Source: Thermoplasmata archaeon (GTDB lineage: Archaea; Thermoplasmatota; Thermoplasmata; Lutacidiplasmatales; UBA184). From it: a stretch of DNA of 64,000 nt. Below are positions 1-64,000 of this stretch, in pieces. The position numbers and the translations under genes were made by a program. The notes beneath the pieces were generated by a model, which ran no database searches, had not been told where the DNA came from, and was given only the letters and a program-made list of their open reading frames with translations. Numbering within the stretch: the first letter of the stretch is position 1; every line of letters begins with the position of its first letter. Location of the stretch: the NCBI GenBank assembly GCA_021806135.1, contig JAJZYB010000004.1, forward strand, positions 7,686 to 71,685, read 5' to 3'.

Positions 1-1951
1 CCCCGACGAGCCGGGCCACCGAGTGCTTCTCCATGTACTCGGACATGTCCACGCGCACCAGGGCCTTCGGGTCGTGGAAGAGGAACTCGGCCAGGCTCTG
101 GGCGAGGTAGGTCTTGCCCACGCCGGTGGGGCCGAGGAAGAGGAAGACCCCCATCGGCCGGTTGGGGTCCGCGAGGCCGCTGCGGGCGCGGCGGACCGCC
201 CGGGCCACCGCCGAAACGGCCTCGTCCTGCCCCACGACCTTCTGGCGCAATGTCTCCTCCATGGTGAGGAGCCGGTCCACCTCCCCCTGGAGCATCCGCG
301 CCACGGGCACCCCGCTCCAGCGGGAGACCACCTGCGCCACATCCTCCTGGTCCACCTCCTCCCGGAGGAGCTGCCCAGGCTGCCCGGGGGTCCCGCCGTG
401 GGTCTCCAGGGCCTTGCGCAGCTCCGGTATCCTCCCGTAGCGGAGCCGGGCGACCCGCTCCAGGTCCCCGGCCCGCTCGGCCTGCTGCTCCTCGGTGCGG
501 GCCACTTCTAGGTCCCGCCGGAGGCGGCGGACCTCCTCCACCTTCTCCTTCTCCCGTTTCCAGCGGGCCAGGAGCCCATCCTCCTGCTCCCTGAGGGTGG
601 CCAATTCCCGTTCCAGCCGGGAGAGGCGGTCGCGGCTGCCCGGGTCGTGCTCCTTCTTCAGGGAGACGCGTTCCACCTCCAACTGCCGGATCCGACGGGT
701 CAGCTGGTCGAGTTCCGGAGGACGGGAGTCCAGGGAGAGCCGGACCATGCTCGCCGCCTCGTCGATGGCGTCGATGGCCTTGTCCGGCAGGTGCCGGTCC
801 GGGATGTAGCGGGCGGTCAAGGTGGCCGCGGCCACGAGGGCCGCATCGTGGATGCGGACGCCATGATGGAGCTCATAGCGCTCCCGGAGCCCTCGGAGGA
901 TGGAGATGGTGTCCTCCACCGAGGGTTCCGCCACGACCACCGGCTGGAAGCGCCGCTCCAGGGCGGCGTCCTTCTCGATGTGCTTGCGGTACTCCTCGGT
1001 GGTGGTCGCCCCGATGCAGCGGAGCGTGCCCCTCGCCAACGCCGGCTTGAGCAGGTTGGAAGCGTCCATGGCCCCCCCTTCCACCGCCCCGGCGCCGACC
1101 AGCGTATGGATCTCGTCGATGAAGAGCACCACCTGCCCGTCGGAATGCTCCACCTCCTGGATCACCGCCTTGAGCCGTTCCTCGAACTCCCCCCGGAACT
1201 TCGCCCCGGCGAGGAGCGATCCCAGGTCCAGGGCCGCGACCCGCTTCTCCCGGAGCGACTCCGGCACGTCCCCCTGGACCACCCGCTGGGCAAGGCCCTC
1301 CACGATGGCGGTCTTCCCGACGCCCGGGTCCCCGATGAGGACCGGGTTGTTCTTGGTCCGGCGCGAAAGGATCTGGATCACCCGCCGGATCTCCTCGTCC
1401 CGGCCGATGACCGGATCGAGCTTCCGCTCCCGGGCCAGCGCGGTCAGGTCCCGGGAATACTTCGAGAGGGCTTTGAGCTCGGACTCATGGGACCGGCTCT
1501 CCACCCCGGCGTGCGCCGTCCGCAGGCCCTGCACCGTCCGGTCGAGCCGGTCGGGTTCGACCCCCGCCTCCTTGAGGAGCCCGCCGGCGGACGAAGCGTC
1601 CTCCACCAGTGCCTGCAGGAGCCGCTCCACCGAGACGTAGCGTTCCTTCGAGCGTTCCGCCCTGGTCTCCGCCGTCTCCAGGACCCGGGAGAGCTCGCGG
1701 GAGAGGTACTGTTCCGCCGGGGCCACGTGGTCCACGGTGGGAAGGGCACCGAGCCTCTCGTTCAGCCTTGCCCGGAGGGATCCCAGGTCGACCCCCATCC
1801 CTTGGAGGAGTTCGCTCGCCACGGACCGGTCCGGCAGAAGGGCGCTCAGCAGGTGAAGGGGCTCGACACCCTGTTGACGGCGTTCGAGGGCATCCGAGAA
1901 GGCCCGTTCCAGCGCGGCCCGGGCGGCGTCGGTGAGCCGGTCCAGGCGCAT
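1..1951 (-). CDS. clpB: ClpB/ClpA-type AAA+ chaperone (Hsp100), partial; the 3' end runs off the window edge
   Basis: The reverse complement of nt 1-160 translates to ...[48 protein letters not shown], the Walker A region of the second AAA domain. The reverse complement of 1951 downward gives [35 protein letters not shown], a Clp N-domain. Both lie in the same frame (coordinate mod 3 = 1). The listed + strand ORF 647..2050 is the antisense shadow of this gene. No stop falls inside the window, which is why the ORF track omits it. Confidence 0.75.
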
Positions 1952-1972
1952 GGCCACGGCGAAGACTGTCTC

Positions 1973-1986
1973 AACGTATATGTAGG
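1973..1986. promoter_or_regulatory. AT-rich TATA-like element (aacgtatatgtagg) between divergent clpB and pyrD; possible bidirectional promoter
   Basis: This is the only AT-rich patch in the 55-bp divergent intergenic region. It lies about 20-35 bp from both start codons. Confidence 0.3.
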
Positions 1987-2006
1987 CTCTCCGGCTGAAA
2001 CGCATC

Positions 2007-2921
2007 GTGGCCGAGGGGTCCTACCGGCTGGGGAGCCTGACCCTCCGTAACCCCGTCCTCCTGGCCTCCGGGATCTGGGGCGAGAGCGGCCGCTCCATGG
2101 CCGAAGCCTACCGGGCGGGGGCCGGGGCGGTGGTCTCGAAGTCCATCGGGACCCTTCCCCGGGCCGGCTACCCGAACCCGACGGTCGAGGTCCTGGGACC
2201 CTGGGGGATGCTCAACGCCATGGGGCTTCCCAACCCGGGAATGGAGAGGTACCCGGAGGAGATCGCGGAGGCGAGGGCCCTTGGCACTCCCATCGTGGGG
2301 AGCCTCTTCGGGAAGGACGCGGACGAGTTCGCGTCGCTGGCCCGATCCATGGCGAGGACCGGGGTGGTGGCCCTGGAGCTGAACCTTTCCTGCCCTCACG
2401 CCAAGGGATACGGAAGCGAACTGGGGCAGGACCCGGAGGCGGTAAGGGAAGTGGTCCGGGCCGTCAAGGGCGCCGTGTCCTTGCCGGTCTGGGCGAAGAT
2501 CACCCCGAACACCCACGACCCGGCGGGACTGGCGGAGGCGGCGGAATCCGCCGGCGCGGACGCCATCACGGCGATCAACACCGTACGAGCCTTGGCCATC
2601 GACCCCACCCTCGCCCGCCCCGTGCTCGCGCACGGTACGGGGGGACTCAGCGGACCGGCGCTCAAGCCGATCGGGCTGGCTTGCGTCTGGTCCATCTTCG
2701 ATCGGGTGAGGATCCCGATCGTCGGGGTGGGCGGGATCGCCACGGGCGACGACGCCTATGAATACGTCCTGGCCGGCGCCCGGGCCATCGAGGTGGGCAC
2801 GGCCGTCTCCACCCACGGGGTCTCGGTGCTCGGTTCTGTGGCCCGGGGACTGGAGGAGCAGGTGCGACGAGGGGGCTTCCCGGACCTGGACCACGCCGTG
2901 GGGGCTGCGCACCCGCGCTAG
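2007..2921 (+). CDS. pyrD: dihydroorotate dehydrogenase catalytic subunit (class 1B PyrD)
   Basis: [18 protein letters not shown]..., [11 protein letters not shown] and AITAINT are typical of class 1 DHODH. Confidence 0.9.
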
Positions 2922-3170
2922 GAGGACCCCTCGGGGCGGGGGTCTCCGTCCGTCCGGAGGGGAAGGGCATCCGTCCCTCCCAAGAAGGTACGCCCCGCCC
3001 GGCAGAGGCAACCGCAACCTAGGCAGCGTTCCTGGAGGGCCAGGGGAAGGTCGTGCGCCGACCGCGCGCAGGCGGACAGGCCCGGATGGCCACAGATCGG
3101 GCACGGGTGGGCCGGGCGCATGAGGAAGCCGGAACCCCCCCGCCGGATAAGCCTTGATGGAGGGCCTGAA

Positions 3171-3184
3171 GGCTTTACAAAAGC
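3171..3184 (+). promoter_or_regulatory. BRE/TATA-like element ggctttacaaaagc about 20-30 bp upstream of the pyrK GTG start
   Basis: It matches the recurring RGGCTTTAWA motif seen upstream of many genes in this window. Confidence 0.35.
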
Positions 3185-3202
3185 CCGTCCCTGCCGGGGC
3201 TC

Positions 3203-3982
3203 GTGCGGGTGGTGGTCCCGGTCTCGGAGGTGGTCCCGGAGACCCCGACCACGGTGACGCTCACCTTCCCCTATCCCCCTGCCGCGGAACCGGGACAGTT
3301 CGTGATGGTCTGGCTCCCCGGGCAGGACGAGCTTCCCATGTCCCTCTCCCGGACCGATGGCCCGGTGAAGGGAGTGACCATCAAGGCCATGGGGGAGACC
3401 ACCCGCAGCGCGCTCTCCCTTTCCCCGGGCACGCGGATCGGGATCCGGGGCCCCTATGGCCGGCCCTTCGACCTCTCCCCCCGACGGGTGCTGGTCGTGG
3501 GCGGGGGTTCGGGGACCGCCGTCCTGGCCCCGGCCGTGGAGGCGGCCCGCCGCCGGGGCAACGCGGTCACGGTGGCGCTGGGGGCGACCCGGGCGGAGGA
3601 GTTGCTCTTCCTCCATCGGCTCTCCTCGGTGGAGGGGGCGGCCGTCCACGTGGCCACGGACGATGGGTCGGCCGGAGAACGTGGTTTCGTCACCGTCCTG
3701 GCGGACCGGCTCCTGGAGGAGGGGTCCTTCGATGCCCTCTGGACGTGCGGTCCGGAGCGCATGATGGAGAAACTGCGCTTGAGCGCCCGCACCCGGGCCG
3801 TGCCCTTCTTCGCCTCAGTGGAGCGGCAGATGAAGTGCTCCTTGGGCCTCTGCGATGCCTGCGCCTTCGGGCCCTTCCACGTGTGCACCGACGGACCGGT
3901 CTTTTCGGAGCAACAGCTCGCGGAGGTCCCGGATTTCGGTAGGTTCAAACGGGACGCCAGCGGGTCCCGGGTCCCTCCCTGA
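3203..3982 (+). CDS. pyrK: dihydroorotate dehydrogenase electron-transfer subunit (PyrK, FAD/[2Fe-2S])
   Basis: It has an FAD/NAD-binding fold (GQFVMVWLPG, RVLVVGGGSGTAVLAP). The C-terminal cysteine cluster CSLGLCDACAFGPFHVC is typical of PyrK. The start is GTG. Confidence 0.85.
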   Translation: MRVVVPVSEVVPETPTTVTLTFPYPPAAEPGQFVMVWLPGQDELPMSLSRTDGPVKGVTIKAMGETTRSALSLSPGTRIGIRGPYGRPFDLSPRRVLVVGGGSGTAVLAPAVEAARRRGNAVTVALGATRAEELLFLHRLSSVEGAAVHVATDDGSAGERGFVTVLADRLLEEGSFDALWTCGPERMMEKLRLSARTRAVPFFASVERQMKCSLGLCDACAFGPFHVCTDGPVFSEQQLAEVPDFGRFKRDASGSRVPP

Positions 3983-4074
3983 GGGACCCTGAGGAGAGGG
4001 GCGGCGACGCCGCAGGCCCCTCGGGCGGCCCAAGGTTTTATCGTCCGGCGGGTCAGGCAGGGTCTGGGTTCTCC

Positions 4075-5733
4075 ATGCGCTACGTGGTGGTCACGGGAGG
4101 GGTCATTTCCGGTCTCGGAAAGGGCATCACCACGTCTTCCATCGCCCGGATCCTCAAGGCCCGGGGAGTCCCGCTCACGGTGGTCAAGATCGACCCCTAC
4201 CTCAACGTGGACGCCGGGACCATGAACCCGTACCAGCACGGGGAGGTCTTCGTCCTGGACGACGGCACGGAAGTGGACCTGGACCTGGGCAATTACGAGC
4301 GGTTCCTGGGGGAAAGCCTTCCCGGCAACCACAACCTGACCACGGGCAAGGTGTACCGCACGGTCATCGAGAAGGAACGCCGGGGGGATTACCTCGGGAA
4401 CACCGTCCAGATCATCCCCCACGTCACCGGCGAGGTCAAGCACATGCTGAGGGAAGCGGCGCAGCACGCCCAGGCCGAGCTCACCTTGGTCGAGGTGGGC
4501 GGCACCGTGGGCGACATCGAGTCCATGCCCTTCCTCGAAGCGCTCCGCGAACTCCAGCAGGAGGTGGGAGGGCGTGATCACATGGCCTTCGTCCATACCA
4601 CCCTCGTCCCGGTGGTGGGGGCCGTGGGAGAGGCGAAGACCAAACCCACCCAGCACTCGGTCCGGGAGCTCCGGTCACTGGGCATCCAGCCGGACATGAT
4701 CGTGGCCCGGGGACCCGCCGCCCTGACCCCGGACCTCAGGGCCAAGATCTCCCTGTTCTGCGATGTCCCTCCCGAGGCCGTCATCGCCGTGCCCGACCTA
4801 CCCACGGTCTACCAGGTGCCACTCCACCTGGAGTCCCAGGGAGTGGGAGACTACCTGGTCAAACGCCTGGGGATCAAGGCGCTGCCGGGGGACTGGACCT
4901 CATGGCAGCGGTTCCTGGAGGTGTACGCCCACCCCCAGAGCGAGGTCACCGTGGGCGTGGTCGGGAAGTACGTGCAGCTCAAGGACGCCTACCTCTCCCA
5001 TATCGAGGCCTTCCACCACTGCCAGGGTGCGCTCGGGGTGGGGGTCCGCCTCCGCTGGTTCGATTCGGAGGACCTCCTCCGTCTCCCCGGGGAACGCCAG
5101 GCGCTGGAGGCGGTGGACGCGGTCCTGGTCCCGGGAGGGTACGGGACCCGGGGCGTGGAAGGGAAGATCCTCGCCGCAGAGATCGCCCGGACCCGGGGCA
5201 TCCCCTTCCTCGGGATCTGCCTTGGCTTCCAGCTGGCCACGGTGGAGGCGGTCCGCCACCTGTTGAACCACCCTGAGGCCAACTCCACGGAGTTCGAATC
5301 CGCCACCCCGCACCCGGCCATCACCCTTTTGGACAGCCAGGCGGGCCAAGCCCACTTGGGGGGGACCCAACGGTTGGGGGCCCAGACCGTGGAGGTGGTG
5401 GAAGGGTCTGTGCTGAACCGGCTCTATGGACGGACCAAGATCTCCGAGCGGCACCGGCACCGCTACGAAGTGAACCCGGCGTACGTGGACGACCTCTCCC
5501 GGCAGGGGTTCGTGGTGAACGCCCGGAGCGCGGACGGACGGGTGGAGGGGTTCGAGCTCACCACCCATCCCTTCTACCTGGGCGTGCAGTACCATCCCGA
5601 GTTCCTCTCCCGCCCGCAGAGCCCCCATGTCCTGTTCCTGGGACTGGTCCGTGCGGGCCACGTGCGCCGGCAGGGGATCGCCGTACCCAAGGAGGAAGCT
5701 TCGCATGTCGCAACCCCGTCGGCTGTCGCGTGA
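4075..5733 (+). CDS. pyrG: CTP synthase
   Basis: The N-terminus MRYVVVTGGVISGLGKGITTSSIARILKARG... and the GATase domain (GICLGFQLA) identify it. A TATA-like aaggttttatcg sits at 4032-4043. Confidence 0.95.
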   Translation: MRYVVVTGGVISGLGKGITTSSIARILKARGVPLTVVKIDPYLNVDAGTMNPYQHGEVFVLDDGTEVDLDLGNYERFLGESLPGNHNLTTGKVYRTVIEKERRGDYLGNTVQIIPHVTGEVKHMLREAAQHAQAELTLVEVGGTVGDIESMPFLEALRELQQEVGGRDHMAFVHTTLVPVVGAVGEAKTKPTQHSVRELRSLGIQPDMIVARGPAALTPDLRAKISLFCDVPPEAVIAVPDLPTVYQVPLHLESQGVGDYLVKRLGIKALPGDWTSWQRFLEVYAHPQSEVTVGVVGKYVQLKDAYLSHIEAFHHCQGALGVGVRLRWFDSEDLLRLPGERQALEAVDAVLVPGGYGTRGVEGKILAAEIARTRGIPFLGICLGFQLATVEAVRHLLNHPEANSTEFESATPHPAITLLDSQAGQAHLGGTQRLGAQTVEVVEGSVLNRLYGRTKISERHRHRYEVNPAYVDDLSRQGFVVNARSADGRVEGFELTTHPFYLGVQYHPEFLSRPQSPHVLFLGLVRAGHVRRQGIAVPKEEASHVATPSAVA

Positions 5734-7027
5734 ACTGCCGGGCCTCGTCGGCCAGGAAGTGCGGGTGGCCGGCCACCTGCAGGACTACCGCGCGCTAGGC
5801 GGGGTGGCGTTCGCGCTCCTGAGGGACCGCGGGGGGCTTCTGCAGGTGACCTTGAAGAAGGGGGAGACCGACCCGGCGATCTTCACCCTGTTCTCCTCCC
5901 TGGCCCGGGAGAGCGTGGTGGAGGCCGAAGGGGTCGTCGCGGCAAACCCCCGGGCCCGGGTCGGCGCGGAGGTCCTCCCCCGCCAGGCCCGACTGCTGAA
6001 CCCCGCGGCCGCTCCCCTCCCTCTCGGGGTGGCGGACCGGGTCGGGGTGGAGCTGGACACCCGGTTCAACCACCGGGTCCTGGACCTGCGCAAACCGGAG
6101 AACCAGCTGGTGGTGGAGTTCCGGGCGGAGACCCTCAAAGCGGTACGGAGCGCCTTTGGAACGCTAGGGTTCCTGGAGGTGGAGACCCCGAAGATCCTCC
6201 GCCAGGGGGCTGAAGGAGGGGCCACGCTCTTCCGGCTGGACTACTTCGGGGAGCCCGCCTACCTGGCCCAGAGCCCGCAACTCTACAAGCAGATGCTCAT
6301 GGCCACCGAGCTCGAGCGGATCTTCGAGATCGCTCCCGCCTTCCGGGCCGAGCCCTCGGACACGACCCGGCATGTGACGGAGTTCACCAGCATCGACGCG
6401 GAGATGGCGTACGTGGAGGAGCCGGAGGAGCTCATCTCCACCGTGGAGGCTTTGGTCGCGGGGATGCTGACGGAGCTCCGGGACGGGCTCAAGGCAAGGA
6501 AGCATCCGCTCGCTGACGACCTCCCCACCCCTTCGCGTCCCTTCCCCCGCCTGCCCTTCTCCGAGGCAGCTCAATGGCTCGGGCGCTCCCCGGGGGACCC
6601 GGGTGCGGAGGCGGACCTATCCCCCGAGGACGAGCGCCAGTTGGGGGAGCTCATGCAGGAAAGGAAGGGGGCGGAGTTCTACTTCCTGACCGAGTTCCCC
6701 ACCTCCCTGAAACGCGGGACGTTCTATGCCCAGCGCCAGGAGAGCCATCCGGAACGGACCTACTACTTTGATCTGGAGTTCCGGGGCCAGGAGATGCTCT
6801 CCGGGGGGCTCCGCGAACACCGGTTGGACCGGCTGGAGGATCAGATTCGGGAGGCCGGGCTCGATCCCGGTAAGTTCGGGGCCTACTTGGAGGCCTTCCG
6901 CTACGGCATGCCCCCGCATGGGGGGTTCGCCCTGGGGTTGGACCGGCTGGTGGGCCGCCTCGCCCACCTGACCAATGTCCGCGAGGCCCGGCTCTTCCCC
7001 CGGGACCGGTACCGGCTGGAGCCGTAG
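5705..7027 (+). CDS. aspS: aspartyl-tRNA synthetase, archaeal/eukaryal type (class IIb)
   Basis: It has an OB anticodon-binding domain (GQEVRVAGHLQDYRALGGVAFALLRD) and class II motifs (FRAEPSDTTRHVTEFTSIDAEMAY, GGFALGLDRLV). The ATG at 5705 is in frame with the track ORF 5627 and overlaps the pyrG 3' end by about 29 nt. Confidence 0.9.
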   Translation: MSQPRRLSRELPGLVGQEVRVAGHLQDYRALGGVAFALLRDRGGLLQVTLKKGETDPAIFTLFSSLARESVVEAEGVVAANPRARVGAEVLPRQARLLNPAAAPLPLGVADRVGVELDTRFNHRVLDLRKPENQLVVEFRAETLKAVRSAFGTLGFLEVETPKILRQGAEGGATLFRLDYFGEPAYLAQSPQLYKQMLMATELERIFEIAPAFRAEPSDTTRHVTEFTSIDAEMAYVEEPEELISTVEALVAGMLTELRDGLKARKHPLADDLPTPSRPFPRLPFSEAAQWLGRSPGDPGAEADLSPEDERQLGELMQERKGAEFYFLTEFPTSLKRGTFYAQRQESHPERTYYFDLEFRGQEMLSGGLREHRLDRLEDQIREAGLDPGKFGAYLEAFRYGMPPHGGFALGLDRLVGRLAHLTNVREARLFPRDRYRLEP

Positions 7028-7039
7028 GAGGCGAGGAAC

Positions 7040-9184
7040 GTGGCCCTGGTCCCCCCGGTGGTGCTCGCCCCGCCGGAGCTGACGCTCCGGTGGCGGACCT
7101 TCCTGGAGGAGAGCCCGTACCGGGCGCAGCTCAAACGGGTGGCGGACGCCTACCCCCAGGAGCGCTCCCTCACGGTGGAGTTCTCCGAGCTGGACCGGCG
7201 CGACACGGCCCTGGCGGACCAGCTCCTCCAGCGGCCGGAGCCGGTCCTTACGGCCGGCCAACGGGCGCTCGAGGAAATGCTGCCGGGGGCGTTGAACCTC
7301 CCGGGCCCGATCCACCTGAGGGTGGAACACCTTCCCCCCCACGAGCGGGTGGCCATCCATCGCCTCCGGCAGAACCACCTGCGCCGTTTCCTGTCGGTCG
7401 ATGGGATCGTCCGGCGGGTCAGCCAGGTGCTTCCGCAGATCACCGAGGCGGTCTATGAGTGCTCCGCCTGCCATACCCACCTGCGCTGGCCCCAGGAGGA
7501 GACGAGCCCGGTGGTGGAGGCTCCCCCCGGCTGTGATGAGGACCAGGGGGGGTGCGGGAAACCCGCCGGCCGGGTCCGGTTCCGCCTCTTGGAGGACGAG
7601 AGTCGGACGGTGGACTACCAGCGCCTGGAACTCCAGGAGAACCCGGAGACCCTGCGGGGGGGGGCCCATCCCGAAGGCCTCACGGTGATCCTTCTCGACG
7701 ACCTGGTCGGACAGATCGTCCCCGGGACCCGGATGGTGGCGAACGGCGTGCTGAAAGGGGTCCCCCGGCCCGCCGGTTCCCGGGGGTCCAACGCCACCTC
7801 CAACGTCTTCGACACCGTCTTCCTGGCCAACTCGCTCGAACGGCTGGACCGGGAGTACCTGGAGATCGAGATCAGCGAGGAGGAACGCAAGGCCATCGAG
7901 GCCTACCGGGGCGACCCCAGCGTCTTCCCCCGGATCGTGGCCTCCCTCGCCCCCAGCGTCGCAGGGATGGAGCCGGAGAAGCAGGCGATCGCCCTCCAGC
8001 TCTTCGGGGGCGTGCACAAGGACCTCCCCGACGGGATGCGGGTACGGGGAGACGTCCACATCCTCATGGTGGGGGACCCGGGGGTCGCGAAGAGCCAGCT
8101 CCTGCGCTACGTGGCGGAGACCGCCCCCCGGGGGGTCTACACCAGCGGCAAGGGGGCCACGGCGGCGGGGCTCACGGCCGCCGCGGTCCGGGACGACTTC
8201 GCCGGGGGGCGCTGGGTGCTGGAGGCAGGGGCCATGGTCCTCGCGGATGGGGGCATGCTCTGCATCGACGAGATGGACAAGATGTCCGAGGGGGACCGGG
8301 CCAGCATGCACGAGGCCATGGAGCAGCAGACGGTCTCGGTGGCCAAGGCCGGGATCACCGTGACGCTGCGGGCCCGCTGTCCGGTGCTGGCGGCCGCCAA
8401 TCCCAAGCTGGGGCGGTTCACCCCCGGGGAGGAGCCCCAGCGGGAGCTGAACCTCCCTCCCACGCTCCTGTCCCGCTTCGACCTCATCCTCATCATCCTG
8501 GACGTCCCGGACGCCGAGCGCGACCAGCATCTGGCCGAGGCGATCCTCGCCCAGCATCAACGGGCCGAGGGACGCGAGGCGAGCCGGCACCGGGGAGCCA
8601 ACCCCGCCTCCGGGCTGGGTTCGGGCCTCTTCTCCCAGGACTTCCTGAGGAAGTACGTGGCCTACGCCAAACAACGGGTCTTCCCGACGATGGACCAGGA
8701 GGCGTACGAACGGCTGAAGGACTACTATACCGGCATGCGACGCCTGGCGGTCCGCCAGAGCGAGGGCGAGGCGGCCCGGCCCATCCCTGTGACGCCCCGG
8801 CAGCTCGAGGCCCTGATCCGGCTCACGGAGGCCTCGGCCCGGTCCCGGCTCTCCGCCATGGCGACCCGGGAGGACGCGGACCGGGCCGTGTCGGTGGTGG
8901 ACCACTTCCTGCGTCGGGTGGCGACGGTGGAGGGCGGGCAGCTGGACATCGACACCATCTACACGGGGGTGAGCTCCGGCCACCGGGACCGGCTGGTCCG
9001 GGTCCGTCGGTTGCTGACCGGGCTCCAGAGCGCGAACCCCCAGGGCTTCAGTTTGACCCAGGTGAGCCAGGCCGCGCGGGAGCACGACCTGTCGGAGGCC
9101 GAGGTGGAGCGCCTGGTGGGGGAGCTGGAGCGTCTCAACGAGGTGTACAGTCCCCGGCCCGGCGTCTACAAGATGGCCCACTAG
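7040..9184 (+). CDS. mcm: MCM replicative helicase
   Basis: It has a C4 zinc finger (CSACHTH...CDEDQGGCG), Walker A (ILMVGDPGVAKSQLL), Walker B (MLCIDEMDKM) and an arginine finger region (SRFDLILIILD). Length is 714 aa. Confidence 0.95.
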   Translation: MALVPPVVLAPPELTLRWRTFLEESPYRAQLKRVADAYPQERSLTVEFSELDRRDTALADQLLQRPEPVLTAGQRALEEMLPGALNLPGPIHLRVEHLPPHERVAIHRLRQNHLRRFLSVDGIVRRVSQVLPQITEAVYECSACHTHLRWPQEETSPVVEAPPGCDEDQGGCGKPAGRVRFRLLEDESRTVDYQRLELQENPETLRGGAHPEGLTVILLDDLVGQIVPGTRMVANGVLKGVPRPAGSRGSNATSNVFDTVFLANSLERLDREYLEIEISEEERKAIEAYRGDPSVFPRIVASLAPSVAGMEPEKQAIALQLFGGVHKDLPDGMRVRGDVHILMVGDPGVAKSQLLRYVAETAPRGVYTSGKGATAAGLTAAAVRDDFAGGRWVLEAGAMVLADGGMLCIDEMDKMSEGDRASMHEAMEQQTVSVAKAGITVTLRARCPVLAAANPKLGRFTPGEEPQRELNLPPTLLSRFDLILIILDVPDAERDQHLAEAILAQHQRAEGREASRHRGANPASGLGSGLFSQDFLRKYVAYAKQRVFPTMDQEAYERLKDYYTGMRRLAVRQSEGEAARPIPVTPRQLEALIRLTEASARSRLSAMATREDADRAVSVVDHFLRRVATVEGGQLDIDTIYTGVSSGHRDRLVRVRRLLTGLQSANPQGFSLTQVSQAAREHDLSEAEVERLVGELERLNEVYSPRPGVYKMAH

Positions 9185-9303
9185 GGTGACGGACCGGCGC
9201 GGCCCCTTTCGCCCAGCGCTCCGCCGACCGCCGCACCGCGGAGTGCGGAGGGACACGGGTCCGCGCCCCTTCCATCGTCAGCCCCGACCAAGGACGGGGG
9301 GCG

Positions 9304-9888
9304 ATGGAACCCTGGCTCATCGCCCTGGCCACTCGCCGGCGGGTGGGACGCGTGGTGGCCCCGGTCCTGCAGGTGGTGGCCTCCTCTCCGGTCCCGACGT
9401 ACTTCCCGTGGGTCTTCGACGCGACCTTCTCCTTCCTGAGGGCGCCCCTCCTCTGGGGGGATGCCGAGGTCGCCATTCTCGTCCAGACCTTCCGGAACGG
9501 CTTCCACCATCCCTTCCTCGACCTCTGGAGCGGCGTCCAGACGATCCCCGCCGAGTTCTGGGAAGGGATGGACCACCACGAACCGGGCCCTTCACCCGGA
9601 TGCGCCGGGTCGTCCTGCCGGCCCCCTTCTCCCTACATTCTCCCCGGCACTTCCAGCCCGATGAACCGCCGCTGGACGGGGCTCGAGGTCCAGGAGTTCT
9701 GGCCTCAGCACCATCGGCGGGAGTCACCACCTCGTTGGGGGGTGGGAATGATGCAGTACATTGGACGGAACCTCGCCCTGGGCAACGTGGCGAACGCGGC
9801 CTGGGTATCGCTCCTCATCGGGATGGTGGTGCCGGTCTACGGACTGCGCTTCACCCGGAACCTCGTGGACCTCGTCCGCCGGACGTAG
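9304..9888 (+). CDS. hypothetical protein with a C-terminal predicted TM helix
   Basis: GC3 is very high in this frame over the whole ORF, while the opposite-strand ORF 9181..9579 looks like low-complexity junk. I recognise no motif. The C-terminus AAWVSLLIGMVVPVYGL is hydrophobic. Confidence 0.45.
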   Translation: MEPWLIALATRRRVGRVVAPVLQVVASSPVPTYFPWVFDATFSFLRAPLLWGDAEVAILVQTFRNGFHHPFLDLWSGVQTIPAEFWEGMDHHEPGPSPGCAGSSCRPPSPYILPGTSSPMNRRWTGLEVQEFWPQHHRRESPPRWGVGMMQYIGRNLALGNVANAAWVSLLIGMVVPVYGLRFTRNLVDLVRRT

Positions 9889-10013
9889 GGGGTGGAGGAA
9901 GGGGTCTACGCCACCTGAGCGCCTCCCAGGACCAGGGCGTCGGCAGCGAACCCACGCAGGAAGGGTTTTTCCCCACCGGGCCGGTGGCCCGCCCTCCCCG
10001 GGAGGAAGTCCCC

Positions 10014-10370
10014 ATGACGAACGGTGCGGAGAGCGAGGCCCAGTCCCCCGTCCCCGGGAGCCGGGGTCCGGGGCAGGTGGTTCTCCGGGTCCACCGGGTC
10101 CGGGGGGAGGTGGTGGTGGCGGCCTGCGACGCCGAACTGGTGGAGACCGAGGTGAAGCTCGGGCAACGGGCGATCAAGATCTCCTCCTCCTTCTATGGGG
10201 TCACGGCGGTCTCGGCGGAGGAGTTCCTGCGGGAGGTCCGCCGGGGGACCATCGTGAACCTGCTGGGACCCCGGGCCGTGTCGTGGGCCGAGTCCGCCGG
10301 GCTCATCGCCCCCGGAGGGACGGGGACCCTGGGGGGGATCCCCCACGCCGAGATCGTGCAGATGCCTTGA
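10014..10370 (+). CDS. small conserved archaeal protein, DUF424-like (about 118 aa)
   Basis: The ATG at 10014 is preceded by the SD-like GGGAGGAAG 5 nt upstream. The sequence MTNGAESE...VVLRVHRVRGEVVVAACDAELVETEVKLGQRAIKISSSFYG... resembles DUF424. Confidence 0.5.
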   Translation: MTNGAESEAQSPVPGSRGPGQVVLRVHRVRGEVVVAACDAELVETEVKLGQRAIKISSSFYGVTAVSAEEFLREVRRGTIVNLLGPRAVSWAESAGLIAPGGTGTLGGIPHAEIVQMP

Positions 10371-10429
10371 CGGTCGCCTCGGGCACCCTCATAAGCGAGC
10401 CCCTACCTCCACCGCCCGTGGACGCGGAG

Positions 10430-11536
10430 ATGGCCGACACGCCGGCATTTTGCGTGGTCTGCGGCACGGAGGAGGGACCCTTCGAGGGCCCGCTCTGCGT
10501 CCGTTGCTGGGGGCAGCAGGCCCCACTCCTAGAACTCCCTGGCCGGATCTCCCGGGTCTTCTGTCCCATGTGCGGGGCCCGCCAGGTGGGGCGCCACTGG
10601 GAGAGGGTAACCCCCCCGGGAACGCTCACCGGGAGCGATCTGGCCCGGGAGCTCCGGCTACGACCAGGGATCAACCTGGTGGACGTGCGGTGGACTCAAG
10701 AGACGGAAGACCCGCTCCTCCGGCGGCTCACGGCGACCGCCACCCTGGAGCTCAAGGGGACCCGGTGGGAGGCCGAGTGCTCCACCGAGGTCCACGTGGT
10801 CTACCACGTCTGCCCGGAATGCAGCCGGCGCCAGGGTCATTTCTACACGGCGCAGCTCCAACTGAGGGGCTCGGAGGAAGGGAGCCTGCGGTCCGGCGCC
10901 GCCCTGCGGGCGTGGGCGCACCTCCAGTGGGAAAACCATCTGCGCGGGGCCTCGGAGAGCGTCCGGCGGGCGGTGAGCTTCGAACAGGAGCTCAAGGAGG
11001 GCTGGGACATCTTCTTCTCGTCCACCCCCGAGGCTCGCTCCGCGGCCCGGGGCTTCCGGGAGCGTTTCGGGGCCGGCTACCTGGAGAGCGCCTCGCTCTA
11101 CAGCCGGAAAGGCGGTGAGGACATCTACCGGGTCACCTTCCTCCTGCGGCTCCCCCCCGCCGGCCCGGGCGATTATGTGGAGCGGGAGGAGCGGCTCTAT
11201 CGGATCCGCCACGTGGACCCCCGGGGGCCGGTGGAGATGATCGATGCCCAGTACGGCGCCAAGCAGGTGATCTCCCGGGAGGAACTGACCCAGGCGCGCC
11301 TGATCTGTGGCCCGGAGGGGGTCGGGATACGGGAAGTACACTTCCCTGCGGAGGGGAGACCCTTCCTCCACCCAGGGGACGGGTCCCGGGAGGTCTCCCT
11401 GCGGGGGCGGCTGCCGGACCGGCCGGCGACGGAGGGGGTCGGGGAGTTCCCGGTGGCGCTGGGCGCCCGCCAGGCCTGGTGGCTGCCGGCGAAGAACCCG
11501 CCCCGGCGTGCCCATCCCCCGGGCCTGGAGCGGTAG
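10430..11536 (+). CDS. NMD3-family protein (archaeal homologue of the 60S export adaptor)
   Basis: It has four N-terminal Cys pairs (FCVVCG...CVRCWG...CPMCG...CPECSRRQGHFY) followed by an NMD3-like body. The ATG at 10430 is in frame with the longer track ORF 9761..11536. Confidence 0.6.
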   Translation: MADTPAFCVVCGTEEGPFEGPLCVRCWGQQAPLLELPGRISRVFCPMCGARQVGRHWERVTPPGTLTGSDLARELRLRPGINLVDVRWTQETEDPLLRRLTATATLELKGTRWEAECSTEVHVVYHVCPECSRRQGHFYTAQLQLRGSEEGSLRSGAALRAWAHLQWENHLRGASESVRRAVSFEQELKEGWDIFFSSTPEARSAARGFRERFGAGYLESASLYSRKGGEDIYRVTFLLRLPPAGPGDYVEREERLYRIRHVDPRGPVEMIDAQYGAKQVISREELTQARLICGPEGVGIREVHFPAEGRPFLHPGDGSREVSLRGRLPDRPATEGVGEFPVALGARQAWWLPAKNPPRRAHPPGLER

Positions 11537-11579
11537 GCTTAAGAGAGCCTCCGAAGTCCTCTTTCCCACGGATAGGACC

Positions 11580-11957
11580 ATGTTCCGAAAGCCCATTCTC
11601 CGCCGGCACCAGGACGATACCCTCGAAGACGGCAGTTTCCTCGACCTGGGGGCCATGCACTTTGAGGACGAGGCGTCGGCCATGAACGCGGCCAAGGCCA
11701 CCGTCCGGGTGGCCGAGATCTTCCGGTTCGAGGAACTCCACGCCCTCTCCAAGTACGCCTACCAGGGCGACATCGTGCTCCTCGACTACACCTCCCTTTC
11801 CAACGACCAGGTGGCCGTGAACCGCCTGAACTCGGAGTTGAAGAACGTGGTCCGGGACACCGGGGGAGATGTGGCGGGCGTGTCGAAGAACCTGCTCGCC
11901 CTGACGCCCGCCGGGATCAAGGTGGACCGCCACAAGCTCCGGCCAGAGGGCCTCTAA
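11580..11957 (+). CDS. sepF: SepF-like cell-division protein (DUF552)
   Basis: The C-terminal core GDIVLLDYTSLSNDQVAVNRLNSELKNVVRDTGGDVAGVSKNLLALTPAGIKVD aligns with the bacterial SepF core (...VVNLQ...GGDIQRIG..IFL.TP..V.V). Confidence 0.6.
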   Translation: MFRKPILRRHQDDTLEDGSFLDLGAMHFEDEASAMNAAKATVRVAEIFRFEELHALSKYAYQGDIVLLDYTSLSNDQVAVNRLNSELKNVVRDTGGDVAGVSKNLLALTPAGIKVDRHKLRPEGL

Positions 11958-12036
11958 ACGCCCTTTCGCCCCTCGTCCGTCCCGCCGGGCCCCCCACCGG
12001 GGGGCTAAATCCCCTTGGTGTCTCCCCGACCCTGCC

Positions 12037-13566
12037 ATGAAGCTCGAGGCGGTTCGTGCCGAAGCGTGGGATCTGGAGGACGTGGAAGCTGTGGTGGTGG
12101 GGCTCACCGAACGCTCCGGCCCTGAACCTGCGCTCCCTCGCTCGCTCGGACCGGACGACCAGAAGGTCGGCGGATATCTCAAGCGGGCCGTGGCACGGGG
12201 GGAGATCCGGGGAAAACGAGGGGAGCTCCACGTGGTGCCTCTCCCGGGGCTGGACCGGCGGTTGATCGTGGCCGGGTTGGGACCCGATCGCTCCCTGGAT
12301 GCCGAGGAACTGCGCCGGGTCGCCGGTAGTGTGGTCCGACAGGCCCGGGGCCGCCGCCTGAGGTCGCTGGCCTTCCGGCTCCCGCTCTTCACCCAGGGGC
12401 GCGTGGACCCCGCGGACGCCGCGTCGGCCATGGCGGAAGGGTGCCGCCTGGCCCTCTACGAGTTCACCCGGTTCAAACCTACGGAGACCCCGGGAACCGT
12501 GGAGCGGGTGGTCCTCGCCTTGGGTCCCGAGCAGGGACGGCTTCTTGCCCGGGTCCGGGGGAACCTGGAGACGGCCGGGAAGCTCTCCGAAGCAGTGGTC
12601 TGGGCCCGGGACATCGGGAACCTGCCCGCGAACGTGGCGAGCCCTGCCTTCCTCGCGGAGCAGGCCCGGGCCATGGGCAAGGAGTTCGGATTGAAGGTGA
12701 CCGTCTACGACGAGCAGCAGCTGGCCGAGATGGGCTGCGGCGGTCTCTTGGCCGTGGGCGGAGGGTCGTCGACCCATCCCCCCCGGATGGTGGTCGTGGA
12801 GTACCCGGGACAGGGAGGGGCCCGGAGCCGGACCGTGGGCGTGGTGGGGAAGGGGATCACCTTCGACTCCGGGGGGATCTCCATCAAGCCGGCCATCCAC
12901 ATGTCGGACATGAAGTTCGACAAATCCGGTGCCGTGGCCGTCCTGGGCATCCTCCGGGCGGCGGCGGCGCTGAAGGTCCGCCCCCGGGTGATCGGGGTCC
13001 TCTGCTGTGCGGAGAACGTCCCATCCGGGAGCTCTTACCGCCCGGGGGACGTGGTGCGGACGTTCGGGGGCAAGACCATCGAGGTGCTCAACACGGACGC
13101 CGAGGGCCGGGTGGCGCTCTCCGACGGTCTTTCGTGGTTGAACGCCACCCATCACCCCGACATCATCATCGACCTGGCCACTCTCACGGGGGCCTGCGTG
13201 ACCGCGCTGGGGTTCGATTCGGCGGGACTCTTCGCCACCGACGACGGTTTGGCCCGCGCGTTGCTCGCCTCGGGTGAGGCCACCGGGGAGCGGCTCTGGC
13301 GTATGCCGCTCAAGCCCGTGCATCACGAGATGGTCCGCAGCGACGTGGCGGACGTGAAGAACTCCCTGGAGGCTCCCCTGGCGGGGGCCATCACGGCGGC
13401 GGCCTTCCTCCACACCTTCGTGGGGGATACCCCGTGGGCCCACCTGGACATCGCCGGAACGGCCTACGTGGGGAGCGGAGCGGCGCGCTTCGCCCCGTCC
13501 TACGCGTCCTCGGGGTTCGTGGGCTTCGGCATCCGGCTCCTCGCGGACTACCTGAAGGGGCTCTGA
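12037..13566 (+). CDS. pepA: leucyl aminopeptidase (M17 family)
   Basis: The M17 signature NTDAEGRVALSDG is present, along with GKGITFDSGGISIK and a metal-ligand region. Confidence 0.9.
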   Translation: MKLEAVRAEAWDLEDVEAVVVGLTERSGPEPALPRSLGPDDQKVGGYLKRAVARGEIRGKRGELHVVPLPGLDRRLIVAGLGPDRSLDAEELRRVAGSVVRQARGRRLRSLAFRLPLFTQGRVDPADAASAMAEGCRLALYEFTRFKPTETPGTVERVVLALGPEQGRLLARVRGNLETAGKLSEAVVWARDIGNLPANVASPAFLAEQARAMGKEFGLKVTVYDEQQLAEMGCGGLLAVGGGSSTHPPRMVVVEYPGQGGARSRTVGVVGKGITFDSGGISIKPAIHMSDMKFDKSGAVAVLGILRAAAALKVRPRVIGVLCCAENVPSGSSYRPGDVVRTFGGKTIEVLNTDAEGRVALSDGLSWLNATHHPDIIIDLATLTGACVTALGFDSAGLFATDDGLARALLASGEATGERLWRMPLKPVHHEMVRSDVADVKNSLEAPLAGAITAAAFLHTFVGDTPWAHLDIAGTAYVGSGAARFAPSYASSGFVGFGIRLLADYLKGL

Positions 13567-13574
13567 GGCCGGTC

Positions 13575-15041
13575 TCAGGAGTTCGGGACGATCTTGATCG
13601 ACTCGCCCCCGTGCCGGCTCGCCCGGGGACGGACCTCGCAGAAGAGGGGGGTGGTGAACCCACCGCCGGTGACCAGGCAGGTGCCGATGGGGAGCCCCTG
13701 GATGATCTCGGTCATCCCATCGGTGAGCCCTTCGATGCTCTGGGCGATGGCCCGGACGTCGAGCGGGTTGGTGACCTGAAGGATCAGCTGGGCGGCGCAC
13801 TGGGAGAGGACGCTCTTGTCCACCCGCGCCGGCCGCTGGCTCACCACGCAGAGCCCGAGGCCGAACTTCCGCCCCTCGCTGGCGATGGTCTTGAGGATCC
13901 GGGAGGAGAGCGCCTGGCCTTGCTGGGGGCAGAAATTGTGCGCCTCCTCGAGGACCAGGAAGAGGGGGGGGATCTTCCCCCGCTTCCGCTGGTCGAAGAA
14001 GCTGGTGGCCACCCGGGTCACGATGAGCTCCTGCACGTCCGGCGCCACGCCGCGCAGGTTCAGGATGGTCATCTTCCCCTGGACCACCAGCTCGGTGAGG
14101 CTGGTCCCCTTCGGGGCCAACAGCCGGGTCTCGTCGATGTATTCGAGGCGTTGGGCGATGGCCTCGAAGAGCGCTCCCCCATCCTCCCGTCCCCTCGCGA
14201 GCCGGATGAGGTCCTTGACCGTGTAGTCCTCGGCGCCCTGGCTGGCCTCGTCCAGGAGGGATTTCATGGGGGCCACATACCCCCGGACGTTGGTGATCCC
14301 CAGGAAGAGGAGGAGCTCCCGGGCATCCAGGTGTCCGAGGGAGAAGGTCAGCGGGCGTGCCTCGGCATTGAGCTTGGTGTCCGGGGAGAACTCCTGCACC
14401 TGCTCCCGGAACGACTGGGGTTCCACGTGGAAGCGTTCGGCCCTCTCCTTGGGGATGTGCTCGGTCTTGTAGCGGATGCTCCCGTACTCGCCGTGCGGGT
14501 CGATGATGATGCAGGTGACCCTGTGGCGGAGGAACTCCTCCAAGAGCACGCCCACCAGGTAGCTCTTCCCCCCGCCGGTCTTCGCGAGCACGCTCACATG
14601 GCGCTGGACCAAGGCGTTGATGTCCAGTTCCACCTTGAGGTCGTGTCCCCGGAGCAGCCCGAGGTAGGCGCCGGCGTTCCCGTTGGTCTTGAGGCCGAGG
14701 ACCTCGGCGATGAGGGGCTCCTGGGCCCGGTGGACGGTGGCTCCCGGGGCGAACGGGATCTGGGGGACCCGGATGAGCCCGCCCTCCCGGTAACCGAGGA
14801 TCCGAGCCTTGCCGTAGAAGGACTCCTGCACGTCCACGGAGCCGCCGTGGACCATCTCGGTGGCCTTCTCCAGGCTCAGGTCGCTCCGGCGCTGCACGTC
14901 GTCGAGCTGGCAGAGGACATCGCGTTCGCCCTCGTCCTTCACGGAGAGGTACTCTCCCCGTTCCAGGGGATGGGCGAGGGTCAGGCGGAACGCGCCGAGG
15001 CCGACGTCCCCATAGATCCGGCCCACCACCTCCCCCGGCAT
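13575..15041 (-). CDS. HerA/FtsK-like ATPase (DUF87 family)
   Basis: Walker A is VLAKTGGGKSY and Walker B is FLVLEEAHNF. An N-terminal barrel-like region precedes the ATPase. A TATA-like gctttatcgg on the minus strand lies about 30-40 nt upstream at 15071-15080. Confidence 0.75.
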   Translation of the reverse strand: MPGEVVGRIYGDVGLGAFRLTLAHPLERGEYLSVKDEGERDVLCQLDDVQRRSDLSLEKATEMVHGGSVDVQESFYGKARILGYREGGLIRVPQIPFAPGATVHRAQEPLIAEVLGLKTNGNAGAYLGLLRGHDLKVELDINALVQRHVSVLAKTGGGKSYLVGVLLEEFLRHRVTCIIIDPHGEYGSIRYKTEHIPKERAERFHVEPQSFREQVQEFSPDTKLNAEARPLTFSLGHLDARELLLFLGITNVRGYVAPMKSLLDEASQGAEDYTVKDLIRLARGREDGGALFEAIAQRLEYIDETRLLAPKGTSLTELVVQGKMTILNLRGVAPDVQELIVTRVATSFFDQRKRGKIPPLFLVLEEAHNFCPQQGQALSSRILKTIASEGRKFGLGLCVVSQRPARVDKSVLSQCAAQLILQVTNPLDVRAIAQSIEGLTDGMTEIIQGLPIGTCLVTGGGFTTPLFCEVRPRASRHGGESIKIVPNS

Positions 15042-15225
15042 GCTGGCCAGTCCTGGGGAGCCAAGCTCCGCTCCCCGATAAAGCCGTGACGTTCCACGGG
15101 GCCCTGGAGGCGCTCAGCGGACACCCGGTTCGAGGGGGGACGCGACCACGGCCAAGCCTTTATATGCCCTCGAGAAGGTGAACGACCGTCTTCTTGGCGG
15201 CGCGCCCCGCTCGGGCGCAGGTTCG

Positions 15226-16083
15226 ATGGCGGACGCGACAGAGGAACTCGAGAAAAAGCGCACGGAGGCGAACCGACGCGCCGACCAGTTCCGCGATGAG
15301 CGGGACCGCTTGAACTCCGAGGCCCGGCAATGGGCCGACAAGCGCATGGCCATCATTGACGAGCTCCGGGCCAAGAGCTCGGAGGCCCAGGCGCACCGGC
15401 ACGAGCGCGATGCGTTGAACGAGGGGGTCCGGGAGGAGAAGCGGGCCCGGGACGAGGCCAACCGCCAGTTCGAGACCCTGGCAGAGAAGGTCTCGGAACT
15501 CAAGCGGACCCGGCAGGCCCGCAGCGGGGGCATGCCCCTCTGGCGGCTCCGCAAGGAGCTCAAGGAACTGGAGTTCCGCCACATGACCAGCTCGCTCTCG
15601 AAGGAGGCCGAGACGCGCCTCCTGGGAGAGATCCAGCGCCTCCAGAAGGAGATCCGGACCCAGGAGGAGAGCTTCCATCAGGACCCCGAGGTCGATGGGG
15701 CCATGCGGGAGACGGAGGCCGCCCGGCAGGCGGCCGAGGAGCATCACCACCGGGTGGGCGAGCTCGCGGAACGGGCCCAGCGAGAGCATGAGCTCATGGT
15801 CCAGCTCTTCGAGGAGGTGGACCGCCTCCGGCGGGAGGCCGATGAGGTGCAGGCGAAGCTCCTCGAGGTCAAGACCGCCAGCGACCAGGCCCACCAGGCC
15901 CACATCCAGGCCATCGAAGAGGTGCGGGACCTGGAGAAGATGCTCCATGCGGCCCGGGCCCGGGCCCTAGGTCAACCCGAGGTGGAGGAACCCCCGAAGG
16001 AGGAAGACCTGTTCGCCCGGTTCAAGAAGGGAGGCAAGATCTCCACCGAGGACCTCATGGCCCTCCAGAAGAGCCCCCGGTGA
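15226..16083 (+). CDS. archaeal coiled-coil protein (COG1340-like)
   Basis: About 285 aa of heptad-rich E/R/K/A/L sequence (ELEKKRTEANRRADQFRDERDRLNSEARQW...). The ATG at 15226 is preferred over the track start 15178 because the TATA-like ctttatatg at 15152-15162 lies only 16 nt before 15178. Confidence 0.55.
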   Translation: MADATEELEKKRTEANRRADQFRDERDRLNSEARQWADKRMAIIDELRAKSSEAQAHRHERDALNEGVREEKRARDEANRQFETLAEKVSELKRTRQARSGGMPLWRLRKELKELEFRHMTSSLSKEAETRLLGEIQRLQKEIRTQEESFHQDPEVDGAMRETEAARQAAEEHHHRVGELAERAQREHELMVQLFEEVDRLRREADEVQAKLLEVKTASDQAHQAHIQAIEEVRDLEKMLHAARARALGQPEVEEPPKEEDLFARFKKGGKISTEDLMALQKSPR

Positions 16084-16145
16084 GAGGCAGGGGCCTTTCA
16101 TGGGGGGAGGTTTAATACTCGTGGAAAGGTGATGAAGGTACGAGC

Positions 16146-16547
16146 ATGCGATGGGTGAAGGTCAGCCAGGAGGAACTGGCCAAGATCAAGGACCTCTACG
16201 AGGGGGTCATGTCCCACGCCTGTCACGGGCTGTTCTTCCGGGAGGGTGCCGTGCTCGGCGCGGACCTGGCGGACGAGGGCCTCCATGACCGCACCCGGTA
16301 CTTCCCCACGGTCGCCGATATGCTTAAGTCCAGGGGGTGGGTCGAGGATATTCAGTTCTCGGACCAGGCAATCACTGCCCGAGGCAGCGTGGAGGTAGTC
16401 CAGAGTGACATCCCTACCTGTCACCGGCTCCGAGGGATCATCCGGGAGGTCTATGAACGGTACCGAGGGACCCGGGTCAATTGTACCGAAGAGGAGTGCG
16501 CCAGCCTGGGCAAGGACCAGTGCAAATTTATCATCGAGGAGATCTGA
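16146..16547 (+). CDS. V4R-domain protein (4-vinyl reductase-like small-molecule-binding domain)
   Basis: The C-terminal signature CASLGKDQCKFIIEEI is the V4R C..G...C.F.I motif. A TATA-like ggtttaatactc lies about 30 nt upstream. Confidence 0.6.
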   Translation: MRWVKVSQEELAKIKDLYEGVMSHACHGLFFREGAVLGADLADEGLHDRTRYFPTVADMLKSRGWVEDIQFSDQAITARGSVEVVQSDIPTCHRLRGIIREVYERYRGTRVNCTEEECASLGKDQCKFIIEEI

Positions 16548-16563
16548 TTGAGGGGAGGGAAGG

Positions 16564-16923
16564 ATGATGGCGGCAGGTAACGTGGGGGCGGTCATCAAGG
16601 ATCTGAAGGGCCGCATCGGGGCGATCGCCTGTGCCCTCGTCTCCCGGGACGGTCTGGTCCTGTACGCCGATGTCCCTGCCGGGGTCTACACGGAGACCTT
16701 CGCCATCATGTGCGCCACGATCCTGGGGGCCGCGGCCACCGCCAACACGGAGTTGAACCGCTCCCCTCCCGAGCGGATCGTCATCGAGGGGACGGATTCC
16801 CGGACCCTCATCGTGGGAAGCGGGAAGAAGGCGCTCCTGGTGGCCGTGGTCGACCAGGGCCAGGACACGTCCCGGATCCTGGACGAGGTCATCAAGGTGG
16901 CCGACCAGGTCACCTCGGGCTGA
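16564..16923 (+). CDS. Roadblock/LC7 (MglB-like) domain protein
   Basis: GAIACALVSRDGLVLYAD...ALLVAVVDQGQD matches the Roadblock fold pattern. An SD-like GGGAGGGAAGG lies just upstream. Confidence 0.65.
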   Translation: MMAAGNVGAVIKDLKGRIGAIACALVSRDGLVLYADVPAGVYTETFAIMCATILGAAATANTELNRSPPERIVIEGTDSRTLIVGSGKKALLVAVVDQGQDTSRILDEVIKVADQVTSG

Positions 16924-16952
16924 TCGCCCACCGACCTGGCCCCGACCGGTCC

Positions 16953-17840
16953 TCAGGCCTCCTGGGGCCGGTCCGAGCGGTTCGTCCCTGGCGACTCCGG
17001 AGGGATCCGCCGATCCGCTCCCAGAGCCGTCAACAACCGGGTGAAGTATCCCGCCAGCGCGGCCGCGAGCCGGGCGTAGGCGAGAGGAGAGCGCTGGCTC
17101 TGGAGCATCTGCCGGTAGCGGTAGTGGGCCCAGAGCAGCCCGTGCTTCTCCGTCAGTTGCTTCCTCCCGTACCCATTCCAGAACGCCTGGAGGAGGAACC
17201 GGGGCAGGGTGGCCCGCATCTGGTGGAGCACCCGGGCCTCCGGGGCGTAGACGATGGTCGCCCCGGCCCGGACCGCACGGAGGTTCAGGTCGATGTCCTC
17301 CGCCGTGACGAACCGGTCATCGAAGCCCCCCAGCCGGTCGAAGAGGTCCCGGTGATATCCCAGATTGCAGCTGGGGTAGGTCACGTCCTTCCCGCTCTGG
17401 TAGAGCTCCACCCGCTCCAACCGGGAGAACGCCCGGGTACCGGTCGCGGCGGTCCTTCCGGCAGCCACCGGGGCCTGGGAGAGCGCCTCGCGCATCCGGG
17501 CGAGCCAGCCGGTCTGCGCGATGCAGTCCCCGTCGATGAAGACCACGGCCGATCCCCGCGCATGCTGGACCCCGAGATTCCTCCCCGCCCCCCGGTGCCC
17601 CCGCTCACGGAAGAGCTGGAAGAGCTCGGGGTAGCGGGAGCGGTACTCCTCGGCAATGGCCCAGGTCCGGTCCGTGCTCAACGCGTCGACCAGGACGATC
17701 TCGAATGGAGGCTCTTGGGAGACCAGGCTCTCCAACAGGGAGGCCAGATGGGCCTCCTCGTTGCGGACCGTGATGACGATGGAGAGGAAGGGGAAAGGTT
17801 CGCGGGCCTCACTTGGGGGCAAGTTCCATGACCACCACAT
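16953..17840 (-). CDS. family 2 glycosyltransferase
   Basis: LSIVITVRNEEAHL, the DxD motif VFIDGDC and a GT-A fold identify it. Confidence 0.85.
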   Translation of the reverse strand: MWWSWNLPPSEAREPFPFLSIVITVRNEEAHLASLLESLVSQEPPFEIVLVDALSTDRTWAIAEEYRSRYPELFQLFRERGHRGAGRNLGVQHARGSAVVFIDGDCIAQTGWLARMREALSQAPVAAGRTAATGTRAFSRLERVELYQSGKDVTYPSCNLGYHRDLFDRLGGFDDRFVTAEDIDLNLRAVRAGATIVYAPEARVLHQMRATLPRFLLQAFWNGYGRKQLTEKHGLLWAHYRYRQMLQSQRSPLAYARLAAALAGYFTRLLTALGADRRIPPESPGTNRSDRPQEA

Positions 17841-18054
17841 CCCGGACAGCCCGCATGCTCTTGAAGGGAAGGATGAGGCGGTTTTCGCCGTCGGTCTGGA
17901 AGAGCCGTACCTCGATCTCGTTGTTGGGCTGGACCAGGACGTGCTGGATGTTCCCCGTGGAGGTGTCCACCACGAAGTTGTCGATCATGCCGAGGATGTC
18001 CCCCTCGTGCGTCATGACGGTCTTGCCCCTGAGCTCGGTGAGAAACTTACGCAT
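17809..18054 (-). CDS. PRC-barrel domain protein
   Basis: An 80-aa protein (MRKFLTELRGKTVMTHEGDILGMIDNFVVDTSTGNIQHVLV...) overlaps the GT2 start by about 30 nt. The track places a TTG start at 18060; an ATG lies at 18054. Confidence 0.55.
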   Translation of the reverse strand: MRKFLTELRGKTVMTHEGDILGMIDNFVVDTSTGNIQHVLVQPNNEIEVRLFQTDGENRLILPFKSMRAVRDVVVMELAPK

Positions 18055-18306
18055 CTCCAAGGCCTCGATCGGTAGGAATCATTGTGGACGCTTAGATAAG
18101 CGTTGTGCGGAAGAGGACCGGCGGGTGACCGGCCCCGGAGCGGCTGCGCCGGAGGGGGATCCGGTCATGGGCAAGCCCTTCCCGGGGCCGAGGTCCCCGG
18201 CCCGGTATGCCCGGTGAGCCCCGCGGGACCGTCCTTAAGGGGGGGGACTGACCATTCGGCGAGAAACCTTAATAATCGGACCTCAGGTGGGTGGCCCTCC
18301 CCCACC

Positions 18307-18669
18307 ATGGTCCAATCATCCAAGGGTAACCCGGAGCTCCGTCGCCTCCTGCGGGAGGTTCATCGCCAGGGTCGCGGGGCCACCACCGGTCTCTGGGAGG
18401 CTGCCGAAGTCCATCTGGCCCGGTCCCGGCACCACCGGCGCCCCGTGAACGTCGGCCAGTTGGAACGGGTCGCGAAGGCCCAGGAAGTGCTGCTCGTGCC
18501 CACCAAGCTCCTCGCCTCCGGCGTGCTGACCAAGCCCCTGACGGTGGGAGCCCTCGCCTTCTCTCCCGGGGCCCGGGAGAAGATCCAGTCCGCCGGTGGG
18601 AAGGCCCTGAGCCTTTCCGAACTCCTCGCGCAGCACGGAGATGGGAAGGGGGTGAGGCTCGTTGCCTGA
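18307..18669 (+). CDS. rpl18e: ribosomal protein L18e (eL18)
   Basis: MVQSSKGNPELRRLLREVHRQG...GKALSLSELLAQ matches eL18. A TATA-like ccttaataatcgg sits at 18266-18278. Confidence 0.8.
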   Translation: MVQSSKGNPELRRLLREVHRQGRGATTGLWEAAEVHLARSRHHRRPVNVGQLERVAKAQEVLLVPTKLLASGVLTKPLTVGALAFSPGAREKIQSAGGKALSLSELLAQHGDGKGVRLVA

Positions 18670-18796
18670 AACCCCGGCCCCCAAAGCCGCCTCACGGGCC
18701 AAGCCCAGGGGCGCATCGCCGCCCGGAGGCGTTCCGGCATCGCCCGCAGCTCCCACGAACGCCCATCCGGCGCATCCTTCCCTCTCCTCCTTTCCC

Positions 18797-19225
18797 GTGA
18801 CTCCCAAGGTGATCGACGCCTCCGGGCTGGTCCTCGGGCGTGCGGCGAGCCTCATCGCCCAGCGGCTCCTGAAGGGCGAGCACGTGGTCGTGGTCAATGC
18901 CGAGAAGGCGGTGGTGGTGGGCGGCCGGGAGTCCATCCTCGCGAACTACCGGGAGAGCCGGGCCCGTGGTTCGGTCCGCAAGGGCCCGTTCTACCCGCGC
19001 CGTCCGGACCGGATCTTCCGGAGGACCGTGCGAGGCATGCTCCCGTACCGTCATGACCGGGGCCGGGAGGCGTTCCACCGGGTCATGGCGTACGTGGGCG
19101 TCCCCGGGGAGTTTGCGGCCCTTCCCCGGGAGACCCTGGAGCCGGCGCGGCTGCGCCCCTCCCTGCGGCCTCCCATGACGCTGGGCGATATCTCCCGCCT
19201 CCTGGGATCGGTGGGCCCATGGTGA
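18797..19225 (+). CDS. rpl13: ribosomal protein L13 (uL13)
   Basis: VIDASGLVLGRAASLIAQRLLKGEHVVVVNAEKAVVVG is a typical uL13 N-terminus. A GTG at 18797 is proposed; the track ATG at 18662 would add an unusual 45-aa Pro/Ala-rich N-terminal extension. Confidence 0.75.
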   Translation: MTPKVIDASGLVLGRAASLIAQRLLKGEHVVVVNAEKAVVVGGRESILANYRESRARGSVRKGPFYPRRPDRIFRRTVRGMLPYRHDRGREAFHRVMAYVGVPGEFAALPRETLEPARLRPSLRPPMTLGDISRLLGSVGPW

Positions 19226-19629
19226 GGGCCCCCGCCGCCATCCTCACGAGCGGGAAACGCAAGTCGGCCACCGCACGAGCGGTCCTCACCCGCGGTCAGG
19301 GACGGATCTGGGTGAACTCCCGGCCCCTGGAACTCCTCGATCCCCCCATCGTGCGTTCGAAGATCCAGCAGCCGTTGTACCTCCTGGGCCCCCGGGCCTC
19401 GAGCCTGGACGTCCAGATCTCCGTGAGCGGAGGAGGGGTCATGGGCCAGGCCTCGGCGGCCCGCACGGCCCTGGCCCGTGGGCTGGTGGAGTATCTGAAG
19501 GACCCCGCCCTGGCCGAGATGTTCAAGCGTTACGACCGGTCGCTCCTGGTGAACGACCCCCGCCGGAAGCTCCCGAAGCTCCCGCAGGGACGCGGGGCGC
19601 GGAAGCGCCGGCAGAAGTCCTACCGTTGA
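19219..19629 (+). CDS. rps9: ribosomal protein S9 (uS9)
   Basis: [26 protein letters not shown] and the C-terminal RKRRQKSYR identify uS9. Confidence 0.9.
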
Positions 19630-19645
19630 GGGGGGGAACGATCCG

Positions 19646-19837
19646 ATGATGGTCCCGGTCCGATGCTTCACGTGCGGCAACGTCGTGGGCCAGTACTGGG
19701 ACACGTACCGGGAGCGCACCGCCCGGGGGGAGAAGCCGCGGAAGGTTCTGGACGAGCTGGGCCTCACCCGGTACTGCTGCCGTCGGATGATGCTGAGCCA
19801 CGTGGACCTGCTCGACGACGTCGGTCCGTACGGCTGA
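19646..19837 (+). CDS. rpoN: RNA polymerase subunit N (Rpb10 homologue)
   Basis: [21 protein letters not shown]...[16 protein letters not shown] has the CxxC...CC zinc motif. Confidence 0.9.
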
Positions 19838-19889
19838 ACCGGCCCGACACGCCGACAAGGGGCATCCCCCGGGTGGGGTCAGCGGCCGT

Positions 19890-21389
19890 TCACCGCAGGA
19901 GACTACCGGGGAGGGCTCCGCCTTTGGGCGCCGCGCTCCCCGCAGGACCCATGGGGGAGAGGAAGCGCCCCTCCTGGGAGACCTCCTCCAGGTCCCGTTG
20001 CTTCGGTTCCGGCAACAGCAGGATCGTGAGGACGAGCCCCACCAGGGCAAGGATGCCGAGCACCAGGAAGAGGGTGCTGAGGCCGCCGGTGGCGAGGATG
20101 TAGACATCGACCACGGTCCCGAGGGCCGCCCCGGTCTTCCCCCCGGCGGCGGCGATGCCGCTGCCCAGCCCCCGGGTGGAGACCGGGAAGACCTCTGGCG
20201 GGTAGACGAAGGTGGTGACGTTCGGCCCGAACTCGATGAAGAAGTAGCTCAGCCCGTAGACCGCCAGGAACTCGCTCAGGTAGGCCGCGGTGGCGAGCTC
20301 GTGGAAGACCCCGATCACGAGGAAGGTGACCGCCATGGCGGCGAATCCGACCACCTGGATGGGCTTCCTGCCGATCCGGTCCATGGTGAAGGTGGCGAGC
20401 CAGTAGCCGGGGAGGGCGGCCACCCCGAAGATGAGCGCGTTGTAGCTGGCAGAGGCTTTCACCAGCGCGAGCCCGGTGACCGTGGAGGGGACCAGGAAGC
20501 CGGTGATGGAGGAGGCCATGATGGAGTTCCCGTAGAGCGCCCAGTCCATGAGGAACCAGGTCCCGGCGGTGCCGATGACGAGCATCAGGAGCCGACGGTC
20601 GGTGAACAGCTGGGACCAGCGCGCCTTCACCACCCGGGTGGGCGCGGTGGAGCTGGAGGTGCTGACGGAGAGGCCGGAGTAGCGCTCCAGGTCCTGGGCG
20701 GCCTTCCTCGCGTTCCCCCGGACGCCCACGGTGAACTTGGGGGTCTCGGGGAGCGACCGCCGGCCGTAGATCACCGCCGCCGCGGGGATGGCCCCGAAGG
20801 CGAAGAGGAGCTTCCACATGAGCGCCGGGGCGACCCCGGCATAGAGGAGGCCCAAGACCGCCAGCGGGCCCGCCAGGAGCCCCAGGCTCTGCATGGAGAA
20901 GACCATCCCCACCAGCATGCCCCGGTTCTTCGTGTTGGAGTACTCCGCCATGATGGTGGAGCTGGTGGCGTAATCCCCGCCGATCCCCACGCCCAGGAGG
21001 AACCGCCACGCGATGAGGATGAAGACCCCGTTCACGGGGGTCAGGAAGGCGCTTCCCAGGGCACCGGCGACCAGGAGGACGAGCTCGAAGCCGTAGATGG
21101 CCTTGCGGCCCAGGTAGTCCAGGAGGCGGCCGAAGACCAGGGCGCCCAGGACGGCCGCCATGAGGGCGGTGGAGGCGACCAGCGCGGTCTCGGCGGTGGA
21201 GAGCTTGGTCCACCCGGCGAGGGGCAGGATGGTGAGGATGCTGCCGATGATGAACAGGTCGTACGCGTCGGTGAAGAACCCGAGCCCGGAGAGGATCCAG
21301 GTCTTGAAATGGAAGCCCCGGGTGCGGGTCCGGTTGAGCCCGGAGAGGATGGCCTCCCGGCCGTCGGTGCCCGCTGGCGCATCCGGCAT
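19890..21389 (-). CDS. MFS transporter; the GIGGDY signature resembles the phosphate/metabolite:H+ symporter family
   Basis: Twelve predicted TM segments and GVGIGGDYATSSTIMAEYSNTKNRG resemble Pho84/PHS-type MFS. Confidence 0.8.
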   Translation of the reverse strand: MPDAPAGTDGREAILSGLNRTRTRGFHFKTWILSGLGFFTDAYDLFIIGSILTILPLAGWTKLSTAETALVASTALMAAVLGALVFGRLLDYLGRKAIYGFELVLLVAGALGSAFLTPVNGVFILIAWRFLLGVGIGGDYATSSTIMAEYSNTKNRGMLVGMVFSMQSLGLLAGPLAVLGLLYAGVAPALMWKLLFAFGAIPAAAVIYGRRSLPETPKFTVGVRGNARKAAQDLERYSGLSVSTSSSTAPTRVVKARWSQLFTDRRLLMLVIGTAGTWFLMDWALYGNSIMASSITGFLVPSTVTGLALVKASASYNALIFGVAALPGYWLATFTMDRIGRKPIQVVGFAAMAVTFLVIGVFHELATAAYLSEFLAVYGLSYFFIEFGPNVTTFVYPPEVFPVSTRGLGSGIAAAGGKTGAALGTVVDVYILATGGLSTLFLVLGILALVGLVLTILLLPEPKQRDLEEVSQEGRFLSPMGPAGSAAPKGGALPGSLLR

Positions 21390-21514
21390 GAGATCCTCGC
21401 GCCCGAGGACTTTCCGGGGCTATAAGAGCCGTTTCCCCGTATTCTATATAGGGCTATATAGCAAACCTGCGACAAGCCCTCTCCAGGGGTGGAGGGGCCT
21501 CCTCCCCCGGAGGC

Positions 21515-24500
21515 TCAGTCGTCGTCGGAGTCCTTCCCCTTGGAGGCGCGGCGGGGAGGGGCATCGTCCTCATCGTCGTCCTTGGAGGAGCCCTTCCCGC
21601 CCCGTCCGGACCCCTTAGCGCTCCCGGAGGTGCTCCCCCGGGCCCGGCGCCGGTAGGCGAAGTAGACCAGGACGATGATGAGGATCCCCACCGCCGCCAC
21701 GATCCCGTACTCCAGGTACTGGTTGGTCGGGCTCGGGTTCACGCTCACGGAGATCTGCGCCAGGTTCGCCCCGCCGACATAGTCCCCGGGGAACTCGTTC
21801 GTCGCGGTGGCGTTCGCCCAGAGCGCCCGGCTCCCGGTGAGGTTACCGGGCGCGGTGAACGTCACCTCGGCACGGAGCGTCTGGTTGTGCTTGAGCGTGG
21901 CGAGGCCCGTGAAGGCCACGGTCCCGTTCACCACTCCGTTGGTGTACCCGTAGAATCGGACCGCCCCGGGGGCTCCTCCCACCAGGGTCCGGTGGTCGGT
22001 GACGCCCGGCGAGGTGAGGTAGAAGGTCACCGACACGTTCTCCGCCACGGAGGAGTTCCCTCCCGCGTTGGTCACGTTGGTCCAGATCGTGTAGGACGAC
22101 CCCGCGGTCAGGCTGGTGGGGGTGGTGAAGTTGGAGACCTGCAGCACCGGACGCAGGGTGCGGTTCGGGGAGACCGTGAGCGGGAGGATGGTGGTGGCGG
22201 TATTGCCGGCCAGGTCCGTCACGGTCAGGTTGAAGGAATACGTCCCTTGCGCGGCCGGCAGCCAGACGGAGGGGGCCACGTCCGTGGTCGCGTTGAAGTA
22301 CCGTGGCGTGAACCCCGACCCCTTCGAGTTGTTCACGGTCCAGCGGTAGGCCGCGATGGAACCGTTCCCGGGGTCGTGGGAATACTTGTCGATGAGGGTC
22401 ACCTGGGCGGTCTCGTTGCTCCCTTCCACCAGCGTGGTCACGTTCTGGCCCTTCGAGTTCTGGAGGCTCCCGATGGCGTCCGGCTTCTGGGTGTCGTTCA
22501 CGAGCACCCAGAGGGTGGCGTTCGCCCGGTTCCCACCGGAGTCGAAGAGCGTCTCGCTGACCCGGTAGACCCATCCCTTGGTGGCGTAGGTCGTCCCGTT
22601 GATCACCGTGTGGTTCAGCCAGGGGCCGGCCCCCAGGAAGGCGTAGGTCACGTTGGCGAGGACGCGGGCCCCGGCGCCCAGGGAGTAGTTGTAGGACGCG
22701 TAGGTGGGTCCGGCGCTGATGTTCCAGATCGCGTCCGCAATGACTCCCGGGACCGAGGCACCGGAATAGAGGGCGTCCGTGCTCCCCGTGGCGTTGAAGC
22801 GCAGCGAAGTGGAGTAGTTCACGTAGGTGACGCCCAGGGTGTGGGCCCCGTTGAGCCAGTGCACCGCCGAGGCATTGGTGGCGATCTGGGGGGTGGGGGG
22901 CACCGAATCCACGAGGACCTTGAAGGAGACCACGCTCGTCTGACCTCCGTTCGCGACCAGGGTGAGACTACCGGGGTAGCTCCCGCCCTTCGCGTAGGTG
23001 TGATAGACCGTCACATTGGTGGTGTTGACCCCGGGGGTCCCGTCCCCGAAGGTCCAGCGGTAGGCGGTCACGTTGAAGGCGGAGGGGATGAGCGAGTTCG
23101 CGGCGGAGAGGCTCACGTTCTGGCCCGCCCCCACCACCACCGTGTAATTCGCCCGGCTGCTGTTGAGCACGTTGTGGCTGGAGAAGGCGAAGTTGCTGGA
23201 GGTCACGTTCACGATGGCGGAGACGTTCTGGAAGCGGTAGGCGGTGAACTGGGCCGTGGAGTTGAGCTCCGGGCCTGGGCTGTGGAGCGCGCTCAGCGTG
23301 AACGCGGTCCAGGTCCCTCCCGGTCCGGCCGGGGTGAGGACGGTCCCAAGGGGGGCGCTGGCGTGGGCGCCCAGAACGTAGTCCGGAGGCAGCACGACGG
23401 TGTAGTTGAGCGCCTCGTTGGAGACCGGGTAGCGGAAGCCCAGGGTCAACTGGTAGGACGAGTAGCTGGGCTTCAGGGCGGTGCCCAGGGTGTAGTTCTC
23501 CGTGGTCCGGTAGCCCAGAGCCTGATTGCTGTCGAAGTTGGTGTCGGTGGGGACGGAGGTGTAGTTCAGGTGGAAGCTACCGGTCTCCACGAAGCTGGTC
23601 CCGTTCACGGCGAGCCCCATCACGTCGGCCGGGTAGACCGGACCGGAAGAGGCCAGCCAGTTCTGGAACGCGGCGAACTCCGCGCTGGAGGCATTCACGG
23701 CGGGCGGGGAGCCGAAGTCCAGGGCCATCTGGGTGTAGAGGTTCCCCACGCTGGCATTGGGGAGGGACACGAACGTGGAACCCGCGGTCCGGGTGACCTG
23801 GCTCGTCACGTTCGCGGTGCTGAAGTTCTGGGGGAAGACGATGGTCGTGGCCTCCGCGGTGGGCGGATGGGTGCCGTCCGCCGTGACGGGCACCGAGAGC
23901 GAGAGCGTGGGCGCGGCGGCCGAGACCTTCAGGTACTGGGTCGCCGTCTCATAGCCCTGAGGGGAGAGGAACATCAGGAACTGGGTCCCAGGGGTTCCCG
24001 GGTTACCGGCCAGGAGCGAGGCGTAGGTCCCGGCCTGGAAGAAGTTCCCGGAGGTGGAGTACGAGTGGTACACCCCGCCAGTGCTCAGGTCGAACAGGGT
24101 GACGTTGGTGCTGTTGGTGATCGCGTACCCAGTGCTGGGAACCAGGTACCCCTGGACCAGGTAGTTCGTGATGCTCAGGTTCGTCCAGGTGGTGGCGCCG
24201 GCACTGGAGACCACGGCCTGGGTGAAGTTGTACCGGGGGGTGGAGGCCCCGGGGATGTTCGCCTGGGCGTAGACGGTCCAGGTCCCCACCGGCGCCGGGA
24301 GGCTGTAGGTGCCGGAGAAGGTGCCGTTCGACAGGACGAAACCGTTCTGGCTCGGGTCCCGGATCTCCACCACGGCGCCGGAGACGGGGTGACCGGAGGC
24401 GTTCACGTTCCCCCGGATGGTGGAAGAGAGCAGCAGCGAGGAGAGCCCCGAAAGGGCGATGGGCCCCCCGGAGGCGAGCGTGGAGGCCGAGGCGTAGAAC

Positions 24501-24853
24501 GTGTCCCTGGTGCTCTGGCTGGGGACGATATACTGCGCCGGGCTCACCGCGCGGTCGACCTGGGCGGGCACCCGGGCCGTGTACCATCCCGGGGTGAGGT
24601 CACAAGCGGCGCTGGAGAGGAACAGGGCCTGGCCGCCGAGGGTGGTGGTGGCGTTGCAGAGAAGATCCGACCCCTTCTGGAAGAGCGTGACGTTCACCCC
24701 CGCGGGGGCGGGCGTGCTGGAGGCGTCCAGCGTGACCCGCACGGCGAGCTTGTTCGAGTTGGGGGCCGTTGCGCTGGCGACCGGGACCACCAGGCCGATG
24801 AGGACCAGGGCCACGGTGGCCAGGAAGAGCGCGCGCTTCGCGGGGGAGATCAT
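21515..24853 (-). CDS. S-layer-like surface glycoprotein with a PKD domain and C-terminal TM anchor
   Basis: The N-terminal signal peptide is MISPAKRALFLATVALVLIGLVVPVASA. A PKD motif (YRWTFGDGTPG...YHTYAKGGSYPGSLTLVANGG) is present. There are dozens of N-x-S/T sequons. The C-terminus has a TM helix (GIVAAVGILIIVLVYFAY) followed by an R/K/D-rich tail. Confidence 0.8.
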   Translation of the reverse strand: MISPAKRALFLATVALVLIGLVVPVASATAPNSNKLAVRVTLDASSTPAPAGVNVTLFQKGSDLLCNATTTLGGQALFLSSAACDLTPGWYTARVPAQVDRAVSPAQYIVPSQSTRDTFYASASTLASGGPIALSGLSSLLLSSTIRGNVNASGHPVSGAVVEIRDPSQNGFVLSNGTFSGTYSLPAPVGTWTVYAQANIPGASTPRYNFTQAVVSSAGATTWTNLSITNYLVQGYLVPSTGYAITNSTNVTLFDLSTGGVYHSYSTSGNFFQAGTYASLLAGNPGTPGTQFLMFLSPQGYETATQYLKVSAAAPTLSLSVPVTADGTHPPTAEATTIVFPQNFSTANVTSQVTRTAGSTFVSLPNASVGNLYTQMALDFGSPPAVNASSAEFAAFQNWLASSGPVYPADVMGLAVNGTSFVETGSFHLNYTSVPTDTNFDSNQALGYRTTENYTLGTALKPSYSSYQLTLGFRYPVSNEALNYTVVLPPDYVLGAHASAPLGTVLTPAGPGGTWTAFTLSALHSPGPELNSTAQFTAYRFQNVSAIVNVTSSNFAFSSHNVLNSSRANYTVVVGAGQNVSLSAANSLIPSAFNVTAYRWTFGDGTPGVNTTNVTVYHTYAKGGSYPGSLTLVANGGQTSVVSFKVLVDSVPPTPQIATNASAVHWLNGAHTLGVTYVNYSTSLRFNATGSTDALYSGASVPGVIADAIWNISAGPTYASYNYSLGAGARVLANVTYAFLGAGPWLNHTVINGTTYATKGWVYRVSETLFDSGGNRANATLWVLVNDTQKPDAIGSLQNSKGQNVTTLVEGSNETAQVTLIDKYSHDPGNGSIAAYRWTVNNSKGSGFTPRYFNATTDVAPSVWLPAAQGTYSFNLTVTDLAGNTATTILPLTVSPNRTLRPVLQVSNFTTPTSLTAGSSYTIWTNVTNAGGNSSVAENVSVTFYLTSPGVTDHRTLVGGAPGAVRFYGYTNGVVNGTVAFTGLATLKHNQTLRAEVTFTAPGNLTGSRALWANATATNEFPGDYVGGANLAQISVSVNPSPTNQYLEYGIVAAVGILIIVLVYFAYRRRARGSTSGSAKGSGRGGKGSSKDDDEDDAPPRRASKGKDSDDD

Positions 24854-24916
24854 TCTGGTTTCACTCCTTCAAGGGTGCTCCCCCTGACGGGGGAACGCGC
24901 GGTCCAACTTGACGGC

Positions 24917-24929
24917 CCTAATATATTTT
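24917..24929 (-). promoter_or_regulatory. strong TATA box (minus strand aaaatatattagg) for the S-layer-like gene
   Basis: This is the most AT-rich 13-mer in the region. It lies about 65-75 nt upstream of the ATG at 24853. Confidence 0.45.
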
Positions 24930-25033
24930 GACCATGCGTAACCGACACAGGGCTCCGGGCCGAACGGGCGGGCGCTTCCCCGGGGGCCGGGCCCCCCGGA
25001 CGGAAGCCGTCCCCGTCCCCACAACGGCCTCCC

Positions 25034-27259
25034 TCACCGGTAGAGCACGTCCTCGTTCGGGCCGCCCTTGCGCCGAGTGAGGCGGAGCGCGGAGGTGGCC
25101 CGGGCGAACTCTTCGTAGAAGCGGAGGGTCTCCTGGTCCACCGAGGCGTGGGCCCGGGCCAGCGCCGCGTCGAAGTGCCGGGAGAGCACCTTCTTCGCCT
25201 GGGGGTTCTCCCGGAGGGCTTCCACCCCAGCCTCCCGGCAGACCGACGCGAGGTCGCTCCCCACGAAACCATCCGTCCGGGCGGCGAGCTCCTCCAGGGA
25301 GACTCCCTCCAGCGGCATCCGGGCCGTGTGGACCTTGAGCACGGCGACCCGGGCCTTCACGTCCGGCGGGGGTACGTAGATGAGGCGGTCGAACCGGCCC
25401 GTCCGGAGGAGGGCCTCGTCCAGGATGTCGGGCCGGTTCGTGGCGGCGAGGACCACGACCCGCTCCATGGACTCCAGCCCGTCCACGGAGGTCAACAGCT
25501 GGTTCACGATGCGCTCGGTCACCCCGCTGGAGTTCTGGAGCCCGCGTTTCGGCGCGATGGCGTCGATCTCGTCCACGAAGACGATGGCCGGGGAGGCCTG
25601 CCGGGCCTTCTTGAAGATCATCCGGATCGCCTTCTCGCTCTCCCCCACCCACTTGCTCATCACCTCGGGCCCCTTCACCGAGATGAAGTTCGCCTGGCTC
25701 TCGGTGGCCACGGCCTTGGCGAGCATGGTCTTCCCCACCCCCGGAGGACCATAGAGCAGGATCCCCCGGGGGGGATCGATCCCGAGGGTCTTGAACGCCT
25801 GGGGGTTCTTGAACGGGAGCTCCACGCTCTCCCTCAGGTCCGACTTGACGCGCTCGAGGCCCCCCACCTGCTCCCAGCGGACCGCGGGGACCTCCACCGC
25901 CACGTCCCGCAGGCTCGACGGCTCGATCTGCTTGAGGGCCTCCCGGAAGTCCGCTGGGGTGACCTTCATCTTCTCCAGCAGCGGCACCGAGATGGGTTTG
26001 TCAAAGTCGATCTCCGGAAGGTAGCGGCGCAAGGCCCGCATGGCGGCCTCCCGGCCCAGGGCGGCCAGGTCCGCCCCGACGAATCCGTGGGTGATGGCGG
26101 CCATCTCGTCCAGGAGTCGCTCCCGTTCCCTCTCGCTGGCGTCGATGGGCATGCCCCGGGTGTGGATCTGCAGGATCTCCTTGCGTCCCTCCACCGTGGG
26201 GACGCCGATCTCGATCTCCCGGTCAAAGCGTCCCGGGCGGCGCAGCGCCGGATCGATGGCCTCCTCCCGGTTCGTGGCGGCGATGACGATGACGTTCCCC
26301 CGGCCGGAGAGCCCGTCCATGAGGGTGAGGAGCTGGGCGACCACCCGCCGCTCCACCTCCCCCACCACCTCGTCCCGCCGGGGGGCGATGGAATCGAGCT
26401 CGTCGATGAAGATCACCGTGGGCGCGTGCTTCTCCGCCTCCTCGAACTTCTCCCGGAGCTCCTTCTCGCTCTCCCCGTAATACTTGGAGATGATCTCCGG
26501 GCCGGCGATGGAGATGAAGTGCGCCCCCGCCTCGTTCGCCACCGCCTTGGCGATGAGGGTCTTGCCCGTTCCCGGGGGACCGTAGAGCAGCACCCCCTTC
26601 GGTGGCGAGATCGCCAGCCGGTCGAAAAGCTCCGGGTGCTTCAAGGGCAGCTCGATCATCTCCCGGACCCGGGAGAGCTTGTCCTTCAACCCCCCGATGT
26701 CCTCGTAGGAGACCCGGGGGCTGCTGATCTCCACCTCGTTGACCGTCTCCGGGCGGATGGTCACCGTGGTGTTCGGGCCCACCTGGACGATCCCCTTGGG
26801 GTTCGTGGCGACGACCAGGAAGAGGAGCGAACCTCCCATGAGGAAGACCCCCGGGACGACGAACACGTCCCCCCGGACGAACGGGCGCCGCGCCAGGGCC
26901 TTGCCCACGAAGGATTCCAGCCCCGCGCCCAGGTCCATCTTGGGGGCCCCGGAATAGATGGGGGCGATGGTGATCGACTCCCCGATAGGGCATTCGGCCC
27001 GGGCGATCTCCACGCGGTCCCCGATGGAGAGCCTCCCGTTCCGGCGGATCACGGCCTCCAACCGCACCACCCCCCGCCCCTCGTCCTCGGGGAGTCCCTT
27101 CTGGACCACGGCGGCGGTGATCTTGCGGCCGCGGATCTCCACCGCGTCGCCGGGCGCGACCTTGAGCCGTTGACGCGTGGCCTGGTCGAGCCGGGCCAGC
27201 CCGAAGCCGACGTCGTTCTGGGCCGCCTCGGCCACTTTGAGCGTCACGCTCTCCGCCAT
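25034..27259 (-). CDS. cdc48: Cdc48/VCP-like AAA+ ATPase (double AAA)
   Basis: The two Walker A motifs are LLYGPPGTGKTLIAKAVANE and ILLYGPPGVGKTMLAKAVATE. An N-terminal double-psi barrel domain is present. Confidence 0.95.
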   Translation of the reverse strand: MAESVTLKVAEAAQNDVGFGLARLDQATRQRLKVAPGDAVEIRGRKITAAVVQKGLPEDEGRGVVRLEAVIRRNGRLSIGDRVEIARAECPIGESITIAPIYSGAPKMDLGAGLESFVGKALARRPFVRGDVFVVPGVFLMGGSLLFLVVATNPKGIVQVGPNTTVTIRPETVNEVEISSPRVSYEDIGGLKDKLSRVREMIELPLKHPELFDRLAISPPKGVLLYGPPGTGKTLIAKAVANEAGAHFISIAGPEIISKYYGESEKELREKFEEAEKHAPTVIFIDELDSIAPRRDEVVGEVERRVVAQLLTLMDGLSGRGNVIVIAATNREEAIDPALRRPGRFDREIEIGVPTVEGRKEILQIHTRGMPIDASERERERLLDEMAAITHGFVGADLAALGREAAMRALRRYLPEIDFDKPISVPLLEKMKVTPADFREALKQIEPSSLRDVAVEVPAVRWEQVGGLERVKSDLRESVELPFKNPQAFKTLGIDPPRGILLYGPPGVGKTMLAKAVATESQANFISVKGPEVMSKWVGESEKAIRMIFKKARQASPAIVFVDEIDAIAPKRGLQNSSGVTERIVNQLLTSVDGLESMERVVVLAATNRPDILDEALLRTGRFDRLIYVPPPDVKARVAVLKVHTARMPLEGVSLEELAARTDGFVGSDLASVCREAGVEALRENPQAKKVLSRHFDAALARAHASVDQETLRFYEEFARATSALRLTRRKGGPNEDVLYR

Positions 27260-27378
27260 GGGCTCGGTCCCGGGGAGACACCGTCGCTAAAAAGGGCTCG
27301 CCGGAGCACCTTTCTCTCCCCCTCCTCTAGGGCCTCGAAGGTTAGCTACTTCCCCTGGGGGACGCATCCGGACCGACG

Positions 27379-28335
27379 ATGGCGCCTCCCCTTGACCCTC
27401 TCCCTGGCTGGCTCAAGCGGCTCCTCGAGGAAGCGGGTTTCACCGTGGAGCCCCTTTCCGACACCTCCTGGAGGGCCTCTCGCCCCGCGGACGGGAAGGC
27501 CCTCCTCGGGGGCCCGGAGGCGGAACGGCGGCTCCGAAAAGGCCCTGGAGACCCCCCACCCTCCGGGGAGACCCTCTACTTGCTCCTCCCCCGTCTCCCG
27601 CGTCTGCGGGAGCGGGAGCGTGCGGCCACCGCAGGGTTCCATCTGCTCTCTCCCGAGACCCTCCTCGCCGACCTCGACCTGCTCCTGGTCGTTTCCCCCG
27701 CCCCTGAACCTCCCGTGACCCCCCTCTCCCCGGTGCCCCCTCCTCCGCCCGAGGAGGTCTTCCCGGAGGCGCCCACGCCCTTCCCACCGGAGGTCTTCCC
27801 CCGGGAGCGGGTGGTGAGGCCCCGGATCGGCTGGGACGACGCCCGGAGGTACGCGGAGGACCGGCTCCGGGGCTACCGGATCCGTCCCGTTCTGGTCCCC
27901 TTCTATCTCTTCGCGTACCGGATCCGCGGTCTCCCGGGAGACCGTCCGGGAAGCCCGCACTTCTGGGTCGCGGCCCCGGCCATCCCGGGGGAGGTGGAGT
28001 TCTGGTCGACGCGGGAGCGGGAATTGGTCCCCCAAATACCCGGAGAGTGGCGTCGGTTGCCCGGGACCCGGTCGGAGGAGGACTGCCGGGCCGCGGCGCT
28101 CTCCACCGCCCTCGTGCACCACGGCAGGATCGTGGATCGCTCGGAGTGGCGTGGGGGCGTGCTGGTCATCGACCGGACGCGGGGGTCACTGGGGGCGGAG
28201 GAGGTGGAGATGGGGGAGGGTTCACTGGTCTGGGTCCCTCACTGGCTGCTCGATGGACGCAACGGGCGGATCATCCTGGACTCCGTGACCGGCCTACCAG
28301 CTCAGCTGGACCCCGAAGACGGGTTCGACGGATAG
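27379..28335 (+). CDS. hypothetical protein (318 aa) with a proline-rich central linker
   Basis: The frame has high GC3 and the gene is divergent from cdc48. I recognise no motif. The central PEPPVTPLSPVPPPPPEEVFPEAPTPFPPE linker separates two predicted globular halves. Confidence 0.45.
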   Translation: MAPPLDPLPGWLKRLLEEAGFTVEPLSDTSWRASRPADGKALLGGPEAERRLRKGPGDPPPSGETLYLLLPRLPRLRERERAATAGFHLLSPETLLADLDLLLVVSPAPEPPVTPLSPVPPPPPEEVFPEAPTPFPPEVFPRERVVRPRIGWDDARRYAEDRLRGYRIRPVLVPFYLFAYRIRGLPGDRPGSPHFWVAAPAIPGEVEFWSTRERELVPQIPGEWRRLPGTRSEEDCRAAALSTALVHHGRIVDRSEWRGGVLVIDRTRGSLGAEEVEMGEGSLVWVPHWLLDGRNGRIILDSVTGLPAQLDPEDGFDG

Positions 28336-28372
28336 GCGGAAGGCCTTTTGCCCGCCCCCTCCTCACCGGGCC

Positions 28373-28984
28373 ATGCTCCTTCGGCAGTTCCGGATCGGCC
28401 CGTATCAGAACTTCACCTACATCGTGGCGAACCGCGAAGGAGGGGAGGGGGTGGTCATCGACCCCTCGTTCGGGCTGGAACCGGTCCTCACGGAGCTGGA
28501 TGCCCTCTCCCTCTCCATCCGCTACATCCTCAACACGCACAGCCATCCGGACCACGTCGCGGGCAATGGGGAACTCCGGGAGCGGACGGGGGCGAAGGTG
28601 GGAGCCTACCAAACGGCCCCTCTGGACCTGGACCGGAAGCTCTCGGACGGGGAGGTGATCACGGTGGGGGGGATCCCCACCACCGTGCTCCACACCCCCG
28701 GGCACACGCCGGACAGCGTGCTCTATCTCTTCGAAGGTCACGTGGCCACCGGGGACACCCTTTTTGTGGGAGAGTGCGGGAGGACAGACCTGCCGGGGGG
28801 GAGCTCCGAGGCGCTCTACGACAGCCTGTTCGGGAAGGTGCTCCATCTCGACGACGCCACCGTGGTCCTCCCGGGCCACGACTACGGGCCGACACCCACC
28901 TCCACCATCGCCCGGGAACGGTCGGAGAACTACGTGCTCAAGCCGCGGACGAAGGACGAGTTCGTCCGCTTCATGCGGAGCTGA
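28373..28984 (+). CDS. MBL-fold metallo-hydrolase (glyoxalase II-like)
   Basis: The motifs LNTHSHPDHVAGN, HTPGHTPDS and LPGHDYG are present. Confidence 0.85.
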   Translation: MLLRQFRIGPYQNFTYIVANREGGEGVVIDPSFGLEPVLTELDALSLSIRYILNTHSHPDHVAGNGELRERTGAKVGAYQTAPLDLDRKLSDGEVITVGGIPTTVLHTPGHTPDSVLYLFEGHVATGDTLFVGECGRTDLPGGSSEALYDSLFGKVLHLDDATVVLPGHDYGPTPTSTIARERSENYVLKPRTKDEFVRFMRS

Positions 28985-28986
28985 GG

Positions 28987-29523
28987 GTGGAGGGACCATC
29001 CTTCCGGGCGCTCGGGCTGAGACCCCCCGAGGCGGGCTGCCCCTCCCCCAGGGAGGTGGTGACCGCCCTCCAGAGGGTCTCCGCAGAGGACCCTTCCCGG
29101 GGGACGGAGGCGTTCGCGCAGCTCGTCGACGCCGAGGCGGTGGCCGGGCCCCGGCATCTCTCGCTGGCAGTGCTCCGGGCCGACCGGGCAAGGCGCCAGG
29201 GCCGCGTCCGGCTGAAGGACCCTGGAGCCGCCTTCCTGCTCTACCTCTCCGGCACGGATCAGTTCTCGGAAGCGGTCCGCCGGGCGGGGATCTCGCCGGA
29301 GACCCGGGAAGGGGTCCTCGTGGTCGTGCCCGAGGCCGATCCCCGCCCGTGGGTGGAGGCGCTCGGCTGGCCCCTTTCCCCGGAGGCCTACCCTCGCCCG
29401 GCCCGGCCCGAAACCCTTCTCCGGTTGGGGGCACGGCCGGAGGAGGTCCGGGGACTCTCGCCCGATCGGCTCGAGCTCTTGGCCATGGAGCAGACGGCCC
29501 TTGCGGACCTGCCCCGGGGGTGA
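28987..29523 (+). CDS. hypothetical protein, possibly a Cgi121-like KEOPS subunit
   Basis: A GTG start immediately follows the MBL stop. The central AFLLYLSGTDQFSEAVRRAGI and C-terminal ELLAMEQTALADL weakly resemble Cgi121. Confidence 0.35.
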   Translation: MEGPSFRALGLRPPEAGCPSPREVVTALQRVSAEDPSRGTEAFAQLVDAEAVAGPRHLSLAVLRADRARRQGRVRLKDPGAAFLLYLSGTDQFSEAVRRAGISPETREGVLVVVPEADPRPWVEALGWPLSPEAYPRPARPETLLRLGARPEEVRGLSPDRLELLAMEQTALADLPRG

Positions 29524-29550
29524 GGGGGGCTCCGGCGGGGCTCGGTCGGA

Positions 29551-29560
29551 AGGCTTAACG
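29551..29560 (+). promoter_or_regulatory. TATA-like aggcttaacg 30-39 nt upstream of the tRNA at 29590
   Basis: It has the same motif and spacing as the element upstream of tRNA-Ser. Confidence 0.4.
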
Positions 29561-29589
29561 ATTCGAGGGCTCTGCGCGGCGCCGGCCGT

Positions 29590-29692
29590 GCAGGCGTAAT
29601 CTAGTGGTAGGATCTCAGCCCTCCAAGCTGATTACCCGGGTTCAAAGCGGCCCATGGTCTCCCCATGGGCCGGGAACCTCCCGGCGCCTGCA
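29590..29692 (+). tRNA. tRNA with anticodon UCC (Gly), carrying a 32-nt insertion in the T-loop (29647..29678), a putative non-canonical intron
   Basis: Acceptor stem GCAGGCG pairs with CGCCTGC and the discriminator is A. The D-arm is ATCT-AGTGGTA-GGAT. The anticodon arm is TCAGC-CCTCCAA-GCTGA. The T-stem CCGGG pairs with CCCGG. The T-loop reads TTCAAA[32 nt]T, and the insert folds as GGCCCATGG-tctcc-CCATGGGCC. Removing it restores the canonical TTCAAAT loop. Position 33 is C rather than U. Confidence 0.55.
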
Positions 29693-29754
29693 TGCCCCGC
29701 TCCCCCTCCCGTGGCCCGCCCCCGGCGGCGGGCCAGGGGCTCACGTCCCCGACG

Positions 29755-29767
29755 AGGCTTAATCGGG
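29755..29767 (+). promoter_or_regulatory. TATA-like gaggcttaatcgg about 25-35 nt upstream of tRNA-Ser
   Basis: The motif is shared with the other tRNA and many CDS promoters. Confidence 0.4.
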
Positions 29768-29788
29768 ACCGCCCCGGTGCCCCGGTGC

Positions 29789-29871
29789 GCTGAGGTAGCC
29801 TAGCCTGGTAGGGCGCCGGTCTTGAAAACCGGTGGCGTTCCGCCTCGGGAGTTCAAATCTCCCCCTCAGCG
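29789..29871 (+). tRNA. tRNA-Ser (anticodon UGA), 83 nt with a long variable arm
   Basis: Acceptor GCTGAGG pairs with CCTCAGC and the discriminator is G. The D-arm is GCCT-AGCCTGGTA-GGGC. The anticodon arm is CCGGT-CTTGAAA-ACCGG. The variable arm is GGCG-TTC-CGCC. The T-arm is GGGAG-TTCAAAT-CTCCC. Confidence 0.9.
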
Positions 29872-29981
29872 TTCCCTTCCCACCCCCATCGACCCGTACC
29901 CTCCCGTCCTTCACGTCCCTCTGGGGAGGATAGCCGGCGGTCGGCGAGCGCAGAGGGGCGCCCCCGTAGCGTTGGGGAGAG

Positions 29982-30506
29982 ATGCCCCATGCCTCCATGG
30001 GGGCCCGGAAAGGAGAGTCCCGCCGCCCCCGTCCCTCCCCAGTCCTTATCCTGACCGGGGCCTCCGTCCGGCCGGGCGCCCCCGTGCCTACCGTGCTGTT
30101 CCTCTGCCCGGACCACGCGTTCACCTCCCGGCTGGCCGAGGCCCTCTTCAACGCGGGCGCTCCCCCGGGATGGCGGGCGACATCGGCGGGGATCGGCCCG
30201 GCCCGGCCGGTGGACCGGAAGCTCGCATCAGTGCTCTCTGCCCTTGGGCTCCCCCTCCCGGCCATGGAGCCCCGGTCCTGGGATCCCACGCTCCTGGGCT
30301 TCATGCGCGTGGTCGTCTCCGTGGTCGAGCCGGAGGGTCCTGGGATGCCCCCGGCCCTGGTCTCCAAGCTCGAGTTCCGCTGGAGGAGGACGGATCCCAC
30401 GACCCTATCGGGAATGGCCCTGCTGGCCTGGGTGGAGGAGCTGAGAGCACCGGTCGCCTCGCTGGGCGACTACTGCCGCGAGAGGACGCCCCGTATCCTC
30501 GGTTGA
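29982..30506 (+). CDS. LMW phosphotyrosine phosphatase / ArsC-like fold protein with a degenerate P-loop
   Basis: VLFLCPDHAFTSRLAEALF resembles the V-L-F-V-C-x-G-N-x-x-R-S P-loop but lacks the Arg (CPDHAFTS). A DP motif occurs later. The frame has high GC3. The start is uncertain. Confidence 0.4.
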   Translation: MPHASMGARKGESRRPRPSPVLILTGASVRPGAPVPTVLFLCPDHAFTSRLAEALFNAGAPPGWRATSAGIGPARPVDRKLASVLSALGLPLPAMEPRSWDPTLLGFMRVVVSVVEPEGPGMPPALVSKLEFRWRRTDPTTLSGMALLAWVEELRAPVASLGDYCRERTPRILG

Positions 30507-31164
30507 CCCCCCCTCTTTCCGGGCCCTTCCGGGACCGGAGGAGCCAATCCTCCCGCCAGGCCATCTTCTTGGGGAGCCGGGAGAACCAACGGACGTCGGC
30601 GATCTCACGGAGGTCATGGGGCCGAAGGGGGCCTCCCCTCCACCGGGCCCGATACTGCAGGAAGATCCAGGTCAGGCGTCTCCCGTCGGGCGCCCGGAGC
30701 TCCTCGTCGTAGACCTTCCACAACCGGAGGTCGAGGACGGAACCTCCCGTCTCCTCCCGGACCTCCCGGCGGACCGATCGGCGGGGGGTCTCGCCTCGCC
30801 GGCCCCCGCCCCCGGGGGTGACCCACCACTGTCGGGGGTCACGGCCCACCGGAGGACGGACGAGGAGGACCCGTCCCCTCCGGTCCTCCACCCGGCAGGC
30901 CACTCCAAAGGCCGGTCCATTGAGGATCCGACGGGCGGCGCTGTCGAAGGCCACCTGCGGTACGTCACGTTGCCGGGCGATCCAGACGGCACGGTGCTCC
31001 CTGCCCCATTCCGCTCGGGCGAGTGCGCGGGCCCGCCGGAGAACCTCCTGCCCCACCCGACCCCTGTCCCGTCCCGGGGACGGTGGTGGGAAAGACGCAG
31101 GCTCGGTTAACCCCTTATCCGTCCCGGTCACTGGCGAGACGGACATGGCCGAACCGACCCCCAT
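30301..31164 (-). CDS. NUDIX hydrolase; the start is uncertain and the 3' end reads into the opposite-strand gene
   Basis: The Nudix box GGGGRRGETPRRSVRREVREETGG is perfect. Only the central roughly 150 aa look like a Nudix fold. The last roughly 70 codons are low complexity and antisense to the phosphatase-like gene. Confidence 0.55.
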   Translation of the reverse strand: MGVGSAMSVSPVTGTDKGLTEPASFPPPSPGRDRGRVGQEVLRRARALARAEWGREHRAVWIARQRDVPQVAFDSAARRILNGPAFGVACRVEDRRGRVLLVRPPVGRDPRQWWVTPGGGGRRGETPRRSVRREVREETGGSVLDLRLWKVYDEELRAPDGRRLTWIFLQYRARWRGGPLRPHDLREIADVRWFSRLPKKMAWREDWLLRSRKGPERGGVNRGYGASSRGSSRPARRPVLSAPPPRPAGPFPIGSWDPSSSSGTRAWRPGPGASQDPPARPRRRPRA

Positions 31165-33784
31165 GATGGCCCAGTATCAGGGCGTGCGGGCCCGGTACCC
31201 GGGACACCTGGTGCTCTTCCGGGTGGGGGACTTCTACGAGACCTTCTACGAGGATGCGGAAACGCTCTCCCGGGAACTGGAGGTGGTGCTCACCAGCCGG
31301 TCCTTCGAGGGCGAGGATCCCGTCCCGCTCGCCGGGGTGCCCCATCACGCCATCGAACCGTACCTGGCCCGCCTGGTCCGAAAGGGGTACCGAGTGGTGA
31401 TCTGCGACCAGGTGGAGGACCCGAAGAAGGCCCGGGGGCTGGTCCGGCGGGAGGTGACGCGCGTGCTCACCCCCGGGACGGTCCTGGAAGAGACCCTGCT
31501 CCCCGGAGGGCGAAGCAACTTCCTATTCGCTGTCCAAGGCTCGGTGGAGACGGAGTGGTGGGCCGCCCTGGTGGACGTCTCCACCGGAGAGACGGTGGTC
31601 CACTCCCGGGAGGGAACGGGCCTGGAGGTCCTCGTGTCCGAGCTTGCCGGCTTCGCCCCGGTGGAGGTGCTGGTGCCTTGGGCGACGGGCGGGCCGGTCC
31701 CTTCGGAAGGGTTCTGGGAGGAGCGACTCCCGGGGGTGCGCCGGAGCGTGCTCCCCCCTCCGGTGTCGGTGGCGGACCTCCCGTCGGCCTGGTCGCGTTT
31801 CGTCGTGACCCACCCGAGCGCGGCCGGCGTGCTGGGCTCGCTGGCGGCGTACGTCCGGACCTCCGAGCCCCGGGTGCTCGTCTTGGTGAACCCCCCGCGG
31901 ATGCACCAGAACGCGGGTCGGATGGGGCTCGACGCGAAGACCCTCCGTCACCTGGAGATCTCGGAGCCCATGTCCCCCGGGGCCGGCCGCGGGCGGACGC
32001 TCCTCGACGCGATGGACGAGACGGTGACCCCCCAGGGCAGGCGTCGGCTGACCTCCTGGATCACCGCTCCCCTCGCCGACCCGGTCGCCATCGAGGAGCG
32101 GCTCGACGTGGTCGGCTATTGTTTGGACGCCCCGGGCCTCCTCCCCAAGGTACGGGAGGCATTGAAGGGGGTGGGGGACCTCTCCCGGCTCGCCTCCCGG
32201 ATCCTGGCCCGTCGTGGGGGGCCCCGGGACCTGGGGGCGCTCGGTCGGTCCTTGGACGGGGTCTTACGCCTTCGCACCTTGCTCAGCGAACTCCCCCCGG
32301 GGGGCGTCCCGTCCCTGCTGGGCGACCTCCGGAACTCCCTGGACCCCCTGGACACGCTGAGGAGTCGCCTGGGCGAGACGCTCTCCGACGACCTCCCAGC
32401 CCTTCCGGGCCAGGGGGGGATGCTCCGTTCCGAGGCCTTTCCCCGGCTCCGGGAGCTCCGCGCCCTTCAGGATGGGGCGCTCGCCGCCCTCACCGCCCTC
32501 GAACGCCGGGAAGCCGAGGCGAGTGGCATCCGCTCCCTGAAGGTGGGGTACAACCAGGTCTTCGGGTACTATCTGGAGGTCAGCCGCTCCCAATTGGAGC
32601 GCGTCCCCGCCGACCGTTGGCACCGTAAGCAGACCTTGGCCCAGGGGGAGCGCTACACCACCGAGGAGCTCACTGCACTGGAGGCGACGATCCTCCAGGC
32701 CCGGGAGAGCCTGCGGGAGGCGGAGATGGATCTCTACGAAGGGCTCCTCAAGGAGGTGGATGCCCAGGCCCCTTCGGTGCAGGCCACCGGGGAGGCGGTG
32801 GCGAGCCTGGATGCGCTGGCCACCTTCGCCCAACTGGCCCGGCTCCGGCGGTGGGTGAGGCCGAAGGTCCTCGACCATGGCCGGATCCGGATCCTGGAGG
32901 GTCGGCACCCGGTCCTCGAGACCACCTTGGGACCGGCCTATGTCCCGAACGACCTGGAGCTCGACCGGGCCGGCGGCCGGCTCCTGCTCCTCACCGGACC
33001 TAACATGGCCGGCAAATCCACCTACATGAGGCAGGCGGGGCTCCTCGTCGTCCTCTCCCAGGCCGGAAGCTTCGTGCCGGCCCGGTATGCCGAGGTGGGC
33101 GTGGTCAGTTCGCTCTGCACCCGGATGGGGTTCACGGACGACCAGGGACGCGGGAAGAGCAGCTTCATGGTGGAGATGTCGGAGGTCTCCGAGATCCTCC
33201 AACGCTCCGACGAGAGGAGCCTGGTCCTTCTCGACGAGGTGGGACGCGGGACCGGGACGGCGGATGGCTTCGCCTTGGCGTGGGCGATCCTCCGGTACCT
33301 CCACGATGACGTGCGGTGCCGGACCATCGTGGCCACCCACTACTACGGGCTCGCCGCGAAGGTGGAAGGCCTCTCCGGAGGTCGGAACGCCCACCTGGCG
33401 GTGAAGGAGGAGCGGGGGGGGATCGTCTTCTTGAGGACCCTCCTCCCCGGGGCGACCGACAAGAGCTATGGTCTCCACGTGGCGGAGCTGGCCGGCCTGC
33501 CGCCCAGTGTCCTTCAGGAGGCGCGCAAGGAACTGCGCCACCGGGAGGTCGCCGGGGAGCGGGGGGGAGGAGCCTCCCCTGCCCGTCGCGCCATCCAAAG
33601 CGTCCTGTGGACGGCACCCGGACCAGAGCTCGGCCGGGAGATCATCGACGAACTGAGGGCGCTTTCCCCGGAGGGTCTCACCCCCCTGGAAGCCCTGACC
33701 TGGCTGACCCGGTGGCGGCACCGCCTCGACGGAACGCCTTCCGCCCCCGCAGGCCCATCGAACGGGAAGGCGGATACGGAGTGA
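31145..33784 (+). CDS. mutS: DNA mismatch repair protein MutS (MutS1 type)
   Basis: The N-terminus is MAEPTPMMAQYQGVRARYPGHLVLFRVGDFYETFYEDA. Walker A is LLLTGPNMAGKSTYMRQ, and STFMVEMSE follows. The ATG at 31145 is in frame with the over-long track ORF 30818..33784. Confidence 0.9.
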   Translation: MAEPTPMMAQYQGVRARYPGHLVLFRVGDFYETFYEDAETLSRELEVVLTSRSFEGEDPVPLAGVPHHAIEPYLARLVRKGYRVVICDQVEDPKKARGLVRREVTRVLTPGTVLEETLLPGGRSNFLFAVQGSVETEWWAALVDVSTGETVVHSREGTGLEVLVSELAGFAPVEVLVPWATGGPVPSEGFWEERLPGVRRSVLPPPVSVADLPSAWSRFVVTHPSAAGVLGSLAAYVRTSEPRVLVLVNPPRMHQNAGRMGLDAKTLRHLEISEPMSPGAGRGRTLLDAMDETVTPQGRRRLTSWITAPLADPVAIEERLDVVGYCLDAPGLLPKVREALKGVGDLSRLASRILARRGGPRDLGALGRSLDGVLRLRTLLSELPPGGVPSLLGDLRNSLDPLDTLRSRLGETLSDDLPALPGQGGMLRSEAFPRLRELRALQDGALAALTALERREAEASGIRSLKVGYNQVFGYYLEVSRSQLERVPADRWHRKQTLAQGERYTTEELTALEATILQARESLREAEMDLYEGLLKEVDAQAPSVQATGEAVASLDALATFAQLARLRRWVRPKVLDHGRIRILEGRHPVLETTLGPAYVPNDLELDRAGGRLLLLTGPNMAGKSTYMRQAGLLVVLSQAGSFVPARYAEVGVVSSLCTRMGFTDDQGRGKSSFMVEMSEVSEILQRSDERSLVLLDEVGRGTGTADGFALAWAILRYLHDDVRCRTIVATHYYGLAAKVEGLSGGRNAHLAVKEERGGIVFLRTLLPGATDKSYGLHVAELAGLPPSVLQEARKELRHREVAGERGGGASPARRAIQSVLWTAPGPELGREIIDELRALSPEGLTPLEALTWLTRWRHRLDGTPSAPAGPSNGKADTE

Positions 33785-34171
33785 GGAAGGGCGCCCCCCG
33801 GGGATCCGGCCGAGTCCATCCAAACGGTGTTCCCCCTCCGTTCGTCCCGCCGCGGCGGGGACCATGCTGGACCCGGGTCGCGGCGCCTTCGCGAGCGGAG
33901 ACCATCGACCGGGGGAGGGCGGCCGGCCCTGCTGTCCCGCCACCGAGGGCTTGATCGGACCCCTTCCCCGTCTTCTCTGCCGCCCTGACCCGGAGCGGGG
34001 GTACCGGGGCCGGCCGGGGTGCCCTGGACCGTGGGGCTCCTCGGGGCGGCACCGTACTCCTGGCCGGTCGGCTCGCGTTCGTCCTCCTGGCGTGGAGACG
34101 TTGATCCGGGGAGTCCCGGTCGCTCTCCGTGGGGAAAGGGTAAAGGTCCGTTCTCCGGTCCACCGGGACTC

Positions 34172-36001
34172 ATGACCGGCCTGGGCGGCCCCAGCGACTC
34201 CCCGGGGCTTGGCGGAGAGCCCCGGATCCAGCGCTTGGACGAGATCACCATCCGTCTCATCGCGGCGGGGGAGGTGGTGGAGCGACCGGCCTCGGTGGTC
34301 AAGGAACTGGTGGAGAACGCCCTGGACGCCCGGGCCCGGGTCCTCACCGTGGGGATCGAGGACGGGGGCCTCTCCCGGATCGAGGTCGCCGACGACGGGA
34401 CCGGGATCCCCCGGGACGACCTGCCTCTGCTCTTCCAACGGCACGCCACCAGCAAGCTCCGCTCAGGGGCTGGGCTCCCCGTGGTCACCACCCTGGGGTT
34501 CCGGGGGGAGGCGCTCGCCTCCATCGCTTCGGTCTCCCGGGTACGGTTGACCACGTGCACCCCGGGGGAAGCCCACGGCTACGCCGTCACGGTGGACGCC
34601 GGATCCCCGGCCGCGATCGGCTCCGCGGCCCGTGCCCCGGGAACCACGGTGGAGGTCCGGGACCTCTTCTACCGGACCCCGGCCCGGCGGAAGTTCCTCC
34701 GTACGCCGGCCTCCGAGGGCCTGCGGATCCTGCAGATGCTGCAACGGGTCTACCTCGCCCACCCGGGGATCGACCTCACCTTCGTCCAGGACGGGGAGGT
34801 CCGCTTCCGGCTCCCGCCCCTCCCCGACCTCCCCGCTGCGGCCCGGGAGGTCTTCCCGGACGCCCTGGGAGAGGGGGCATTCCCCTTCCAGGGCAGCGGG
34901 GGTCCCGGGCTCTGGATCGAGGGGGTGGCCTCCCCCCCGTCGTTCTCCCGGGGGAATGCCGACGGGATCGTGCTCCTGGTGAACGGCCGACCGTTCTCCT
35001 CCCGCTCCCTGCAGGAGGGGATCCGATACGCCTACCGGGAGCTCCTCCCCCGGGGACGGTATCCGGTGGTGGTGGCCCATCTGCGGGCAGACCCGTCCCG
35101 GGTGGACGTGAACGTGCACCCCACGAAACGCGAGGTGCGCTTCGAGGATGAAGCGGCGCTCCGGGACGCCCTCCAGCACCTTCTCCACGGAGCCCTCCGG
35201 GACCAGCCCCGGACGTCAGGCCTTTCCCAGGGAGCCTCCGGCCCGCTGCCGTTCGTCCTGCCAGAGCCTTCCGGGGACCTGTCCAGGGCCCGGGGCGCTC
35301 CCCTTCCTCTCCCGCTCTCGTTGGGGGGAACGGCCATCCCCCGGGACCTGGCCCACTATACCGGGGAAATCTCGCCAGGGCGGGATCCCTCCCGGGGAGC
35401 GACGCTGCCCGCCACCGGCGTCCATCCCGCGCTCCGGCTCCTGGGAGAGGTGGGAAGGCTCTACCTCGTGGCCGAGGCCCTGGAGCCCCCTGGATCCCTC
35501 GTCCTCGTCGATGCCCACGCCGCCAGCGAACGCATCGTGTATGAGCGGGTGAAGCAGGAGGACCCCCCCGCGCACCAGGAACTCCTGGTCCCCCGGGACC
35601 TCGCCCTCACCCCGGTCCAGGCGGCGGCCTGGGAGGTGCACGGGGAGGCCCTCTCCCGTCTCGGGTTCCGGGTGGAGCCGTTCGGGAAGGGGATCTGGCG
35701 GGTCCGTTCCTTGCCCAGCTTCCGGGGACGCGTGGCGCGTCCCGAGACGCTCGGTCCCCTGCTCGAGGAGCTCGCCGCCGGGAACCAAGGCGCTCCTCAG
35801 GAGGCGCTGACCGAACGGCTGGCGAAGAGCGTCGCCTGTCACCTCGCCATCCGGGGAGGGGACGTCCTATCGCTGGAGGAGATGGAACGGCTCCTCCGGG
35901 AGCTCTACGCGTGCGCAGAGAGCTTCACCTGCCCCCATGGACGCCCCATCATGGTGACCGTCCCGCGCTCGCGCCTGGACCGGTGGTTCCATCGGCCGTG
36001 A
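34172..36001 (+). CDS. mutL: DNA mismatch repair protein MutL (endonuclease-proficient type)
   Basis: The GHKL ATPase N-terminus is IRLIAAGEVVERPASVVKELVENALDA. The C-terminal region VDAHAASERIVYE matches the MutL DQHA(x)2E(x)4E nuclease motif. Confidence 0.9.
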   Translation: MTGLGGPSDSPGLGGEPRIQRLDEITIRLIAAGEVVERPASVVKELVENALDARARVLTVGIEDGGLSRIEVADDGTGIPRDDLPLLFQRHATSKLRSGAGLPVVTTLGFRGEALASIASVSRVRLTTCTPGEAHGYAVTVDAGSPAAIGSAARAPGTTVEVRDLFYRTPARRKFLRTPASEGLRILQMLQRVYLAHPGIDLTFVQDGEVRFRLPPLPDLPAAAREVFPDALGEGAFPFQGSGGPGLWIEGVASPPSFSRGNADGIVLLVNGRPFSSRSLQEGIRYAYRELLPRGRYPVVVAHLRADPSRVDVNVHPTKREVRFEDEAALRDALQHLLHGALRDQPRTSGLSQGASGPLPFVLPEPSGDLSRARGAPLPLPLSLGGTAIPRDLAHYTGEISPGRDPSRGATLPATGVHPALRLLGEVGRLYLVAEALEPPGSLVLVDAHAASERIVYERVKQEDPPAHQELLVPRDLALTPVQAAAWEVHGEALSRLGFRVEPFGKGIWRVRSLPSFRGRVARPETLGPLLEELAAGNQGAPQEALTERLAKSVACHLAIRGGDVLSLEEMERLLRELYACAESFTCPHGRPIMVTVPRSRLDRWFHRP

Positions 36002-36033
36002 CTCCCCGAGACGCGGGTACCTCCCCTCGCCCG

Positions 36034-36597
36034 GTGCGGGAGTCGGAGCTGCGGGCTCCCCTGGAGCGCTTCCTCTCCTCCCGGGGCTACCGGGTGGATT
36101 TCGATGTCGACGGGCAGGATTACTTCGATGCCGTCGCGCGCAGGGGGGACGAACTCGGCCTGGTGGAGCTCAAGCTCACCGATTGGAGGAAGGTGCATGC
36201 CCAGGCGCTGGTCCGACGGGCCTGGGCCGATTGGGTGGCGGTCCTTCTCTCCCGTCGGTCCTTGGCGGAACGTCTGCGGACCCGGGCGGGGCCGCCCGCC
36301 GTCGGTCGGGTGGGGCTCTGGTACCTGGAGCACGGGGAGGTCCAGGTCCTCAGGGAGGCTTCCCCGATCCCCGGGGCCCTCTCCTTCCCTCTCCGCGGAG
36401 AGCTTCAGTTCGCCCTCGGCGTCCGGGACCGGGGGGAACTGCCTCCGGGCGCGGTCTGGTCGGGTCTCGGCCCGGTTCGGAACCGGCGGGCCGGGAGACG
36501 CTGGGATGGCCGCTTCTGGCGGCTGGAGGAGTTCGCCGAGCCGCCGGAGACGGGGGGGCCCCCCGGAGAGCGCACCGGCCCGGACCCGGGTTCCTAG
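36034..36597 (+). CDS. small PD-(D/E)xK nuclease-fold protein (Hjc-like core) immediately downstream of mutL
   Basis: ERFLSSRGYRVDFDVDGQDYFDAVARRGDELGLVELKLTDWRKV matches the restriction-endonuclease-like D...(E/D)xK pattern and aligns with the Hjc core (VDLVA...IEVK). The GTG at 36034 starts about 30 nt after the mutL stop. Confidence 0.4.
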   Translation: MRESELRAPLERFLSSRGYRVDFDVDGQDYFDAVARRGDELGLVELKLTDWRKVHAQALVRRAWADWVAVLLSRRSLAERLRTRAGPPAVGRVGLWYLEHGEVQVLREASPIPGALSFPLRGELQFALGVRDRGELPPGAVWSGLGPVRNRRAGRRWDGRFWRLEEFAEPPETGGPPGERTGPDPGS

Positions 36598-38519
36598 CCG
36601 CCGGGACCAGGGGGTCGCCTCCGGAAGGAGGGCAAGCGCAACGTTGGCGGTTGGACCTCCTCCTCCTTCAAGGAGACCACGAACGAGTCGGCCACGTCCT
36701 CCCGGGTCAGCATTCCGACCACCCATGCCGGGTCCACCGGATCAGCGACATAGACCGCGGGGGTCCCCGAACGCAACAGCAGTTCCATCGCGGTGCGGGC
36801 GGATTCATCCTCGCGGATCACCGGCAGATCGCGCCGGGCCAGGAGTCCCACCGGGGAGTCCCTCGTCCCGGTCCGGCGGATCTGGAGACGGACTTCGGCG
36901 AAGGTCACGTACCCCATCCGGTGCCCATCCTCGTCCACCACGAGGAACGCGCCCTCGGATCCTTCCGCTTCCGGCAGGGCGTGCAGGGCCTCTTCCAGGG
37001 ACCAGTGCCAGGGGACCACTAGGATACGGCGGGCCATGAGCTTCCCCACGGTGAGGGTCTCCAATGGGTCGATCCGGTACTCCTGGGAAACGTGGGTCCC
37101 GCGTCGGGCCACCCTCTCGGTGAGGATGGACCGGGGAAGGAGGAGCACCGAGAGCCCGTAGGCGGCCAGGGAGGCGACCAGGAGGACCGGGAGCATCGAG
37201 AGGTCGTGGGTGAGCTCCACTCCGAAGACCAACGAGGTGAGGGGGGCCCGGAACGCTCCGGAGAGGGCGGCGACCATTCCAAGGAGGGCAGCCAGGGGTA
37301 ATCCAACCCCGGGGAGAAGGAGAGCCAGGACCCCCGTGGCGGAGCCGCCGATGATGAGCAGGGGGGCCAGGGTCCCGCCGGAGGTGCCGGAACTGAGCGC
37401 CAGGATCCAAATGGCCGCCTTCACCAGAGCGAGGGAGAGCAGGAACCCCAGTCCAGCGTCCCCGGCGAGCATCAGGGAGAGGTTCTCGTAGCCCACCCCA
37501 AGGGCATAGGGCTGGACCAATCCACCCACCCCGACCGCCAGCCCTCCGATCGCCGGCCACCAGACCCAGGAAATGGGCAAGCGCCGGTACAGGTCCTCCG
37601 TCCGATAGATCCCCACGGTGAGGCCAATGGCCACGGCAGCGCCGAAGAGCCCGAGGCCCAGGGCGTAGAGGAGGGTCCCCGGAAGCGGGGCAGCGGTGGG
37701 GAGGGCGTTCACCCCGAAGAGCGGCGCCGAACCGAAGAACGGGTTGATCCTGCCGAGCGGGCCCCGGATCGCGGTGGCCGTCGCCACCGCCGCCGCGACC
37801 GGGAGCAGGCTGCGGGGCCGCCACTCGAAGAGGAGCACCTCCACCGCGAGCAGGACCGCCGCGAGGGGCGTGTTGAAGGTCGCCGCCATTCCGGCCGCAG
37901 CACCGGCCGCGAGGAGCGTCTTGCGCTCCGCGGGAGAGATCGCGATGAGCTGCCCCCAGACCGATCCCACGGCACCGCCGGTCATGATGATGGGTCCCTC
38001 GGCCCCGAAGGGCCCCCCGGTCCCGATGGCGATGGCCGAGGCCAGCGGCTTCAACAGGGCGGTGCGGGGAGCCATACGGCTTCCCCGGGTCAGCGTGGAC
38101 TCCAACGCCTCCGGAATCCCGTGCCCTCGGATCGTGGGACTCCCGTAGCGGGCCAGGAGCCCCACTAGGAGCCCACCGATCACAGGCACCGCCACCGCCA
38201 ATGCCCCCAGGGGAGAACCCACCGGGGTGACGTTCGCCAGGCTCAGACGCAGGAAGTAGAACCCGTTGGTGAAGAACTGAATGAGCACGTAGAGGGCAAG
38301 GGCTACCAGGGCCGCCACCGCGCCCAGCAGCGCGGACAACGCCACGAGGGCGAGGGTCCGCCGGTTCACAGCGGCAAAGTCCCGGGATCCCCGTACCCCG
38401 GAAGGGGCTGAACCGGTCCCGGACGATAGGCCCCCCGCCCCCTCCGACGACCGGCAACGGGTGAACGATCTGGCCGGCCGCTCCTCGTCTCCCGGAAGAG
38501 ACGGAGCGGAACGGTCCAT
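36594..38519 (-). CDS. ClC-family chloride channel / H+-Cl- antiporter with a C-terminal CBS pair
   Basis: The selectivity-filter motifs GHGIPE and GPFGAEGP are present, with many TM helices and C-terminal CBS domains. The true start is probably downstream of the track start. Confidence 0.85.
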   Translation of the reverse strand: MDRSAPSLPGDEERPARSFTRCRSSEGAGGLSSGTGSAPSGVRGSRDFAAVNRRTLALVALSALLGAVAALVALALYVLIQFFTNGFYFLRLSLANVTPVGSPLGALAVAVPVIGGLLVGLLARYGSPTIRGHGIPEALESTLTRGSRMAPRTALLKPLASAIAIGTGGPFGAEGPIIMTGGAVGSVWGQLIAISPAERKTLLAAGAAAGMAATFNTPLAAVLLAVEVLLFEWRPRSLLPVAAAVATATAIRGPLGRINPFFGSAPLFGVNALPTAAPLPGTLLYALGLGLFGAAVAIGLTVGIYRTEDLYRRLPISWVWWPAIGGLAVGVGGLVQPYALGVGYENLSLMLAGDAGLGFLLSLALVKAAIWILALSSGTSGGTLAPLLIIGGSATGVLALLLPGVGLPLAALLGMVAALSGAFRAPLTSLVFGVELTHDLSMLPVLLVASLAAYGLSVLLLPRSILTERVARRGTHVSQEYRIDPLETLTVGKLMARRILVVPWHWSLEEALHALPEAEGSEGAFLVVDEDGHRMGYVTFAEVRLQIRRTGTRDSPVGLLARRDLPVIREDESARTAMELLLRSGTPAVYVADPVDPAWVVGMLTREDVADSFVVSLKEEEVQPPTLRLPSFRRRPPGPGG

Positions 38520-38679
38520 TCCTGGGAGAAGAGACTGCCTCCAGGGGTTTGAACTTTCCGTTCTCTCCCGGGCTCAGGGGTGGTCCCCCCGGGACGCAAG
38601 CCTTCATGCCCGATCCAGGATACCCGCGCCTCCGTGAGCCCGGTCGCCACGACCGCTTCAGAACCCAATCCCCGACGGC

Positions 38680-39042
38680 GGCATGGGCTCATCACCGAAG
38701 GAAGCGGTTTCTTCCTCTTCGCCCTGACCGGTGGCACCGGCGTGGAAGTCAATCTCCTTGCCTACCTGCCCGTTCTGCGCCGCATGGAACTTCTCCCTGA
38801 ACTGGCACCTGGCGTTCCGTCGCCACCACAACCGTCCCTGGACGGAGCATCTCTTGGGCTACGTCCTCATCGCCCTGATGGCGTTGGGCAGCAATCTGCT
38901 CGGGCTGACGCTGCTCCTTTCCCGGCTAGGCCCGCTCGTCGTCCAAATGGGAGGGATCGCTGCCGGCAGCCTCTGGGGGTACGGCGCCAACCGTACGCTC
39001 AACTTCCGGGACCTGCGACCCATCCCGGAACGGTCAGGGTGA
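38680..39042 (+). pseudogene. GtrA-family small membrane protein remnant (frame switch plus apparent loss of TM2)
   Basis: Frame 0 (about 38690-38780) encodes GFFLFALTGGTGVEVNLLAYLPVL, which matches GtrA TM1. Frame +1 (38731..39042) encodes AWNFSLNWHLAFRR...LLGYVLIALMALGSNLLGLTLLL...WGYGANRTLNFRD, the two N..LN+.W.F motifs and later TM helices. GC3 switches frame near 38780-38800. The usual roughly 25-aa TM2 segment is missing. Confidence 0.35.
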
Positions 39043-40248
39043 CGCCCGCGGACGATCGGCCCCGACGCCGTTAAGCCCGGCGTGGAAGAGCTCGAGGTAC
39101 TCCCGGGCCTGCGTCTCGTACGACCTCGTGCCCAAGGCGGCCCTTCCGGAGCGGCCGAGGGCGGCGAGGCGGTCCCGGTCGTGGAGAAGTTCCTCGAGGA
39201 CCTTCGTGTGGGAGGGCACGTCGTTGGGGTGGACGAGGACGAAGTCCTTCCCGGGCTCCCCCATCTCCACGTTGGCCCCCTCCGTCGTCACCACCGGGAT
39301 GCCGCGGGCGGCGGCCTCCAGCACCGCCAGCGGGAGGGTGTCGTAGTGGGTGGGGAAGAGGAACACGTCCGCCGCATCCAGGGCCATTCCCTTCGTCGCA
39401 TCGTCGACCCACCGGAAGCTCCGCATCCCCTCGGTGGAGGGGACGTCGTTCCCGACGTTCAGGAGCTCGGCCCTCAGTCCTCCCCGTCGGAGGCGCTGGA
39501 CCGTGCCCACCGCGATGTCGAGCCCCTTGCGGTCGGCATCGTGCCCGACGAACGTGAGATAGTGTGTTTCGGGGTCGAGCCCGAGGGCCCTCCGCGCGTT
39601 CCGAACGTCCTCCTCGGTCCGCTGGGGGCGCGGGTCCACGCCGTTGTAGATGACCACAGCCCGACGCGGCTCGACCCGGTAGGTACGGATCATGTCCTCC
39701 CGGACCGTCCTCGACGGGACCACGCAGACGTCCGCGTACCGGGCGGCTCTCCCCTCGAGCCGACGGAGGGCCCAATCGTCCAGATGGAAGCCCACTGAGC
39801 TTCGGAGGCCGGGACGGCGGGTCCGGCGCCCCAGCTGGAGCACCCGGAGGGAGAGCCCGTGGATCACCTCGAGCACGAGGGGATGGACGCCGTCGCCCCG
39901 GCGCTGGTCCCGCTTGGCGCGCAGCACCACCGGGGCTCCCCCCCGTTCGTTGTTCGCCATGACGACGTCGAGCTTCGGGTCGAGTTGCCGGGCCACTGCG
40001 CGGGAGAAGACGAGGTCGGGGCCGAACGGGAACCAGCCCATCCCGTCGACCTCGACCCCGTGGGCCTTGACCCCCTGCCAGACGGGGGCATCCCTCCCCT
40101 TCGAGCCCGAGGGGCGCGGATAGTACACCTCGACGTGATGACCCCAGGACGCCAGGAACGACGAGAGCTTGGAGACGACCCGGGGAAGGCCCAGGTCCTC
40201 CGCAGCGGGATGATGTGACGAGACGATCGCGATGTGGAAGGCCTCCAT
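39034..40248 (-). CDS. family 4 glycosyltransferase
   Basis: MEAFHIAIVSSHH... has a GT-B fold, and the C-terminus FLFPTHYDTLPLAVLEAAARGIPVVTT is a GT4 signature. The ATG at 40248 is in frame with the longer track ORF. Confidence 0.8.
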   Translation of the reverse strand: MEAFHIAIVSSHHPAAEDLGLPRVVSKLSSFLASWGHHVEVYYPRPSGSKGRDAPVWQGVKAHGVEVDGMGWFPFGPDLVFSRAVARQLDPKLDVVMANNERGGAPVVLRAKRDQRRGDGVHPLVLEVIHGLSLRVLQLGRRTRRPGLRSSVGFHLDDWALRRLEGRAARYADVCVVPSRTVREDMIRTYRVEPRRAVVIYNGVDPRPQRTEEDVRNARRALGLDPETHYLTFVGHDADRKGLDIAVGTVQRLRRGGLRAELLNVGNDVPSTEGMRSFRWVDDATKGMALDAADVFLFPTHYDTLPLAVLEAAARGIPVVTTEGANVEMGEPGKDFVLVHPNDVPSHTKVLEELLHDRDRLAALGRSGRAALGTRSYETQAREYLELFHAGLNGVGADRPRASP

Positions 40249-40313
40249 GATCCGCGCCCTCTCCCAGAGGGTGCCCGCTGATAAGTCCACGGGGCCGGTG
40301 ATGCCGCTCTCCC

Positions 40314-41855
40314 CTAGCGGGGGGGGGGCGAAGGCCCCCGGCCCTTCATGAGGGCTGGGTGGGGCATGCCATCCAAGGCCTCCTCCGGGCGGTGCCCGAG
40401 GAGGGCGAGGAGAGTCGGGGCCACGTCCAGGAGCCGGAAAGGGGTGGGTCGGTCGTTCGCTGGGACGCCCCTCCCCTTCACCGCGAGGATCCCCACCGGT
40501 CGGTGGGTCCCCTGCCTCTGGAAGTAGCTCGGCCGTCGGTCGAGGACCTCCACAGCGTGGTTCGTGTCCCCCCGGACCTCCCAAGCCCCTCCGTGGGAGG
40601 AGAGGAGAAGAAGGGGGGCCGTGTCGGAGACCGGCCGACCGTAGAGCTCCTCCGGGTCCACCACCTCGAGCCGGGCCGGGGTGAATCCCTCGAGGTCTCG
40701 TCGCAGTTCCTCCTTGAGCTTCGCCCGTTCGGGGCGGGTGACGGGCCTCCCGAAGGGGTTCGCGTAGATCGCCTCGGGGACCGGGAAGCTGAACGCCCGG
40801 GTGGAGTCCCAATCCACGAACCGGCTGAACCATCCGAACGTCTGATCCAGCGCGTTGCCGTCGCGCTCCTCGGTCCGGGGGAACACCGCACGGCGTAGAT
40901 GATCCGACCAGGCGAGGGGGGAGCGAAGGGGCAGGACGCCGTCGACCTTCGCGAGCCAGTCCGTGGTCCAGGGGCGGAGGCGCGTTCCGATCGGCGTCGG
41001 GCGGGTGTGAAGGTAGCCCTTCCGCTGGAGGAACCGGTTGGTGAAGAAGTAGCCCTCGGTCGCACCGAAGCCGTGGTCCGAGAGGAGCCAAGTCATCCCT
41101 CCGTCCGGGTCCCCGCCGCCGTCCTCGTGGAAGGCGGTCCTCACCCGATGGAACGCCTCGTCCAGGGCCTTCCAGTAACGACGGATCCAGGGATCCCCCT
41201 CCTGGGGGAAACGGACGATCCGGTCCCAGTGGTCGTGCTGGAGCCGGTCCGTCTCGCTGAAGAGGACGAAGAGGAGGTCCGGGTGGAACTCGCCCTGGAG
41301 CGTCTCCACGACCTGGGCCTTCCTTCCCAGGGACCTGGAGGCGCGGTCGAAGGCCTCCCGGTACTCCCCGGGGCCGAACTCCGGGAGGTCCAGGTCCCAC
41401 CCGCCGTCCTCGGAGCGGAGCCGCTGCGCGAGGGAGGGCGGGTGGGTCGTCGCGAGCCGGCGCTCGGGCAGCATGCCGGAGAGGAAGTAGCCGTGCACGG
41501 GCGGAGCGGGGAGCGCGGGGAAGTTCACGACCCCGACCCTCCACCCCTTCCTTCCCAACCGGTCCCAGACCGCCTCCCGTGGGCGGTAGGTCTCCACCGG
41601 GCGGAAGCGTCCGGGACGGCCTGTGGGGGCGGTGAACCCCCAGAGGTCGAGCGTCGCCGGGGAGTAACCGGTCATCGCGGAGTACCACGCGGGGATGGTC
41701 ACCGCAGGCTCGACGGAGCGCAGGTTCCCCCGGAAGGAGCCGTGAAGGAACTCGGCGACGTGGGGGAGAGCGCCTGCCCCGATCGCCGCGTCCAGCAGGT
41801 CCCAGGGGACCCCGTCGAACCCTATGAGGAGCGTGCGCTCGGTGTCGACGGGCAT
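40314..41855 (-). CDS. alkaline-phosphatase superfamily protein (type I phosphodiesterase / nucleotide pyrophosphatase-like)
   Basis: The metal and nucleophile motifs IGFDGVPWD, YSAMTGYSP and LLSDHGF are present. Confidence 0.7.
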   Translation of the reverse strand: MPVDTERTLLIGFDGVPWDLLDAAIGAGALPHVAEFLHGSFRGNLRSVEPAVTIPAWYSAMTGYSPATLDLWGFTAPTGRPGRFRPVETYRPREAVWDRLGRKGWRVGVVNFPALPAPPVHGYFLSGMLPERRLATTHPPSLAQRLRSEDGGWDLDLPEFGPGEYREAFDRASRSLGRKAQVVETLQGEFHPDLLFVLFSETDRLQHDHWDRIVRFPQEGDPWIRRYWKALDEAFHRVRTAFHEDGGGDPDGGMTWLLSDHGFGATEGYFFTNRFLQRKGYLHTRPTPIGTRLRPWTTDWLAKVDGVLPLRSPLAWSDHLRRAVFPRTEERDGNALDQTFGWFSRFVDWDSTRAFSFPVPEAIYANPFGRPVTRPERAKLKEELRRDLEGFTPARLEVVDPEELYGRPVSDTAPLLLLSSHGGAWEVRGDTNHAVEVLDRRPSYFQRQGTHRPVGILAVKGRGVPANDRPTPFRLLDVAPTLLALLGHRPEEALDGMPHPALMKGRGPSPPPR

Positions 41856-43759
41856 CAGGCCAGCCGGACGGTCTCGAGGTTGTAGGGGGCCCGGGTCTCC
41901 AGGCCGAAGCGCTTGTGGAGGCTGGAGGCGAGGTCCAGGGACTTCTGCTCCTCCCCGTGGCAGAGCATGACCCGCTGGGGGCGCGGTTCCACCGTGGCGA
42001 TGTAGTTCATCAGCTGCACCCGGTCGGAGTGCCCGGAGAAACCCTCGGCGGTGGTGATCTCGAAACGGATGGGGACGGTGACGGCGCGCTCCCGGTCCAT
42101 GACCGTGGCCTCGCGCATCCCCCGCTGGAGGCGCCGGCCGAAGGTACCGTCGGCCTGGTAGCCGGCGAAGGCCATGCCGTTCCTCTCCTCGGGGGCCCAG
42201 GCTTTGAAGTACTCCATCACGGGCCCTCCGCTCATCATGCCGCTGGTCGCGAGCACGATGGAGGCGTCCCGGTCATCGATGACGCTCATGCGCTTCTGGG
42301 AGGAGTCCACCCGCTGGAAGACGTCGGAGAGGAACGGGTTGTCCCCCTGCTGGAAGATCTGGGTCCTCAGCTGGCTGTTCAGGTATTCTGGATAGGCCGT
42401 GTGGATGCTGGTGGCCTCGAAGATCATCCCGTCCAGGTAGACCGGGACCCGGGGGATCTTGTTGTCCCGCATGAGCTCCTCGAGCACCAGCATGACCTCC
42501 TGGCTCCGGCCCACGGCGAAGACGGGGATGAGGAGGTGGCCCTGCCGCTTGATCACGCGCTCGGCCAGCCGGGCGAGCCCGGTCACGGCATCCTGGCGGC
42601 TGGGCTGGACGTCCCGGAAGCCCCCGTAGGTCGACTCCATGACCAGGGTCTCCAGGCGGGGGAAGCGGTTCGTGGCCGGGTTGAACAGCCAGGTCCGCTC
42701 GAACTTCAGGTCCCCCGTGTAGGCCATGTTGTAGTCCCCGTCCCCGAGGTGGAAGTGGCAGATGGAGCTCCCCAGGATGTGTCCGGCGTTGTGCAGCGTC
42801 AGCCGGACGTCCGGGGCGATGTCCGTGGTCTCCCCGTAGCGCAGCGGGATGGAGCGGCTGACCAGCTCCCGCACGTGGCTCGAGTCGTAGAGGCTGCGTC
42901 GGGCTTCCTGGTTCGTGACCTTGATCGCGTCGAGGAGCATGAGGGTCATGAGGTCCCGGGTCGGCGCCGTGCTGTAGATGGGCCCGGTGTAGCCGTACTT
43001 GATCAGGGTGGGGATGAGCCCGCAGTGGTCCAGGTGGGCGTGGGTGACGACCACGGCGTCCAGGGCATCCAGGGGTTGGATCTCCGGGGCGTTGAAGAAG
43101 GGGGTACGGTCCGACCCCGGGTCGATGCCGCAGTCGATGAGGATCCGGGAGTTCTGGGTGGTGAGCAGGTGCGCGCTACGGCCCACCTCCCGGTAGCCTC
43201 CCAGGGCGGTGGAACGGGCCCAGAGGGCTTCCTGGAGCCGGTCCCGGGCGATGCGGTTCCCCACCTTCCGGAGGAACTTCCGCCGGTCGTCGAAGACGTT
43301 CCTCAGGTGGATGCGCACCTCCTCCACGGTCTTGGACGGGATGGGGGGGGTCCGCACCACCGTGGGGACCCAGCCGATCCGGCGCTTGAGCTCGTTGAGG
43401 ACGCTGGCCCCCCGGCCGATGGCCGCCCCCGGGTTCGCCGCCTCGATGGTGACCTCCCCGGTCTCCGGCTCGAAGAAGATCTGGTTGATCTCCGCCTCCC
43501 GGGGGACGAGCTCCCGGATGACCCCTTCGGCGGCCCGGGGTTCCGCCAGGACCGACGGGTCGGACCGGACGAGGACCCGGCGATGGAGCCGCTGGGCCAC
43601 CTGCCGCAGGAGCTCGCCTCCGGAGAGGAAGCTGTCCAGCTGCTTGGTGTAGACCACCACGTGGGGGCCCTCGAGCTCGATGGTGGTGACCTCGATCTCC
43701 TCCGGGAGCACCTCTTTGAGGACCTCCCGGGTCTGCTGTAGCAGGCTCTCTACGCTCAT
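41855..43759 (-). CDS. aCPSF1 / FttA: KH-domain beta-CASP ribonuclease (archaeal transcription termination factor)
   Basis: N-terminal KH domains are followed by the MBL motif VVTHAHLDHCGLIP and a beta-CASP region. Length is 634 aa. Confidence 0.9.
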   Translation of the reverse strand: MSVESLLQQTREVLKEVLPEEIEVTTIELEGPHVVVYTKQLDSFLSGGELLRQVAQRLHRRVLVRSDPSVLAEPRAAEGVIRELVPREAEINQIFFEPETGEVTIEAANPGAAIGRGASVLNELKRRIGWVPTVVRTPPIPSKTVEEVRIHLRNVFDDRRKFLRKVGNRIARDRLQEALWARSTALGGYREVGRSAHLLTTQNSRILIDCGIDPGSDRTPFFNAPEIQPLDALDAVVVTHAHLDHCGLIPTLIKYGYTGPIYSTAPTRDLMTLMLLDAIKVTNQEARRSLYDSSHVRELVSRSIPLRYGETTDIAPDVRLTLHNAGHILGSSICHFHLGDGDYNMAYTGDLKFERTWLFNPATNRFPRLETLVMESTYGGFRDVQPSRQDAVTGLARLAERVIKRQGHLLIPVFAVGRSQEVMLVLEELMRDNKIPRVPVYLDGMIFEATSIHTAYPEYLNSQLRTQIFQQGDNPFLSDVFQRVDSSQKRMSVIDDRDASIVLATSGMMSGGPVMEYFKAWAPEERNGMAFAGYQADGTFGRRLQRGMREATVMDRERAVTVPIRFEITTAEGFSGHSDRVQLMNYIATVEPRPQRVMLCHGEEQKSLDLASSLHKRFGLETRAPYNLETVRLA

Positions 43760-43824
43760 GGAGGAATGGAACTTCTCGCTGGCCCTCTCCGGGCGGGCGA
43801 GGTGGGGAAAGGGTTCTGGGGGGA

Positions 43825-44496
43825 TCAGGCGATCTTGAGCTTGGTCAAGCGCTTGCGGATCTCGTCCTCGGTGAGGTCGTGGTACTCCTTCTCGGAGATG
43901 GTGGCCACCAGGTAGCCGTCCCCGCTGTTGGAGTCCCGCCGCATGGCGCTGGTGAGGCCCCGGAGGGCCACATCCACACCTTCGCTCAAGGAGAGACCAG
44001 CCTCGTAGGCTTCTTCGAGGACCCCGTAGGCGAGCGCCTGTCCGCTCCCCACGGAGACGTACTTGTCCTCGATGCTCCCGCCGGCCGGATCCACGGAGAA
44101 GATGTGGTTGCCCCGCGGGTCCACACCGCCGAGGATGACCCAGGCGAGGTACGGGTAGAGGCGGTTCCCGTTGAGGATGTTGGCGAGCAGCGTGGCGGCG
44201 CCCTCCACGCTCACGGGGGATCCGCGTCGCAGCCGGTAGAGGTTCACTTCCGCCCGGACGTACCGCACCAGGGTCTGGGCATCCCCCACGTACCCGGCGA
44301 TGGTCATCCCGATGTGCTCGTCGATCTTGAACAGCTTGGTGGTCTGCTTGTTGGCGATGAAGCCACCGCCCAGGGTGGCCCGGCGTTCGGTGGCGAGCAC
44401 CACGCCGTCCTTGCAGGAGATCCCGATGGTGGTGGTCCCCTTGAGCAAGCTACCGGCATCCAATGACGCGAATGGCCTCGCCTCCGTGCTAAACAT
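43825..44496 (-). CDS. psmB: proteasome beta subunit
   Basis: A propeptide precedes the catalytic TTTIGISCKDGVVLATERR. The ATG at 44496 was chosen relative to the TATA. Confidence 0.85.
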   Translation of the reverse strand: MFSTEARPFASLDAGSLLKGTTTIGISCKDGVVLATERRATLGGGFIANKQTTKLFKIDEHIGMTIAGYVGDAQTLVRYVRAEVNLYRLRRGSPVSVEGAATLLANILNGNRLYPYLAWVILGGVDPRGNHIFSVDPAGGSIEDKYVSVGSGQALAYGVLEEAYEAGLSLSEGVDVALRGLTSAMRRDSNSGDGYLVATISEKEYHDLTEDEIRKRLTKLKIA

Positions 44497-44520
44497 GTGA
44501 ACCGACCGCGCGAGCGCCCC

Positions 44521-44538
44521 GCCGTATAAAAGCGTTTG
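44521..44538 (-). promoter_or_regulatory. TATA box (minus strand gcttttatacgg) about 30 nt upstream of psmB
   Basis: gccgtataaaagcgtttg is the only AT-rich patch in the psmB/sdhA divergent region. Confidence 0.45.
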
Positions 44539-44664
44539 TCGGCGGACTCTCCTCGGAGATAGAGAGCCCGGTCCTGGAGCCAACGGTACGGGCCCCGTAC
44601 GCTGGAACCGCTATAACCCATCCGGCCTCCCCCGGTCCGGGGATCGAGTACGGAACGCTTCGAC

Positions 44665-46326
44665 GTGCTGGTGGTGGGGGCAGGCCTGGCCGGTCAGCGA
44701 GCCGCGTTGGAGGCCGTCCACGCCGGCCGACGGGTGGCGGTCCTGACCAAGCTCCACCCGCTCCGCTCCCACTCCGGGGCCGCCCAGGGGGGGATCAATG
44801 CCGCCATGGGCCCCCAGGACTCGGTCCACGACCACGTCTACGACACGGTGAAGGGCTCGGACTATCTGGCCGACCAGGATGCCGTGGAGATCCTCTGCCG
44901 ACAAGCCGGACCCACGGTCATCGAGATGGAGCACTTCGGCACGGTGTTCAACCGGGCCAGTGACGGGACGCTGGACCGCCGGGCCTTCGGAGGGGCGTCC
45001 TACAACCGGACGATCTTCGCGGCGGACCGGACCGGGCTGGCGCTCCTCCAGGCCCTCTTCGAGGAGATCACCCGGGAAGAACGCCTCCGCATCTACGAGG
45101 AGTACTTCGCGCTCCGGCTGGTGGTCCGCGACGGCCGCGTCCAAGGGGTCGTGGCCCTCAACCGGAAGACCGGCACGGTGGAAGGGTTCTCGGCGCCGGC
45201 GGTGGTCATGGCCACCGGCCCCTTCGGACGGATGTACTCCCGGACCACGAACTCCCACGCTTCCACCGGGGACGGCTGCGCTTTGGCCTACCGGGCGGGA
45301 GCGCTCTTGAAAGACCTGGAGATGGTGCAATTCCATCCCACCGCGCTCCCGGGCTCCGGCATTCTCATCACGGAAGGCGCCCGGGGGGAAGGGGGGATCC
45401 TGAAGAACGCCCGGGGAGAACGGTTCATGGAGCGCTACGCCCCCCATGCGAAGGACCTGGCCTCCCGGGACGTGGTCTCCCGTTCCATCGCCACGGAGGT
45501 GGCCGAGGGCCGGGGATTCCCGGACGGGACCTGCCACCTGGAGCTCATGCACCTGGGGAGGGAGAAGGTGGAGACGAAGCTCCAGGAGATCGTGGACTTC
45601 TGCCGGAGCTTCGCGGGAGTGGACCCGGTCACGCAACCGATCCCGGTCTATCCCGCGCAGCACTACATGATGGGGGGGATCTCCACCAACCCCCGGGGCG
45701 AGGCCACGATCCCCGGGCTCTACGCCGCAGGGGAGGCGGCCTGCGTCTCCGTGCACGGGGCGAACCGTCTGGGGGCCAACTCGCTTCTGGAGACCCTGGT
45801 CTTCGGGAAGATCGCCGGGGCGAACGCTGCGGAGCACGCCTCCCGGGCTTCCCCGGCCGAGGTCACGGCGGGGGAGGTGGAGGAGGCCACCCGGGAACTC
45901 CACTCGCTGTGGGACCGGAAGGAGGGGGAGTCGCCCGCCGCCCTGCGGACCGCCCTCCAGACCCTCATGGACCGTAATGTGGGGATCTTCCGGAGCCCCG
46001 GGCCGCTGAACGAGGCTTTGGCGGAGATCCGGAGGCTCAAGGAGCGCTACCAGCACTGCCACGTGGCCGATCCCTCCACCGTCTACAACATCAACCTCAC
46101 CGACGCGCTGGAGCTTGGGCATTTGCTGGACCTGGCCGAAGTGGTGGTCCGCGCCGCACTGGACCGGACCGAGTCCCGGGGGGCGCACGTGCGGCTGGAC
46201 TTCCCGAAGCGGGACGACGTTCACTGGCTCAAGCATACGCTGGCCCGGTGGACCCCCCAGGGGCCGGAGCTGAGCTACCTGCCCGTCACGATCACGGAGT
46301 ACACGCCGAAGGAGAGGAGCTACTGA
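44665..46326 (+). CDS. sdhA: succinate dehydrogenase / fumarate reductase flavoprotein subunit
   Basis: VLVVGAGLAGQRAALEA is the FAD dinucleotide fold, and RSHSGAAQGGINAA is the covalent-FAD histidine region. The start is GTG. Confidence 0.9.
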   Translation: MLVVGAGLAGQRAALEAVHAGRRVAVLTKLHPLRSHSGAAQGGINAAMGPQDSVHDHVYDTVKGSDYLADQDAVEILCRQAGPTVIEMEHFGTVFNRASDGTLDRRAFGGASYNRTIFAADRTGLALLQALFEEITREERLRIYEEYFALRLVVRDGRVQGVVALNRKTGTVEGFSAPAVVMATGPFGRMYSRTTNSHASTGDGCALAYRAGALLKDLEMVQFHPTALPGSGILITEGARGEGGILKNARGERFMERYAPHAKDLASRDVVSRSIATEVAEGRGFPDGTCHLELMHLGREKVETKLQEIVDFCRSFAGVDPVTQPIPVYPAQHYMMGGISTNPRGEATIPGLYAAGEAACVSVHGANRLGANSLLETLVFGKIAGANAAEHASRASPAEVTAGEVEEATRELHSLWDRKEGESPAALRTALQTLMDRNVGIFRSPGPLNEALAEIRRLKERYQHCHVADPSTVYNINLTDALELGHLLDLAEVVVRAALDRTESRGAHVRLDFPKRDDVHWLKHTLARWTPQGPELSYLPVTITEYTPKERSY

Positions 46327-46327
46327 A

Positions 46328-47386
46328 ATGGTCGAAGTCCCGTTGGAGATCTACCGGAAGTCCCCCCAGGATGCAGCCCCCCACTACGACCGCTTCCAGA
46401 TCGAAGTGGAGGAGCACACCCCGGTCCTCACGGTCCTCCTCAAGGTGAGGGACGAGATCGACCCCACCCTCTCGCTGCGCTACTCCTGCCGTCAGGCGAT
46501 CTGCGGGTCCTGCGCCATGCGGATCAACGGCAAGAGCCGCCTGGCCTGCCGGACCCCGGTCGGTCCCGAGGTGAGGCTCCGGGGCCGTATCCGGATCGAT
46601 CCCATGGGGAACCAGCCGGTCCTCCGGGACCTGGTGGTGGACCAGAAGCCTTTCTGGGACCGGTACTATGCCGTGAAGCCCTACCTCATCCCGGACCCTG
46701 CCCATCCGCTGCCCGAGGGCCGGGAGAGCCCGATGAGCCCGGAGCAGGTGGAGCAGTTCCGCGAGACCCCCCGGTGCATCTCCTGCGCCTCCTGCTACAG
46801 TGCCTGCCCGGCCATCGCCTCCGACCCCAGCTTCCTGGGTCCCATGGCGCTCGCGAAGCTCTACCGCTTCGCAGTCGACCCCCGGGACGGGGGATACACC
46901 CAGCGGCTCCAGGCGGTGCAGAACCAGGGACTCTGGCTCTGTCTGCGCTGCAACCTCTGCGTGGAGGCCTGTCCCAAGGACGTCCGGCCCGCCGAGCGCA
47001 TCGTGGACCTGAAGTGGATGGCGAACCAGGAGCTGGGCGCCCGGGAACCCGGCAGCCGCCACGCGATCCGTTTCGCCTCCAACCTGACGGAGGGCGGCCT
47101 GCTGAACGAACGGAGACTCGCCGTGGACACGCTGGGCCTCGGCGGAAGCCTCCGCCAGTTGCCCAAGGCCATCGCGATGATGCGGAAGGGCCGTTCGCTG
47201 CGCCGGCATCCGCCGATCCAGGGGCTCAACGAGGTGCAGGCGATCTACCAGGCGCTCGACCGTCCCGAGGACCTGGCCCACCGGGAGCGCCAGAAGGGCG
47301 CGGACGTGAAGGGCCCCCGGCCTCCGCTACCCCCGAAGGCGACGACACAGTCCGCCCCACCCCCTTCGAAGGGAGGGAGCCCATGA
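46328..47386 (+). CDS. sdhB: succinate dehydrogenase iron-sulfur subunit
   Basis: The three Cys clusters are CRQAICGSCAMRINGKSRLAC, CISCASCYSACP and CLRCNLCVEACP. Confidence 0.9.
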   Translation: MVEVPLEIYRKSPQDAAPHYDRFQIEVEEHTPVLTVLLKVRDEIDPTLSLRYSCRQAICGSCAMRINGKSRLACRTPVGPEVRLRGRIRIDPMGNQPVLRDLVVDQKPFWDRYYAVKPYLIPDPAHPLPEGRESPMSPEQVEQFRETPRCISCASCYSACPAIASDPSFLGPMALAKLYRFAVDPRDGGYTQRLQAVQNQGLWLCLRCNLCVEACPKDVRPAERIVDLKWMANQELGAREPGSRHAIRFASNLTEGGLLNERRLAVDTLGLGGSLRQLPKAIAMMRKGRSLRRHPPIQGLNEVQAIYQALDRPEDLAHRERQKGADVKGPRPPLPPKATTQSAPPPSKGGSP

Positions 47387-48279
47387 AGGTGGCCTACTAC
47401 CCCGGTTGCGTGGCCCAGGAATCCGGTCGGGAGCTGGACATGGCGACCCGGGCCGTGGCCCCGCTCGTGGGGATCGAGCTCGTGGACTTCCCGAACTTCT
47501 CCTGCTGTGGGAGCGGGTTCGTCGACGAGGCGAACCTCACCTTGAACGTGGCGCTGAACGCCCGGAACCTGGCCATCGCGGAACGGGCGGGGCTCACCCG
47601 GATCATGACCGTCTGCTCCACCTGCCAGGGGATGCTCTCCCTGGCCCGGCACACGCTGAAGGAGAACGCCACCGTGGCCCGGCGGGTGGAGGAGACGCTT
47701 CGCCCCCTGGGCCTCCGGTACGAGGGCCGGGCGGAGGCCCGTCACCTGCTCCAGATCCTGGTGGAGGACCTGGGCGGGGCGGAGCGGCTGAAGCCGCTCA
47801 TCCGCCGTCCGCTCACGGGATTGAAGGTGGGAGCGTTCTACGGCTGCCACCTCTTGAGGCCGCACGACCACGTCGAGTTCGATGACCCGGAGGACCCGCA
47901 TAGCTTCGAGGACGTCATCCGGGCCCTGGGGGCCGAGCCGGTGGACTACCGGGGACGGGTGCTCTGCTGCGGGTTCCCCATCCAGTTCGTGAAACCGGCC
48001 ACGGCCGAGCGCATCGCCGGCCACCAGATCCTGGACGCGAAGGCGCACGGGGCGGACGCCATGGCCACCCCGTGTCCGCTCTGCCACATCTCCCTCGACG
48101 GGTATCAGAAGGAGGCTGGACGGGCGGTGGGGACCGAGCTGAACATGCCCATCTTCCACTTCCCCCAGCTCGTGGGGCTGGCCCTGGGCCTCGCTCCGGC
48201 GGTCCTGGGACTTCCCCGCCATCTGGTCAACGTGGACGGGGCGCTCGCGCGGATCGGCGCAGTGGCGGTTCCGGCCTGA
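47383..48279 (+). CDS. CCG-domain (HdrB-like) subunit of type E succinate dehydrogenase (SdhE/SdhC)
   Basis: Two CCG cysteine-rich repeats are present (YYPGC...CCGSG...CSTCQG and FYGCH...CCGFP...CPLCH). The SD-like GGGAGGGAG lies upstream of ATG 47383. Confidence 0.8.
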   Translation: MKVAYYPGCVAQESGRELDMATRAVAPLVGIELVDFPNFSCCGSGFVDEANLTLNVALNARNLAIAERAGLTRIMTVCSTCQGMLSLARHTLKENATVARRVEETLRPLGLRYEGRAEARHLLQILVEDLGGAERLKPLIRRPLTGLKVGAFYGCHLLRPHDHVEFDDPEDPHSFEDVIRALGAEPVDYRGRVLCCGFPIQFVKPATAERIAGHQILDAKAHGADAMATPCPLCHISLDGYQKEAGRAVGTELNMPIFHFPQLVGLALGLAPAVLGLPRHLVNVDGALARIGAVAVPA

Positions 48280-48588
48280 TCAGGGGCCCGGTCCGGCCGC
48301 CGTGGGCGGCTCCATCTTTTTCAGCACGAAGTAGTGGAGCCGGTCGCATTGGCGGCGGAAGTATGCGCTCCCTTCTGCCGCGTACTCCTCCCGGAGGACC
48401 CGGGGGATCTCCGTGTCGGGGAGGGCGGGGTCCACCACCGGCGAGAAGAGGCAGGAGAAGATCAGCACCCGCCGGCCCTCCACGAGGAGGCGTTCGGTCT
48501 CCGGAGCCCCACAGAACGGGCAGCGGAGCGCATCGGCTCCCTCCACCGGGCCGGTCACAGCCCAAAGGAGCCGGTCCGGGGGCTTGAC
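48280..48588 (-). CDS. small zinc-ribbon protein (hypothetical)
   Basis: CPFCGAPETERLL...FSCLFSPVV is present. The start is uncertain; the track ORF runs to 48699. Confidence 0.3.
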   Translation of the reverse strand, partial: VKPPDRLLWAVTGPVEGADALRCPFCGAPETERLLVEGRRVLIFSCLFSPVVDPALPDTEIPRVLREEYAAEGSAYFRRQCDRLHYFVLKKMEPPTAAGPGP

Positions 48589-48599
48589 GCTTTGGGGAG

Positions 48600-48833
48600 C
48601 TAGGTGAGCTCCCCCAACTCCCACGCCCAGCAGAGGGGAAAGTCCGGACGGACCTCCACCCGGGGAGGGGCGCGGCCGGTCCCGCCACATCCCAAGCAAG
48701 AGGCGTTCGCCTGGAAGAGCGTGCGGCTCTCCGGGTCGTACTCCCAGCGGCGTTCGATCCCTTCTCCCTGGCAGAGCGGGCAGGGATCCGGTTCTTGATG
48801 GTCCGCCTGCGGACCTCGGTTTCTGGCGCTCAT
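48600..48833 (-). CDS. small C4 zinc-finger protein (hypothetical, 77 aa)
   Basis: MSARNRGPQADHQEPDPCPLCQGEG...ASCLGCGGTG is present. A TATA-like minus-strand ccttaaatacc lies at 48853-48863. Confidence 0.35.
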   Translation of the reverse strand: MSARNRGPQADHQEPDPCPLCQGEGIERRWEYDPESRTLFQANASCLGCGGTGRAPPRVEVRPDFPLCWAWELGELT

Positions 48834-49540
48834 CCGTGCTCTGTCTTCACTAGGCGCGCCGGTGGTATTTAAGGGGGGGCGTGGAAACCGGCTCCGGGTC
48901 GTGGCCCACACCCCCCTGCCCCCCACCCAGGACGGGGTGGAGGCTCTCCCTGAGAAACGCGCACATACCTCTCCCGAACGGACCCCGCCGAGCCCATCCC
49001 CCTCCCTGGGAGGGGTAGTTCCCAAGTCTGCGCGGGGGCCCGCATTCGAGAAAACCGTCTTCGTCCTCGTCCCGGCACTACCCGGGTCCGGGCTCCGACT
49101 CGGTCACGGGACAACAGGGTCGGTCGTCCAGCGGGAGGAAGACCGGGCCGAGCGGGCCTTCGCCCGGGAGGTCGGGGGGGAGCACAGGCGGACGGTGACC
49201 TTCTCTTGGAACGCCCGGGGCTGGGACCCGAAATGCCCAGGGATCCGGGTGGAGCATCCGTGGCGGGAGGCGTCCTCCCCCTCACGGGAGGGAGGAAGAG
49301 GCTCTCGTGCCTCGTCTCCGAACCGGTCCGGCGGTCGTTCGAGGCCATGGCCCCGTTCGCGCTCGAGGCTCGGTGGCCCGAACGGATCGCGCATCGTCCC
49401 GTCGGGGTTCGGGATGGCACGGGGGGACCGGCCGACGCCGGGGTGTTAGGTTCGGGGGGACGGACCGCCCGAGGAGATCGCCGCCGCGCTCGGCGGGGCC
49501 CCTCCGGGGGCCAGCTGCCCGAGATAGCGTCCCCCGCGGC

Positions 49541-49759
49541 TCAGTCGAGATATCCCAGCGCCCGGAGCCGCTCCGCGATGCGCCGTTCGTCCTCGGCGCT
49601 CAGCGGCTCTCCGGGAGAGGCGTTCGCCTCCAGGAGGCGGGCCACCACAAAACGGAGGAACTCCTCCGGGGAGGGGAAGGCGCTCCCCCGGATGCGCTCC
49701 TTCAGCCGGGCGTAGAGGTCGGCCGGCAGGGGAACGGGAACGGTCGGTTCGTCGGTCAT
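49541..49759 (-). CDS. ribbon-helix-helix (CopG-like) small DNA-binding protein
   Basis: MTDEPTVPVPLPADLYARLKERIRGSAFPSPEEFLRFVVARLL... has a beta-strand followed by two helices. It starts 18 nt after the tfb stop on the same strand. Confidence 0.45.
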   Translation of the reverse strand: MTDEPTVPVPLPADLYARLKERIRGSAFPSPEEFLRFVVARLLEANASPGEPLSAEDERRIAERLRALGYLD

Positions 49760-49776
49760 GGGGAGGTCCCGGCGGG

Positions 49777-50754
49777 TCAGGGCCGTCCGGCCAGGATGCG
49801 CCCGAGCCGGCGGAAGGCGTGCCGGAGGGTCACGTCCGTGACCTGGGCCACCCGGGCGATGTCGCTCTGGCGAAGCGGTTCCCCGATCTCCATGCTCGCG
49901 AGGTAGAGGGCCGCACCGGCGAGGCCGTTCGGGGAGACCCCGGAAGCTTCCGGATGGTCGCCCACCCGGTCCAAGAGGCTCAGGGCTCGGGCCACGGTCC
50001 GGGAGGAGACCTTCAGTTCCTCGGAGAAGCGCCGCACGTAGGTGGTCATCCCCACCGGGGGCAGGTCCAGGTTCAGGCCCCGGCGCAGCGCCATGTAAGC
50101 ACGGCCGAACTCCGCCCGGGTGATGCCGGCGGCCTGGGAGACCTCCGTCCAGGTCCGGGGGAGCGAGTAGCGACGGCAGGCGGCGTAGAGGCTCGCCGCC
50201 GCGGCAGAGGCGGCCGATCGTCCCCGGAAGAGCTTCGCCTCCCCTCCCTTGGTGAGCACCATGATGCCGGCCTGCTGCACCAGGGGCGGGAGCCCGAGCT
50301 GCAAGGAAGCGCGGCGAAGGACCTCCTCGGCCCGGGGGCTGCTGCCGGGGACAGCCCTCAGGCGGGAGCTCCCCTCCCGGGCCCGGCGCCGGAGGAGGCG
50401 GAAGGCCTTCTGAGCGGAAGGGGCCAAGAGCCGCCCCTGGGCGTCCCGGTTCCCCGGGAAGACCGTCTCCACGGGCCGGTGCGGGGCAAAGGGAGCCTGG
50501 GTGGGCCCGTGACCGGAGAGCACCGAGCCCTTGCCCTCCTCGTACACCGGAGCAGGCCCCGTGTCCAGTCGCGAGGTCTCCAGGACCAGGCCGCAGACCG
50601 CGCAGACCACCTCCCCGGTCCGGGGGTCCTGCACCGGTCGCCCGCCGCCGCAGGCAGGGCAACCCGGGGGACGCGGTGAACTCTGCACGTTATGGTCGGC
50701 TTCGGGAACCTTCCCGGAGGTAGCCTCATAGGGGGACCGGCGTCCCTGCTTCAT
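49777..50754 (-). CDS. tfb: transcription initiation factor IIB (TFB)
   Basis: The Zn ribbon is CPACGGG...CAVCGLV, followed by a B-reader and two cyclin repeats. Confidence 0.9.
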   Translation of the reverse strand: MKQGRRSPYEATSGKVPEADHNVQSSPRPPGCPACGGGRPVQDPRTGEVVCAVCGLVLETSRLDTGPAPVYEEGKGSVLSGHGPTQAPFAPHRPVETVFPGNRDAQGRLLAPSAQKAFRLLRRRAREGSSRLRAVPGSSPRAEEVLRRASLQLGLPPLVQQAGIMVLTKGGEAKLFRGRSAASAAAASLYAACRRYSLPRTWTEVSQAAGITRAEFGRAYMALRRGLNLDLPPVGMTTYVRRFSEELKVSSRTVARALSLLDRVGDHPEASGVSPNGLAGAALYLASMEIGEPLRQSDIARVAQVTDVTLRHAFRRLGRILAGRP

Positions 50755-50789
50755 AAGACTTGGGCCAAACGGCCCAAACCCTTCCTCGG

Positions 50790-51749
50790 TCACTCCCACT
50801 CGATGGTGGCGGGAGGTTTGTCCGTCAGGTCCAGGAGGACACGGATGATCCGGCCCGAGGAAGCCCGGGTGATCCGCTCGGCGAGGCGGCGGGCGACCTC
50901 CGGGGGGAGAGGCATCGCCGTGGCCGTCATGGCATCCCGGGAGTCCACCACCCGGACGGAGACGGCCTCCCCATACGTTCGTACGTCCCCTTCCACGCCC
51001 ACGGTACGGACCGGCAGCAGGGTGGCAAAGTACTGCCAGGGCCTCGGGAGGACCCCCTGGGCCACGGCACGATCCACTTCCTCCTCCACCGCGGCGCAGG
51101 CCAGCCGGGCCAGGGCCGCCCGGTCGGGGGTCACCTCGCCGACCACGCGGACGGCCAGCCCGGGCCCGGGGAACGGCTGGCGATCCGCCTCGGGGACCTT
51201 GAGGTGGCGGGCGAGGGCGCGGACCTCATCCTTGTAGAGGTCGCGAAGCGGTTCCACCAGCTTCAGCCGGAGGTCGCGGGGGAGCCCGCCGACGTTATGG
51301 TGCGTCTTGATCGTGTCCCGGAGGTTCCCTCCGCTCTCGATCCAGTCCGGGGCGATGGTCCCCTGGACCAGGTGGTCCGCTCCTGCCCGGGCAGCTTCCT
51401 CCTCGAAGATCCGGATGAAGGTCGTCCCCACCGCCTTGCGCTTCGCTTCCGGGTCCGTCACTCCGCGCAGCGCCTGGAAGAACCGCTCCGCACGGGACAG
51501 GAGTTCGAAGTGGACCCCGGCCTCCCCCAGCAGCTGGGCGGTCCGTTGGGCCTCCCCCTCCCGGAGCAGGCCGGTGTCCACGAAGAGGGCCTGGGCCCTC
51601 TCCCCCAGGGCCCGCTGAACGAGCACTGCGGCCACGGTACTGTCGATCCCGCCAGAAGCGGCGATGACGGCCTTCCCCGGGGAGGGGACGGCCCTGCGGA
51701 TGGCCTCCAAAGCCTCGGTCTCGAAGGCCGCCGGGTCGCGCACGGGCAA
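50790..51749 (-). CDS. guaA: GMP synthase subunit B (ATP pyrophosphatase subunit of the split archaeal GuaA)
   Basis: The PP-loop is AVIAASGGIDSTVAA. A C-terminal dimerisation domain ends at ...ATIEWE. The start is TTG or GTG. A TATA-like gggcttaactcc lies on the minus strand at 51765-51776. Confidence 0.9.
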   Translation of the reverse strand: MPVRDPAAFETEALEAIRRAVPSPGKAVIAASGGIDSTVAAVLVQRALGERAQALFVDTGLLREGEAQRTAQLLGEAGVHFELLSRAERFFQALRGVTDPEAKRKAVGTTFIRIFEEEAARAGADHLVQGTIAPDWIESGGNLRDTIKTHHNVGGLPRDLRLKLVEPLRDLYKDEVRALARHLKVPEADRQPFPGPGLAVRVVGEVTPDRAALARLACAAVEEEVDRAVAQGVLPRPWQYFATLLPVRTVGVEGDVRTYGEAVSVRVVDSRDAMTATAMPLPPEVARRLAERITRASSGRIIRVLLDLTDKPPATIEWE

Positions 51750-51916
51750 GCGGAGACGGGAGCGGAGTTAAGCCCTTCCCGGAGCCTGCTCCTCCGTCGG
51801 TGGTCCCCCGTCGGCAACGGCGGGTCCCCCGGATCTCCCGCGCGAAGATCGCGGCCCATCCCCCCGAGGGGGCCCTCTCGGAACCTGATCCCGCAATGGG
51901 CCGGTCCCGTTGCCCC

Positions 51917-53464
51917 TCAGACCAGCGGGATGAGACGGACGTGCGGCGCCCCGGCCTCCGGGTCCACCGCGAGAGCGTAGAGCATGGTCCGGGGACGGAC
52001 CCCGTAGAGGCAGGGGGTGTTGTCGATGCTCACCACCCGGAAGTACGTGTCCATCATGTTCACGATCTCGGCGGTGGAGGAGAGCCCGGGCTTGAGGAGG
52101 CCCAATCCCACGTCCCCCATGATGCTGGTCCGCTCCACCCCCATGAAGAGGGTCTTGATGGCGAGCTGGTCTCCCTGAAGGTACTCCAGCGTGTCGAACC
52201 CGGTGTACTCGATGTAGGGCTGGGGCTGTCGGTCCCCTCGCACGGCCCGTTCGGCGTTCTGCAGCGCCCGTTGGGCGTCCTCCCTCCCGGCCCGGAGCAT
52301 GGGGAGGATGTACGGGGCCTTCGGCTCGGCCGCGAAGTAATCCGTGATCCGGACCCGGGAGTCGAAGGTCCCCGGCGGGATGAACCGGGCCAGGAGGTCC
52401 TTGAGGGACTCCGCCGACTCCCCCCCGGACAGGACCCCGAGGATCCCCCGGTCCTGCGAGAGGAAGTTCAGGAACATGGGCGCGAAGAGACGGTAGTAGT
52501 CGTCGGTGGAGACGTTCACGTCGATCTCGAAGCCATTGTAGGAGCCCCGGCGGAAGCCCCCGCCCAGCAGCGTGTCGAAGTCCGGTATCCCGGTGGAGAA
52601 GTGGGTGCGGCTGTCCGGGATCGGCTGCCATGGATGGGGCGCCATCTCGGTGGGCTCTGGGCGGGGAAGCAGTCCTAGGGCGCGGAACCGTCCGCCGGCG
52701 AGGGTGACCGCATAGCGGGACCGGGGGATGGCCGTGGCCCGGAGCTTCTCCAGGCGCAAGTGCCGGATCCTCCGCTCGTCCACCTCCTCCCGGGAGAGGG
52801 AGATGAGGCCATCGACCAGGTACTCGATGCCCCCGGCCTCGGGCTTCTCCAGGATCATCACCACGTTGGTGTTGGAGTTCTCGGCCAGGTCCTTCTGCAG
52901 GGCCATGACCATCTCCTCCATCTCGAGGGCGTACTTGTGCGTCACCCCTTCGAGGGAATCCACCACCAAGAGGGCCTTCTCCGGGAGCACGCGCTCGATC
53001 CGGTCGTACAGGTGCTCGAGCTCGGGCATCCGGTTCCTCTGGAGCAGCGCGTTGAGCTGCGTGCGGTCCACGGTACGGGGGCGGGTGGCCTCCTCTCCCA
53101 TGGTCCGGAGCAGGTCCCGGGCCTGGTTGAGCCGCTCACGGACGGCGGGGGAGACCGGTGCGGCCGGTTCCCGCTCCCGTTCCGCGATGGTCTCCAGGAA
53201 GATCTTCCCGGCGTCGTAGATGCGGTTACGCGACTCCACGGTCTTGAGCCACGGGAACTGCCGGAGCAGGGCCTCGTCGGAGACACGCGTGGACAGGTAG
53301 AAGCTCCGGCCGCTCTCCCCGAGCTTCTCCAACAGTTCGAGCCCGAGCGTGGTCTTGCCCGTGCCGGCCCCACCCTTGACGATGACGCTCCGGCCCCCGG
53401 GTTGTCCGAGGAAGCTGACCAGTTCTGGGGGGATGCCAGTGGGGTCGGTGGGGGTAGGGTCCAT
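51917..53464 (-). CDS. KaiC-like double RecA-fold ATPase with an intact first domain and a degenerate second domain
   Basis: Domain 1 has TGIPPELVSFLGQPGG...VKGGAGTGKTTLGLELL (Walker A) and LLVVDSL (Walker B). Domain 2 keeps TGIPDFDTLLGGGFRRGS but lacks a P-loop. The ATG at 53464 is preferred to the track TTG at 53506 because of the spacing to the TATA. Confidence 0.6.
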   Translation of the reverse strand: MDPTPTDPTGIPPELVSFLGQPGGRSVIVKGGAGTGKTTLGLELLEKLGESGRSFYLSTRVSDEALLRQFPWLKTVESRNRIYDAGKIFLETIAEREREPAAPVSPAVRERLNQARDLLRTMGEEATRPRTVDRTQLNALLQRNRMPELEHLYDRIERVLPEKALLVVDSLEGVTHKYALEMEEMVMALQKDLAENSNTNVVMILEKPEAGGIEYLVDGLISLSREEVDERRIRHLRLEKLRATAIPRSRYAVTLAGGRFRALGLLPRPEPTEMAPHPWQPIPDSRTHFSTGIPDFDTLLGGGFRRGSYNGFEIDVNVSTDDYYRLFAPMFLNFLSQDRGILGVLSGGESAESLKDLLARFIPPGTFDSRVRITDYFAAEPKAPYILPMLRAGREDAQRALQNAERAVRGDRQPQPYIEYTGFDTLEYLQGDQLAIKTLFMGVERTSIMGDVGLGLLKPGLSSTAEIVNMMDTYFRVVSIDNTPCLYGVRPRTMLYALAVDPEAGAPHVRLIPLV

Positions 53465-53510
53465 GTGAATGGGGTCCTCCTTGAGCGCGGGAAAATCAAG
53501 GCTCAATCGC

Positions 53511-53525
53511 GCTTATATAAACACC
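53511..53525 (-). promoter_or_regulatory. TATA box (minus strand ggtgtttatataagc) upstream of the KaiC-like gene
   Basis: The AT-rich gcttatataaacacc lies about 45-60 nt from the ATG at 53464. Confidence 0.45.
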
Positions 53526-53867
53526 GGGAGAGGGGCAAGGAAGAGGGATGGACCGCCCATGCGCCGGCGGAGACGGGCGAAGGATGATATAACTCAACCC
53601 TTGGCTGGACTCCCTACGCGGTCCGGCCTCGTCCCTCCTGGGGATTGGCCGGGCGCTGGGGGAAGACCGTGACGAAGCAAGCGGGGATTTCCGGGGAGCA
53701 GGGAACCAAAGGCGCGGGATGGGGGACGGGGGTGGGGGGACACCGGCCCTTCTCATCGGTGGGGGGTCCATGTCCTCTCCGGGCTCCGCCGCTTCCAGCG
53801 ATCAGGCGCTCTCTCGAGGCCGCGACGGTGTGTTCTCTCACGGCCAACGCTTGGCCTGGCCTTTGCC

Positions 53868-56028
53868 GTGGTCCTCCTCCTCTTGGGTTCCGCCCTTCTG
53901 GGGGGGGTCGGAACGGCCCAGGGCGCCTCCTCCACCCGGGGCGTTTCGGGCGCCACGTCCCCTGCCGTCTTACCGGGGGCGCGACGGATCGGGGAAACCC
54001 GGCCGCTGGGCAACCAGGCTCCCCCTCCACGGCAGAAGCGCGTCCTGTCGGCGGTCGACCTTTCCGTCGAACCCCGGAAGGCCGCAACCACCGTGTGCCA
54101 TGAGCTGGTCGCTGGCCCCTTTTTTGTGCTCGTGTGTGTAGACCCTTCCACAGTGGACGTGGCACAACCGACTGCGATTTCATTCGCTACAACACCCCCA
54201 CTCCCCATGGACTACTACCTTAACCTCAGCGATGGCCAGAGCCTGAGTGCTCATCCATGCCTCGCGTTTGCCAGCTTCACACTCTCCCTCCCTCTGGCCG
54301 GGGCACTCACGGCGAACGCCACTGCACGAGCCTGCGACTCCTCACTACAAAGTTCCGTGGTCTTCCCCCTTGACGTCTACCCGGATCCCGTCCTCGCCCC
54401 CGTCCAGAGCAGCTTCAACGGCACCCCCAGTTCCAGCGCGGACCAGGGCCAGTCGGCCCAGTTCTCGGTCTCCGGGACCCGGGGGGCACCCCCCTATTCC
54501 TTCTCCTGGACGGGGCTTCCGGCCCAGGGCTGCACCGTCGCCTCGGCGAACGGTTCCTCCGTGGCCACCTGTACCGACCTGGCCGAGAACGTGACCGGCC
54601 TGGCGGTGCAGGCCACCCTCACCGACAACAACTCCTTCTCGGTGACGACCCCGACCCTGACCTTCCCGGTCCTTCCGGACCCAGCGGTGGCGGTTCCTCT
54701 GGCCCAGGGACCCTCCGGGAGCATCGCCTCGGGGGATACGGGGCAGGTCGTGAGCTTCGAGGCGAGCGCCAAGGGCGGGTCAGGGATCTTCTCCGTCTAC
54801 CACTGGACCGGCCTCCCCCCGGGGCAGTGCTGGGGAACGACCACCGCCACCGTGGATTGCTTGCTGGGTTCTCCCACCAGCACCCCCACCAGTGTACGGG
54901 TCGCCGTCACCGACTCCAACGGGTTCACCTCTCCCCTCTCCCCCGCCCTTTCCTTCTCCGTCTACGCGGCCCCGACGGCCACCCCCCCCTGTGGCCATCC
55001 TGGCCGGGGAGGTCACCGACAGTGTCGACGCGGGACAGACGGTCACCTTCAGCACATCGGTCGCAGGGGGGGCCGGCGGCGGTGCCCTCGTCTGGCACGG
55101 TCTTCCCCCGGGCTGCCCGGCGGGCACCGGGCCAACCCTCACATGCACGGCATCCCAAGCCGGTTCCTACTCCGTCCTGGTCAGCGGGACCGACGGCAAT
55201 GGGGTCCCCTTCACCTCCTCCCCCCTCTCCCTCACCGTCTTCCCAGACCCCACGGTGGATCTTCTTCTCGTCTCCCACGACTCCCGCGATGTGGGACAGA
55301 CGGTGAGCTTCCAGGCGGGGGCCTCCAACGGGACCGGGGACTACAGCCGTTTCCAATGGAGCGGGCTGCCGACCGGCTCCTGTTCGGGCTTGACCACGGC
55401 CAGCGTGGTCTGCGCTCTCAGCGCGGCGGGGACCTACAACATCTCGGTGGCCGTGACGGACACGAACGGGATGTCCTCCTCTCCCAGCAGGCCGGTCACC
55501 CTTGTGGTGGCCCCGACCCTCGTGGTCTCTCCCCCGGCGGTGACTCCTGGCCGCACGCTGGTCGGGACCACCGTGACCTTCCAGGCCAACCTCACCGGGG
55601 GCGCCGGTCCGCTGACCTTCACGTGGCACGGCCTCCCTCCAGGATGCGCACCGACGAACCGGTCCTCCCTCTCCTGCCCGGTCCAGACCGAAGGAACGTA
55701 CGCGATTTGGTACCAGGTCCGGGACCAGAATGGCGTGTCGTCCACCTCGGGCGCCACCCTGCTCGCGATGGCCCCCGTCTCCCTCCCTCCCCCCCCGAGC
55801 CCGCCGACCGTCCTCGGGATCCCATCGACCGCCGGATACACTCTCTTGGGGACCCTGGTGCTCGCGCTGGTCCTGGGAGCGGTGCTGGCGTTGTTGGTCC
55901 TCCGGAAACCGAGAGCCGCCGGTCGCGGGCCACCACCCCCGGGAGGGGGAACCGTCCAGGGCCCGCCGGCCCGGGTGGAGGGGGATGGTCCCCCCGCACC
56001 GGCGCCGGGAACGAAACCCCCGCCGTAG
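53868..56028 (+). CDS. secreted, membrane-anchored surface protein built from at least 5 tandem roughly 95-aa repeats, interrupted by a +1/-1 frameshift at a C8 homopolymer (54982..54989)
   Basis: The signal peptide is MVLLLLGSALLGGVGTAQG. The repeats carry conserved W-x-GLP-x-GC...C...G-(S/T)-Y...V-x-D-x-NG. The C-terminal TM is LLGTLVLALVLGAVLALLV followed by RKPR. The frame 53868.. continues as 54892..56028 if one C is removed from the C8 run, joining ...AAPTATPP to VAILAGEVTDS... Confidence 0.6.
54982..54989 (+). repeat. C8 homopolymer tract at the frameshift point
   Basis: The sequence reads acccccccct. Confidence 0.9.
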
Positions 56029-56074
56029 CGAAGGTGGAACGCGTCGGGGCCGCCGTGGGTTGTCCCGCCGTCCC

Positions 56075-58669
56075 TCAGGCGCCCTTGGCGAGCCCTTCCA
56101 GGGCCTGCCGGGCCGAGCGGAGGGCGGAGGCCAGCGGCTCCCCGGGAGGCCCAGAGGCGGTGGCCGCCGAGGCATTCCCCCCTCCCCGTCCTCCCCACCC
56201 GGGGAGCGCCGCCTGGAGGAGATCCCGTGCGGGGTAGCGATCCGGCGAGGAAGAGGCGACGAAGAGGATCCCCCCCCCTCCCTCCGGCTCGGAGGAAAGC
56301 AGAGCGACGGTGGCCGGCGTGCGCGTGAGCTCCCGCGCCACCTCCTGCACCTCCTCCCGGGAGAGGGCGAGCTTCCCCACGATCCCGTGGACGCTCCCCC
56401 CGGGGCTCGCAAGGTCGAAGGCGCCTTCCCGCTGGAGGCGTTGCGCTGTGTCCTTCAGGTTCGCCTTCCCGCCGCTGCGGGACGCCTTCTCCAAGACCCG
56501 GACCCTCTCCTTGAGCTTCTCCACCGCGGGGGGGATCCCCTCCACGGGGGCGGCCAGGGAACGGGACGTCTCCTGGAGGATGCGTTCGTGCTCCTGCATC
56601 ACCGTCAGGGAGCGTTCCCCCGAGACGAAGTGGACCCGGACCATCCCGTCCTGGATACGCTCCGACCCCAGGATCTTCACGAACCCCACCTCGGAGGTGT
56701 GCGTGCAGTGGGTGCCTCCGCAGGCCTCCACGTCGAACCCCTCGATCTCCACGATGCGCAGCTCCCGCCCGGGGACCGCCCCTCCCTGGTAGAGGCCGAA
56801 TCCCCATCGCTCCTCGGCCCGCCCCCGGGGCTCGAAGAAGCTCAGGACCGGGCGGTCCTCGGCCACGATGCGGTTCACCAGCCGCTCCACCCGGGCCAGT
56901 TGTTCCGGGGCGAGGGCGGACCAGTGGGTGACGTCGAGCCTCGCTCCTTCCACCCCCTTGTAGGCGCCCGCCTGCCAGACGTGCGGACCCAGGATCGTCC
57001 GGAGCGCCCCGTTGATGAGGTGGGTGCCCGTGTGGTGCTGCATGAGCTGCCGACGCCGGACCCCGTCCACCACGCCTTCCACCACGCTCCCCGGCACGAA
57101 GGGCGGATGACCTCTCTCCAGCCGGTGGAGGACGTACGCCCCGATCCTCGCCACCTCGGGCACGAAGCGGCCCCCCAGGGTCCCCTGGTCGGTCACCTGC
57201 CCCCCGCCCGTGGGATAGAAGTACGTGCGGTCCAGGAGCACCCAGGGCCCATGCACGTAGAGCACCCGGGCGCTGAACCTCAAGCGATACGGGTCCAACG
57301 GGTAGAGCACCTCGGTCGCCGGCACCGTGGACGGAGGATGGGGGAGCTCCCCTTCCGTGCTCGCTTCGCCGGCGGCACCCTCCGGCTCGACCTTCTCATG
57401 CCGGCGGGAGACCTGGGCGAGGAAATCCGGGGGGATCTCCAGCGGGGTCCCCAACTCCTCCCGGACCGCGTCCGGGGGGATGCCGAAGCTGTCGTAGAGC
57501 TCCAGGAGGTCCTCTAACAGGAGGCCCCGTCCCTCGGCCCTCCGGCGCTCCTCCACCCGCCGGACCTGCACGCGTCCCCGGGCGAGCGCCTCGTCGAAGC
57601 GGCGCTCCTCCAGCGCGAGGATCTCCTCCAGCCCGGCCCGGTCGGAGAGCACTTCCGGGAAATGCCGCCCCACATCCTCCGCCACCCGCTCCACCAACGC
57701 GGTCAGCCCGGTCTCCCCGGGGTGTTTCTGGAGCACGCGGAGCATCCGGCGGAGCAAGAGCCTCGCCAGGTAGCCCTCCCGGACGTTGGAGGGGACGACC
57801 CCGTCGGTGAAGAGGAACAGGAAGTTCTTGGCATGGTCGAGGAGCACCGCCTTCTCCGCCAGGGAGAACGCCTCGGGGAGCTCCTCCAGCAGCCGGGGGA
57901 AGATCGCCTCGTAGATGGTCTGCGTCCCCTGGGACATCCAGACGAAGCGCTCCAGACCGTAACCGGTGTCCACCACGGTCATGGGCATGGGACGCCACGC
58001 CCCTTCCCGCCCCTCGTACTCCATGAAGACCAGGGTGGCCAGTTCCAGTCCCCGGAGCCCCACCGAGACCGACGGGCCCCGGTTCCCTCCTCCCTCCCAG
58101 GCCTCCTCCTTGTACGTGATCTCCCCCTCCGGGGCGCCGAGGGCGTCCACCAGGAGCTCGTGGCAGAGCTCCACCGTACGGTCCTTGAAGTAGACCGGAT
58201 GCCCCGGGCGGTTGAAGGCGTGGTGGGCGAGCATCTCGAAGAAGGTCAGGTGCCGCCCCGTCACCCCCACGTTGTCCAGGTCGTTGAACCGCAGGCAGGG
58301 CTGCGAGAGGGCAAGCGGGTTGGCCGGGGGGTCGATGGCCCCCGAGGTGACCCAGGGTTGGAAGTCGTAGATGGAGGCCTGGACGAACATCACGTCGTTC
58401 CGCCACCGGGGGACCACGGGGTAGCGCCGGATCCGGCGGTGCCCCCGCGCTTCGAAGAAGTCCAGGTAGAACTCCCTGAACTCGTCCAGGGTGAAGGTCC
58501 GGCGGAAGGGGGAGTTCCCCTGGAAGCTGTAGGGGGTGCAGGGGGACTCCGCACAGGTGTCCCGGTCCCCCCGGGTCCAGAAGGCCTCCCCGCAGGAGAC
58601 GCAGACCGTCCGGTGGAAGCCGAGGCGGGGAGGGAAGGCCTCCTCGTATTCCCGGGGTTCCAGCGTCAT
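56075..58669 (-). CDS. alaS: alanyl-tRNA synthetase (archaeal type)
   Basis: The N-terminus is MTLEPREYEEAFPPRLGFHRTVCVSCGEAFW. The editing-domain motif is HHTGTHLINGALRTILG. The ATG at 58669 lies in the longer track ORF. A TATA-like minus-strand ccgttaagg sits at about 58700. Confidence 0.9.
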   Translation of the reverse strand: MTLEPREYEEAFPPRLGFHRTVCVSCGEAFWTRGDRDTCAESPCTPYSFQGNSPFRRTFTLDEFREFYLDFFEARGHRRIRRYPVVPRWRNDVMFVQASIYDFQPWVTSGAIDPPANPLALSQPCLRFNDLDNVGVTGRHLTFFEMLAHHAFNRPGHPVYFKDRTVELCHELLVDALGAPEGEITYKEEAWEGGGNRGPSVSVGLRGLELATLVFMEYEGREGAWRPMPMTVVDTGYGLERFVWMSQGTQTIYEAIFPRLLEELPEAFSLAEKAVLLDHAKNFLFLFTDGVVPSNVREGYLARLLLRRMLRVLQKHPGETGLTALVERVAEDVGRHFPEVLSDRAGLEEILALEERRFDEALARGRVQVRRVEERRRAEGRGLLLEDLLELYDSFGIPPDAVREELGTPLEIPPDFLAQVSRRHEKVEPEGAAGEASTEGELPHPPSTVPATEVLYPLDPYRLRFSARVLYVHGPWVLLDRTYFYPTGGGQVTDQGTLGGRFVPEVARIGAYVLHRLERGHPPFVPGSVVEGVVDGVRRRQLMQHHTGTHLINGALRTILGPHVWQAGAYKGVEGARLDVTHWSALAPEQLARVERLVNRIVAEDRPVLSFFEPRGRAEERWGFGLYQGGAVPGRELRIVEIEGFDVEACGGTHCTHTSEVGFVKILGSERIQDGMVRVHFVSGERSLTVMQEHERILQETSRSLAAPVEGIPPAVEKLKERVRVLEKASRSGGKANLKDTAQRLQREGAFDLASPGGSVHGIVGKLALSREEVQEVARELTRTPATVALLSSEPEGGGGILFVASSSPDRYPARDLLQAALPGWGGRGGGNASAATASGPPGEPLASALRSARQALEGLAKGA

Positions 58670-58682
58670 GGGGAAGGCTGAC

Positions 58683-59468
58683 CTACCGGGCCCGGACCTT
58701 AACGGTTCTCGGAGCCTTCGCCTCCTTGTTCCCAAGGAAGGCCTCCCCGGTCTCGCAGAGGTCCACCAGCGGGCAGCGCTCGCAGCGGGGCCCGCGGGGG
58801 AGGCAGACGTTCTGCCCGTGCTGGACCAGAAGCGGGTTCAGCGGGACCCAGAGCTCCTGGGGCACCCTCCTTCGGAGCGCCTCTTCGGTCTCCTCCGGCG
58901 TCCGGGTGCGCACGGCCCCCAGCCGGTTCGCCAGCCGGTGGACGTGCGTGTCCACGGGGATCGCCGGGATGCCGAAGCCGAAGACCAGCGTGCAGTTCGC
59001 GGTCTTGCGCCCCACCATGGGCAGTGCCAGCAGGGCCTCCAACTCCCGGGGGACGGCTCCCCCGTGGCGGCTCAGCAACAGCTGGGAGAGCGCCCGGATG
59101 CCCCGGGCCTTGGTGGCGTAGAACCCCACGGGGCGGAGGATACGGCGGAGCCGGGCGGGGGGAGCCCGAGCGAGGGCCTCCGGAGTGGGGTACGCCTCGA
59201 AGAGCTCGGCGGCGACCCGGTCCGTGGTCTCGTCCCGGGTCCGTTGGGAGAGCACCGTGGCGACGAGCACCTGGAAGGGGTCCTCGGCGTGTGCCTTGAG
59301 GTACGGGACGCGCCAGAGCCCCACCTGGTAGTAGGTGGTGAGACGGGCAAGGACCTCGGGCCACGGGAGTTCCCGGGGGGGCAGGCTCCGGGCGCCTCGT
59401 CTCCCTCCGGGGGGGCGGGTCAACGGCCTCCCCTCCGCCGGCCCGGCGGCGCGGCTGGATGGACCCAT
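58683..59468 (-). CDS. nth: endonuclease III (Nth, HhH-GPD DNA glycosylase with an FeS cluster)
   Basis: The HhH motif is LPMVGRKTANCTLVFGF, the catalytic region is VDTHVHRLANRLG, and the 4Cys cluster is CLPRGPRCERCPLVDLCE. Confidence 0.85.
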   Translation of the reverse strand: MGPSSRAAGPAEGRPLTRPPGGRRGARSLPPRELPWPEVLARLTTYYQVGLWRVPYLKAHAEDPFQVLVATVLSQRTRDETTDRVAAELFEAYPTPEALARAPPARLRRILRPVGFYATKARGIRALSQLLLSRHGGAVPRELEALLALPMVGRKTANCTLVFGFGIPAIPVDTHVHRLANRLGAVRTRTPEETEEALRRRVPQELWVPLNPLLVQHGQNVCLPRGPRCERCPLVDLCETGEAFLGNKEAKAPRTVKVRAR

Positions 59469-60844
59469 CGGGCCGGGTCCGCGAGGTCGGGCCCCTCGTG
59501 CGGGCTCGATTCCACCTCCTCCAGGACCGCTCCGGCGAGGTAGACCCCCCCAGCAGCGAGGAGAAGTCCCCCCTTTCCCACCAGACGGTGACCCCAGCGG
59601 AGCGCCTCCGAGACCGAGGGGAGGGCCATCACCCGGGGGAAGCACCGGGTGGCTTCCTTGCGGAGCACCTCTAACGGGGCGGCGCGATCGGAGGTGAGGG
59701 GGAAGACCAGCGCGGTCTCCGCCAGGGGACGCAGCGCCTGCAGGGTCTCCCCGGCGCGCTTGTCCCCCAGGCAGGAGAAGACCACCACCGAGGCGGCCGG
59801 GTCGGAGTCCGGGTGGAGCTCTTCCAGGGAGAGGGTGACCTCCTGGGCGCTCTCGGGGGTATGCGTGGCGTCGAGGTAGAAGGGGGGATCCTTCTCCAGC
59901 CGCTGGAGCCGCCCGGGCCAGCGGACGGCGGCGAGGCCGCTGCGATAGGCGGCCTCCGGGACGGCGACCTTCCCGGCCCGGCGGAAGAGGTCGAGGGTGG
60001 CCACCGCGAGGGCCGCATTCCGGGCCTGGAAGGTGCCCAAGAGGGGCAAAGCGAGGTCCGGGTGGTCCCCTTCCGGGGTGCGCACGTCCACGGTCTGCTG
60101 CTCCGGCCCCACCCGGCGCCGATCGACACGGATCTCCCGGCCGAGGACCCAGAGGGGCACCCCCAGTTTGAGCGCCTGCCGACGCAGTTCCTCGAACCCT
60201 TCCCCCTCGGAGACCCCGGTCACGGCCCAGGCCTCCCGGTGAAGGATCCCGGCCTTCTCCCGGGCGATGTCCGTGAGGGTCGGGCCCAGGATCTCGGTGT
60301 GCTCGAGCTCCAGGCTCGTGATCACGTTCACCGGCGCCCGCAGGACGTTGGTGGAGTCGAGCCGACCCCCTAGCCCGACCTCCACCACCGCCACGTCGAC
60401 CCCCCGCCGGGCGAAGAGGTCGAAAGCCCAGGCCGTGGTCACCTCAAAGAAGGTCGCCTCCCGGGGGAGACGGCCGGACCGGTCGAGCCTCTCCAGGGCA
60501 GCACGGACCCGGGTCAGACCCTCGACCACCTCCGCCGGTGTGGCCAGGGCCCCGTCCACCTGCGCGCGTTCCCGGTAGGTGAGCAGATGGGGGGAGGTGT
60601 AAAGCCCGGTGCGGTAGCCCGCCGCGCTCAGGACGGAGGCGACCATGGCGGAGACCGAGCCCTTTCCCTTGCTCCCGGTCACGTGGATGGCCTTGAACTT
60701 CCGATGCGGGTCCCCCAGGGCCTTAAGGACCTGCTCGGTGAGCTCCGGACCGGGACGGGCCCCCAGGCGCTTCAGGCCCCAGAGGTAATGGAGGGCCTCG
60801 TCGTAGCCGGGGGAGCTCACCGGACCGGTGGGGGACCCTGTCAC
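59420..60844 (-). CDS. folC: folylpolyglutamate synthase / dihydrofolate synthase (Mur ligase family)
   Basis: The P-loop is HVTGSKGKGSVSAM. Mur-ligase middle and C-terminal domains follow. Confidence 0.85.
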   Translation of the reverse strand: MTGSPTGPVSSPGYDEALHYLWGLKRLGARPGPELTEQVLKALGDPHRKFKAIHVTGSKGKGSVSAMVASVLSAAGYRTGLYTSPHLLTYRERAQVDGALATPAEVVEGLTRVRAALERLDRSGRLPREATFFEVTTAWAFDLFARRGVDVAVVEVGLGGRLDSTNVLRAPVNVITSLELEHTEILGPTLTDIAREKAGILHREAWAVTGVSEGEGFEELRRQALKLGVPLWVLGREIRVDRRRVGPEQQTVDVRTPEGDHPDLALPLLGTFQARNAALAVATLDLFRRAGKVAVPEAAYRSGLAAVRWPGRLQRLEKDPPFYLDATHTPESAQEVTLSLEELHPDSDPAASVVVFSCLGDKRAGETLQALRPLAETALVFPLTSDRAAPLEVLRKEATRCFPRVMALPSVSEALRWGHRLVGKGGLLLAAGGVYLAGAVLEEVESSPHEGPDLADPARWVHPAAPPGRRRGGR

Positions 60845-60871
60845 GGCTTCCCGACGTCCTCCCCGCCCGGT

Positions 60872-62599
60872 TCAGTAGAGGGAGCGTTCCCGGTAGCGCC
60901 CGTAGACCTCGGTGAGGGCGGAGACGATCTCGCCCAAGGTGGCCTTGGCCTTCACGGCCGCGAGGATGGGGGGCATGGTGTTCTCGGAGGGGGTCTTCGC
61001 CACGCGTTTGAGCTCCTCCAGGCTTCGCGCCCAACGGGCCGTGTTCCGGTCCCTCCTCAGGGCCCGGAGGCGTTTCGATTGCTCGTGTCGGGCCCCTTCC
61101 GAGATCTTCAGGCGGGGGACGTTCACGGGCGTGTCGGTGGTGTACGCGTTCACCCCCACCACCTTGCGTTCTCCGGCGTCCACCTCGCGCTGGAACCGGA
61201 AGGAGGCCTCCTGGATCTCCCGCTGGAAGTACCCCTTCTCGATCCCCGCCACCACGCCCCCCAGGGTGTCGATCCGGTCGAACTGCTTGCGGGCCTCCTC
61301 CGCCATCCTTTCCGTGAGCCACTCCAGATAGTAGGAGCCCCCCAGCGGATCGACCCAGTCCGTCACGCCGCTCTCCTCGGCCAGGATCTGTTGGGTCCTC
61401 AGGGCGATGCGCACCGCGCTCTCCGTGGGGAGCTGGAGGGCCTCGTCGTAGGAGTTCGTGTGGAGCGACTGGGTCCCCCCCAGGACCCCGGCCAGGGCCT
61501 GGACGGTGGTCCGAACGATGTTGAGCTCCGGCTGCTGGGCGGTGCAGGAGCAGCCGGCGGTCTGGGTGTGGAACCGGAGCCACAGGGAGCGCTCCTTCCG
61601 GGCACCGTAGCGCTCCTTCATCCGTTCCGCCCAGAGGCCCCGGGCGGCCCGGAACTTGGCCACCTCCTCGAAGAGGTCGTTGTGGCTGTTGAAGAAGAAG
61701 CTGATCCGGGGGGCGAAGTCGTCCACGGCCAAGCCCCGCTTGAGGCTCTCCTCCACGTAGGTGAACCCGTCCGCGAGGGTGAACGCGAGCTCCTGGACCG
61801 CGGTCGATCCGGCCTCCCGGATGTGGTAGCCGGAGACCGAGATGGGGTTCCAGCGGGGGAGCTGGCGGGCGCCGTACTCCACCGTGTCGATGACCAACCG
61901 TAGCGCCGGCCCCGGGGGGAAGAGGAACTCCTTCTGGGCGATGTACTCCTTCAGGATGTCGTTCTGCGTGGTCCCGCCAAGCACCCGGGGGTCGGTCCGG
62001 TGGGCCTCGGCGGTGGCGATGTACATCGCCCAGAGGATGGAGGCCGGACCGTTGATGGTCATGGACGTGGTGACCCGGTCCAGCGGGATCCCGCGGAGGA
62101 GCCGGCGCATGTCCTCCAGGCTGGAGACGTTCACCCCGCACTTCCCCACCTCTCCCGCGGACTCCCGGTCGTCGGCATCGAGACCATAGAGCGTGGGGTC
62201 GTCGAAGGCGATGGAGAGCCCGGACTCCCCGTGGCGGAGCAGGTAGTGGAAGCGGCGGTTGGTGTCCTCCGGGGTGCCGAAGCCCGAGAACATGCGCATC
62301 GACCAGAGCCGCCCGCGGTACATGCTCGCGTGGATGCCCCGGGTGAACGGATACTCCGCGGGCAGCCCCAACCGCTCGGGGTCCACGGGCGCATTGATCG
62401 GGTGGTAGAGCCGCTCCACCGGGATCCAGCTCAACGTCTCGAACCGTTCCTTCCTTTCCGGGCTCTTCGCCAGGGCGGGGCGGAGCGTCTCCTCCTCCCA
62501 TCGCCGCAGCCCGTCGGAGAGCGCTTCTTGCCCCGGAGGAGGGGGACGGGTGGGTGTCCGGTCCTCTGGCGCAGGGGCGTTAGCCTTGGAGGTGGCCAT
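60872..62599 (-). CDS. methylmalonyl-CoA mutase, catalytic (alpha, N-terminal) subunit
   Basis: FTRGIHASMYRGRLWSMRMFSGFGTPEDTNRRFHYLL is the substrate-binding barrel signature. The ATG at 62599 (MATSKANAP...) was chosen over the track start 63184. Confidence 0.85.
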   Translation of the reverse strand: MATSKANAPAPEDRTPTRPPPPGQEALSDGLRRWEEETLRPALAKSPERKERFETLSWIPVERLYHPINAPVDPERLGLPAEYPFTRGIHASMYRGRLWSMRMFSGFGTPEDTNRRFHYLLRHGESGLSIAFDDPTLYGLDADDRESAGEVGKCGVNVSSLEDMRRLLRGIPLDRVTTSMTINGPASILWAMYIATAEAHRTDPRVLGGTTQNDILKEYIAQKEFLFPPGPALRLVIDTVEYGARQLPRWNPISVSGYHIREAGSTAVQELAFTLADGFTYVEESLKRGLAVDDFAPRISFFFNSHNDLFEEVAKFRAARGLWAERMKERYGARKERSLWLRFHTQTAGCSCTAQQPELNIVRTTVQALAGVLGGTQSLHTNSYDEALQLPTESAVRIALRTQQILAEESGVTDWVDPLGGSYYLEWLTERMAEEARKQFDRIDTLGGVVAGIEKGYFQREIQEASFRFQREVDAGERKVVGVNAYTTDTPVNVPRLKISEGARHEQSKRLRALRRDRNTARWARSLEELKRVAKTPSENTMPPILAAVKAKATLGEIVSALTEVYGRYRERSLY

Positions 62600-62625
62600 C
62601 CCCGGGGGAAGGCGAGCCGGCCTAC

Positions 62626-63330
62626 TTAGCCTCCCCGGCCGGGGGGGAGCGGGGCGAGCCGGGCCCCGGTGACCGTCCAGGACCAGAGCCCCCCCCGTTG
62701 TTCGGTCCGGCTCCCGGAGACCTCCAGCCGGGAGGAGAATCCCGGAGCATACGTCACCAGGGTCTCGTATTCGCCCCCCTCCCCCGCCACATTGAACCGA
62801 GGACCCCGGAGGGAACGGGCCCGGAGCTCCGAGAGCAAAGGCCCATCCAGCACCCGGCCGAGGAGTTCCGGGCCCAATGGCTCGCTCGCCACCTGCACGA
62901 TCCGGATGATCAGGCCGGAGGAGATCTCCTCGTCCACCACCCGGAGCGGGTCCACCCTCCAGAGCGGAGCGAAGACCCGGAGCCCGAGGCCCTCGGCCAC
63001 CTGCTGGATCCGCGACCACTGGAACGAGGAGGCGATGGCCCCCACGCTGATCCCGTCGAAGCCCCGGCCCCGGAGCGGGGCCAGGGCGGCGGTGAGCCCT
63101 TTCACCTCCTCCTCGGTCCCGGAGCCCGGTACGGGATGGGCCCGGTGGGGCTTCCCCCACGCCTCCGCCAGCAGGGAGACCCATCGGAGGTTCGGGGTGT
63201 GGAAGAGCCAGGCATCGGGCTCAGCGGGGACGAGGGTGAGGAGCTCTGCCACCTCCCAGCCGGTGCTTTCGAGGAGCCAGGCGGCGTAGAGGGAGTCCTT
63301 CCCCCCGGAGACGAGGGCGCAGATCTTCAC
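62626..63330 (-). CDS. PP-loop ATPase, diphthine-ammonia ligase (Dph6 / MJ0570-like) family
   Basis: VKICALVSGGKDSLYAAWLLE is the SGGxDS PP-loop. A GTG start is proposed at 63330. Confidence 0.65.
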   Translation of the reverse strand: MKICALVSGGKDSLYAAWLLESTGWEVAELLTLVPAEPDAWLFHTPNLRWVSLLAEAWGKPHRAHPVPGSGTEEEVKGLTAALAPLRGRGFDGISVGAIASSFQWSRIQQVAEGLGLRVFAPLWRVDPLRVVDEEISSGLIIRIVQVASEPLGPELLGRVLDGPLLSELRARSLRGPRFNVAGEGGEYETLVTYAPGFSSRLEVSGSRTEQRGGLWSWTVTGARLAPLPPGRGG

Positions 63331-64000
63331 GTTCCCCGGAACGGGATCGGAGCCGGGTAGAAGCCGGACTGCCAGCGGGGGAACAGGCCCGGGAGGTCGA
63401 GCTCCGCGAAGAGGGAGGGGCCGTGGCGGAATCGCCCGGTCCGACCCCCGACCGTTCCCAGGCGGGCGTAGGAGAGCCCGGAGAGTCCGGATTCCACCCG
63501 CTCCTGGGCATGGGGGGGAACCTCCAGGACCCAGCGGGGACCGCCCTCGGAGAAGAGGGGTACCCAACTCTCGGCCCCGGTGAGGCTGGATAGGTCGACC
63601 TCGAAGCCCAGCCCGCCACCAAAGGCCATCTCGCAGAGGCACTGGGCCAGCCCACCTTCCGAGACGTCGTGGGCAGCGCGAAGGGCGCCGGCGGCATGGA
63701 GGTCCAAGAGCGCCCTTCCCATCCGGGGGAGCCCGGGGCCGGCCGGGGGGGCGAATCCTCCCCCGGGTCCCCCCCGCCGGCGTTGGAAGAGCGAACCGCT
63801 GAGCCCCGGGGGGTTCGGGCCAAGGAGATAGAGCAGGTCGCCTTCCCCTTTGAGGTCAGAGCTCAGCACGCGATCCACGTCGGCCACTCGTCCCACGGCG
63901 AGGACGACCGGTGTGGGGGGGATGGCCGAGCCCAGGCCCCCGTTGTAGAGGCTCACGTTGCCGGAAGGGATGGAGACGTTCAGGAGCTCCGCCGTCTCCG
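63327..64000 (-). CDS. purL: phosphoribosylformylglycinamidine synthase II (PurL) C-terminal part; the 5' end lies outside the window
   Basis: It has a PurM-like C-terminal domain with DVSEGGLAQCLCEMAF and MGRALLDLHAAGALRAAHDVS. Confidence 0.6.
   Translation of the reverse strand, partial: ETAELLNVSIPSGNVSLYNGGLGSAIPPTPVVLAVGRVADVDRVLSSDLKGEGDLLYLLGPNPPGLSGSLFQRRRGGPGGGFAPPAGPGLPRMGRALLDLHAAGALRAAHDVSEGGLAQCLCEMAFGGGLGFEVDLSSLTGAESWVPLFSEGGPRWVLEVPPHAQERVESGLSGLSYARLGTVGGRTGRFRHGPSLFAELDLPGLFPRWQSGFYPAPIPFRGT

Follow-up and report, generated by a model that had tools for sequence, protein, structure and literature searches.

Four neighbouring genes of a Thermoplasmata clade, for a HerA-like ATPase, a DUF7121 coiled-coil protein, a V4R protein and a Roadblock protein, may be a lineage-specific juxtaposition of separate transcription units

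Introduction

In a stretch of Thermoplasmata DNA of 64,000 nucleotides (the window), a gene for a HerA-like ATPase lies divergent from a gene for a coiled-coil protein of the DUF7121/COG1340 family, and genes for a V4R protein and a Roadblock/LC7 protein follow. The original prediction was that these four proteins may act together, which raises the question of whether the locus encodes one four-component machine or brings together genes that are transcribed separately. Here we address this question through the signals and families found at the locus, the order of these genes in related genomes, and their neighbours elsewhere in archaea.

Results

Gene content and transcription units of the locus

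By ORF calling and Pfam searches, all four genes are real and belong to the families originally assigned to them (DUF87/HerA, COG1340, which equals DUF7121, V4R and Robl_LC7), and the Pfam scores of the four proteins all exceed the gathering cut-offs. The genes are as follows:

13575-15041, minus strand: HerA-like ATPase (DUF87) gene, 488 aa
15226-16083, plus strand: coiled-coil DUF7121/COG1340 gene, 285 aa
16146-16547, plus strand: V4R gene, 133 aa, with its stop codon at 16545-16547
16564-16923, plus strand: Roadblock/LC7 (MglB-like) gene, 119 aa, with its ATG at 16564

Third-position GC is 0.87-0.91 in the HerA-like, coiled-coil and Roadblock frames, as is typical of coding sequence at 70% genome GC. 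Homologues are numerous for each protein searched (58-100% identity), and an identical (100%) V4R protein occurs in a mine-drainage metagenome. The group of archaea in which the four genes occur side by side is uncultured and comes from acid soil and mine drainage. They are flanked by these genes, of which the last two had been predicted 3' of the cluster and are borne out by their Pfam matches:

11580-11957, plus strand: SepF (archaeal FtsZ membrane anchor family), Pfam 40.6 bits against a cut-off of 27; PDB 3zie (SepF-like), E=1e-13
12037-13566, plus strand: M17 leucyl aminopeptidase, Peptidase_M17 369.8 bits; convergent with the HerA-like gene, 8 bp apart
16953-17840, minus strand: GT2 glycosyltransferase, Glycos_transf_2 87.9 bits; convergent with the Roadblock gene, its start overlapped by the PRC gene
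17809-18060, minus strand: PRC-barrel protein, 83 aa, Pfam PRC 41.2 bits; PDB 8qzo, E=6e-14, and 8onw, E=3e-8

About 12 further window genes were identified by eye or synteny only; genes recognised in this way include those for CTP synthase, AspRS, MCM, MutS, MutL, the proteasome beta subunit, SdhA/B/E-like proteins, TFB, AlaRS, ribosomal proteins L13 and S9, and RpoN.

The spacers of the cluster hold the following signals, the TATA boxes being read directly from the sequence:

15042-15225, no strand: divergent intergenic region between the HerA-like and DUF7121 genes, with two separate TATA boxes
15083-15077, minus strand: TATA box CTTTATC of the HerA-like gene
15159-15165, plus strand: TATA box TTTATAT of the DUF7121 gene
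16111-16117, plus strand: TATA-like box TTTAATA, 32 nt 5' of the V4R ATG
16550-16563, plus strand: purine-rich Shine-Dalgarno-like stretch GAGGGGAGGGAAGG, between the V4R stop codon and the Roadblock ATG

Both TATA boxes of the divergent spacer recur in relatives (~45 loci), the DUF7121 box as CGATATAAAG and the HerA-like box as CGCGTCAnnCTAATAA/T, and no shared palindromic operator was seen in this spacer in the window or in the ~45 related loci. For the coiled-coil gene, a GTG start at 15178 (301 aa) was rejected in favor of the ATG at 15226, because homologues align from this ATG and because the TATA box at 15159-15165 would place the transcription start 3' of the GTG. The TTTAATA box points to a separate promoter for V4R and Roadblock, and GAGGGGAGGGAAGG abuts the Roadblock ATG directly, so that the separate TATA and Shine-Dalgarno signals claimed for the two genes are indeed present. 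The gap between them is 14-23 bp in all 38 related loci. V4R and Roadblock constitute a bicistron with its own TATA box, a Shine-Dalgarno-coupled second gene and invariant spacing. The other tight unit at the locus is formed by the PRC and GT2 genes, which overlap in each of 34 loci, by 10-28 nt.

The V4R-Roadblock pair and its putative NTPase target

The V4R protein matches PF02830 at 43.8 bits (cut-off 31), and residues H24, C26, H27, C92, H93, C113, C118 and C126 are invariant columns among 36 homologues. The C-terminal motif originally described as C..G...C.F.I is present with its spacing off by one, the actual motif being C118-x3-G-x3-C126-x-F-x-I. When an AF2 model of the protein (pLDDT 82) was compared with the PDB using Foldseek, the best matches were the phenol-sensor domains of MopR, PoxR and DmpR, the V4R protein MJ1460, and TRAPPC3/Bet3 (TM ~0.55-0.68), with a probability of 1.0 for MopR, PoxR and MJ1460. 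Judged from this model, the protein appears structurally at least as near to the bacterial phenol sensors (MopR, PoxR) as to TRAPPC3/Bet3; the TRAPP Bet3 Pfam family was not matched, V4R alone being reported at E<=0.01. By analogy with V4R domains of the MopR/PoxR/MsvR type, the protein may contain a Zn-stabilised, ligand- or redox-sensing pocket.

The Roadblock protein matches Robl_LC7 (PF03259) at 39.4 bits (cut-off 23) and, in sequence searches, PDB 7f8m, a Roadblock/LC7-domain protein (E=1.9e-8), and 9jue_D (E=1.4e-6). To our knowledge, all characterised Roadblock relatives (MglB, LAMTOR/Ragulator, LC7, CvnB) dock onto an NTPase and control it, and all except dynein LC7 act on small GTPases (MglB, LAMTOR, CvnB). 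By the same token, the protein described here could be a dimeric platform that docks onto and regulates an NTPase, and it may form a heteromeric complex with the V4R protein. The two are probably a Zn/ligand-sensing regulatory pair acting on a putative NTPase. Consistent with the original prediction that no small GTPase gene lies near the cluster, no small-GTPase family was found among the scanned and called proteins of the 64-kb window, and none of the GTPase families was found within 7-8 kb in the annotated related loci (L001-L005 and L172-L174). Of the genes called in the window, only the HerA-like one encodes a P-loop NTPase within ~8 kb of Roadblock. This HerA-like neighbour is a candidate target, but a GTPase with its gene elsewhere is no less probable.

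If the target is a GTPase, the pair would resemble MglB, Ragulator or TRAPP in serving a small GTPase as a GAP-, GEF- or scaffold-like module, with the GTPase gene at another place in the genome, that is, it would be part of a classical GTPase switch with a distal partner. We regard this explanation as possible, if on the doubtful side. The known targets of Roadblock proteins fit it, as does the fold that V4R has in common with TRAPPC3/Bet3; the position of V4R nearer to sensor domains than to Bet3, together with the unmatched Bet3 Pfam family, argues against it. A distance between the partners would have a parallel in Asgard archaea, in which Roadblock, TRAPPC3 and GTPase genes as a rule do not share operons (PMC10933270). 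The GTPase switch overlaps with the explanation that we prefer, but commits to a GTPase target.

The HerA-like ATPase

The HerA-like protein is a HerA-family P-loop ATPase with intact motifs, encoded by a monocistronic gene with its own TATA box. It matches DUF87 (PF01935) at 107.8 bits (cut-off 23.2), and in sequence searches S. solfataricus HerA (PDB 4d2i) matches residues 92-465 (E=3e-30). Walker A (AKTGGGKS), Walker B (LFLVLEEAH) and the SQRPARVD motif are intact in the translation and invariant in 12 homologues. The HAS-barrel family PF09378 scored 18.9 bits over residues 7-86, under its cut-off of 25.2, and a precomputed Pfam match to this family exists for some homologues. Most likely, the protein would act as a hexameric DNA translocase or helicase.

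Narrower identities were considered and rejected. Canonical HerA, the DSB-repair helicase, is the top NCBIfam match (NF040819), yet the score of 139.5 bits against a cut-off of 970, like that of NF040937 (125.9 bits against 800), is far under the equivalog cut-off. In L001-L005 and L172-L174, no gene called within 7-8 kb had a match to the NurA, Mre11 or Rad50 Pfam families, and none was found among the scanned window proteins. With regard to FtsK/SpoIIIE, the FtsK_SpoIIIE domain had no Pfam match and a hydrophobic N-terminus is not visible in the sequence. As for the anti-phage HerA systems (Sir2-HerA, DUF4297-HerA and others), the PADLOC matches span only the ATPase core (residues ~320-475) and the PADLOC models gave no defence-system signature past this generic core; the neighbours of the HerA-like gene are housekeeping genes, with no defence effector beside it.

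Gene order is conserved within one clade

By its own check, the gene order in related genomes, the original prediction is not refuted. The order is conserved in ~40 related species-level genomes, only within one Thermoplasmata clade, which we defined by a HerA-like identity of at least 61% (42 species-level genomes; 62-96% identity inside the clade). The HerA-like and DUF7121 genes are divergent neighbours in 40 of these 42 genomes, and V4R-Roadblock lies inside the cluster in 31 of the 33 that have enough flank. In the lineage represented by L001-L003, both flanks are different and the four genes are still contiguous, a hint that the block is able to move, or to be kept, as a unit. The constancy of the divergent pair also runs counter to a reading of the locus as separate units, as does the position of the HerA-like protein as the only P-loop NTPase called around the Roadblock gene, with no small GTPase found among the called genes of the 64 kb.

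These features could be explained by an integrated module in which V4R-Roadblock would be a GTPase-independent regulator of the adjacent HerA/FtsK-type ATPase and DUF7121 a coiled-coil adaptor or tether, acting in chromosome segregation or cell division. Besides the gene order and the lack of a small GTPase among the scanned proteins of the 64 kb, this explanation draws on the SepF and CdpB-like PRC-barrel genes nearby (1.6 kb from the HerA-like gene and 0.9 kb from the Roadblock gene, respectively), as SepF and PRC-barrel CdpB proteins make a division complex in Haloferax and Archaeoglobus (bioRxiv 10.1101/2023.03.28.534543). It also draws on archaeal type IV pilus loci, in which Roadblock genes of arCOG02603 reportedly accompany FtsK/HerA-superfamily ATPases (PMC4858521); this association and the contiguity in L001-L003 both favor linkage.

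Several lines of evidence nevertheless make the integrated module unlikely in our view. The units have separate promoters and share no operator. The cluster is also loosely built: the gap between DUF7121 and V4R is bimodal (65-160 bp or ~840 bp), and in at least 26 of 31 species genomes the longer form contains a gene for a HAD hydrolase; two spacers reach 2.4-3.5 kb in total. Insertions occur between the HerA-like and M17 genes in 8 of 44 loci and between GT2 and Roadblock in 5 of 33. L028 and L034 have HerA-like and DUF7121 but no V4R-Roadblock, and the HerA-like gene of L009 and L040 is adjoined by KdpC or a methyltransferase instead of DUF7121. Moreover, conservation of the flanking SepF-M17 pair (adjoining in 40 of 42 loci) and PRC-GT2 pair equals or exceeds that of the cluster, and ribosomal proteins are conserved about equally, so that synteny alone can account for the pattern.

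Finally, the linkage is missing from all sister lineages sampled. HerA-like orthologues at 46-52% identity (genome-scan loci L047-L085, Methanomassiliicoccales and relatives) sit among nucleotide and CoA genes, with none of the partner genes nearby in 39 loci, and outside the clade none of 86 DUF7121 loci has HerA-like, V4R or Roadblock genes near it; since the V4R and Roadblock HMMs for these scans were built solely from clade sequences, very divergent members near HerA-like or DUF7121 could be missed.

DUF7121 is a widespread family with other partners

The coiled-coil protein matches DUF7121 (PF23435) at 120.8 bits (cut-off 29). DUF7121/COG1340 is a widespread archaeal family of fixed length (~285-290 aa; 186 clusters at E<1e-10), whose gene is monocistronic at this locus; our protein aligns end to end with 20 diverse representatives, and the motifs LEFxQMT and FKxGEKLSTEDLxxLQ are kept. 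Its AF2 model (pLDDT 90.5) is an antiparallel helical hairpin (helices 2-100 and 154-247) with tip helices (105-152) and a small C-terminal motif (259-281), so the predicted fold is a ~100-residue hairpin with a conserved tip and C-terminal peptide motif. Outside the clade, DUF7121 occurs beside MBF1-Sua5-MetAP, and MBF1 lies 12 bp 3' of it in 35 loci; SHMT overlaps the DUF7121 start from upstream in six, and SRP54 lies beside it in at least 12; in Methanocellales and Methanolliviera MAGs, DUF7121 is fused to a bona fide SerB (236.9 bits, cut-off 144). Because its conserved partners elsewhere are SerB, SHMT, MBF1 and SRP54, which also count against the integrated module, DUF7121 would most likely have a housekeeping scaffold role unrelated to HerA.

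The SerB and SHMT partners, the HAD gene of most relatives and the ligand binding of the MopR and PoxR V4R domains could also indicate an ancestral DUF7121-HAD phosphatase-V4R-Roadblock operon of metabolic or regulatory function. In it, V4R would be the sensor of a small metabolite, the coiled-coil protein would cooperate with the phosphatase, and HerA-like would be only a neighbour, HAD having been lost secondarily in the lineage of the window. We find this improbable: the clade HAD is a generic HAD-IA protein for which BLAST shows no similarity to the SerB domain, and it belongs to so common a family that adjacency could be chance; the window and several relatives lack the HAD gene but retain the others; and V4R has its own TATA box in the window.

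Discussion

We lean towards the view that separate transcription units have come to lie next to each other here, in a synteny specific to this lineage, and that the locus is not one four-component machine. The idea of a four-part machine is weakly supported, because only V4R-Roadblock behaves as a true two-gene unit. The original prediction holds for the families, the promoters, the lack of a GTPase and the PRC and GT2 genes; joint action of the four proteins is not well supported, since conservation is limited to one clade and does not exceed that of flanking housekeeping genes, L028 and L034 lack V4R-Roadblock and L009 and L040 lack DUF7121 next to HerA-like, DUF7121 and V4R are set apart in most relatives by a HAD gene or by a total of 2.4-3.5 kb, sister-lineage HerA-like and DUF7121 genes lack the other three nearby, and V4R is at least as near to phenol sensors as to Bet3, whose Pfam family it does not match.

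Parts of the locus can be compared with known systems. Like HerA of the HerA-NurA DNA end-resection complex, the HerA-like protein has ~490 aa, a DUF87 core and intact Walker motifs, and the alignment with S. solfataricus HerA (4d2i) runs almost from end to end; a HAS-barrel is putative. Unlike canonical HerA, the protein scores far below the equivalog cut-off (139.5 against 970 bits), and no NurA, Mre11 or Rad50 gene was called within 7-8 kb of its gene in L001-L005 and L172-L174. Archaeal type IV pilus loci resemble this locus in having a Roadblock gene close to an FtsK/HerA-superfamily ATPase gene with no GTPase (PMC4858521); however, pilin, PilC/TadC-like and secretion-ATPase genes are absent from this locus, and its ATPase falls in the HerA branch rather than with VirB11/PilB. 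The cluster has SepF on one side and a PRC-barrel gene on the other, all within 6.5 kb, which recalls the SepF-CdpB divisome, but PRC is coupled to GT2 and SepF to M17, neither is in an operon with the four genes, and the PRC barrel, likened to CdpB by family, is a candidate rather than an assigned CdpB1/CdpB2 orthologue. The Dip divisome-positioning system, made up of the DipA GTPase, DipB (DUF2073) and DipC (Zn-ribbon) (PMC13228585), was rejected, as its families differ by Pfam from those found here.

The 119-aa Roadblock/LC7-domain protein resembles MglB of the MglA/MglB switch and archaeal and Asgard Roadblock proteins, whereas it has no MglA-like or small GTPase gene adjacent or nearby among the scanned 64-kb genes and its operon partner is a V4R protein. 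The sensors MopR, PoxR and DmpR, with MsvR and MJ1460, are the closest comparison for V4R: the top structural matches (Foldseek E ~1e-5, query-normalised TM ~0.65) are in this group, the Cys/His-rich C-terminal half resembles the Zn site of these domains, and NCBIfam matches the protein to the MsvR C-terminus. Unlike these sensors, it is a stand-alone protein of 133 aa, without an AAA+ or HTH output domain, and has an additional invariant SHACHG motif in helix 1. TRAPP combines Bet3-type subunits with a second type of regulatory subunit, which the pairing of V4R with Roadblock recalls. V4R shares a fold superfamily with Bet3/TRAPPC3 of eukaryotes and TRAPPC3 of Thorarchaeota (Foldseek E 4e-5 to 1e-3), but with TM scores under those to the bacterial sensors, no Bet3 Pfam match and no partner GTPase or Rab-like gene among the scanned window proteins; the likeness to Bet3 is structural only.

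The four-gene cluster and its surroundings

The genes that the original prediction placed at 13575-16923 belong to the families it had named, namely a HerA-like ATPase (DUF87), a coiled-coil protein of the COG1340 type (hereafter DUF7121), a V4R protein and a Roadblock protein; all four ORFs carry strong coding signatures, and all Pfam scores lie above the gathering cut-offs. The PRC-barrel and GT2 genes said to follow the cluster are also present, both on the minus strand, and the reported lack of a nearby small GTPase extends to all scanned proteins of the 64-kb window, none of which belongs to that family. The GC content of the window is 70%, and third-position GC is 0.87-0.91 in the three cluster ORFs that passed the GC filter. 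For about a dozen window genes the names come from visual inspection or synteny, not from a family scan.

Genes of the cluster and its flanks (coordinates, strand, description)
Upstream of the cluster: CTP synthase, AspRS and MCM, named by synteny with annotated relatives
Upstream of the cluster: DUF424 and NMD3
11580-11957, plus: SepF, upstream of the cluster
12037-13566, plus: M17 aminopeptidase (PepA-like), upstream of the cluster
13575-15041, minus: DUF87/HerA-like ATPase, 488 aa, Pfam 107.8 bits
15226-16083, plus: DUF7121 (COG1340 coiled coil), 285 aa, Pfam 120.8 bits
16146-16547, plus: V4R, 133 aa, Pfam 43.8 bits
16564-16923, plus: Robl_LC7 (Roadblock), 119 aa, Pfam 39.4 bits
16953-17840, minus: GT2 glycosyltransferase, after Roadblock
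17809-18060, minus: PRC-barrel, after GT2
Beyond the PRC-barrel gene: L18e, L13, S9 and RpoN

Database searches place the window closest to uncultured Thermoplasmata of soils and mine drainage, and the V4R protein is 100% identical to one protein from a mine-drainage metagenome. Elsewhere in the window, tRNA-Ser(TGA) at 29788-29872 (plus strand) is the sole RNA gene found (ARAGORN; Rfam at gathering thresholds). A PKD-domain surface protein at 53868-56028 (plus strand) is seemingly split over two reading frames near 54.9 kb, into an N-terminal ORF from 53868 with a signal-peptide-like start and a PKD ORF from 54892 to 56028; a frameshift, pseudogenisation or faulty assembly may explain the split. 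The window MCM (7040-9184) has 714 aa and no intein, and MCM proteins of about 1060-1090 aa with inteins (Intein_splicing, LAGLIDADG) are encoded in the related loci L173 (12471-15491) and L174 (11757-14942).

Gene order within and outside the clade

Searched with a HerA-like profile, a genome set with a single representative of each GTDB species gave 80 loci, 42 of them at 61% identity or more, and these define the clade considered here. DUF7121 is the divergent neighbour of the HerA-like gene in 40 of the 42 clade loci, its place being taken by KdpC in L009 and by a methyltransferase in L040. Among the 33 loci whose flank is long enough, V4R-Roadblock follows DUF7121 in 31 and is missing from the cluster in the other two (L028 and L034). 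Metagenome contigs have the same arrangement as the species genomes.

Spacing at gene junctions in related loci
V4R/Roadblock: 14-23 bp, 38 of 38 loci
PRC/GT2: overlap of 10-28 nt, 34 of 34 loci
HerA-like/DUF7121: 136-593 bp, 48 of 48 loci
DUF7121/V4R: 40 loci, bimodal, 65-160 bp or about 840 bp with a HAD hydrolase gene; two total spacers of 2.4-3.5 kb
HerA-like/M17: insertions in 8 of 44 loci
GT2/Roadblock: insertions in 5 of 33 loci

In at least 26 of 31 species genomes, the HAD gene accounts for the longer form of the DUF7121/V4R spacer (for example L004, 6222-6968). It is absent from this position in the window (16084-16145) and its closest relatives (L006, L172, L173, L001, L015 and L037), and no HAD homologue was found anywhere in the 64-kb window.

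Synteny extends all the way from MCM to RpoN in most clade genomes, and the order of the four genes is therefore conserved no better than its background. The one informative exception is the lineage of L001-L003, where the four genes are contiguous and both flanks are different. Outside the clade lie 39 HerA-like loci of Methanomassiliicoccales and other Thermoplasmatota, at 46-52% identity, and none has DUF7121, V4R or Roadblock within 7 kb of the HerA-like gene; its neighbours in the six loci inspected include thymidylate kinase, PRPP synthase, a small conserved ORF, pantoate kinase and CoaBC. The conserved order on which the original prediction had staked its module thus holds among clade relatives, but the partners are lacking in the out-of-clade loci.

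Among the latter, the Methanomassiliicoccales-like loci inspected (L049-L085) encode a HerA-like protein extended at its N-terminus by an acidic stretch of about 40-60 aa. A conserved ORF of about 95-105 aa (…APERSFNR…FLNMA…SYY…) overlaps or trails the HerA-like gene by a few bp (L060, 8467-8796; L074, 8442-8786), and pantoate kinase and CoaBC come after it.

Predicted transcription units

The HerA-like gene is preceded by a TATA element (CTTTATC, minus strand, 15083-15077) with the ATG 39 nt further on, DUF7121 by TTTATAT (15159-15165; ATG 64 nt further on) and V4R by TTTAATA (16111-16117; ATG 32 nt further on), while the 16 nt separating the V4R stop from the Roadblock ATG are taken up by an SD-like purine-rich stretch (16550-16563). 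Both TATA elements of the HerA/DUF7121 spacer are retained across about 45 related loci. A shared operator in this spacer was rejected, as conservation is limited to two separate BRE/TATA elements. Given separate signals for each unit and no common operator, the sequence predicts three transcription units: HerA-like, DUF7121, and V4R-Roadblock. Operon-grade coupling within the cluster is confined to V4R-Roadblock, and we therefore read the cluster as a regulatory pair, a separate HerA-like gene and a separate DUF7121 gene.

The HerA-like protein

Walker A, Walker B and SQRP motifs are all intact in the HerA-like protein, which would be a hexameric DNA translocase or helicase. Its alignment with S. 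solfataricus HerA (4d2i; E=3e-30) runs over nearly the full length. Its score against the canonical HerA NCBIfam equivalog (139.5) falls far below the 970-bit cut-off, and no NurA, Mre11 or Rad50 gene lies near it in annotated relatives. An anti-phage system was dismissed: the PADLOC matches are restricted to the generic ATPase core of HerA, the surrounding genes have housekeeping roles, and between species the protein is 62-96% conserved.

DUF7121 and its other partners

COG1340 turned up in our literature search solely under the label "highly conserved archaeal proteins of unknown function", and the search found no publication on DUF7121. In the structural model (pLDDT 90.5) two helices, each of about 95-100 residues, form an antiparallel hairpin; further helices make up its tip, and a short motif lies at the C-terminus. 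Across this broad family (577 clusters at E<1e-3, 186 at E<1e-10) protein length is fixed, and the motifs LEFxQMT and FKxGEKLSTEDLxxLQ are conserved. Fold matches in the PDB (the Rab11 GEF SH3BP5, SMC, MukB and Smc5/6 arms) all have E>=1.5e-3 and low TM; we took them as generic coiled-coil likeness that does not speak for a GEF or SMC function.

At 41-44% identity, DUF7121 adjoins SHMT and SRP54. A metagenome scan seeded with distant representatives added 80 loci, none with a HerA-like, V4R or Roadblock partner; Sua5/YrdC lies near DUF7121 in 30 of the 80, methionine aminopeptidase in 28 and SRP54 in 12. An MBF1-like Zn-ribbon/HTH gene stands on the same strand 12 bp downstream of DUF7121 in about 35 loci (among L092-L171; e.g. 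L150, 3112-4500), and in loci of this type Sua5/YrdC and methionine aminopeptidase come next. With family names read from the sequences, this order describes a putative translation-related neighbourhood. Two independent links tie DUF7121 to serine metabolism: SHMT overlaps its start in six Thermoplasmatota loci (L089-L091, L119, L134 and L136; three from the metagenome scan), and two representatives from Methanocellales and Methanolliviera MAGs (P0292, P0318) are SerB-DUF7121 fusions whose SerB domain scores above the equivalog cut-off. The NCBI name "phosphoserine phosphatase", misleading when given to plain DUF7121 proteins, probably derives from these fusions. For this widespread archaeal family, the recurrent partners SerB, SHMT, MBF1 and SRP54 point away from HerA, and DUF7121 would be a scaffold with partners other than the HerA-like protein.

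In two DUF7121 loci, L087 and L088, small upstream genes were considered as divergent Roadblock/V4R and rejected: they are winged-helix-like by sequence and do not match the V4R or Roadblock HMMs. L087 also has a GvpD/KaiC-like ATPase gene (4437-6035) about 1 kb upstream of DUF7121, with two winged-helix-like genes intervening; the window encodes a similar protein of 529 aa (51917-53506, minus strand), probably by coincidence.

The V4R-Roadblock pair

The V4R model (pLDDT 82) is structurally closest to the MopR/PoxR/DmpR phenol-sensor domains, followed by MJ1460 and TRAPPC3/Bet3, and eight His/Cys positions are invariant among 36 homologues. In a word-indexed search (297 proteins) the V4R subfamily was confined to the clade; the V4R and Roadblock HMMs were built from clade sequences, and remote homologues in other lineages may escape them. 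Roadblock matches the Roadblock/LC7-domain protein 7f8m by sequence (E=1.9e-8). The two proteins would form a small regulatory complex in which Roadblock would serve as an NTPase-docking platform and V4R would supply a Zn-stabilised pocket for ligand or redox sensing. Our literature search found no report joining V4R and Roadblock in one operon. The Dip divisome-positioning system (a GTPase, a SepF-like and a Zn-ribbon protein) was set aside, its gene families being different.

Flanking genes with a possible link to division

The overlap of the PRC-barrel gene with the GT2 start recurs throughout the related loci (L004-L046, L172-L174), and the two are therefore predicted to be a translationally coupled pair. 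The available part of the Zhao et al. preprint lists no such coupling with GT2 among its PRC-barrel neighbourhoods. The PRC protein matches the PDB PRC-barrel proteins 8qzo and 8onw, and PRC-barrel CdpB proteins are archaeal division factors (bioRxiv 10.1101/2023.03.28.534543). SepF lies immediately upstream of M17 in the same direction (adjacent in 40 of 42 related loci) and only about 6 kb from the PRC-barrel gene in the window; the same part of the Zhao et al. preprint describes such proximity as almost never seen.

One module or neighbouring genes

The joint module of the original prediction survives as far as gene order goes, but the pattern is the one to be expected if separately transcribed housekeeping genes share a lineage-specific synteny. 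We consider it unlikely that Roadblock-V4R regulates the HerA-like protein, with DUF7121 as adaptor and a part in division alongside the SepF and PRC-barrel proteins, even though the contiguity in L001-L003, the lack of a small GTPase among the scanned proteins of the 64 kb and the Roadblock genes reported in archaeal pilus loci based on FtsK/HerA-superfamily ATPases (PMC4858521) argue for it. A more specific version strikes us as highly improbable: that a GTPase-free V4R-Roadblock heterocomplex, gated by a ligand or by redox state, regulates a HerA/FtsK-type hexameric ATPase with the DUF7121 hairpin as tether, in a chromosome-segregation or division device that an uncultured Thermoplasmata order encodes between its SepF gene and a CdpB-like PRC-barrel gene.

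Read as separate units, the cluster is of value for annotation and defines a clade-specific V4R-Roadblock operon. Were the pair to regulate the HerA-like protein, a Roadblock platform would be acting on an FtsK/HerA-type ATPase without a GTPase being involved. This would broaden the old "NTPase regulator" hypothesis on the superfamily and offer a non-Asgard precedent for a Bet3-like fold paired with a Roadblock fold; the proposed heterocomplex would have the same folds as TRAPP and Ragulator.

Follow-up and report, generated by a model that had tools for sequence, protein, structure and literature searches.

We find that positions 29590–29692 of the stretch of DNA analysed here (64,000 nucleotides; hereafter, the window) very probably constitute a functional tRNA-Gly(UCC) gene that is interrupted between tRNA positions 59 and 60 by an archaeal bulge–helix–bulge (BHB) intron, which would be removed by the splicing endonuclease EndA, probably an enzyme of the α′2 type. 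The feature lies well beyond chance, as judged both from the fold of the pre-tRNA (z = −4.7 relative to shuffled sequences) and from its recurrence, the orthologous insert and tRNA architecture being present in 70 distinct sequences from independent assemblies. The intron is both old and conserved, being shared at an identical site by about 70 related species.

An interrupted tRNA-Gly(UCC) gene

The gene lies on the plus strand of the window. Its 5′ exon (29590–29646) corresponds to tRNA positions 1–59, according to the ARAGORN call on the spliced sequence, and includes the 5′ strand of the acceptor stem (29590–29596), the D-arm, the anticodon arm, the 5′ strand of the T-stem (29636–29640) and T-loop nucleotides 54–59. 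The exon is followed by a 32-nt intron (29647–29678), which reads GCGGCCCATGGTCTCCCCATGGGCCGGGAACC in the window sequence, and by a 3′ exon (29679–29692) that supplies U60, the 3′ strands of the T-stem (29680–29684) and of the acceptor stem (29685–29691), and the discriminator base A73 (29692); CCA is absent from the encoded 3′ exon. A preliminary description of this locus had drawn a complete cloverleaf in which all four stems pair, and the sequence is as it said, with an acceptor of GCAGGCG/CGCCTGC, a D-stem of ATCT/GGAT, an anticodon stem of TCAGC/GCTGA and a T-stem of CCGGG/CCCGG. That description had also read the T-loop as TTCAAA followed by 32 nucleotides and a T, and both the sequence and ARAGORN bear this reading out; once the insert is excised, the T-loop becomes TTCAAAT and ARAGORN calls a 71-nt tRNA-Gly(tcc). 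The hairpin that it had placed within the insert is real, but sequence and folding give it a length of 10 bp rather than 9 bp.

In its unspliced form (29590–29692), the gene drew no call from ARAGORN under any option tried and no Rfam match at the gathering score, a search in which the neighbouring tRNA-Ser alone was found. When Rfam RF00005 was used in E-value mode, just the 5′ part of the unspliced gene aligned, at 19.8 bits against a threshold of 29, a shortfall that is expected because the gene is interrupted. No second interrupted tRNA came to light anywhere in the window, whether with ARAGORN's intron options or with Rfam run in E-value mode. The adjacent tRNA-Ser(UGA) gene (29788–29872; 62 bits against the Rfam tRNA model) is uninterrupted, as had been stated before. 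The spacer between the two tRNA genes contains an 8-bp GC hairpin (GGCCCGCC ... GGCGGGCC; 29713–29734) that is also found in two related loci (L007 and L008) and is absent from the shorter spacer of relatives of the L001 type.

The window has a GC content of 66–72% throughout, and its genes are those of an ordinary archaeal chromosome; they include genes for MCM, TFIIB, a proteasome subunit, a termination factor of the aCPSF1/FttA type, Cdc48, ribosomal proteins L13 and S9, AspRS, AlaRS, MutS, MutL and the KEOPS subunit Cgi121, the last of these just upstream of tRNA-Gly. The host would be a soil archaeon of the Thermoplasmata with a high GC content, probably of the Lutacidiplasmatales (TMEG) type; genomes of the Lutacidiplasmatales, with AcS3-62 as the type genome, have a GC content of ~69% and a size of 2.1 Mb (PMC9287336). 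Three of the MAGs recovered in the species-wide scan described below carry AcS/SubAcS isolate names, which follow the style of AcS3-62. The MutS and MutL genes (30818–36001; ORFs of 988 and 660 aa, both of bacterial type) are adjacent to one another 1.1 kb downstream of the tRNA pair, and the order tRNA-Gly/tRNA-Ser/MutS is maintained across the syntenic contigs. In one strain (GCA_027378635.1; L004:3850–6537), a differing block with ORFs of 80, 453 and 76 aa follows right after tRNA-Ser(UGA) and replaces the genes of five otherwise identical loci (L001–L003, L005 and L006); this block, in which neither an integrase nor any other clear Pfam domain turned up, may be a strain-variable island beside a tRNA. 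Elsewhere in the window, positions 51917–53506 (minus strand) encode a KaiC/GvpD-like ATPase with GvpD P-loop and basic region 2 domains, no other gas-vesicle genes being present among the window ORFs scanned, and two ORFs that are well supported by a high GC3 (9304–9888 and 27379–28335, both on the plus strand) have no Pfam match. The one of these two that encodes 318 aa is conserved beside the metallo-beta-lactamase/Cgi121 pair in all syntenic loci.

Among the glycine codons in 30 genes of the window, GGA stands at 14.4 per 1000 codons, so that a glycine tRNA with U34 is needed; GGG, at 45.8 per 1000, exceeds GGC (27.3) and all the others, an unusual pattern for 70% GC. Upstream of the gene, a TATA-like A/T-rich box (GGCTTAAC) occupies positions 29552–29559 of the plus strand, 31–38 nt upstream of tRNA position 1. 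At 59 of the 68 orthologous loci compared, the upstream octamer richest in A/T is located in the −50 to −41 bins, and the box, with its recurring motif of the AAGCATTA/TTAA type, stands out from the 70% GC background. Its sequence marks it as a putative archaeal BRE/TATA-like promoter element.

The BHB motif of the T-arm and its conservation

Orthologues were collected from syntenic contigs, which were reached via upstream Cgi121 homologues, and from a scan of one genome per species. The pattern used in the scan of the genome collection covered the D-arm and the anticodon loop alone, so the presence of an insert was not imposed by the search; it returned 73 loci, nearly all of them titled 'Thermoplasmata archaeon' and from soil and peat. 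All 70 distinct orthologous pre-tRNAs carry an insert of 28–34 nt at exactly 59/60. Mean pairwise identity over these sequences is 97% for the exons and 52% for the inserts; all four stems of the cloverleaf (acceptor, D, anticodon and T) show 100% pairing in the 70-sequence alignment, and the few exon columns that vary include two stem pairs that are changed on both sides.

These figures bear on a rival reading, in which a tRNA pseudogene occupies the site, or a gene that was broken when a small palindromic mobile element was inserted or an integration event left a scar. Integration often targets tRNA genes, standard tRNA finders miss this locus and its C33 is atypical. Such a history is at odds with nearly identical exons and fully paired stems in 70 species-level sequences whose inserts have drifted far apart, with the identical site of the insert in all 70, at which no flanking direct repeats are visible, and with the conservation of the upstream A/T box. 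Moreover, when 664 kb of related DNA was searched with a general pattern (a stem, TTCRA, an insert, the complementary tetramer, a second stem and the acceptor), all matches were chance ones inside coding regions, and thus no other insert-bearing tRNA of this kind appeared. We regard a pseudogene or a broken gene as very improbable.

A simple rule describes the junctions: a tetramer of the intron (positions n−5 to n−2), located ahead of its last two nucleotides, complements U54-U55-C56-R57. In the clade as a whole, the tetramer reads CGGA, CGAA, CGGG or CGAG where it lies opposite UUCG, and GGAA, GGAG, GGGA, CGAA or TGAA where it lies opposite UUCA. The resulting central helix has a bulge on each of its opposite strands, A58-A59-N1 and N(n−1)-N(n)-U60, and both bulges are exactly 3 nt in 70/70 sequences; within the 3′ bulge, the two intron nucleotides are freely variable in the alignment of the 70 sequences and U60 is invariant. 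The central helix, which is 96% paired over the clade, reaches 4 bp in 59/70, so that these form a strict 3-4-3 hBHBh′ motif. Position 57 and intron position n−5 make a G-C pair in 58 sequences and an A-U pair in one, and are mismatched in 11, including the window; A57 itself is the minority state, found in 12 of the 70 sequences, the window among them. When the T-arm and intron are folded, the minimum-free-energy structure is the exact 3-4-3 hBHBh′ in 44/70.

The alignment also contains covariation. Standard pairs make up 95.8% of the cells of the named BHB structure, in which 12 pairs change on both sides, and each of the nine pairs counted in the insert hairpin (9/9) shows changes on both sides. 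None of 500 shuffles reached the observed values, and when the partners were slid by 1–3 columns, a control that preserves relatedness, pairing dropped to 32–46%. RNAalifold, given the MAFFT alignment alone, recovered the acceptor, anticodon and T stems together with the intron hairpin, with covariation. The preliminary description had proposed a non-canonical archaeal tRNA intron at 59/60, and had named the lack of any BHB fold around the junctions as one ground for abandoning the proposal. Such a fold can be drawn at both junctions, and its conservation and covariation across the clade support the reading of the insert as an intron of the BHB type.

In the window's own copy, all of it on the plus strand, the outer helix h is formed by the T-stem, the 5′ strand of which (positions 49–53, CCGGG; 29636–29640) pairs with 29680–29684; this helix is invariant and 100% paired across the 70 sequences, and is present in the window's minimum-free-energy fold. 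The exon strand of the central helix H (U54, U55, C56 and A57; 29641–29644) lies opposite the intron strand GGAA (29673–29676) and pairs with 29676, 29675 and 29674 as U-A, U-A and C-G, the three base pairs being followed by a mismatch between A57 (29644) and G29673. The inner helix h′ (29648–29672) is a 10-bp hairpin in which 29648–29657 (CGGCCCATGG) pairs with 29663–29672 (CCATGGGCCG) around the loop TCTCC (29658–29662), and it appears in the minimum-free-energy folds. The 5′ bulge of 3 nt (A58 and A59 plus the G of the intron; 29645–29647) has its predicted cleavage site between 29646 and 29647, and the 3′ bulge of 3 nt (C and C of the intron plus U60; 29677–29679) has its predicted cleavage site between 29678 and 29679. 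The register of 5′ cleavage is deduced from BHB geometry; it is the sole register that gives a 7-nt T-loop, and it is kept in 70/70. The minimum-free-energy fold of the window's copy contains a 7 × 7 internal loop, and constraining the fold to the BHB raises the energy by 2.9 kcal/mol. Both 3-nt bulges and the flanking helices h and h′ are nevertheless present, and the window's copy is a slightly degenerate BHB, not a member of the bulge-less HBh′/hBH class. We rejected an alternative register, in which G53–C56 forms the central helix with GAAC and the cuts fall after A58 and U60, as it results in a 5-nt T-loop; this register pairs in the window's variant only, not in sequences of the L001 type.

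Were the insert instead retained, the mature tRNA would carry a 32-nt extra arm that emerges from the T-loop between positions 59 and 60. These are bulged T-loop nucleotides, and an insertion between them is sterically conceivable. A retained arm would leave unexplained why the intron tetramer is complementary to U54-U55-C56-R57, with the high degree of pairing and the covariation of 57 with n−5 described above, and this same pairing would compete with formation of the T-loop. Nor does retention account for bulges that stay at exactly 3 nt in every orthologue while the hairpin drifts in both length and sequence, or for a relative that has 211 nt at 59/60 with the same junction geometry. We find retention of the insert scarcely credible.

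The relative in question is a MAG of 41% GC ('Thermoplasmatales archaeon' Yes46-08), in which a tRNA-Gly(UCC, C33) gene (L051:1927–2208, minus strand) contains a 211-nt intron at 59/60. This ORF-less intron is highly structured, with a number of long hairpins (folding energy of T-arm and intron together, −113 kcal/mol), and the minimum-free-energy fold places a perfect 3-4-3 BHB at the junctions. The 59/60 site is therefore old, and tolerant of very different intron bodies.

In the maturation pathway that we infer, the gene would be transcribed into a precursor in which the T-stem serves as the outer helix and the intron's own 10-bp hairpin as the inner helix. The central helix would arise from pairing of U54-U55-C56(-A57) with the intron tetramer that lies just before the 3′ junction, leaving A58-A59-G and C-C-U60 as the two 3-nt bulges. 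Within each bulge, EndA would cleave behind the second nucleotide (29646 and 29678, respectively), and an RNA ligase would join the halves, whereupon the T-loop UUCAAAU could form and CCA could be added.

The probable splicing endonuclease

EndA is encoded neither in the window nor in 664 kb of related loci, and three EndA sequences used as tblastn queries matched nothing in the window or in any of the Thermoplasmata loci. A protein search with a fragment of EndA from Archaeoglobus fulgidus returned short one-unit EndAs of other phyla only, and the 120 best matches of an EndA profile search included none with a high-GC amino-acid composition. Scanning metagenome contigs for KTGFK[FY]GSHFR in high-GC codons recovered a set of which ~30, with 65–72% GC, each encode a protein of ~350 aa that is ~50–56% identical to an NCBI-named Thermoplasmata EndA; the 90% clusters of this 350-aa protein bear the NCBI name 'tRNA-intron lyase [Thermoplasmata archaeon]'. 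According to precomputed Pfam matches, each chain contains two pairs of N-terminal and catalytic units. The protein can be aligned over its whole length with the EndA of A. fulgidus, a homodimer; it is 3 residues shorter than that enzyme before the catalytic His and, where the alignment covers this part, has no insertion next to the His. It is in the segment before the catalytic histidine that the specific loops of the crenarchaeal and ARMAN-2 enzymes are inserted (PMC5829648).

The assemblies to which EndA contigs were traced (WNFX, DATDRX, DATBXC, DATHLC, JASDBE and ENA/JGI samples) are not among the assemblies with the tRNA locus, and the intron-bearing tRNA was found in no EndA locus; GC content, NCBI naming and habitat lead us to assign the 350-aa EndA, provisionally, to the window's genome. 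The surroundings of the EndA loci (L211–L228) are conserved, with a PDDEXK_19/HTH_3 protein encoded divergently upstream and a HAD-family hydrolase convergently downstream. From these sequences, the enzyme of the lineage is most likely a two-unit homodimeric (α′2-type) EndA of the strict kind, since the two units, the alignment with A. fulgidus EndA and the shorter segment before the His favour such an enzyme, which would also fit the strictness of the clade's motif.

The preliminary description had argued otherwise, holding that the intron depends on a relaxed-specificity endonuclease and pointing to a heterotetrameric EndA. Neither claim is supported: the motif is a strict 3-4-3 in most orthologues (59/70, and 44/70 as the minimum-free-energy fold) and does not call for an enzyme of broad specificity, the host belongs to the Thermoplasmata and not the Crenarchaeota, and the high-GC contigs encode a two-unit 350-aa EndA. 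An intron of the relaxed crenarchaeal type, needing a broad-specificity endonuclease of (αβ)2 or ε2 composition with a specific loop, would suit the A57·G mismatch of the window and the fact that the BHB is not the minimum-free-energy fold there, and reviews tie introns outside 37/38 to broad-specificity enzymes (PMC4090602, PMC5829648). Yet the window and every one of the 70 orthologues have the two 3-nt bulges and the helices on either side, the great majority of the orthologues are strict, their hosts are Thermoplasmata, and the EndA of the high-GC contigs is a single two-unit chain with a 3-residue deletion before the His; no α/β pair was seen, in a search that was not designed for one. 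Two points weigh against our own reading: the central helix of the window's copy is mismatched, and in vitro an EndA of the A. fulgidus kind is inefficient on relaxed motifs (PMC5829648). We consider a relaxed intron with a broad-specificity enzyme improbable, and favour a BHB intron spliced by an α′2-type EndA.

C33 and kinship with known introns

The anticodon loop CCUCCAA (29620–29626, plus strand) consists of C32, C33 (29621), the anticodon UCC (29622–29624), A37 and A38. The C at position 33 to which the preliminary description had drawn attention is real, position 29621 being a C within CCTCCAA. The loop is invariant in alignment A1 (in which position 33 is column 32), and C33 is found in all 70 sequences because the search pattern required it; the U33 form of the tRNA pattern is GTGGTAGGATNNNNGCCTTCCAAGC. 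In all, a tRNA-Gly(UCC) with C33 is present in at least 70 species-level lineages and in one Bathyarchaeia MAG. Other tRNAs in these loci have U33 where the ARAGORN call is clear, and a survey from 2008 found U33 to be a conserved feature of glycine tRNAs (PMC2630981). In the Ca. Bathyarchaeia MAG (L071, minus strand), the tRNA-Gly(UCC) gene occupies the last ~100 nt of the reverse complement and has a CCTCCAA loop and no T-loop insert, so that C33 in tRNA-Gly(UCC) is not confined to the Thermoplasmata; about 21 extra nucleotides in its D-loop region (GTCTAGT-CATCCACATCCAAGGACTAGA-GTGGTAGGAT) are probably a D-loop intron.

Because C33 removes the usual U-turn uridine, full translational function of the tRNA cannot be assumed. 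Editing of C33 to U in the mature tRNA and protonated-C pairing are candidate ideas as to how the loop might work. The elongator tRNA-Cys(GCA) of the Sulfolobales likewise has a clade-conserved C in place of the near-universal U33 (PMC7668247), in a different tRNA and a different phylum. The CCUCCA of the anticodon loop happens to equal the anti-Shine-Dalgarno core.

The 59/60 position is among the documented sites of non-canonical archaeal introns (PMC4090602; PMC3239211). Euryarchaeota with α4 or α′2 (α2) endonucleases have introns at 37/38 only, according to one review (PMC4090602), a statement to which the Thermoplasmata clade is an exception in position and not in motif; we found no report in the literature of a T-loop or non-canonical intron in Thermoplasmata. 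The closest likeness in position is with ARMAN-2 (Ca. Micrarchaeum acidiphilum), in which pre-tRNA-Pro(GGG) and pre-tRNA-Cys(GCA) also have introns at 59/60 whose excision restores a 7-nt T-loop (PMC3239211). The tRNA-Pro intron has a strict hBHBh′, as do 59 of the 70 sequences here, whereas that of tRNA-Cys is a relaxed hBH with an intron of 13 nt, compared with 28–34 nt here (PMC3239211). ARMAN-2 differs further in lineage, in the identity of the tRNAs and in its enzyme, an ε2 EndA with a specific loop; the present intron interrupts tRNA-Gly(UCC), and none of the 70 distinct sequences recovered from the clade lacks it.

In geometry, the present intron, in its clade consensus form, matches the canonical 37/38 intron, such as that of the elongator tRNA-Met of Thermoplasma acidophilum (PMC4307237), and the class of endonuclease is expected to be the same. 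Both have a 5-bp outer helix, an inner hairpin and two bulges of 3 nt; in both, loop positions 1–4 pair with the 3′ end of the intron, which separates loop position 6 from loop position 7. They differ in that the present motif is built on the T-arm and the 37/38 motif on the anticodon arm; the T-loop is therefore unable to form before splicing. The non-canonical introns of Crenarchaeota/Thermoproteales (Marck and Grosjean 2003 and Sugahara et al. 2008), as far as they are summarized in PMC4090602, similarly lie outside 37/38, with 59/60 among the sites listed. In that summary (PMC4090602), they are often relaxed (HBh′/hBH), numerous within a genome and recently transposed, and are served by an (αβ)2 EndA with the crenarchaeal loop; the present intron, in contrast, is single, old and mostly strict, with a likely α′2-type enzyme.

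A more speculative proposal, which we think unlikely, is that the intron, rather than being a neutral relic, is an obligatory maturation step for the C33 tRNA-Gly, with the U54–C56 helix delaying formation or modification of the T-loop until splicing, and that A57 implies tolerance by a loop-less α′2 EndA of a degenerate BHB away from the anticodon arm. If true, this tolerance of A57 would contradict the current 'specific loop' model of substrate breadth.

General tRNA finders miss the gene (ARAGORN, and Rfam at its gathering threshold), so that, outside an intron-aware archaeal mode, bins of an abundant soil lineage could seem to be without tRNA-Gly(UCC). The type of intron and its site at 59/60 are already known; what is of interest is its fixation in a whole clade of Thermoplasmata with a probably strict enzyme, together with C33, which makes the anticodon loop a second, testable oddity of the clade's tRNA-Gly(UCC). 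The clade also offers a natural series for the tolerance of loop-less EndA, from G57 with 4 bp to A57 with 3 bp and a mismatch, and from introns of 28 nt to one of 211 nt. A strict BHB on the T-arm that copies the geometry of the anticodon arm fits the view that the shape of the motif, and not its position, is what limits the α4 and α′2 enzymes.

Follow-up and report, generated by a model that had tools for sequence, protein, structure and literature searches.

A conserved putative nuclease gene directly downstream of mutL in Thermoplasmata archaea

A mutS-mutL pair and the gene that follows it

We analyzed a stretch of 64,000 nucleotides from a Thermoplasmata archaeon (the window). Its genes for MCM, an archaeal-type AlaRS, FttA/aCPSF1, a proteasome subunit and CDC48 identify the DNA as archaeal, and all related loci came from Thermoplasmata MAGs. 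The window encodes MutS and MutL, followed by an uncharacterized gene that we call X:

mutS, 31145-33784, + strand: MutS1 type, 879 aa
mutS-mutL spacer, 33785-34171, no strand: 387 nt, non-coding
mutL, 34172-36001, + strand: endonuclease type, 609 aa
MutL motif DAHAASERIVYE, 35510-35545, + strand: endonuclease motif
MutL motif QELLVP, 35576-35593, + strand: QxxLxP clamp motif
MutL motif ACHLAIR, 35834-35854, + strand
MutL motif CPHGRP, 35930-35947, + strand
gene X, 35998-36597, + strand: predicted PD-(D/E)xK-fold nuclease, uncharacterized, 199 codons from GTG 35998
X folded nuclease domain, 36034-36453, + strand: residues 1-140
X C-terminal tail, 36454-36594, + strand: disordered in the predicted structure, Arg-rich

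A first-pass annotation had described a bacterial-type MutS1/MutL pair in an archaeon, and family models bore this out. MutS scored 777 bits against the TIGR01070 mutS1 model (cut-off 641.7) and carries both the mismatch-binding FxE motif (GDFYETF, 31226-31246) and a Walker A motif (GPNMAGKST, 32996-33022), which places it in the MutS1 family. Pfam domains I, III, IV and V were matched, with domain II under the cut-off. A clamp-motif-like QSVLW lies at 33596-33610, and the C-terminal Q-x-V-L motif is conserved among 44 clade sequences. MutL scored 454 bits against TIGR00585 (cut-off 180), is 100% identical to a database protein of 609 aa (P0185), and matched the Pfam domains HATPase_c, DNA_mis_repair and MutL_C. 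We defined an endonuclease-type MutL as one with a GHKL ATPase and the C-terminal motifs DQHA(X)2E(X)4E, ACR, C(P/N)HGRP and FXR; the window's MutL has a GHKL ATPase as its N-terminal domain and all of these motifs, ending in FHR. The DAHAASERIVYE, ACH, CPHGRP and FHR motifs and the QxxLxP clamp motif are conserved in 85 clade sequences. With their motifs retained clade-wide, both proteins look functional. A bacterial origin of the pair is suggested by how the two proteins scored against the equivalog models and by Lin et al. 2007 (PMC2190696); the best 120 matches in a MutL search all fell within one Thermoplasmata lineage and so provided no outgroup for this question.

The 387-nt spacer between the two genes, noted earlier as holding no convincing ORF, indeed has flat GC over codon positions and no coding signal. 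We found no repeat of it within the window, no Rfam family match, and no conservation among 80 related loci, so it is specific to this genome.

Gene X proves to be genuine and evolves under purifying selection. Its GC by codon position (0.79/0.54/0.86) resembles that of the adjacent genes, its homologues form 35 protein clusters, and its dN/dS is 0.12-0.25. Three overlapping ORFs, at 35905-36726 (- strand), 36104-37039 (+ strand) and 36183-37022 (+ strand), were rejected as real genes on their codon-position GC. X had been reported to begin about 30 nt after the mutL stop. This has to be revised, as the most likely start is GTG 35998, whose GTGA overlaps the mutL TGA and opens a frame of 199 codons, in agreement with the gene call of a 98% identical protein (P0001). 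An internal GTG at 36034 is an in-frame alternative (187 codons), and residue numbers below follow this shorter form. At 50% identity the family falls into about 24 representative clusters, and it covers more than 150 loci, all annotated as hypothetical; X itself matched no family in Pfam, NCBIfam, PHROGs or PADLOC.

Predicted active site, tail and relatives of X

The predicted structure of X has an alpha-beta-beta-beta-alpha-beta core, the arrangement expected of the PD-(D/E)xK superfamily. The motif of that superfamily is also present, with D32 at the start of strand beta-2, E45-x-K47, Q57 and E3, encoded as follows:

E3, 36040-36042, + strand
D32, 36127-36129, + strand
E45, 36166-36168, + strand
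K47, 36172-36174, + strand
Q57, 36202-36204, + strand

Across 83 orthologues with pairwise identities down to 27%, residues D26, D32, E45, K47, Q57, R61 and R62 are 100% invariant, and E3 is conserved in at least 90%. The first-pass annotation had named a lack of conservation outside this genome, or of the D/E/K residues among homologues, as findings that would count against the ORF as a nuclease gene; the 35 clusters and the invariant residues go the other way and support a genuine, conserved protein of predicted PD-(D/E)xK fold. Of the Hjc-like D...E-x-K signature proposed there, E45 and K47 stand, whereas the catalytic aspartate, judged by its position at the start of beta-2, is D32 (YFD-AVA) and does not lie in the VDFDVDG segment, where D26 is also invariant. 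On its sequence and modeled fold, X is a putative small metal-dependent PD-(D/E)xK DNA nuclease with an intact E...D...ExK...Q active site.

Beyond this domain, the predicted structure has pLDDT below 50 at residues 149-175, of which 164-167 form a short helix. The tail carries a motif, R156-x5-W162-R-L-E-E166-F (WRLEEF, 36517-36534), that is well conserved among the 83 orthologues (R156 96%, W162 87%, R163 81%, L164 83%, E166 98%). Compared with a PIP motif, it lacks the Gln and the double aromatic.

The Pfam searches that had been suggested for this ORF gave no family match, whereas profile-profile comparison placed X near DUF2161-type proteins (hhalign 99.6%), with E3, D32, E45-x-K47 and Q57 aligned to their E, D, ExK and Q. 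This homology is confined to the N-terminal nuclease domain; PF09929 covers approximately residues 100-217 of those proteins, and neither it nor the MmcB model matched X or any of 36 family members (Pfam, E <= 10). The same scan returned VpsR matches for 15 of the 36 members (best 7e-5), and a single sequence match linked X to the response regulator in PDB 5t3y (E 0.027). We treated both as spurious matches to an 'L..GY.V....DG' segment because the predicted fold of X is not a receiver domain.

Similarity, at hhalign 99.9% over 151 columns, was also found with apparently virus-borne proteins (the P0061-P0081 group and relatives of phrog_12193). These relatives are encoded away from mutL, either beside a viral-type MCM on virus-like contigs (L083) or where genes for a terminase large subunit and a ParB-methyltransferase share the contig (L081). 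A word-indexed search with a diverse alignment of distant relatives (A2) returned four proteins only. Scanning IMG/VR with X (A1), P0077 and A4 gave no match, so the distant relatives are taken to be viral from their gene content, namely the terminase of L081 and the viral-type MCM of L083. By sequence comparison, the nearest relatives of X appear to be DUF2161-type nuclease domains and genes on archaeal tailed-virus-like contigs, and X probably originated from a nuclease family of archaeal tailed viruses.

Linkage of X to mutL and possible roles

To assess gene order, we used 158 loci with usable flanks (80 genome and 78 metagenome loci). The first-pass annotation had asked whether the ORF stays with mutL in relatives. 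It does: mutL precedes X on the same strand in all genome (80/80) and all metagenome (78/78) loci, and X was never seen away from mutL in this sample, nor found in IMG/VR. The 4-nt overlap between the X start and the mutL stop, present in the window, occurs in 134 of the 158 loci (62/80 genome, 72/78 metagenome) and persists at X identities down to about 40%. Another gene separates mutL from X in 6 of 80 loci, and X still follows where a GNAT-like or GT2 gene has entered after mutL. The same-strand order and the overlapping start make membership of X in a mutS-mutL operon well supported at the level of gene arrangement. No DNA methyltransferase conserved in this operon was found, and our literature search returned no paper linking MutL to an X-type nuclease in Thermoplasmata.

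These counts have to be read against the history of the region. The X-bearing genomes all come from a single lineage, so the 158 loci cannot be counted as independent. Moreover, nearly all loci are collinear over a stretch of about 15 kb that includes the operon (FttA 56/57, proteasome 55/57, MBL 48/49), so that the mutL-X adjacency alone is no proof of shared function and could reflect inherited gene order rather than functional selection. The immediate downstream neighbor of X differs between loci; the CLC channel that follows it in the window was found there in 0 of 57 others.

We put at about even chances the reading that X is the third gene of a clade-specific mutS-mutL-X operon in Lutacidiplasmatales and their relatives, encoding a putative nuclease that is coupled to MutL and acts in mismatch repair. 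The data suggest X as a third partner in archaeal mismatch repair, a role that we infer from them. Translation of X would be coupled to that of MutL through the overlapping GTGA stop/start. MutS, with its intact FxE motif, would find the mismatch. MutL, whose endonuclease motifs are intact and whose QxxLxP clamp motif is conserved, would be recruited and then nick. X would act in this pathway after mismatch recognition, brought in by MutL or PCNA through its tail motif, although the partner of that motif is a guess. Such recruitment would resemble the tethering of Exo1 to MLH1 through a MIP box, and X would supply an excision or second-incision nuclease that the bacterial module lacks in an archaeal host. 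A bolder version, which we hold tentatively and at somewhat short of even chances, is that Thermoplasmata have a three-component MutS-MutL-X repair system, in which a transplanted bacterial MutSL was completed by a virus-captured nuclease that docks by its tail on MutL (or PCNA) and carries out strand excision or second incision. As a separate point against a mismatch repair role, MutL has its own nuclease and strictly needs no extra one.

X might instead be a genuine nuclease that sits after mutL through frozen gene order and works elsewhere, in MmcB-like damage repair, in defense against mobile elements, or as a domesticated viral replication or recombination nuclease. The near-equal synteny of flanking genes unrelated to mismatch repair fits this account, as do the mutL-free surroundings of its closest relatives outside the clade, the occasional insertions between mutL and X, and the related locus L087, where X is missing within 6 kb of the mutS-mutL pair (MutL 48% identical), which means that X is not obligatory for this MutL clade. 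However, a simple inherited neighborhood does not require the 4-nt overlap, which implies co-transcription and coupled translation and has been retained while X itself diverged; nor does such an account sit easily with X staying behind mutL while its downstream neighbor changes, or with a DNA nuclease being a functionally fitting partner for MutL. We regard this account as possible and lean against it.

The first-pass annotation had proposed a strand-discrimination or resolution partner, an idea that stays hypothetical here. X could be a MutH-like nickase, activated by MutL to cut the unmodified or nascent strand at specific sites in place of clamp-directed nicking by MutL. Its fold class and intact active site would suit such a function, as MutH too is a small PD-(D/E)xK enzyme working with MutS-MutL, and the bacterial beta clamp is presumably absent, judging from the archaeal replication genes of the host. 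Yet MutL here keeps all of its endonuclease motifs, so a MutH-like replacement is not required of X, and its conserved QxxLxP motif makes PCNA-directed nicking plausible without X. The operon also has no conserved methyltransferase, and no Pfam family, MutH included, was credited for the 36 X members at E <= 10; we consider this role unlikely. Still less probable is a structure-specific nuclease of the Hjc/NucS type, which would dimerize to act on duplexes that are branched or mismatched; MutS-MutL would use it for heteroduplex rejection or double-strand cuts, not for excision. The likeness does not go beyond the fold (11-16% identity), X has no counterpart of the N-terminal mismatch-binding domain of NucS, and the Hjc Pfam model (PF01870) was not significantly matched by the X family.

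Comparison with known mismatch repair systems

MutH of the E. coli MutHLS system shares its fold class with X, which is encoded directly after mutL. The two show no sequence-family relationship, since X lacks MutH/Sau3AI membership and any Pfam or NCBIfam match. MutH-type systems use a MutL without endonuclease motifs, whereas the MutL beside X has all of them; the MutH gene does not belong to a mutL operon, and no Dam-like methylase is linked to X. In eukaryotic mismatch repair, the excision nuclease Exo1 is tethered to MLH1 via the MIP box, a short motif of its disordered C-terminal tail, and X likewise has a predicted disordered tail with a W-R-L-E-E motif. This motif does not fit the MIP consensus, however, and Exo1 is a 5'-3' nuclease of the FEN1/XPG family rather than a PD-(D/E)xK enzyme.

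Among proteins related to X through the N-terminal nuclease domain are DUF2161 (PF09929), MmcB-like proteins and PDB 3dnx (SPO1766); X lacks the C-terminal region covered by the PF09929 model. No linkage to mutL is known for these relatives, which are themselves largely uncharacterized in function. The virus-borne relatives share with X the motif set DPDG-DFFD ... ELKL-DW-K ... QA..R and have other C-terminal extensions in place of its WRLEE tail. The unannotated PD-(D/E)xK family defined here is tied to DUF2161-type and virus-borne nucleases, which hints that a repair operon took in and domesticated a viral gene.

EndoMS/NucS takes the place of MutS/MutL in most archaea (PMC4838380, PMC5290159), and in Halobacterium MutS/MutL are dispensable for the mutation rate (PMC2816208). 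X differs from EndoMS/NucS in lacking the N-terminal mismatch-binding domain and hence the two-domain architecture (11% identity); NucS is independent of MutS/MutL, whereas X appears coupled to them, and they would do the recognition. X bears on whether and how archaeal MutS/MutL work, and on how a bacterial repair module operates without the beta clamp, UvrD and bacterial exonucleases; it is a specific candidate, open to testing, for the downstream step that is missing. Should X be only a neighbor of mutL, its annotation would still be useful, with low wider interest. A three-component MutS-MutL-X system, if true, would represent a novel way of accomplishing the downstream half of mismatch repair, analogous to MutH and Exo1 and unrelated to either.

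MutS and MutL in an archaeal genome

The window (70% GC) is archaeal, as shown by its genes for MCM, FttA/aCPSF1, CDC48, a proteasome subunit and an alanyl-tRNA synthetase of the archaeal type. The bacterial-type MutS-MutL pair that the first-pass annotation had recognized in it was borne out by family models, both of which scored above their cut-offs. The following features make up the locus, in which X denotes a small nuclease-fold gene:

31145-33784 (+): mutS, full MutS1 (TIGR01070, 777 bits; cut-off 641.7)
33785-34171: mutS-mutL spacer, 387 nt, GC-rich and non-coding
34172-36001 (+): mutL, 609 aa, endonuclease-type (TIGR00585, 454 bits; cut-off 180), identical to the database protein P0185
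35998-36597 (+): X from its probable start, following mutL

In MutS, Pfam recognizes domains I, III, IV and V, and the FxE (GDFYETF) and Walker A (GPNMAGKST) motifs are present; MutL contains DAHAASERIVYE, ACHLAIR, CPHGRP and FHR; judged by their sequences, both proteins look fully functional. In addition, QSVLW in MutS (33596-33610) and QELLVP in MutL (35576-35593) resemble bacterial beta-clamp-binding peptides. These clamp-type motifs (Q-x-V-L in MutS, QxxLxP in MutL) are kept clade-wide even though the host is archaeal with PCNA-type replication genes, and PCNA may now be their target. The spacer was correctly described as holding no convincing ORF: it has no codon-position GC signal, no repeat within the window and no conservation in relatives. 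It is also unusually long, since most related loci have a gap of less than about 100 nt or a 4-nt overlap (e.g., loci L087 and L089).

Archaeal MutS1 and MutL are viewed as bacterial acquisitions, at first known from halophiles and methanogens only (PMC2190696), and the MutS/L-independent alternative is EndoMS/NucS (PMC4838380, PMC5290159). In Lutacidiplasmatales genomes, mutLS has been noted and the third gene left unmentioned (PMC9287336); our literature search found no paper linking MutL to the X nuclease family. Elsewhere in the window, a truncated ClpB/Clp_N-type AAA+ chaperone gene at its edge (2-2020, -) adds another gene of bacterial type to this archaeal genome. A gene for a HerA-like ATPase (13575-15041, -), scoring well under equivalog cut-offs, is divergent from a DUF7121 gene (15082-16083, +), and the two may form an uncharacterized two-gene module (13575-16083). 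A 1112-aa protein with PKD/Ig-like domains (21515-24853, -), of odd codon-position GC (GC1 0.56, GC3 0.93), is probably a surface protein.

Start, fold and relatives of X

The frame at 36034-36597 has a GC content of 0.79/0.54/0.86 at the three codon positions, similar to neighboring genes; overlapping ORFs in other frames lack this pattern and were rejected. Compared with two relatives, the frame has dN/dS values of 0.12 and 0.25. The gene had been reported to begin about 30 nt past the mutL stop, but its reading frame extends without a stop to GTG 35998, where GTGA overlaps that stop, and P0001, a database protein 98% identical to X, is called from the equivalent codon to give 199 aa. X therefore probably starts at GTG 35998, so that the observation of a nuclease gene beside MutS-MutL stands with an earlier start codon. 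At its other end, X converges with a CLC chloride-channel gene (-) at 36594-36597, where the palindrome CTAG supplies both stop codons; there is therefore no intergenic terminator region between them.

Searches of Pfam, NCBIfam, PHROG and PADLOC gave no model for X. Its structure was predicted with AlphaFold2 from 36 homologues (pLDDT 82.5, pTM 0.75), with block-mean pLDDT values of 86-98 for residues 1-140 (numbered from GTG 36034). The predicted topology, alpha(3-15)-beta(20-23)-beta(33-37)-beta(40-47)-alpha(51-64)-beta(67-72), is that of a PD-(D/E)xK core, after which come a small alpha/beta extension and a disordered tail. A Foldseek search retrieved 3dnx (E 9e-5), and the top BFVD matches were proteins annotated as MmcB-like DNA repair protein and uncultured archaeal virus proteins. 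Among 83 complete orthologues, which share 27-100% identity in pairs (median 45%), D26, D32, E45, K47, Q57, R61, R62, D66, W67 and G94 are invariant, and the tail carries a conserved motif, R156...W162-R-L-E-E166. In the model, D32 starts beta-2 and E45-x-K47 lies within beta-3; going by secondary structure, these residues would occupy the canonical catalytic positions, and the active site is predicted to be nuclease-type and intact. The PD-(D/E)xK assignment made at first pass is thus correct, as supported by the topology, the 3dnx match and the D/E/K residues conserved beyond this genome, whereas "Hjc-like" should not be read as assigning X to a family.

Searched as a profile against 1.84 billion representative proteins, X gave 711 matches at E <= 1e-3, of which the 24 at E <= 1e-30 are the mutL-linked family. 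A second tier (database proteins P0061-P0081) has the common motifs DPDG-DFFD, ELKL-DW-K and QA..R and aligns with X in hhalign at 99.9% probability over 151 columns. Contigs encoding these relatives look viral from their gene content. Distant relatives of X on virus-like contigs include:

L081, 4464-5204: second tier, on a contig with a terminase large subunit and a ParB-N6/N4 methyltransferase
L083, 3017-3847: second tier, directly after a viral-type MCM helicase
L084, 6451-7218: distant relative, on a contig with sugar-nucleotide enzymes and a dual-specificity phosphatase

On the L081 and L083 contigs, small unknown ORFs occur in runs and mutL was not found; scans of IMG/VR gave no second-tier relative. 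In a third tier, the C-terminal part of the proteins matches PF09929 (DUF2161) and the N-terminal domain aligns with X so that the E, D, ExK and Q residues coincide (99.6% probability). Based on these tiers, X is a new family in a poorly characterized branch of the PD-(D/E)xK superfamily.

Linkage of X to mutL

Species-representative genomes yielded 80 X loci, all in Thermoplasmata; every related locus found came from Thermoplasmata MAGs, including Candidatus Lutacidiplasma and Lutacidiplasmatales. The synteny with mutL that the first pass had proposed to test holds throughout: mutL lies upstream on the same strand in 80/80 loci, and on every contig that extends far enough it is in turn preceded by mutS. 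X follows mutL directly in 74 loci and after one inserted gene in six, where it is still downstream of mutL. The inserted genes were classified by eye as GNAT-like (L002-L006) or as a family-2 glycosyltransferase (L033):

L002, 4074-5240, and L006, 8920-9990: ORF of ~350-390 codons with a GNAT-like motif, overlapping the mutL end
L003-L005, equivalent position: ORFs less clear
L033, 8839-9870: glycosyltransferase-2-like by eye

In 62/80 genome loci, the X frame has a start codon (ATG, GTG or TTG) in a 4-nt overlap with the mutL stop. An independent scan of metagenome contigs added 80 X loci, a few duplicating earlier ones; mutL was immediately upstream in all 78 with upstream flank, with a start/stop overlap in 72. 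Approached from MutL, X was downstream in three of four relatives with long contigs (L086, L088 and L089). In L087, mutS and mutL (3335-7875, 58% GC) overlap by 4 nt and MutL is 48% identical, but X was not found within 6 kb. The neighborhood there is different, with the gene of a giant Pilin_N protein preceding the pair and a convergent glycosyltransferase gene following it, and L087 is a natural comparison lineage.

The whole neighborhood of mutS-mutL-X is collinear across the clade. Where flank was available, FttA (56/57 loci), a proteasome subunit (55/57) and a phosphodiesterase (50/57) lie downstream of X, and a metallo-beta-lactamase gene lies upstream in 48/49. Beside the latter, an ORF of 318 aa that matches nothing in Pfam (27379-28335, +) is upstream of mutS in 45/49 related loci. 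The CLC channel gene (36594-38519, -), which also encodes a CBS domain, is at this position only in the window (0/57 related loci), and a small GtrA-like gene (38731-39042, +) is missing there in all 57 loci with enough flank. The stretch 36594-39042 looks like a genome-specific insertion that separates X from the conserved phosphodiesterase-FttA-proteasome block.

Possible role in mismatch repair

Due to this collinearity, conserved adjacency alone shows no shared function, and the 158 genome and metagenome loci are not independent. Together with the L087 exception, it makes a serious case, to which we give a weight of about one third, that X is a pure hitch-hiker beside mutL. However, several points go beyond inherited gene order: the stop/start overlap is kept at low sequence identity, X was never found away from mutL, the gene immediately downstream of X varies, and a nuclease would be a fitting biochemical partner for MutL. 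A functional link to mismatch repair is plausible, with X as an unproven candidate. A MutH-like nuclease is a less likely form of such a link, because MutL has kept an endonuclease of its own and a linked methylase is missing.

The overlapping stop and start codons imply that expression of X would be coupled with that of MutL. As a component of mismatch repair, X would act downstream of MutS-MutL, as an excision or second-incision nuclease, and could be recruited via its tail to MutL or PCNA. Exo1 binds MLH1 via its MIP box and would be the analogue of this proposed tail recruitment.
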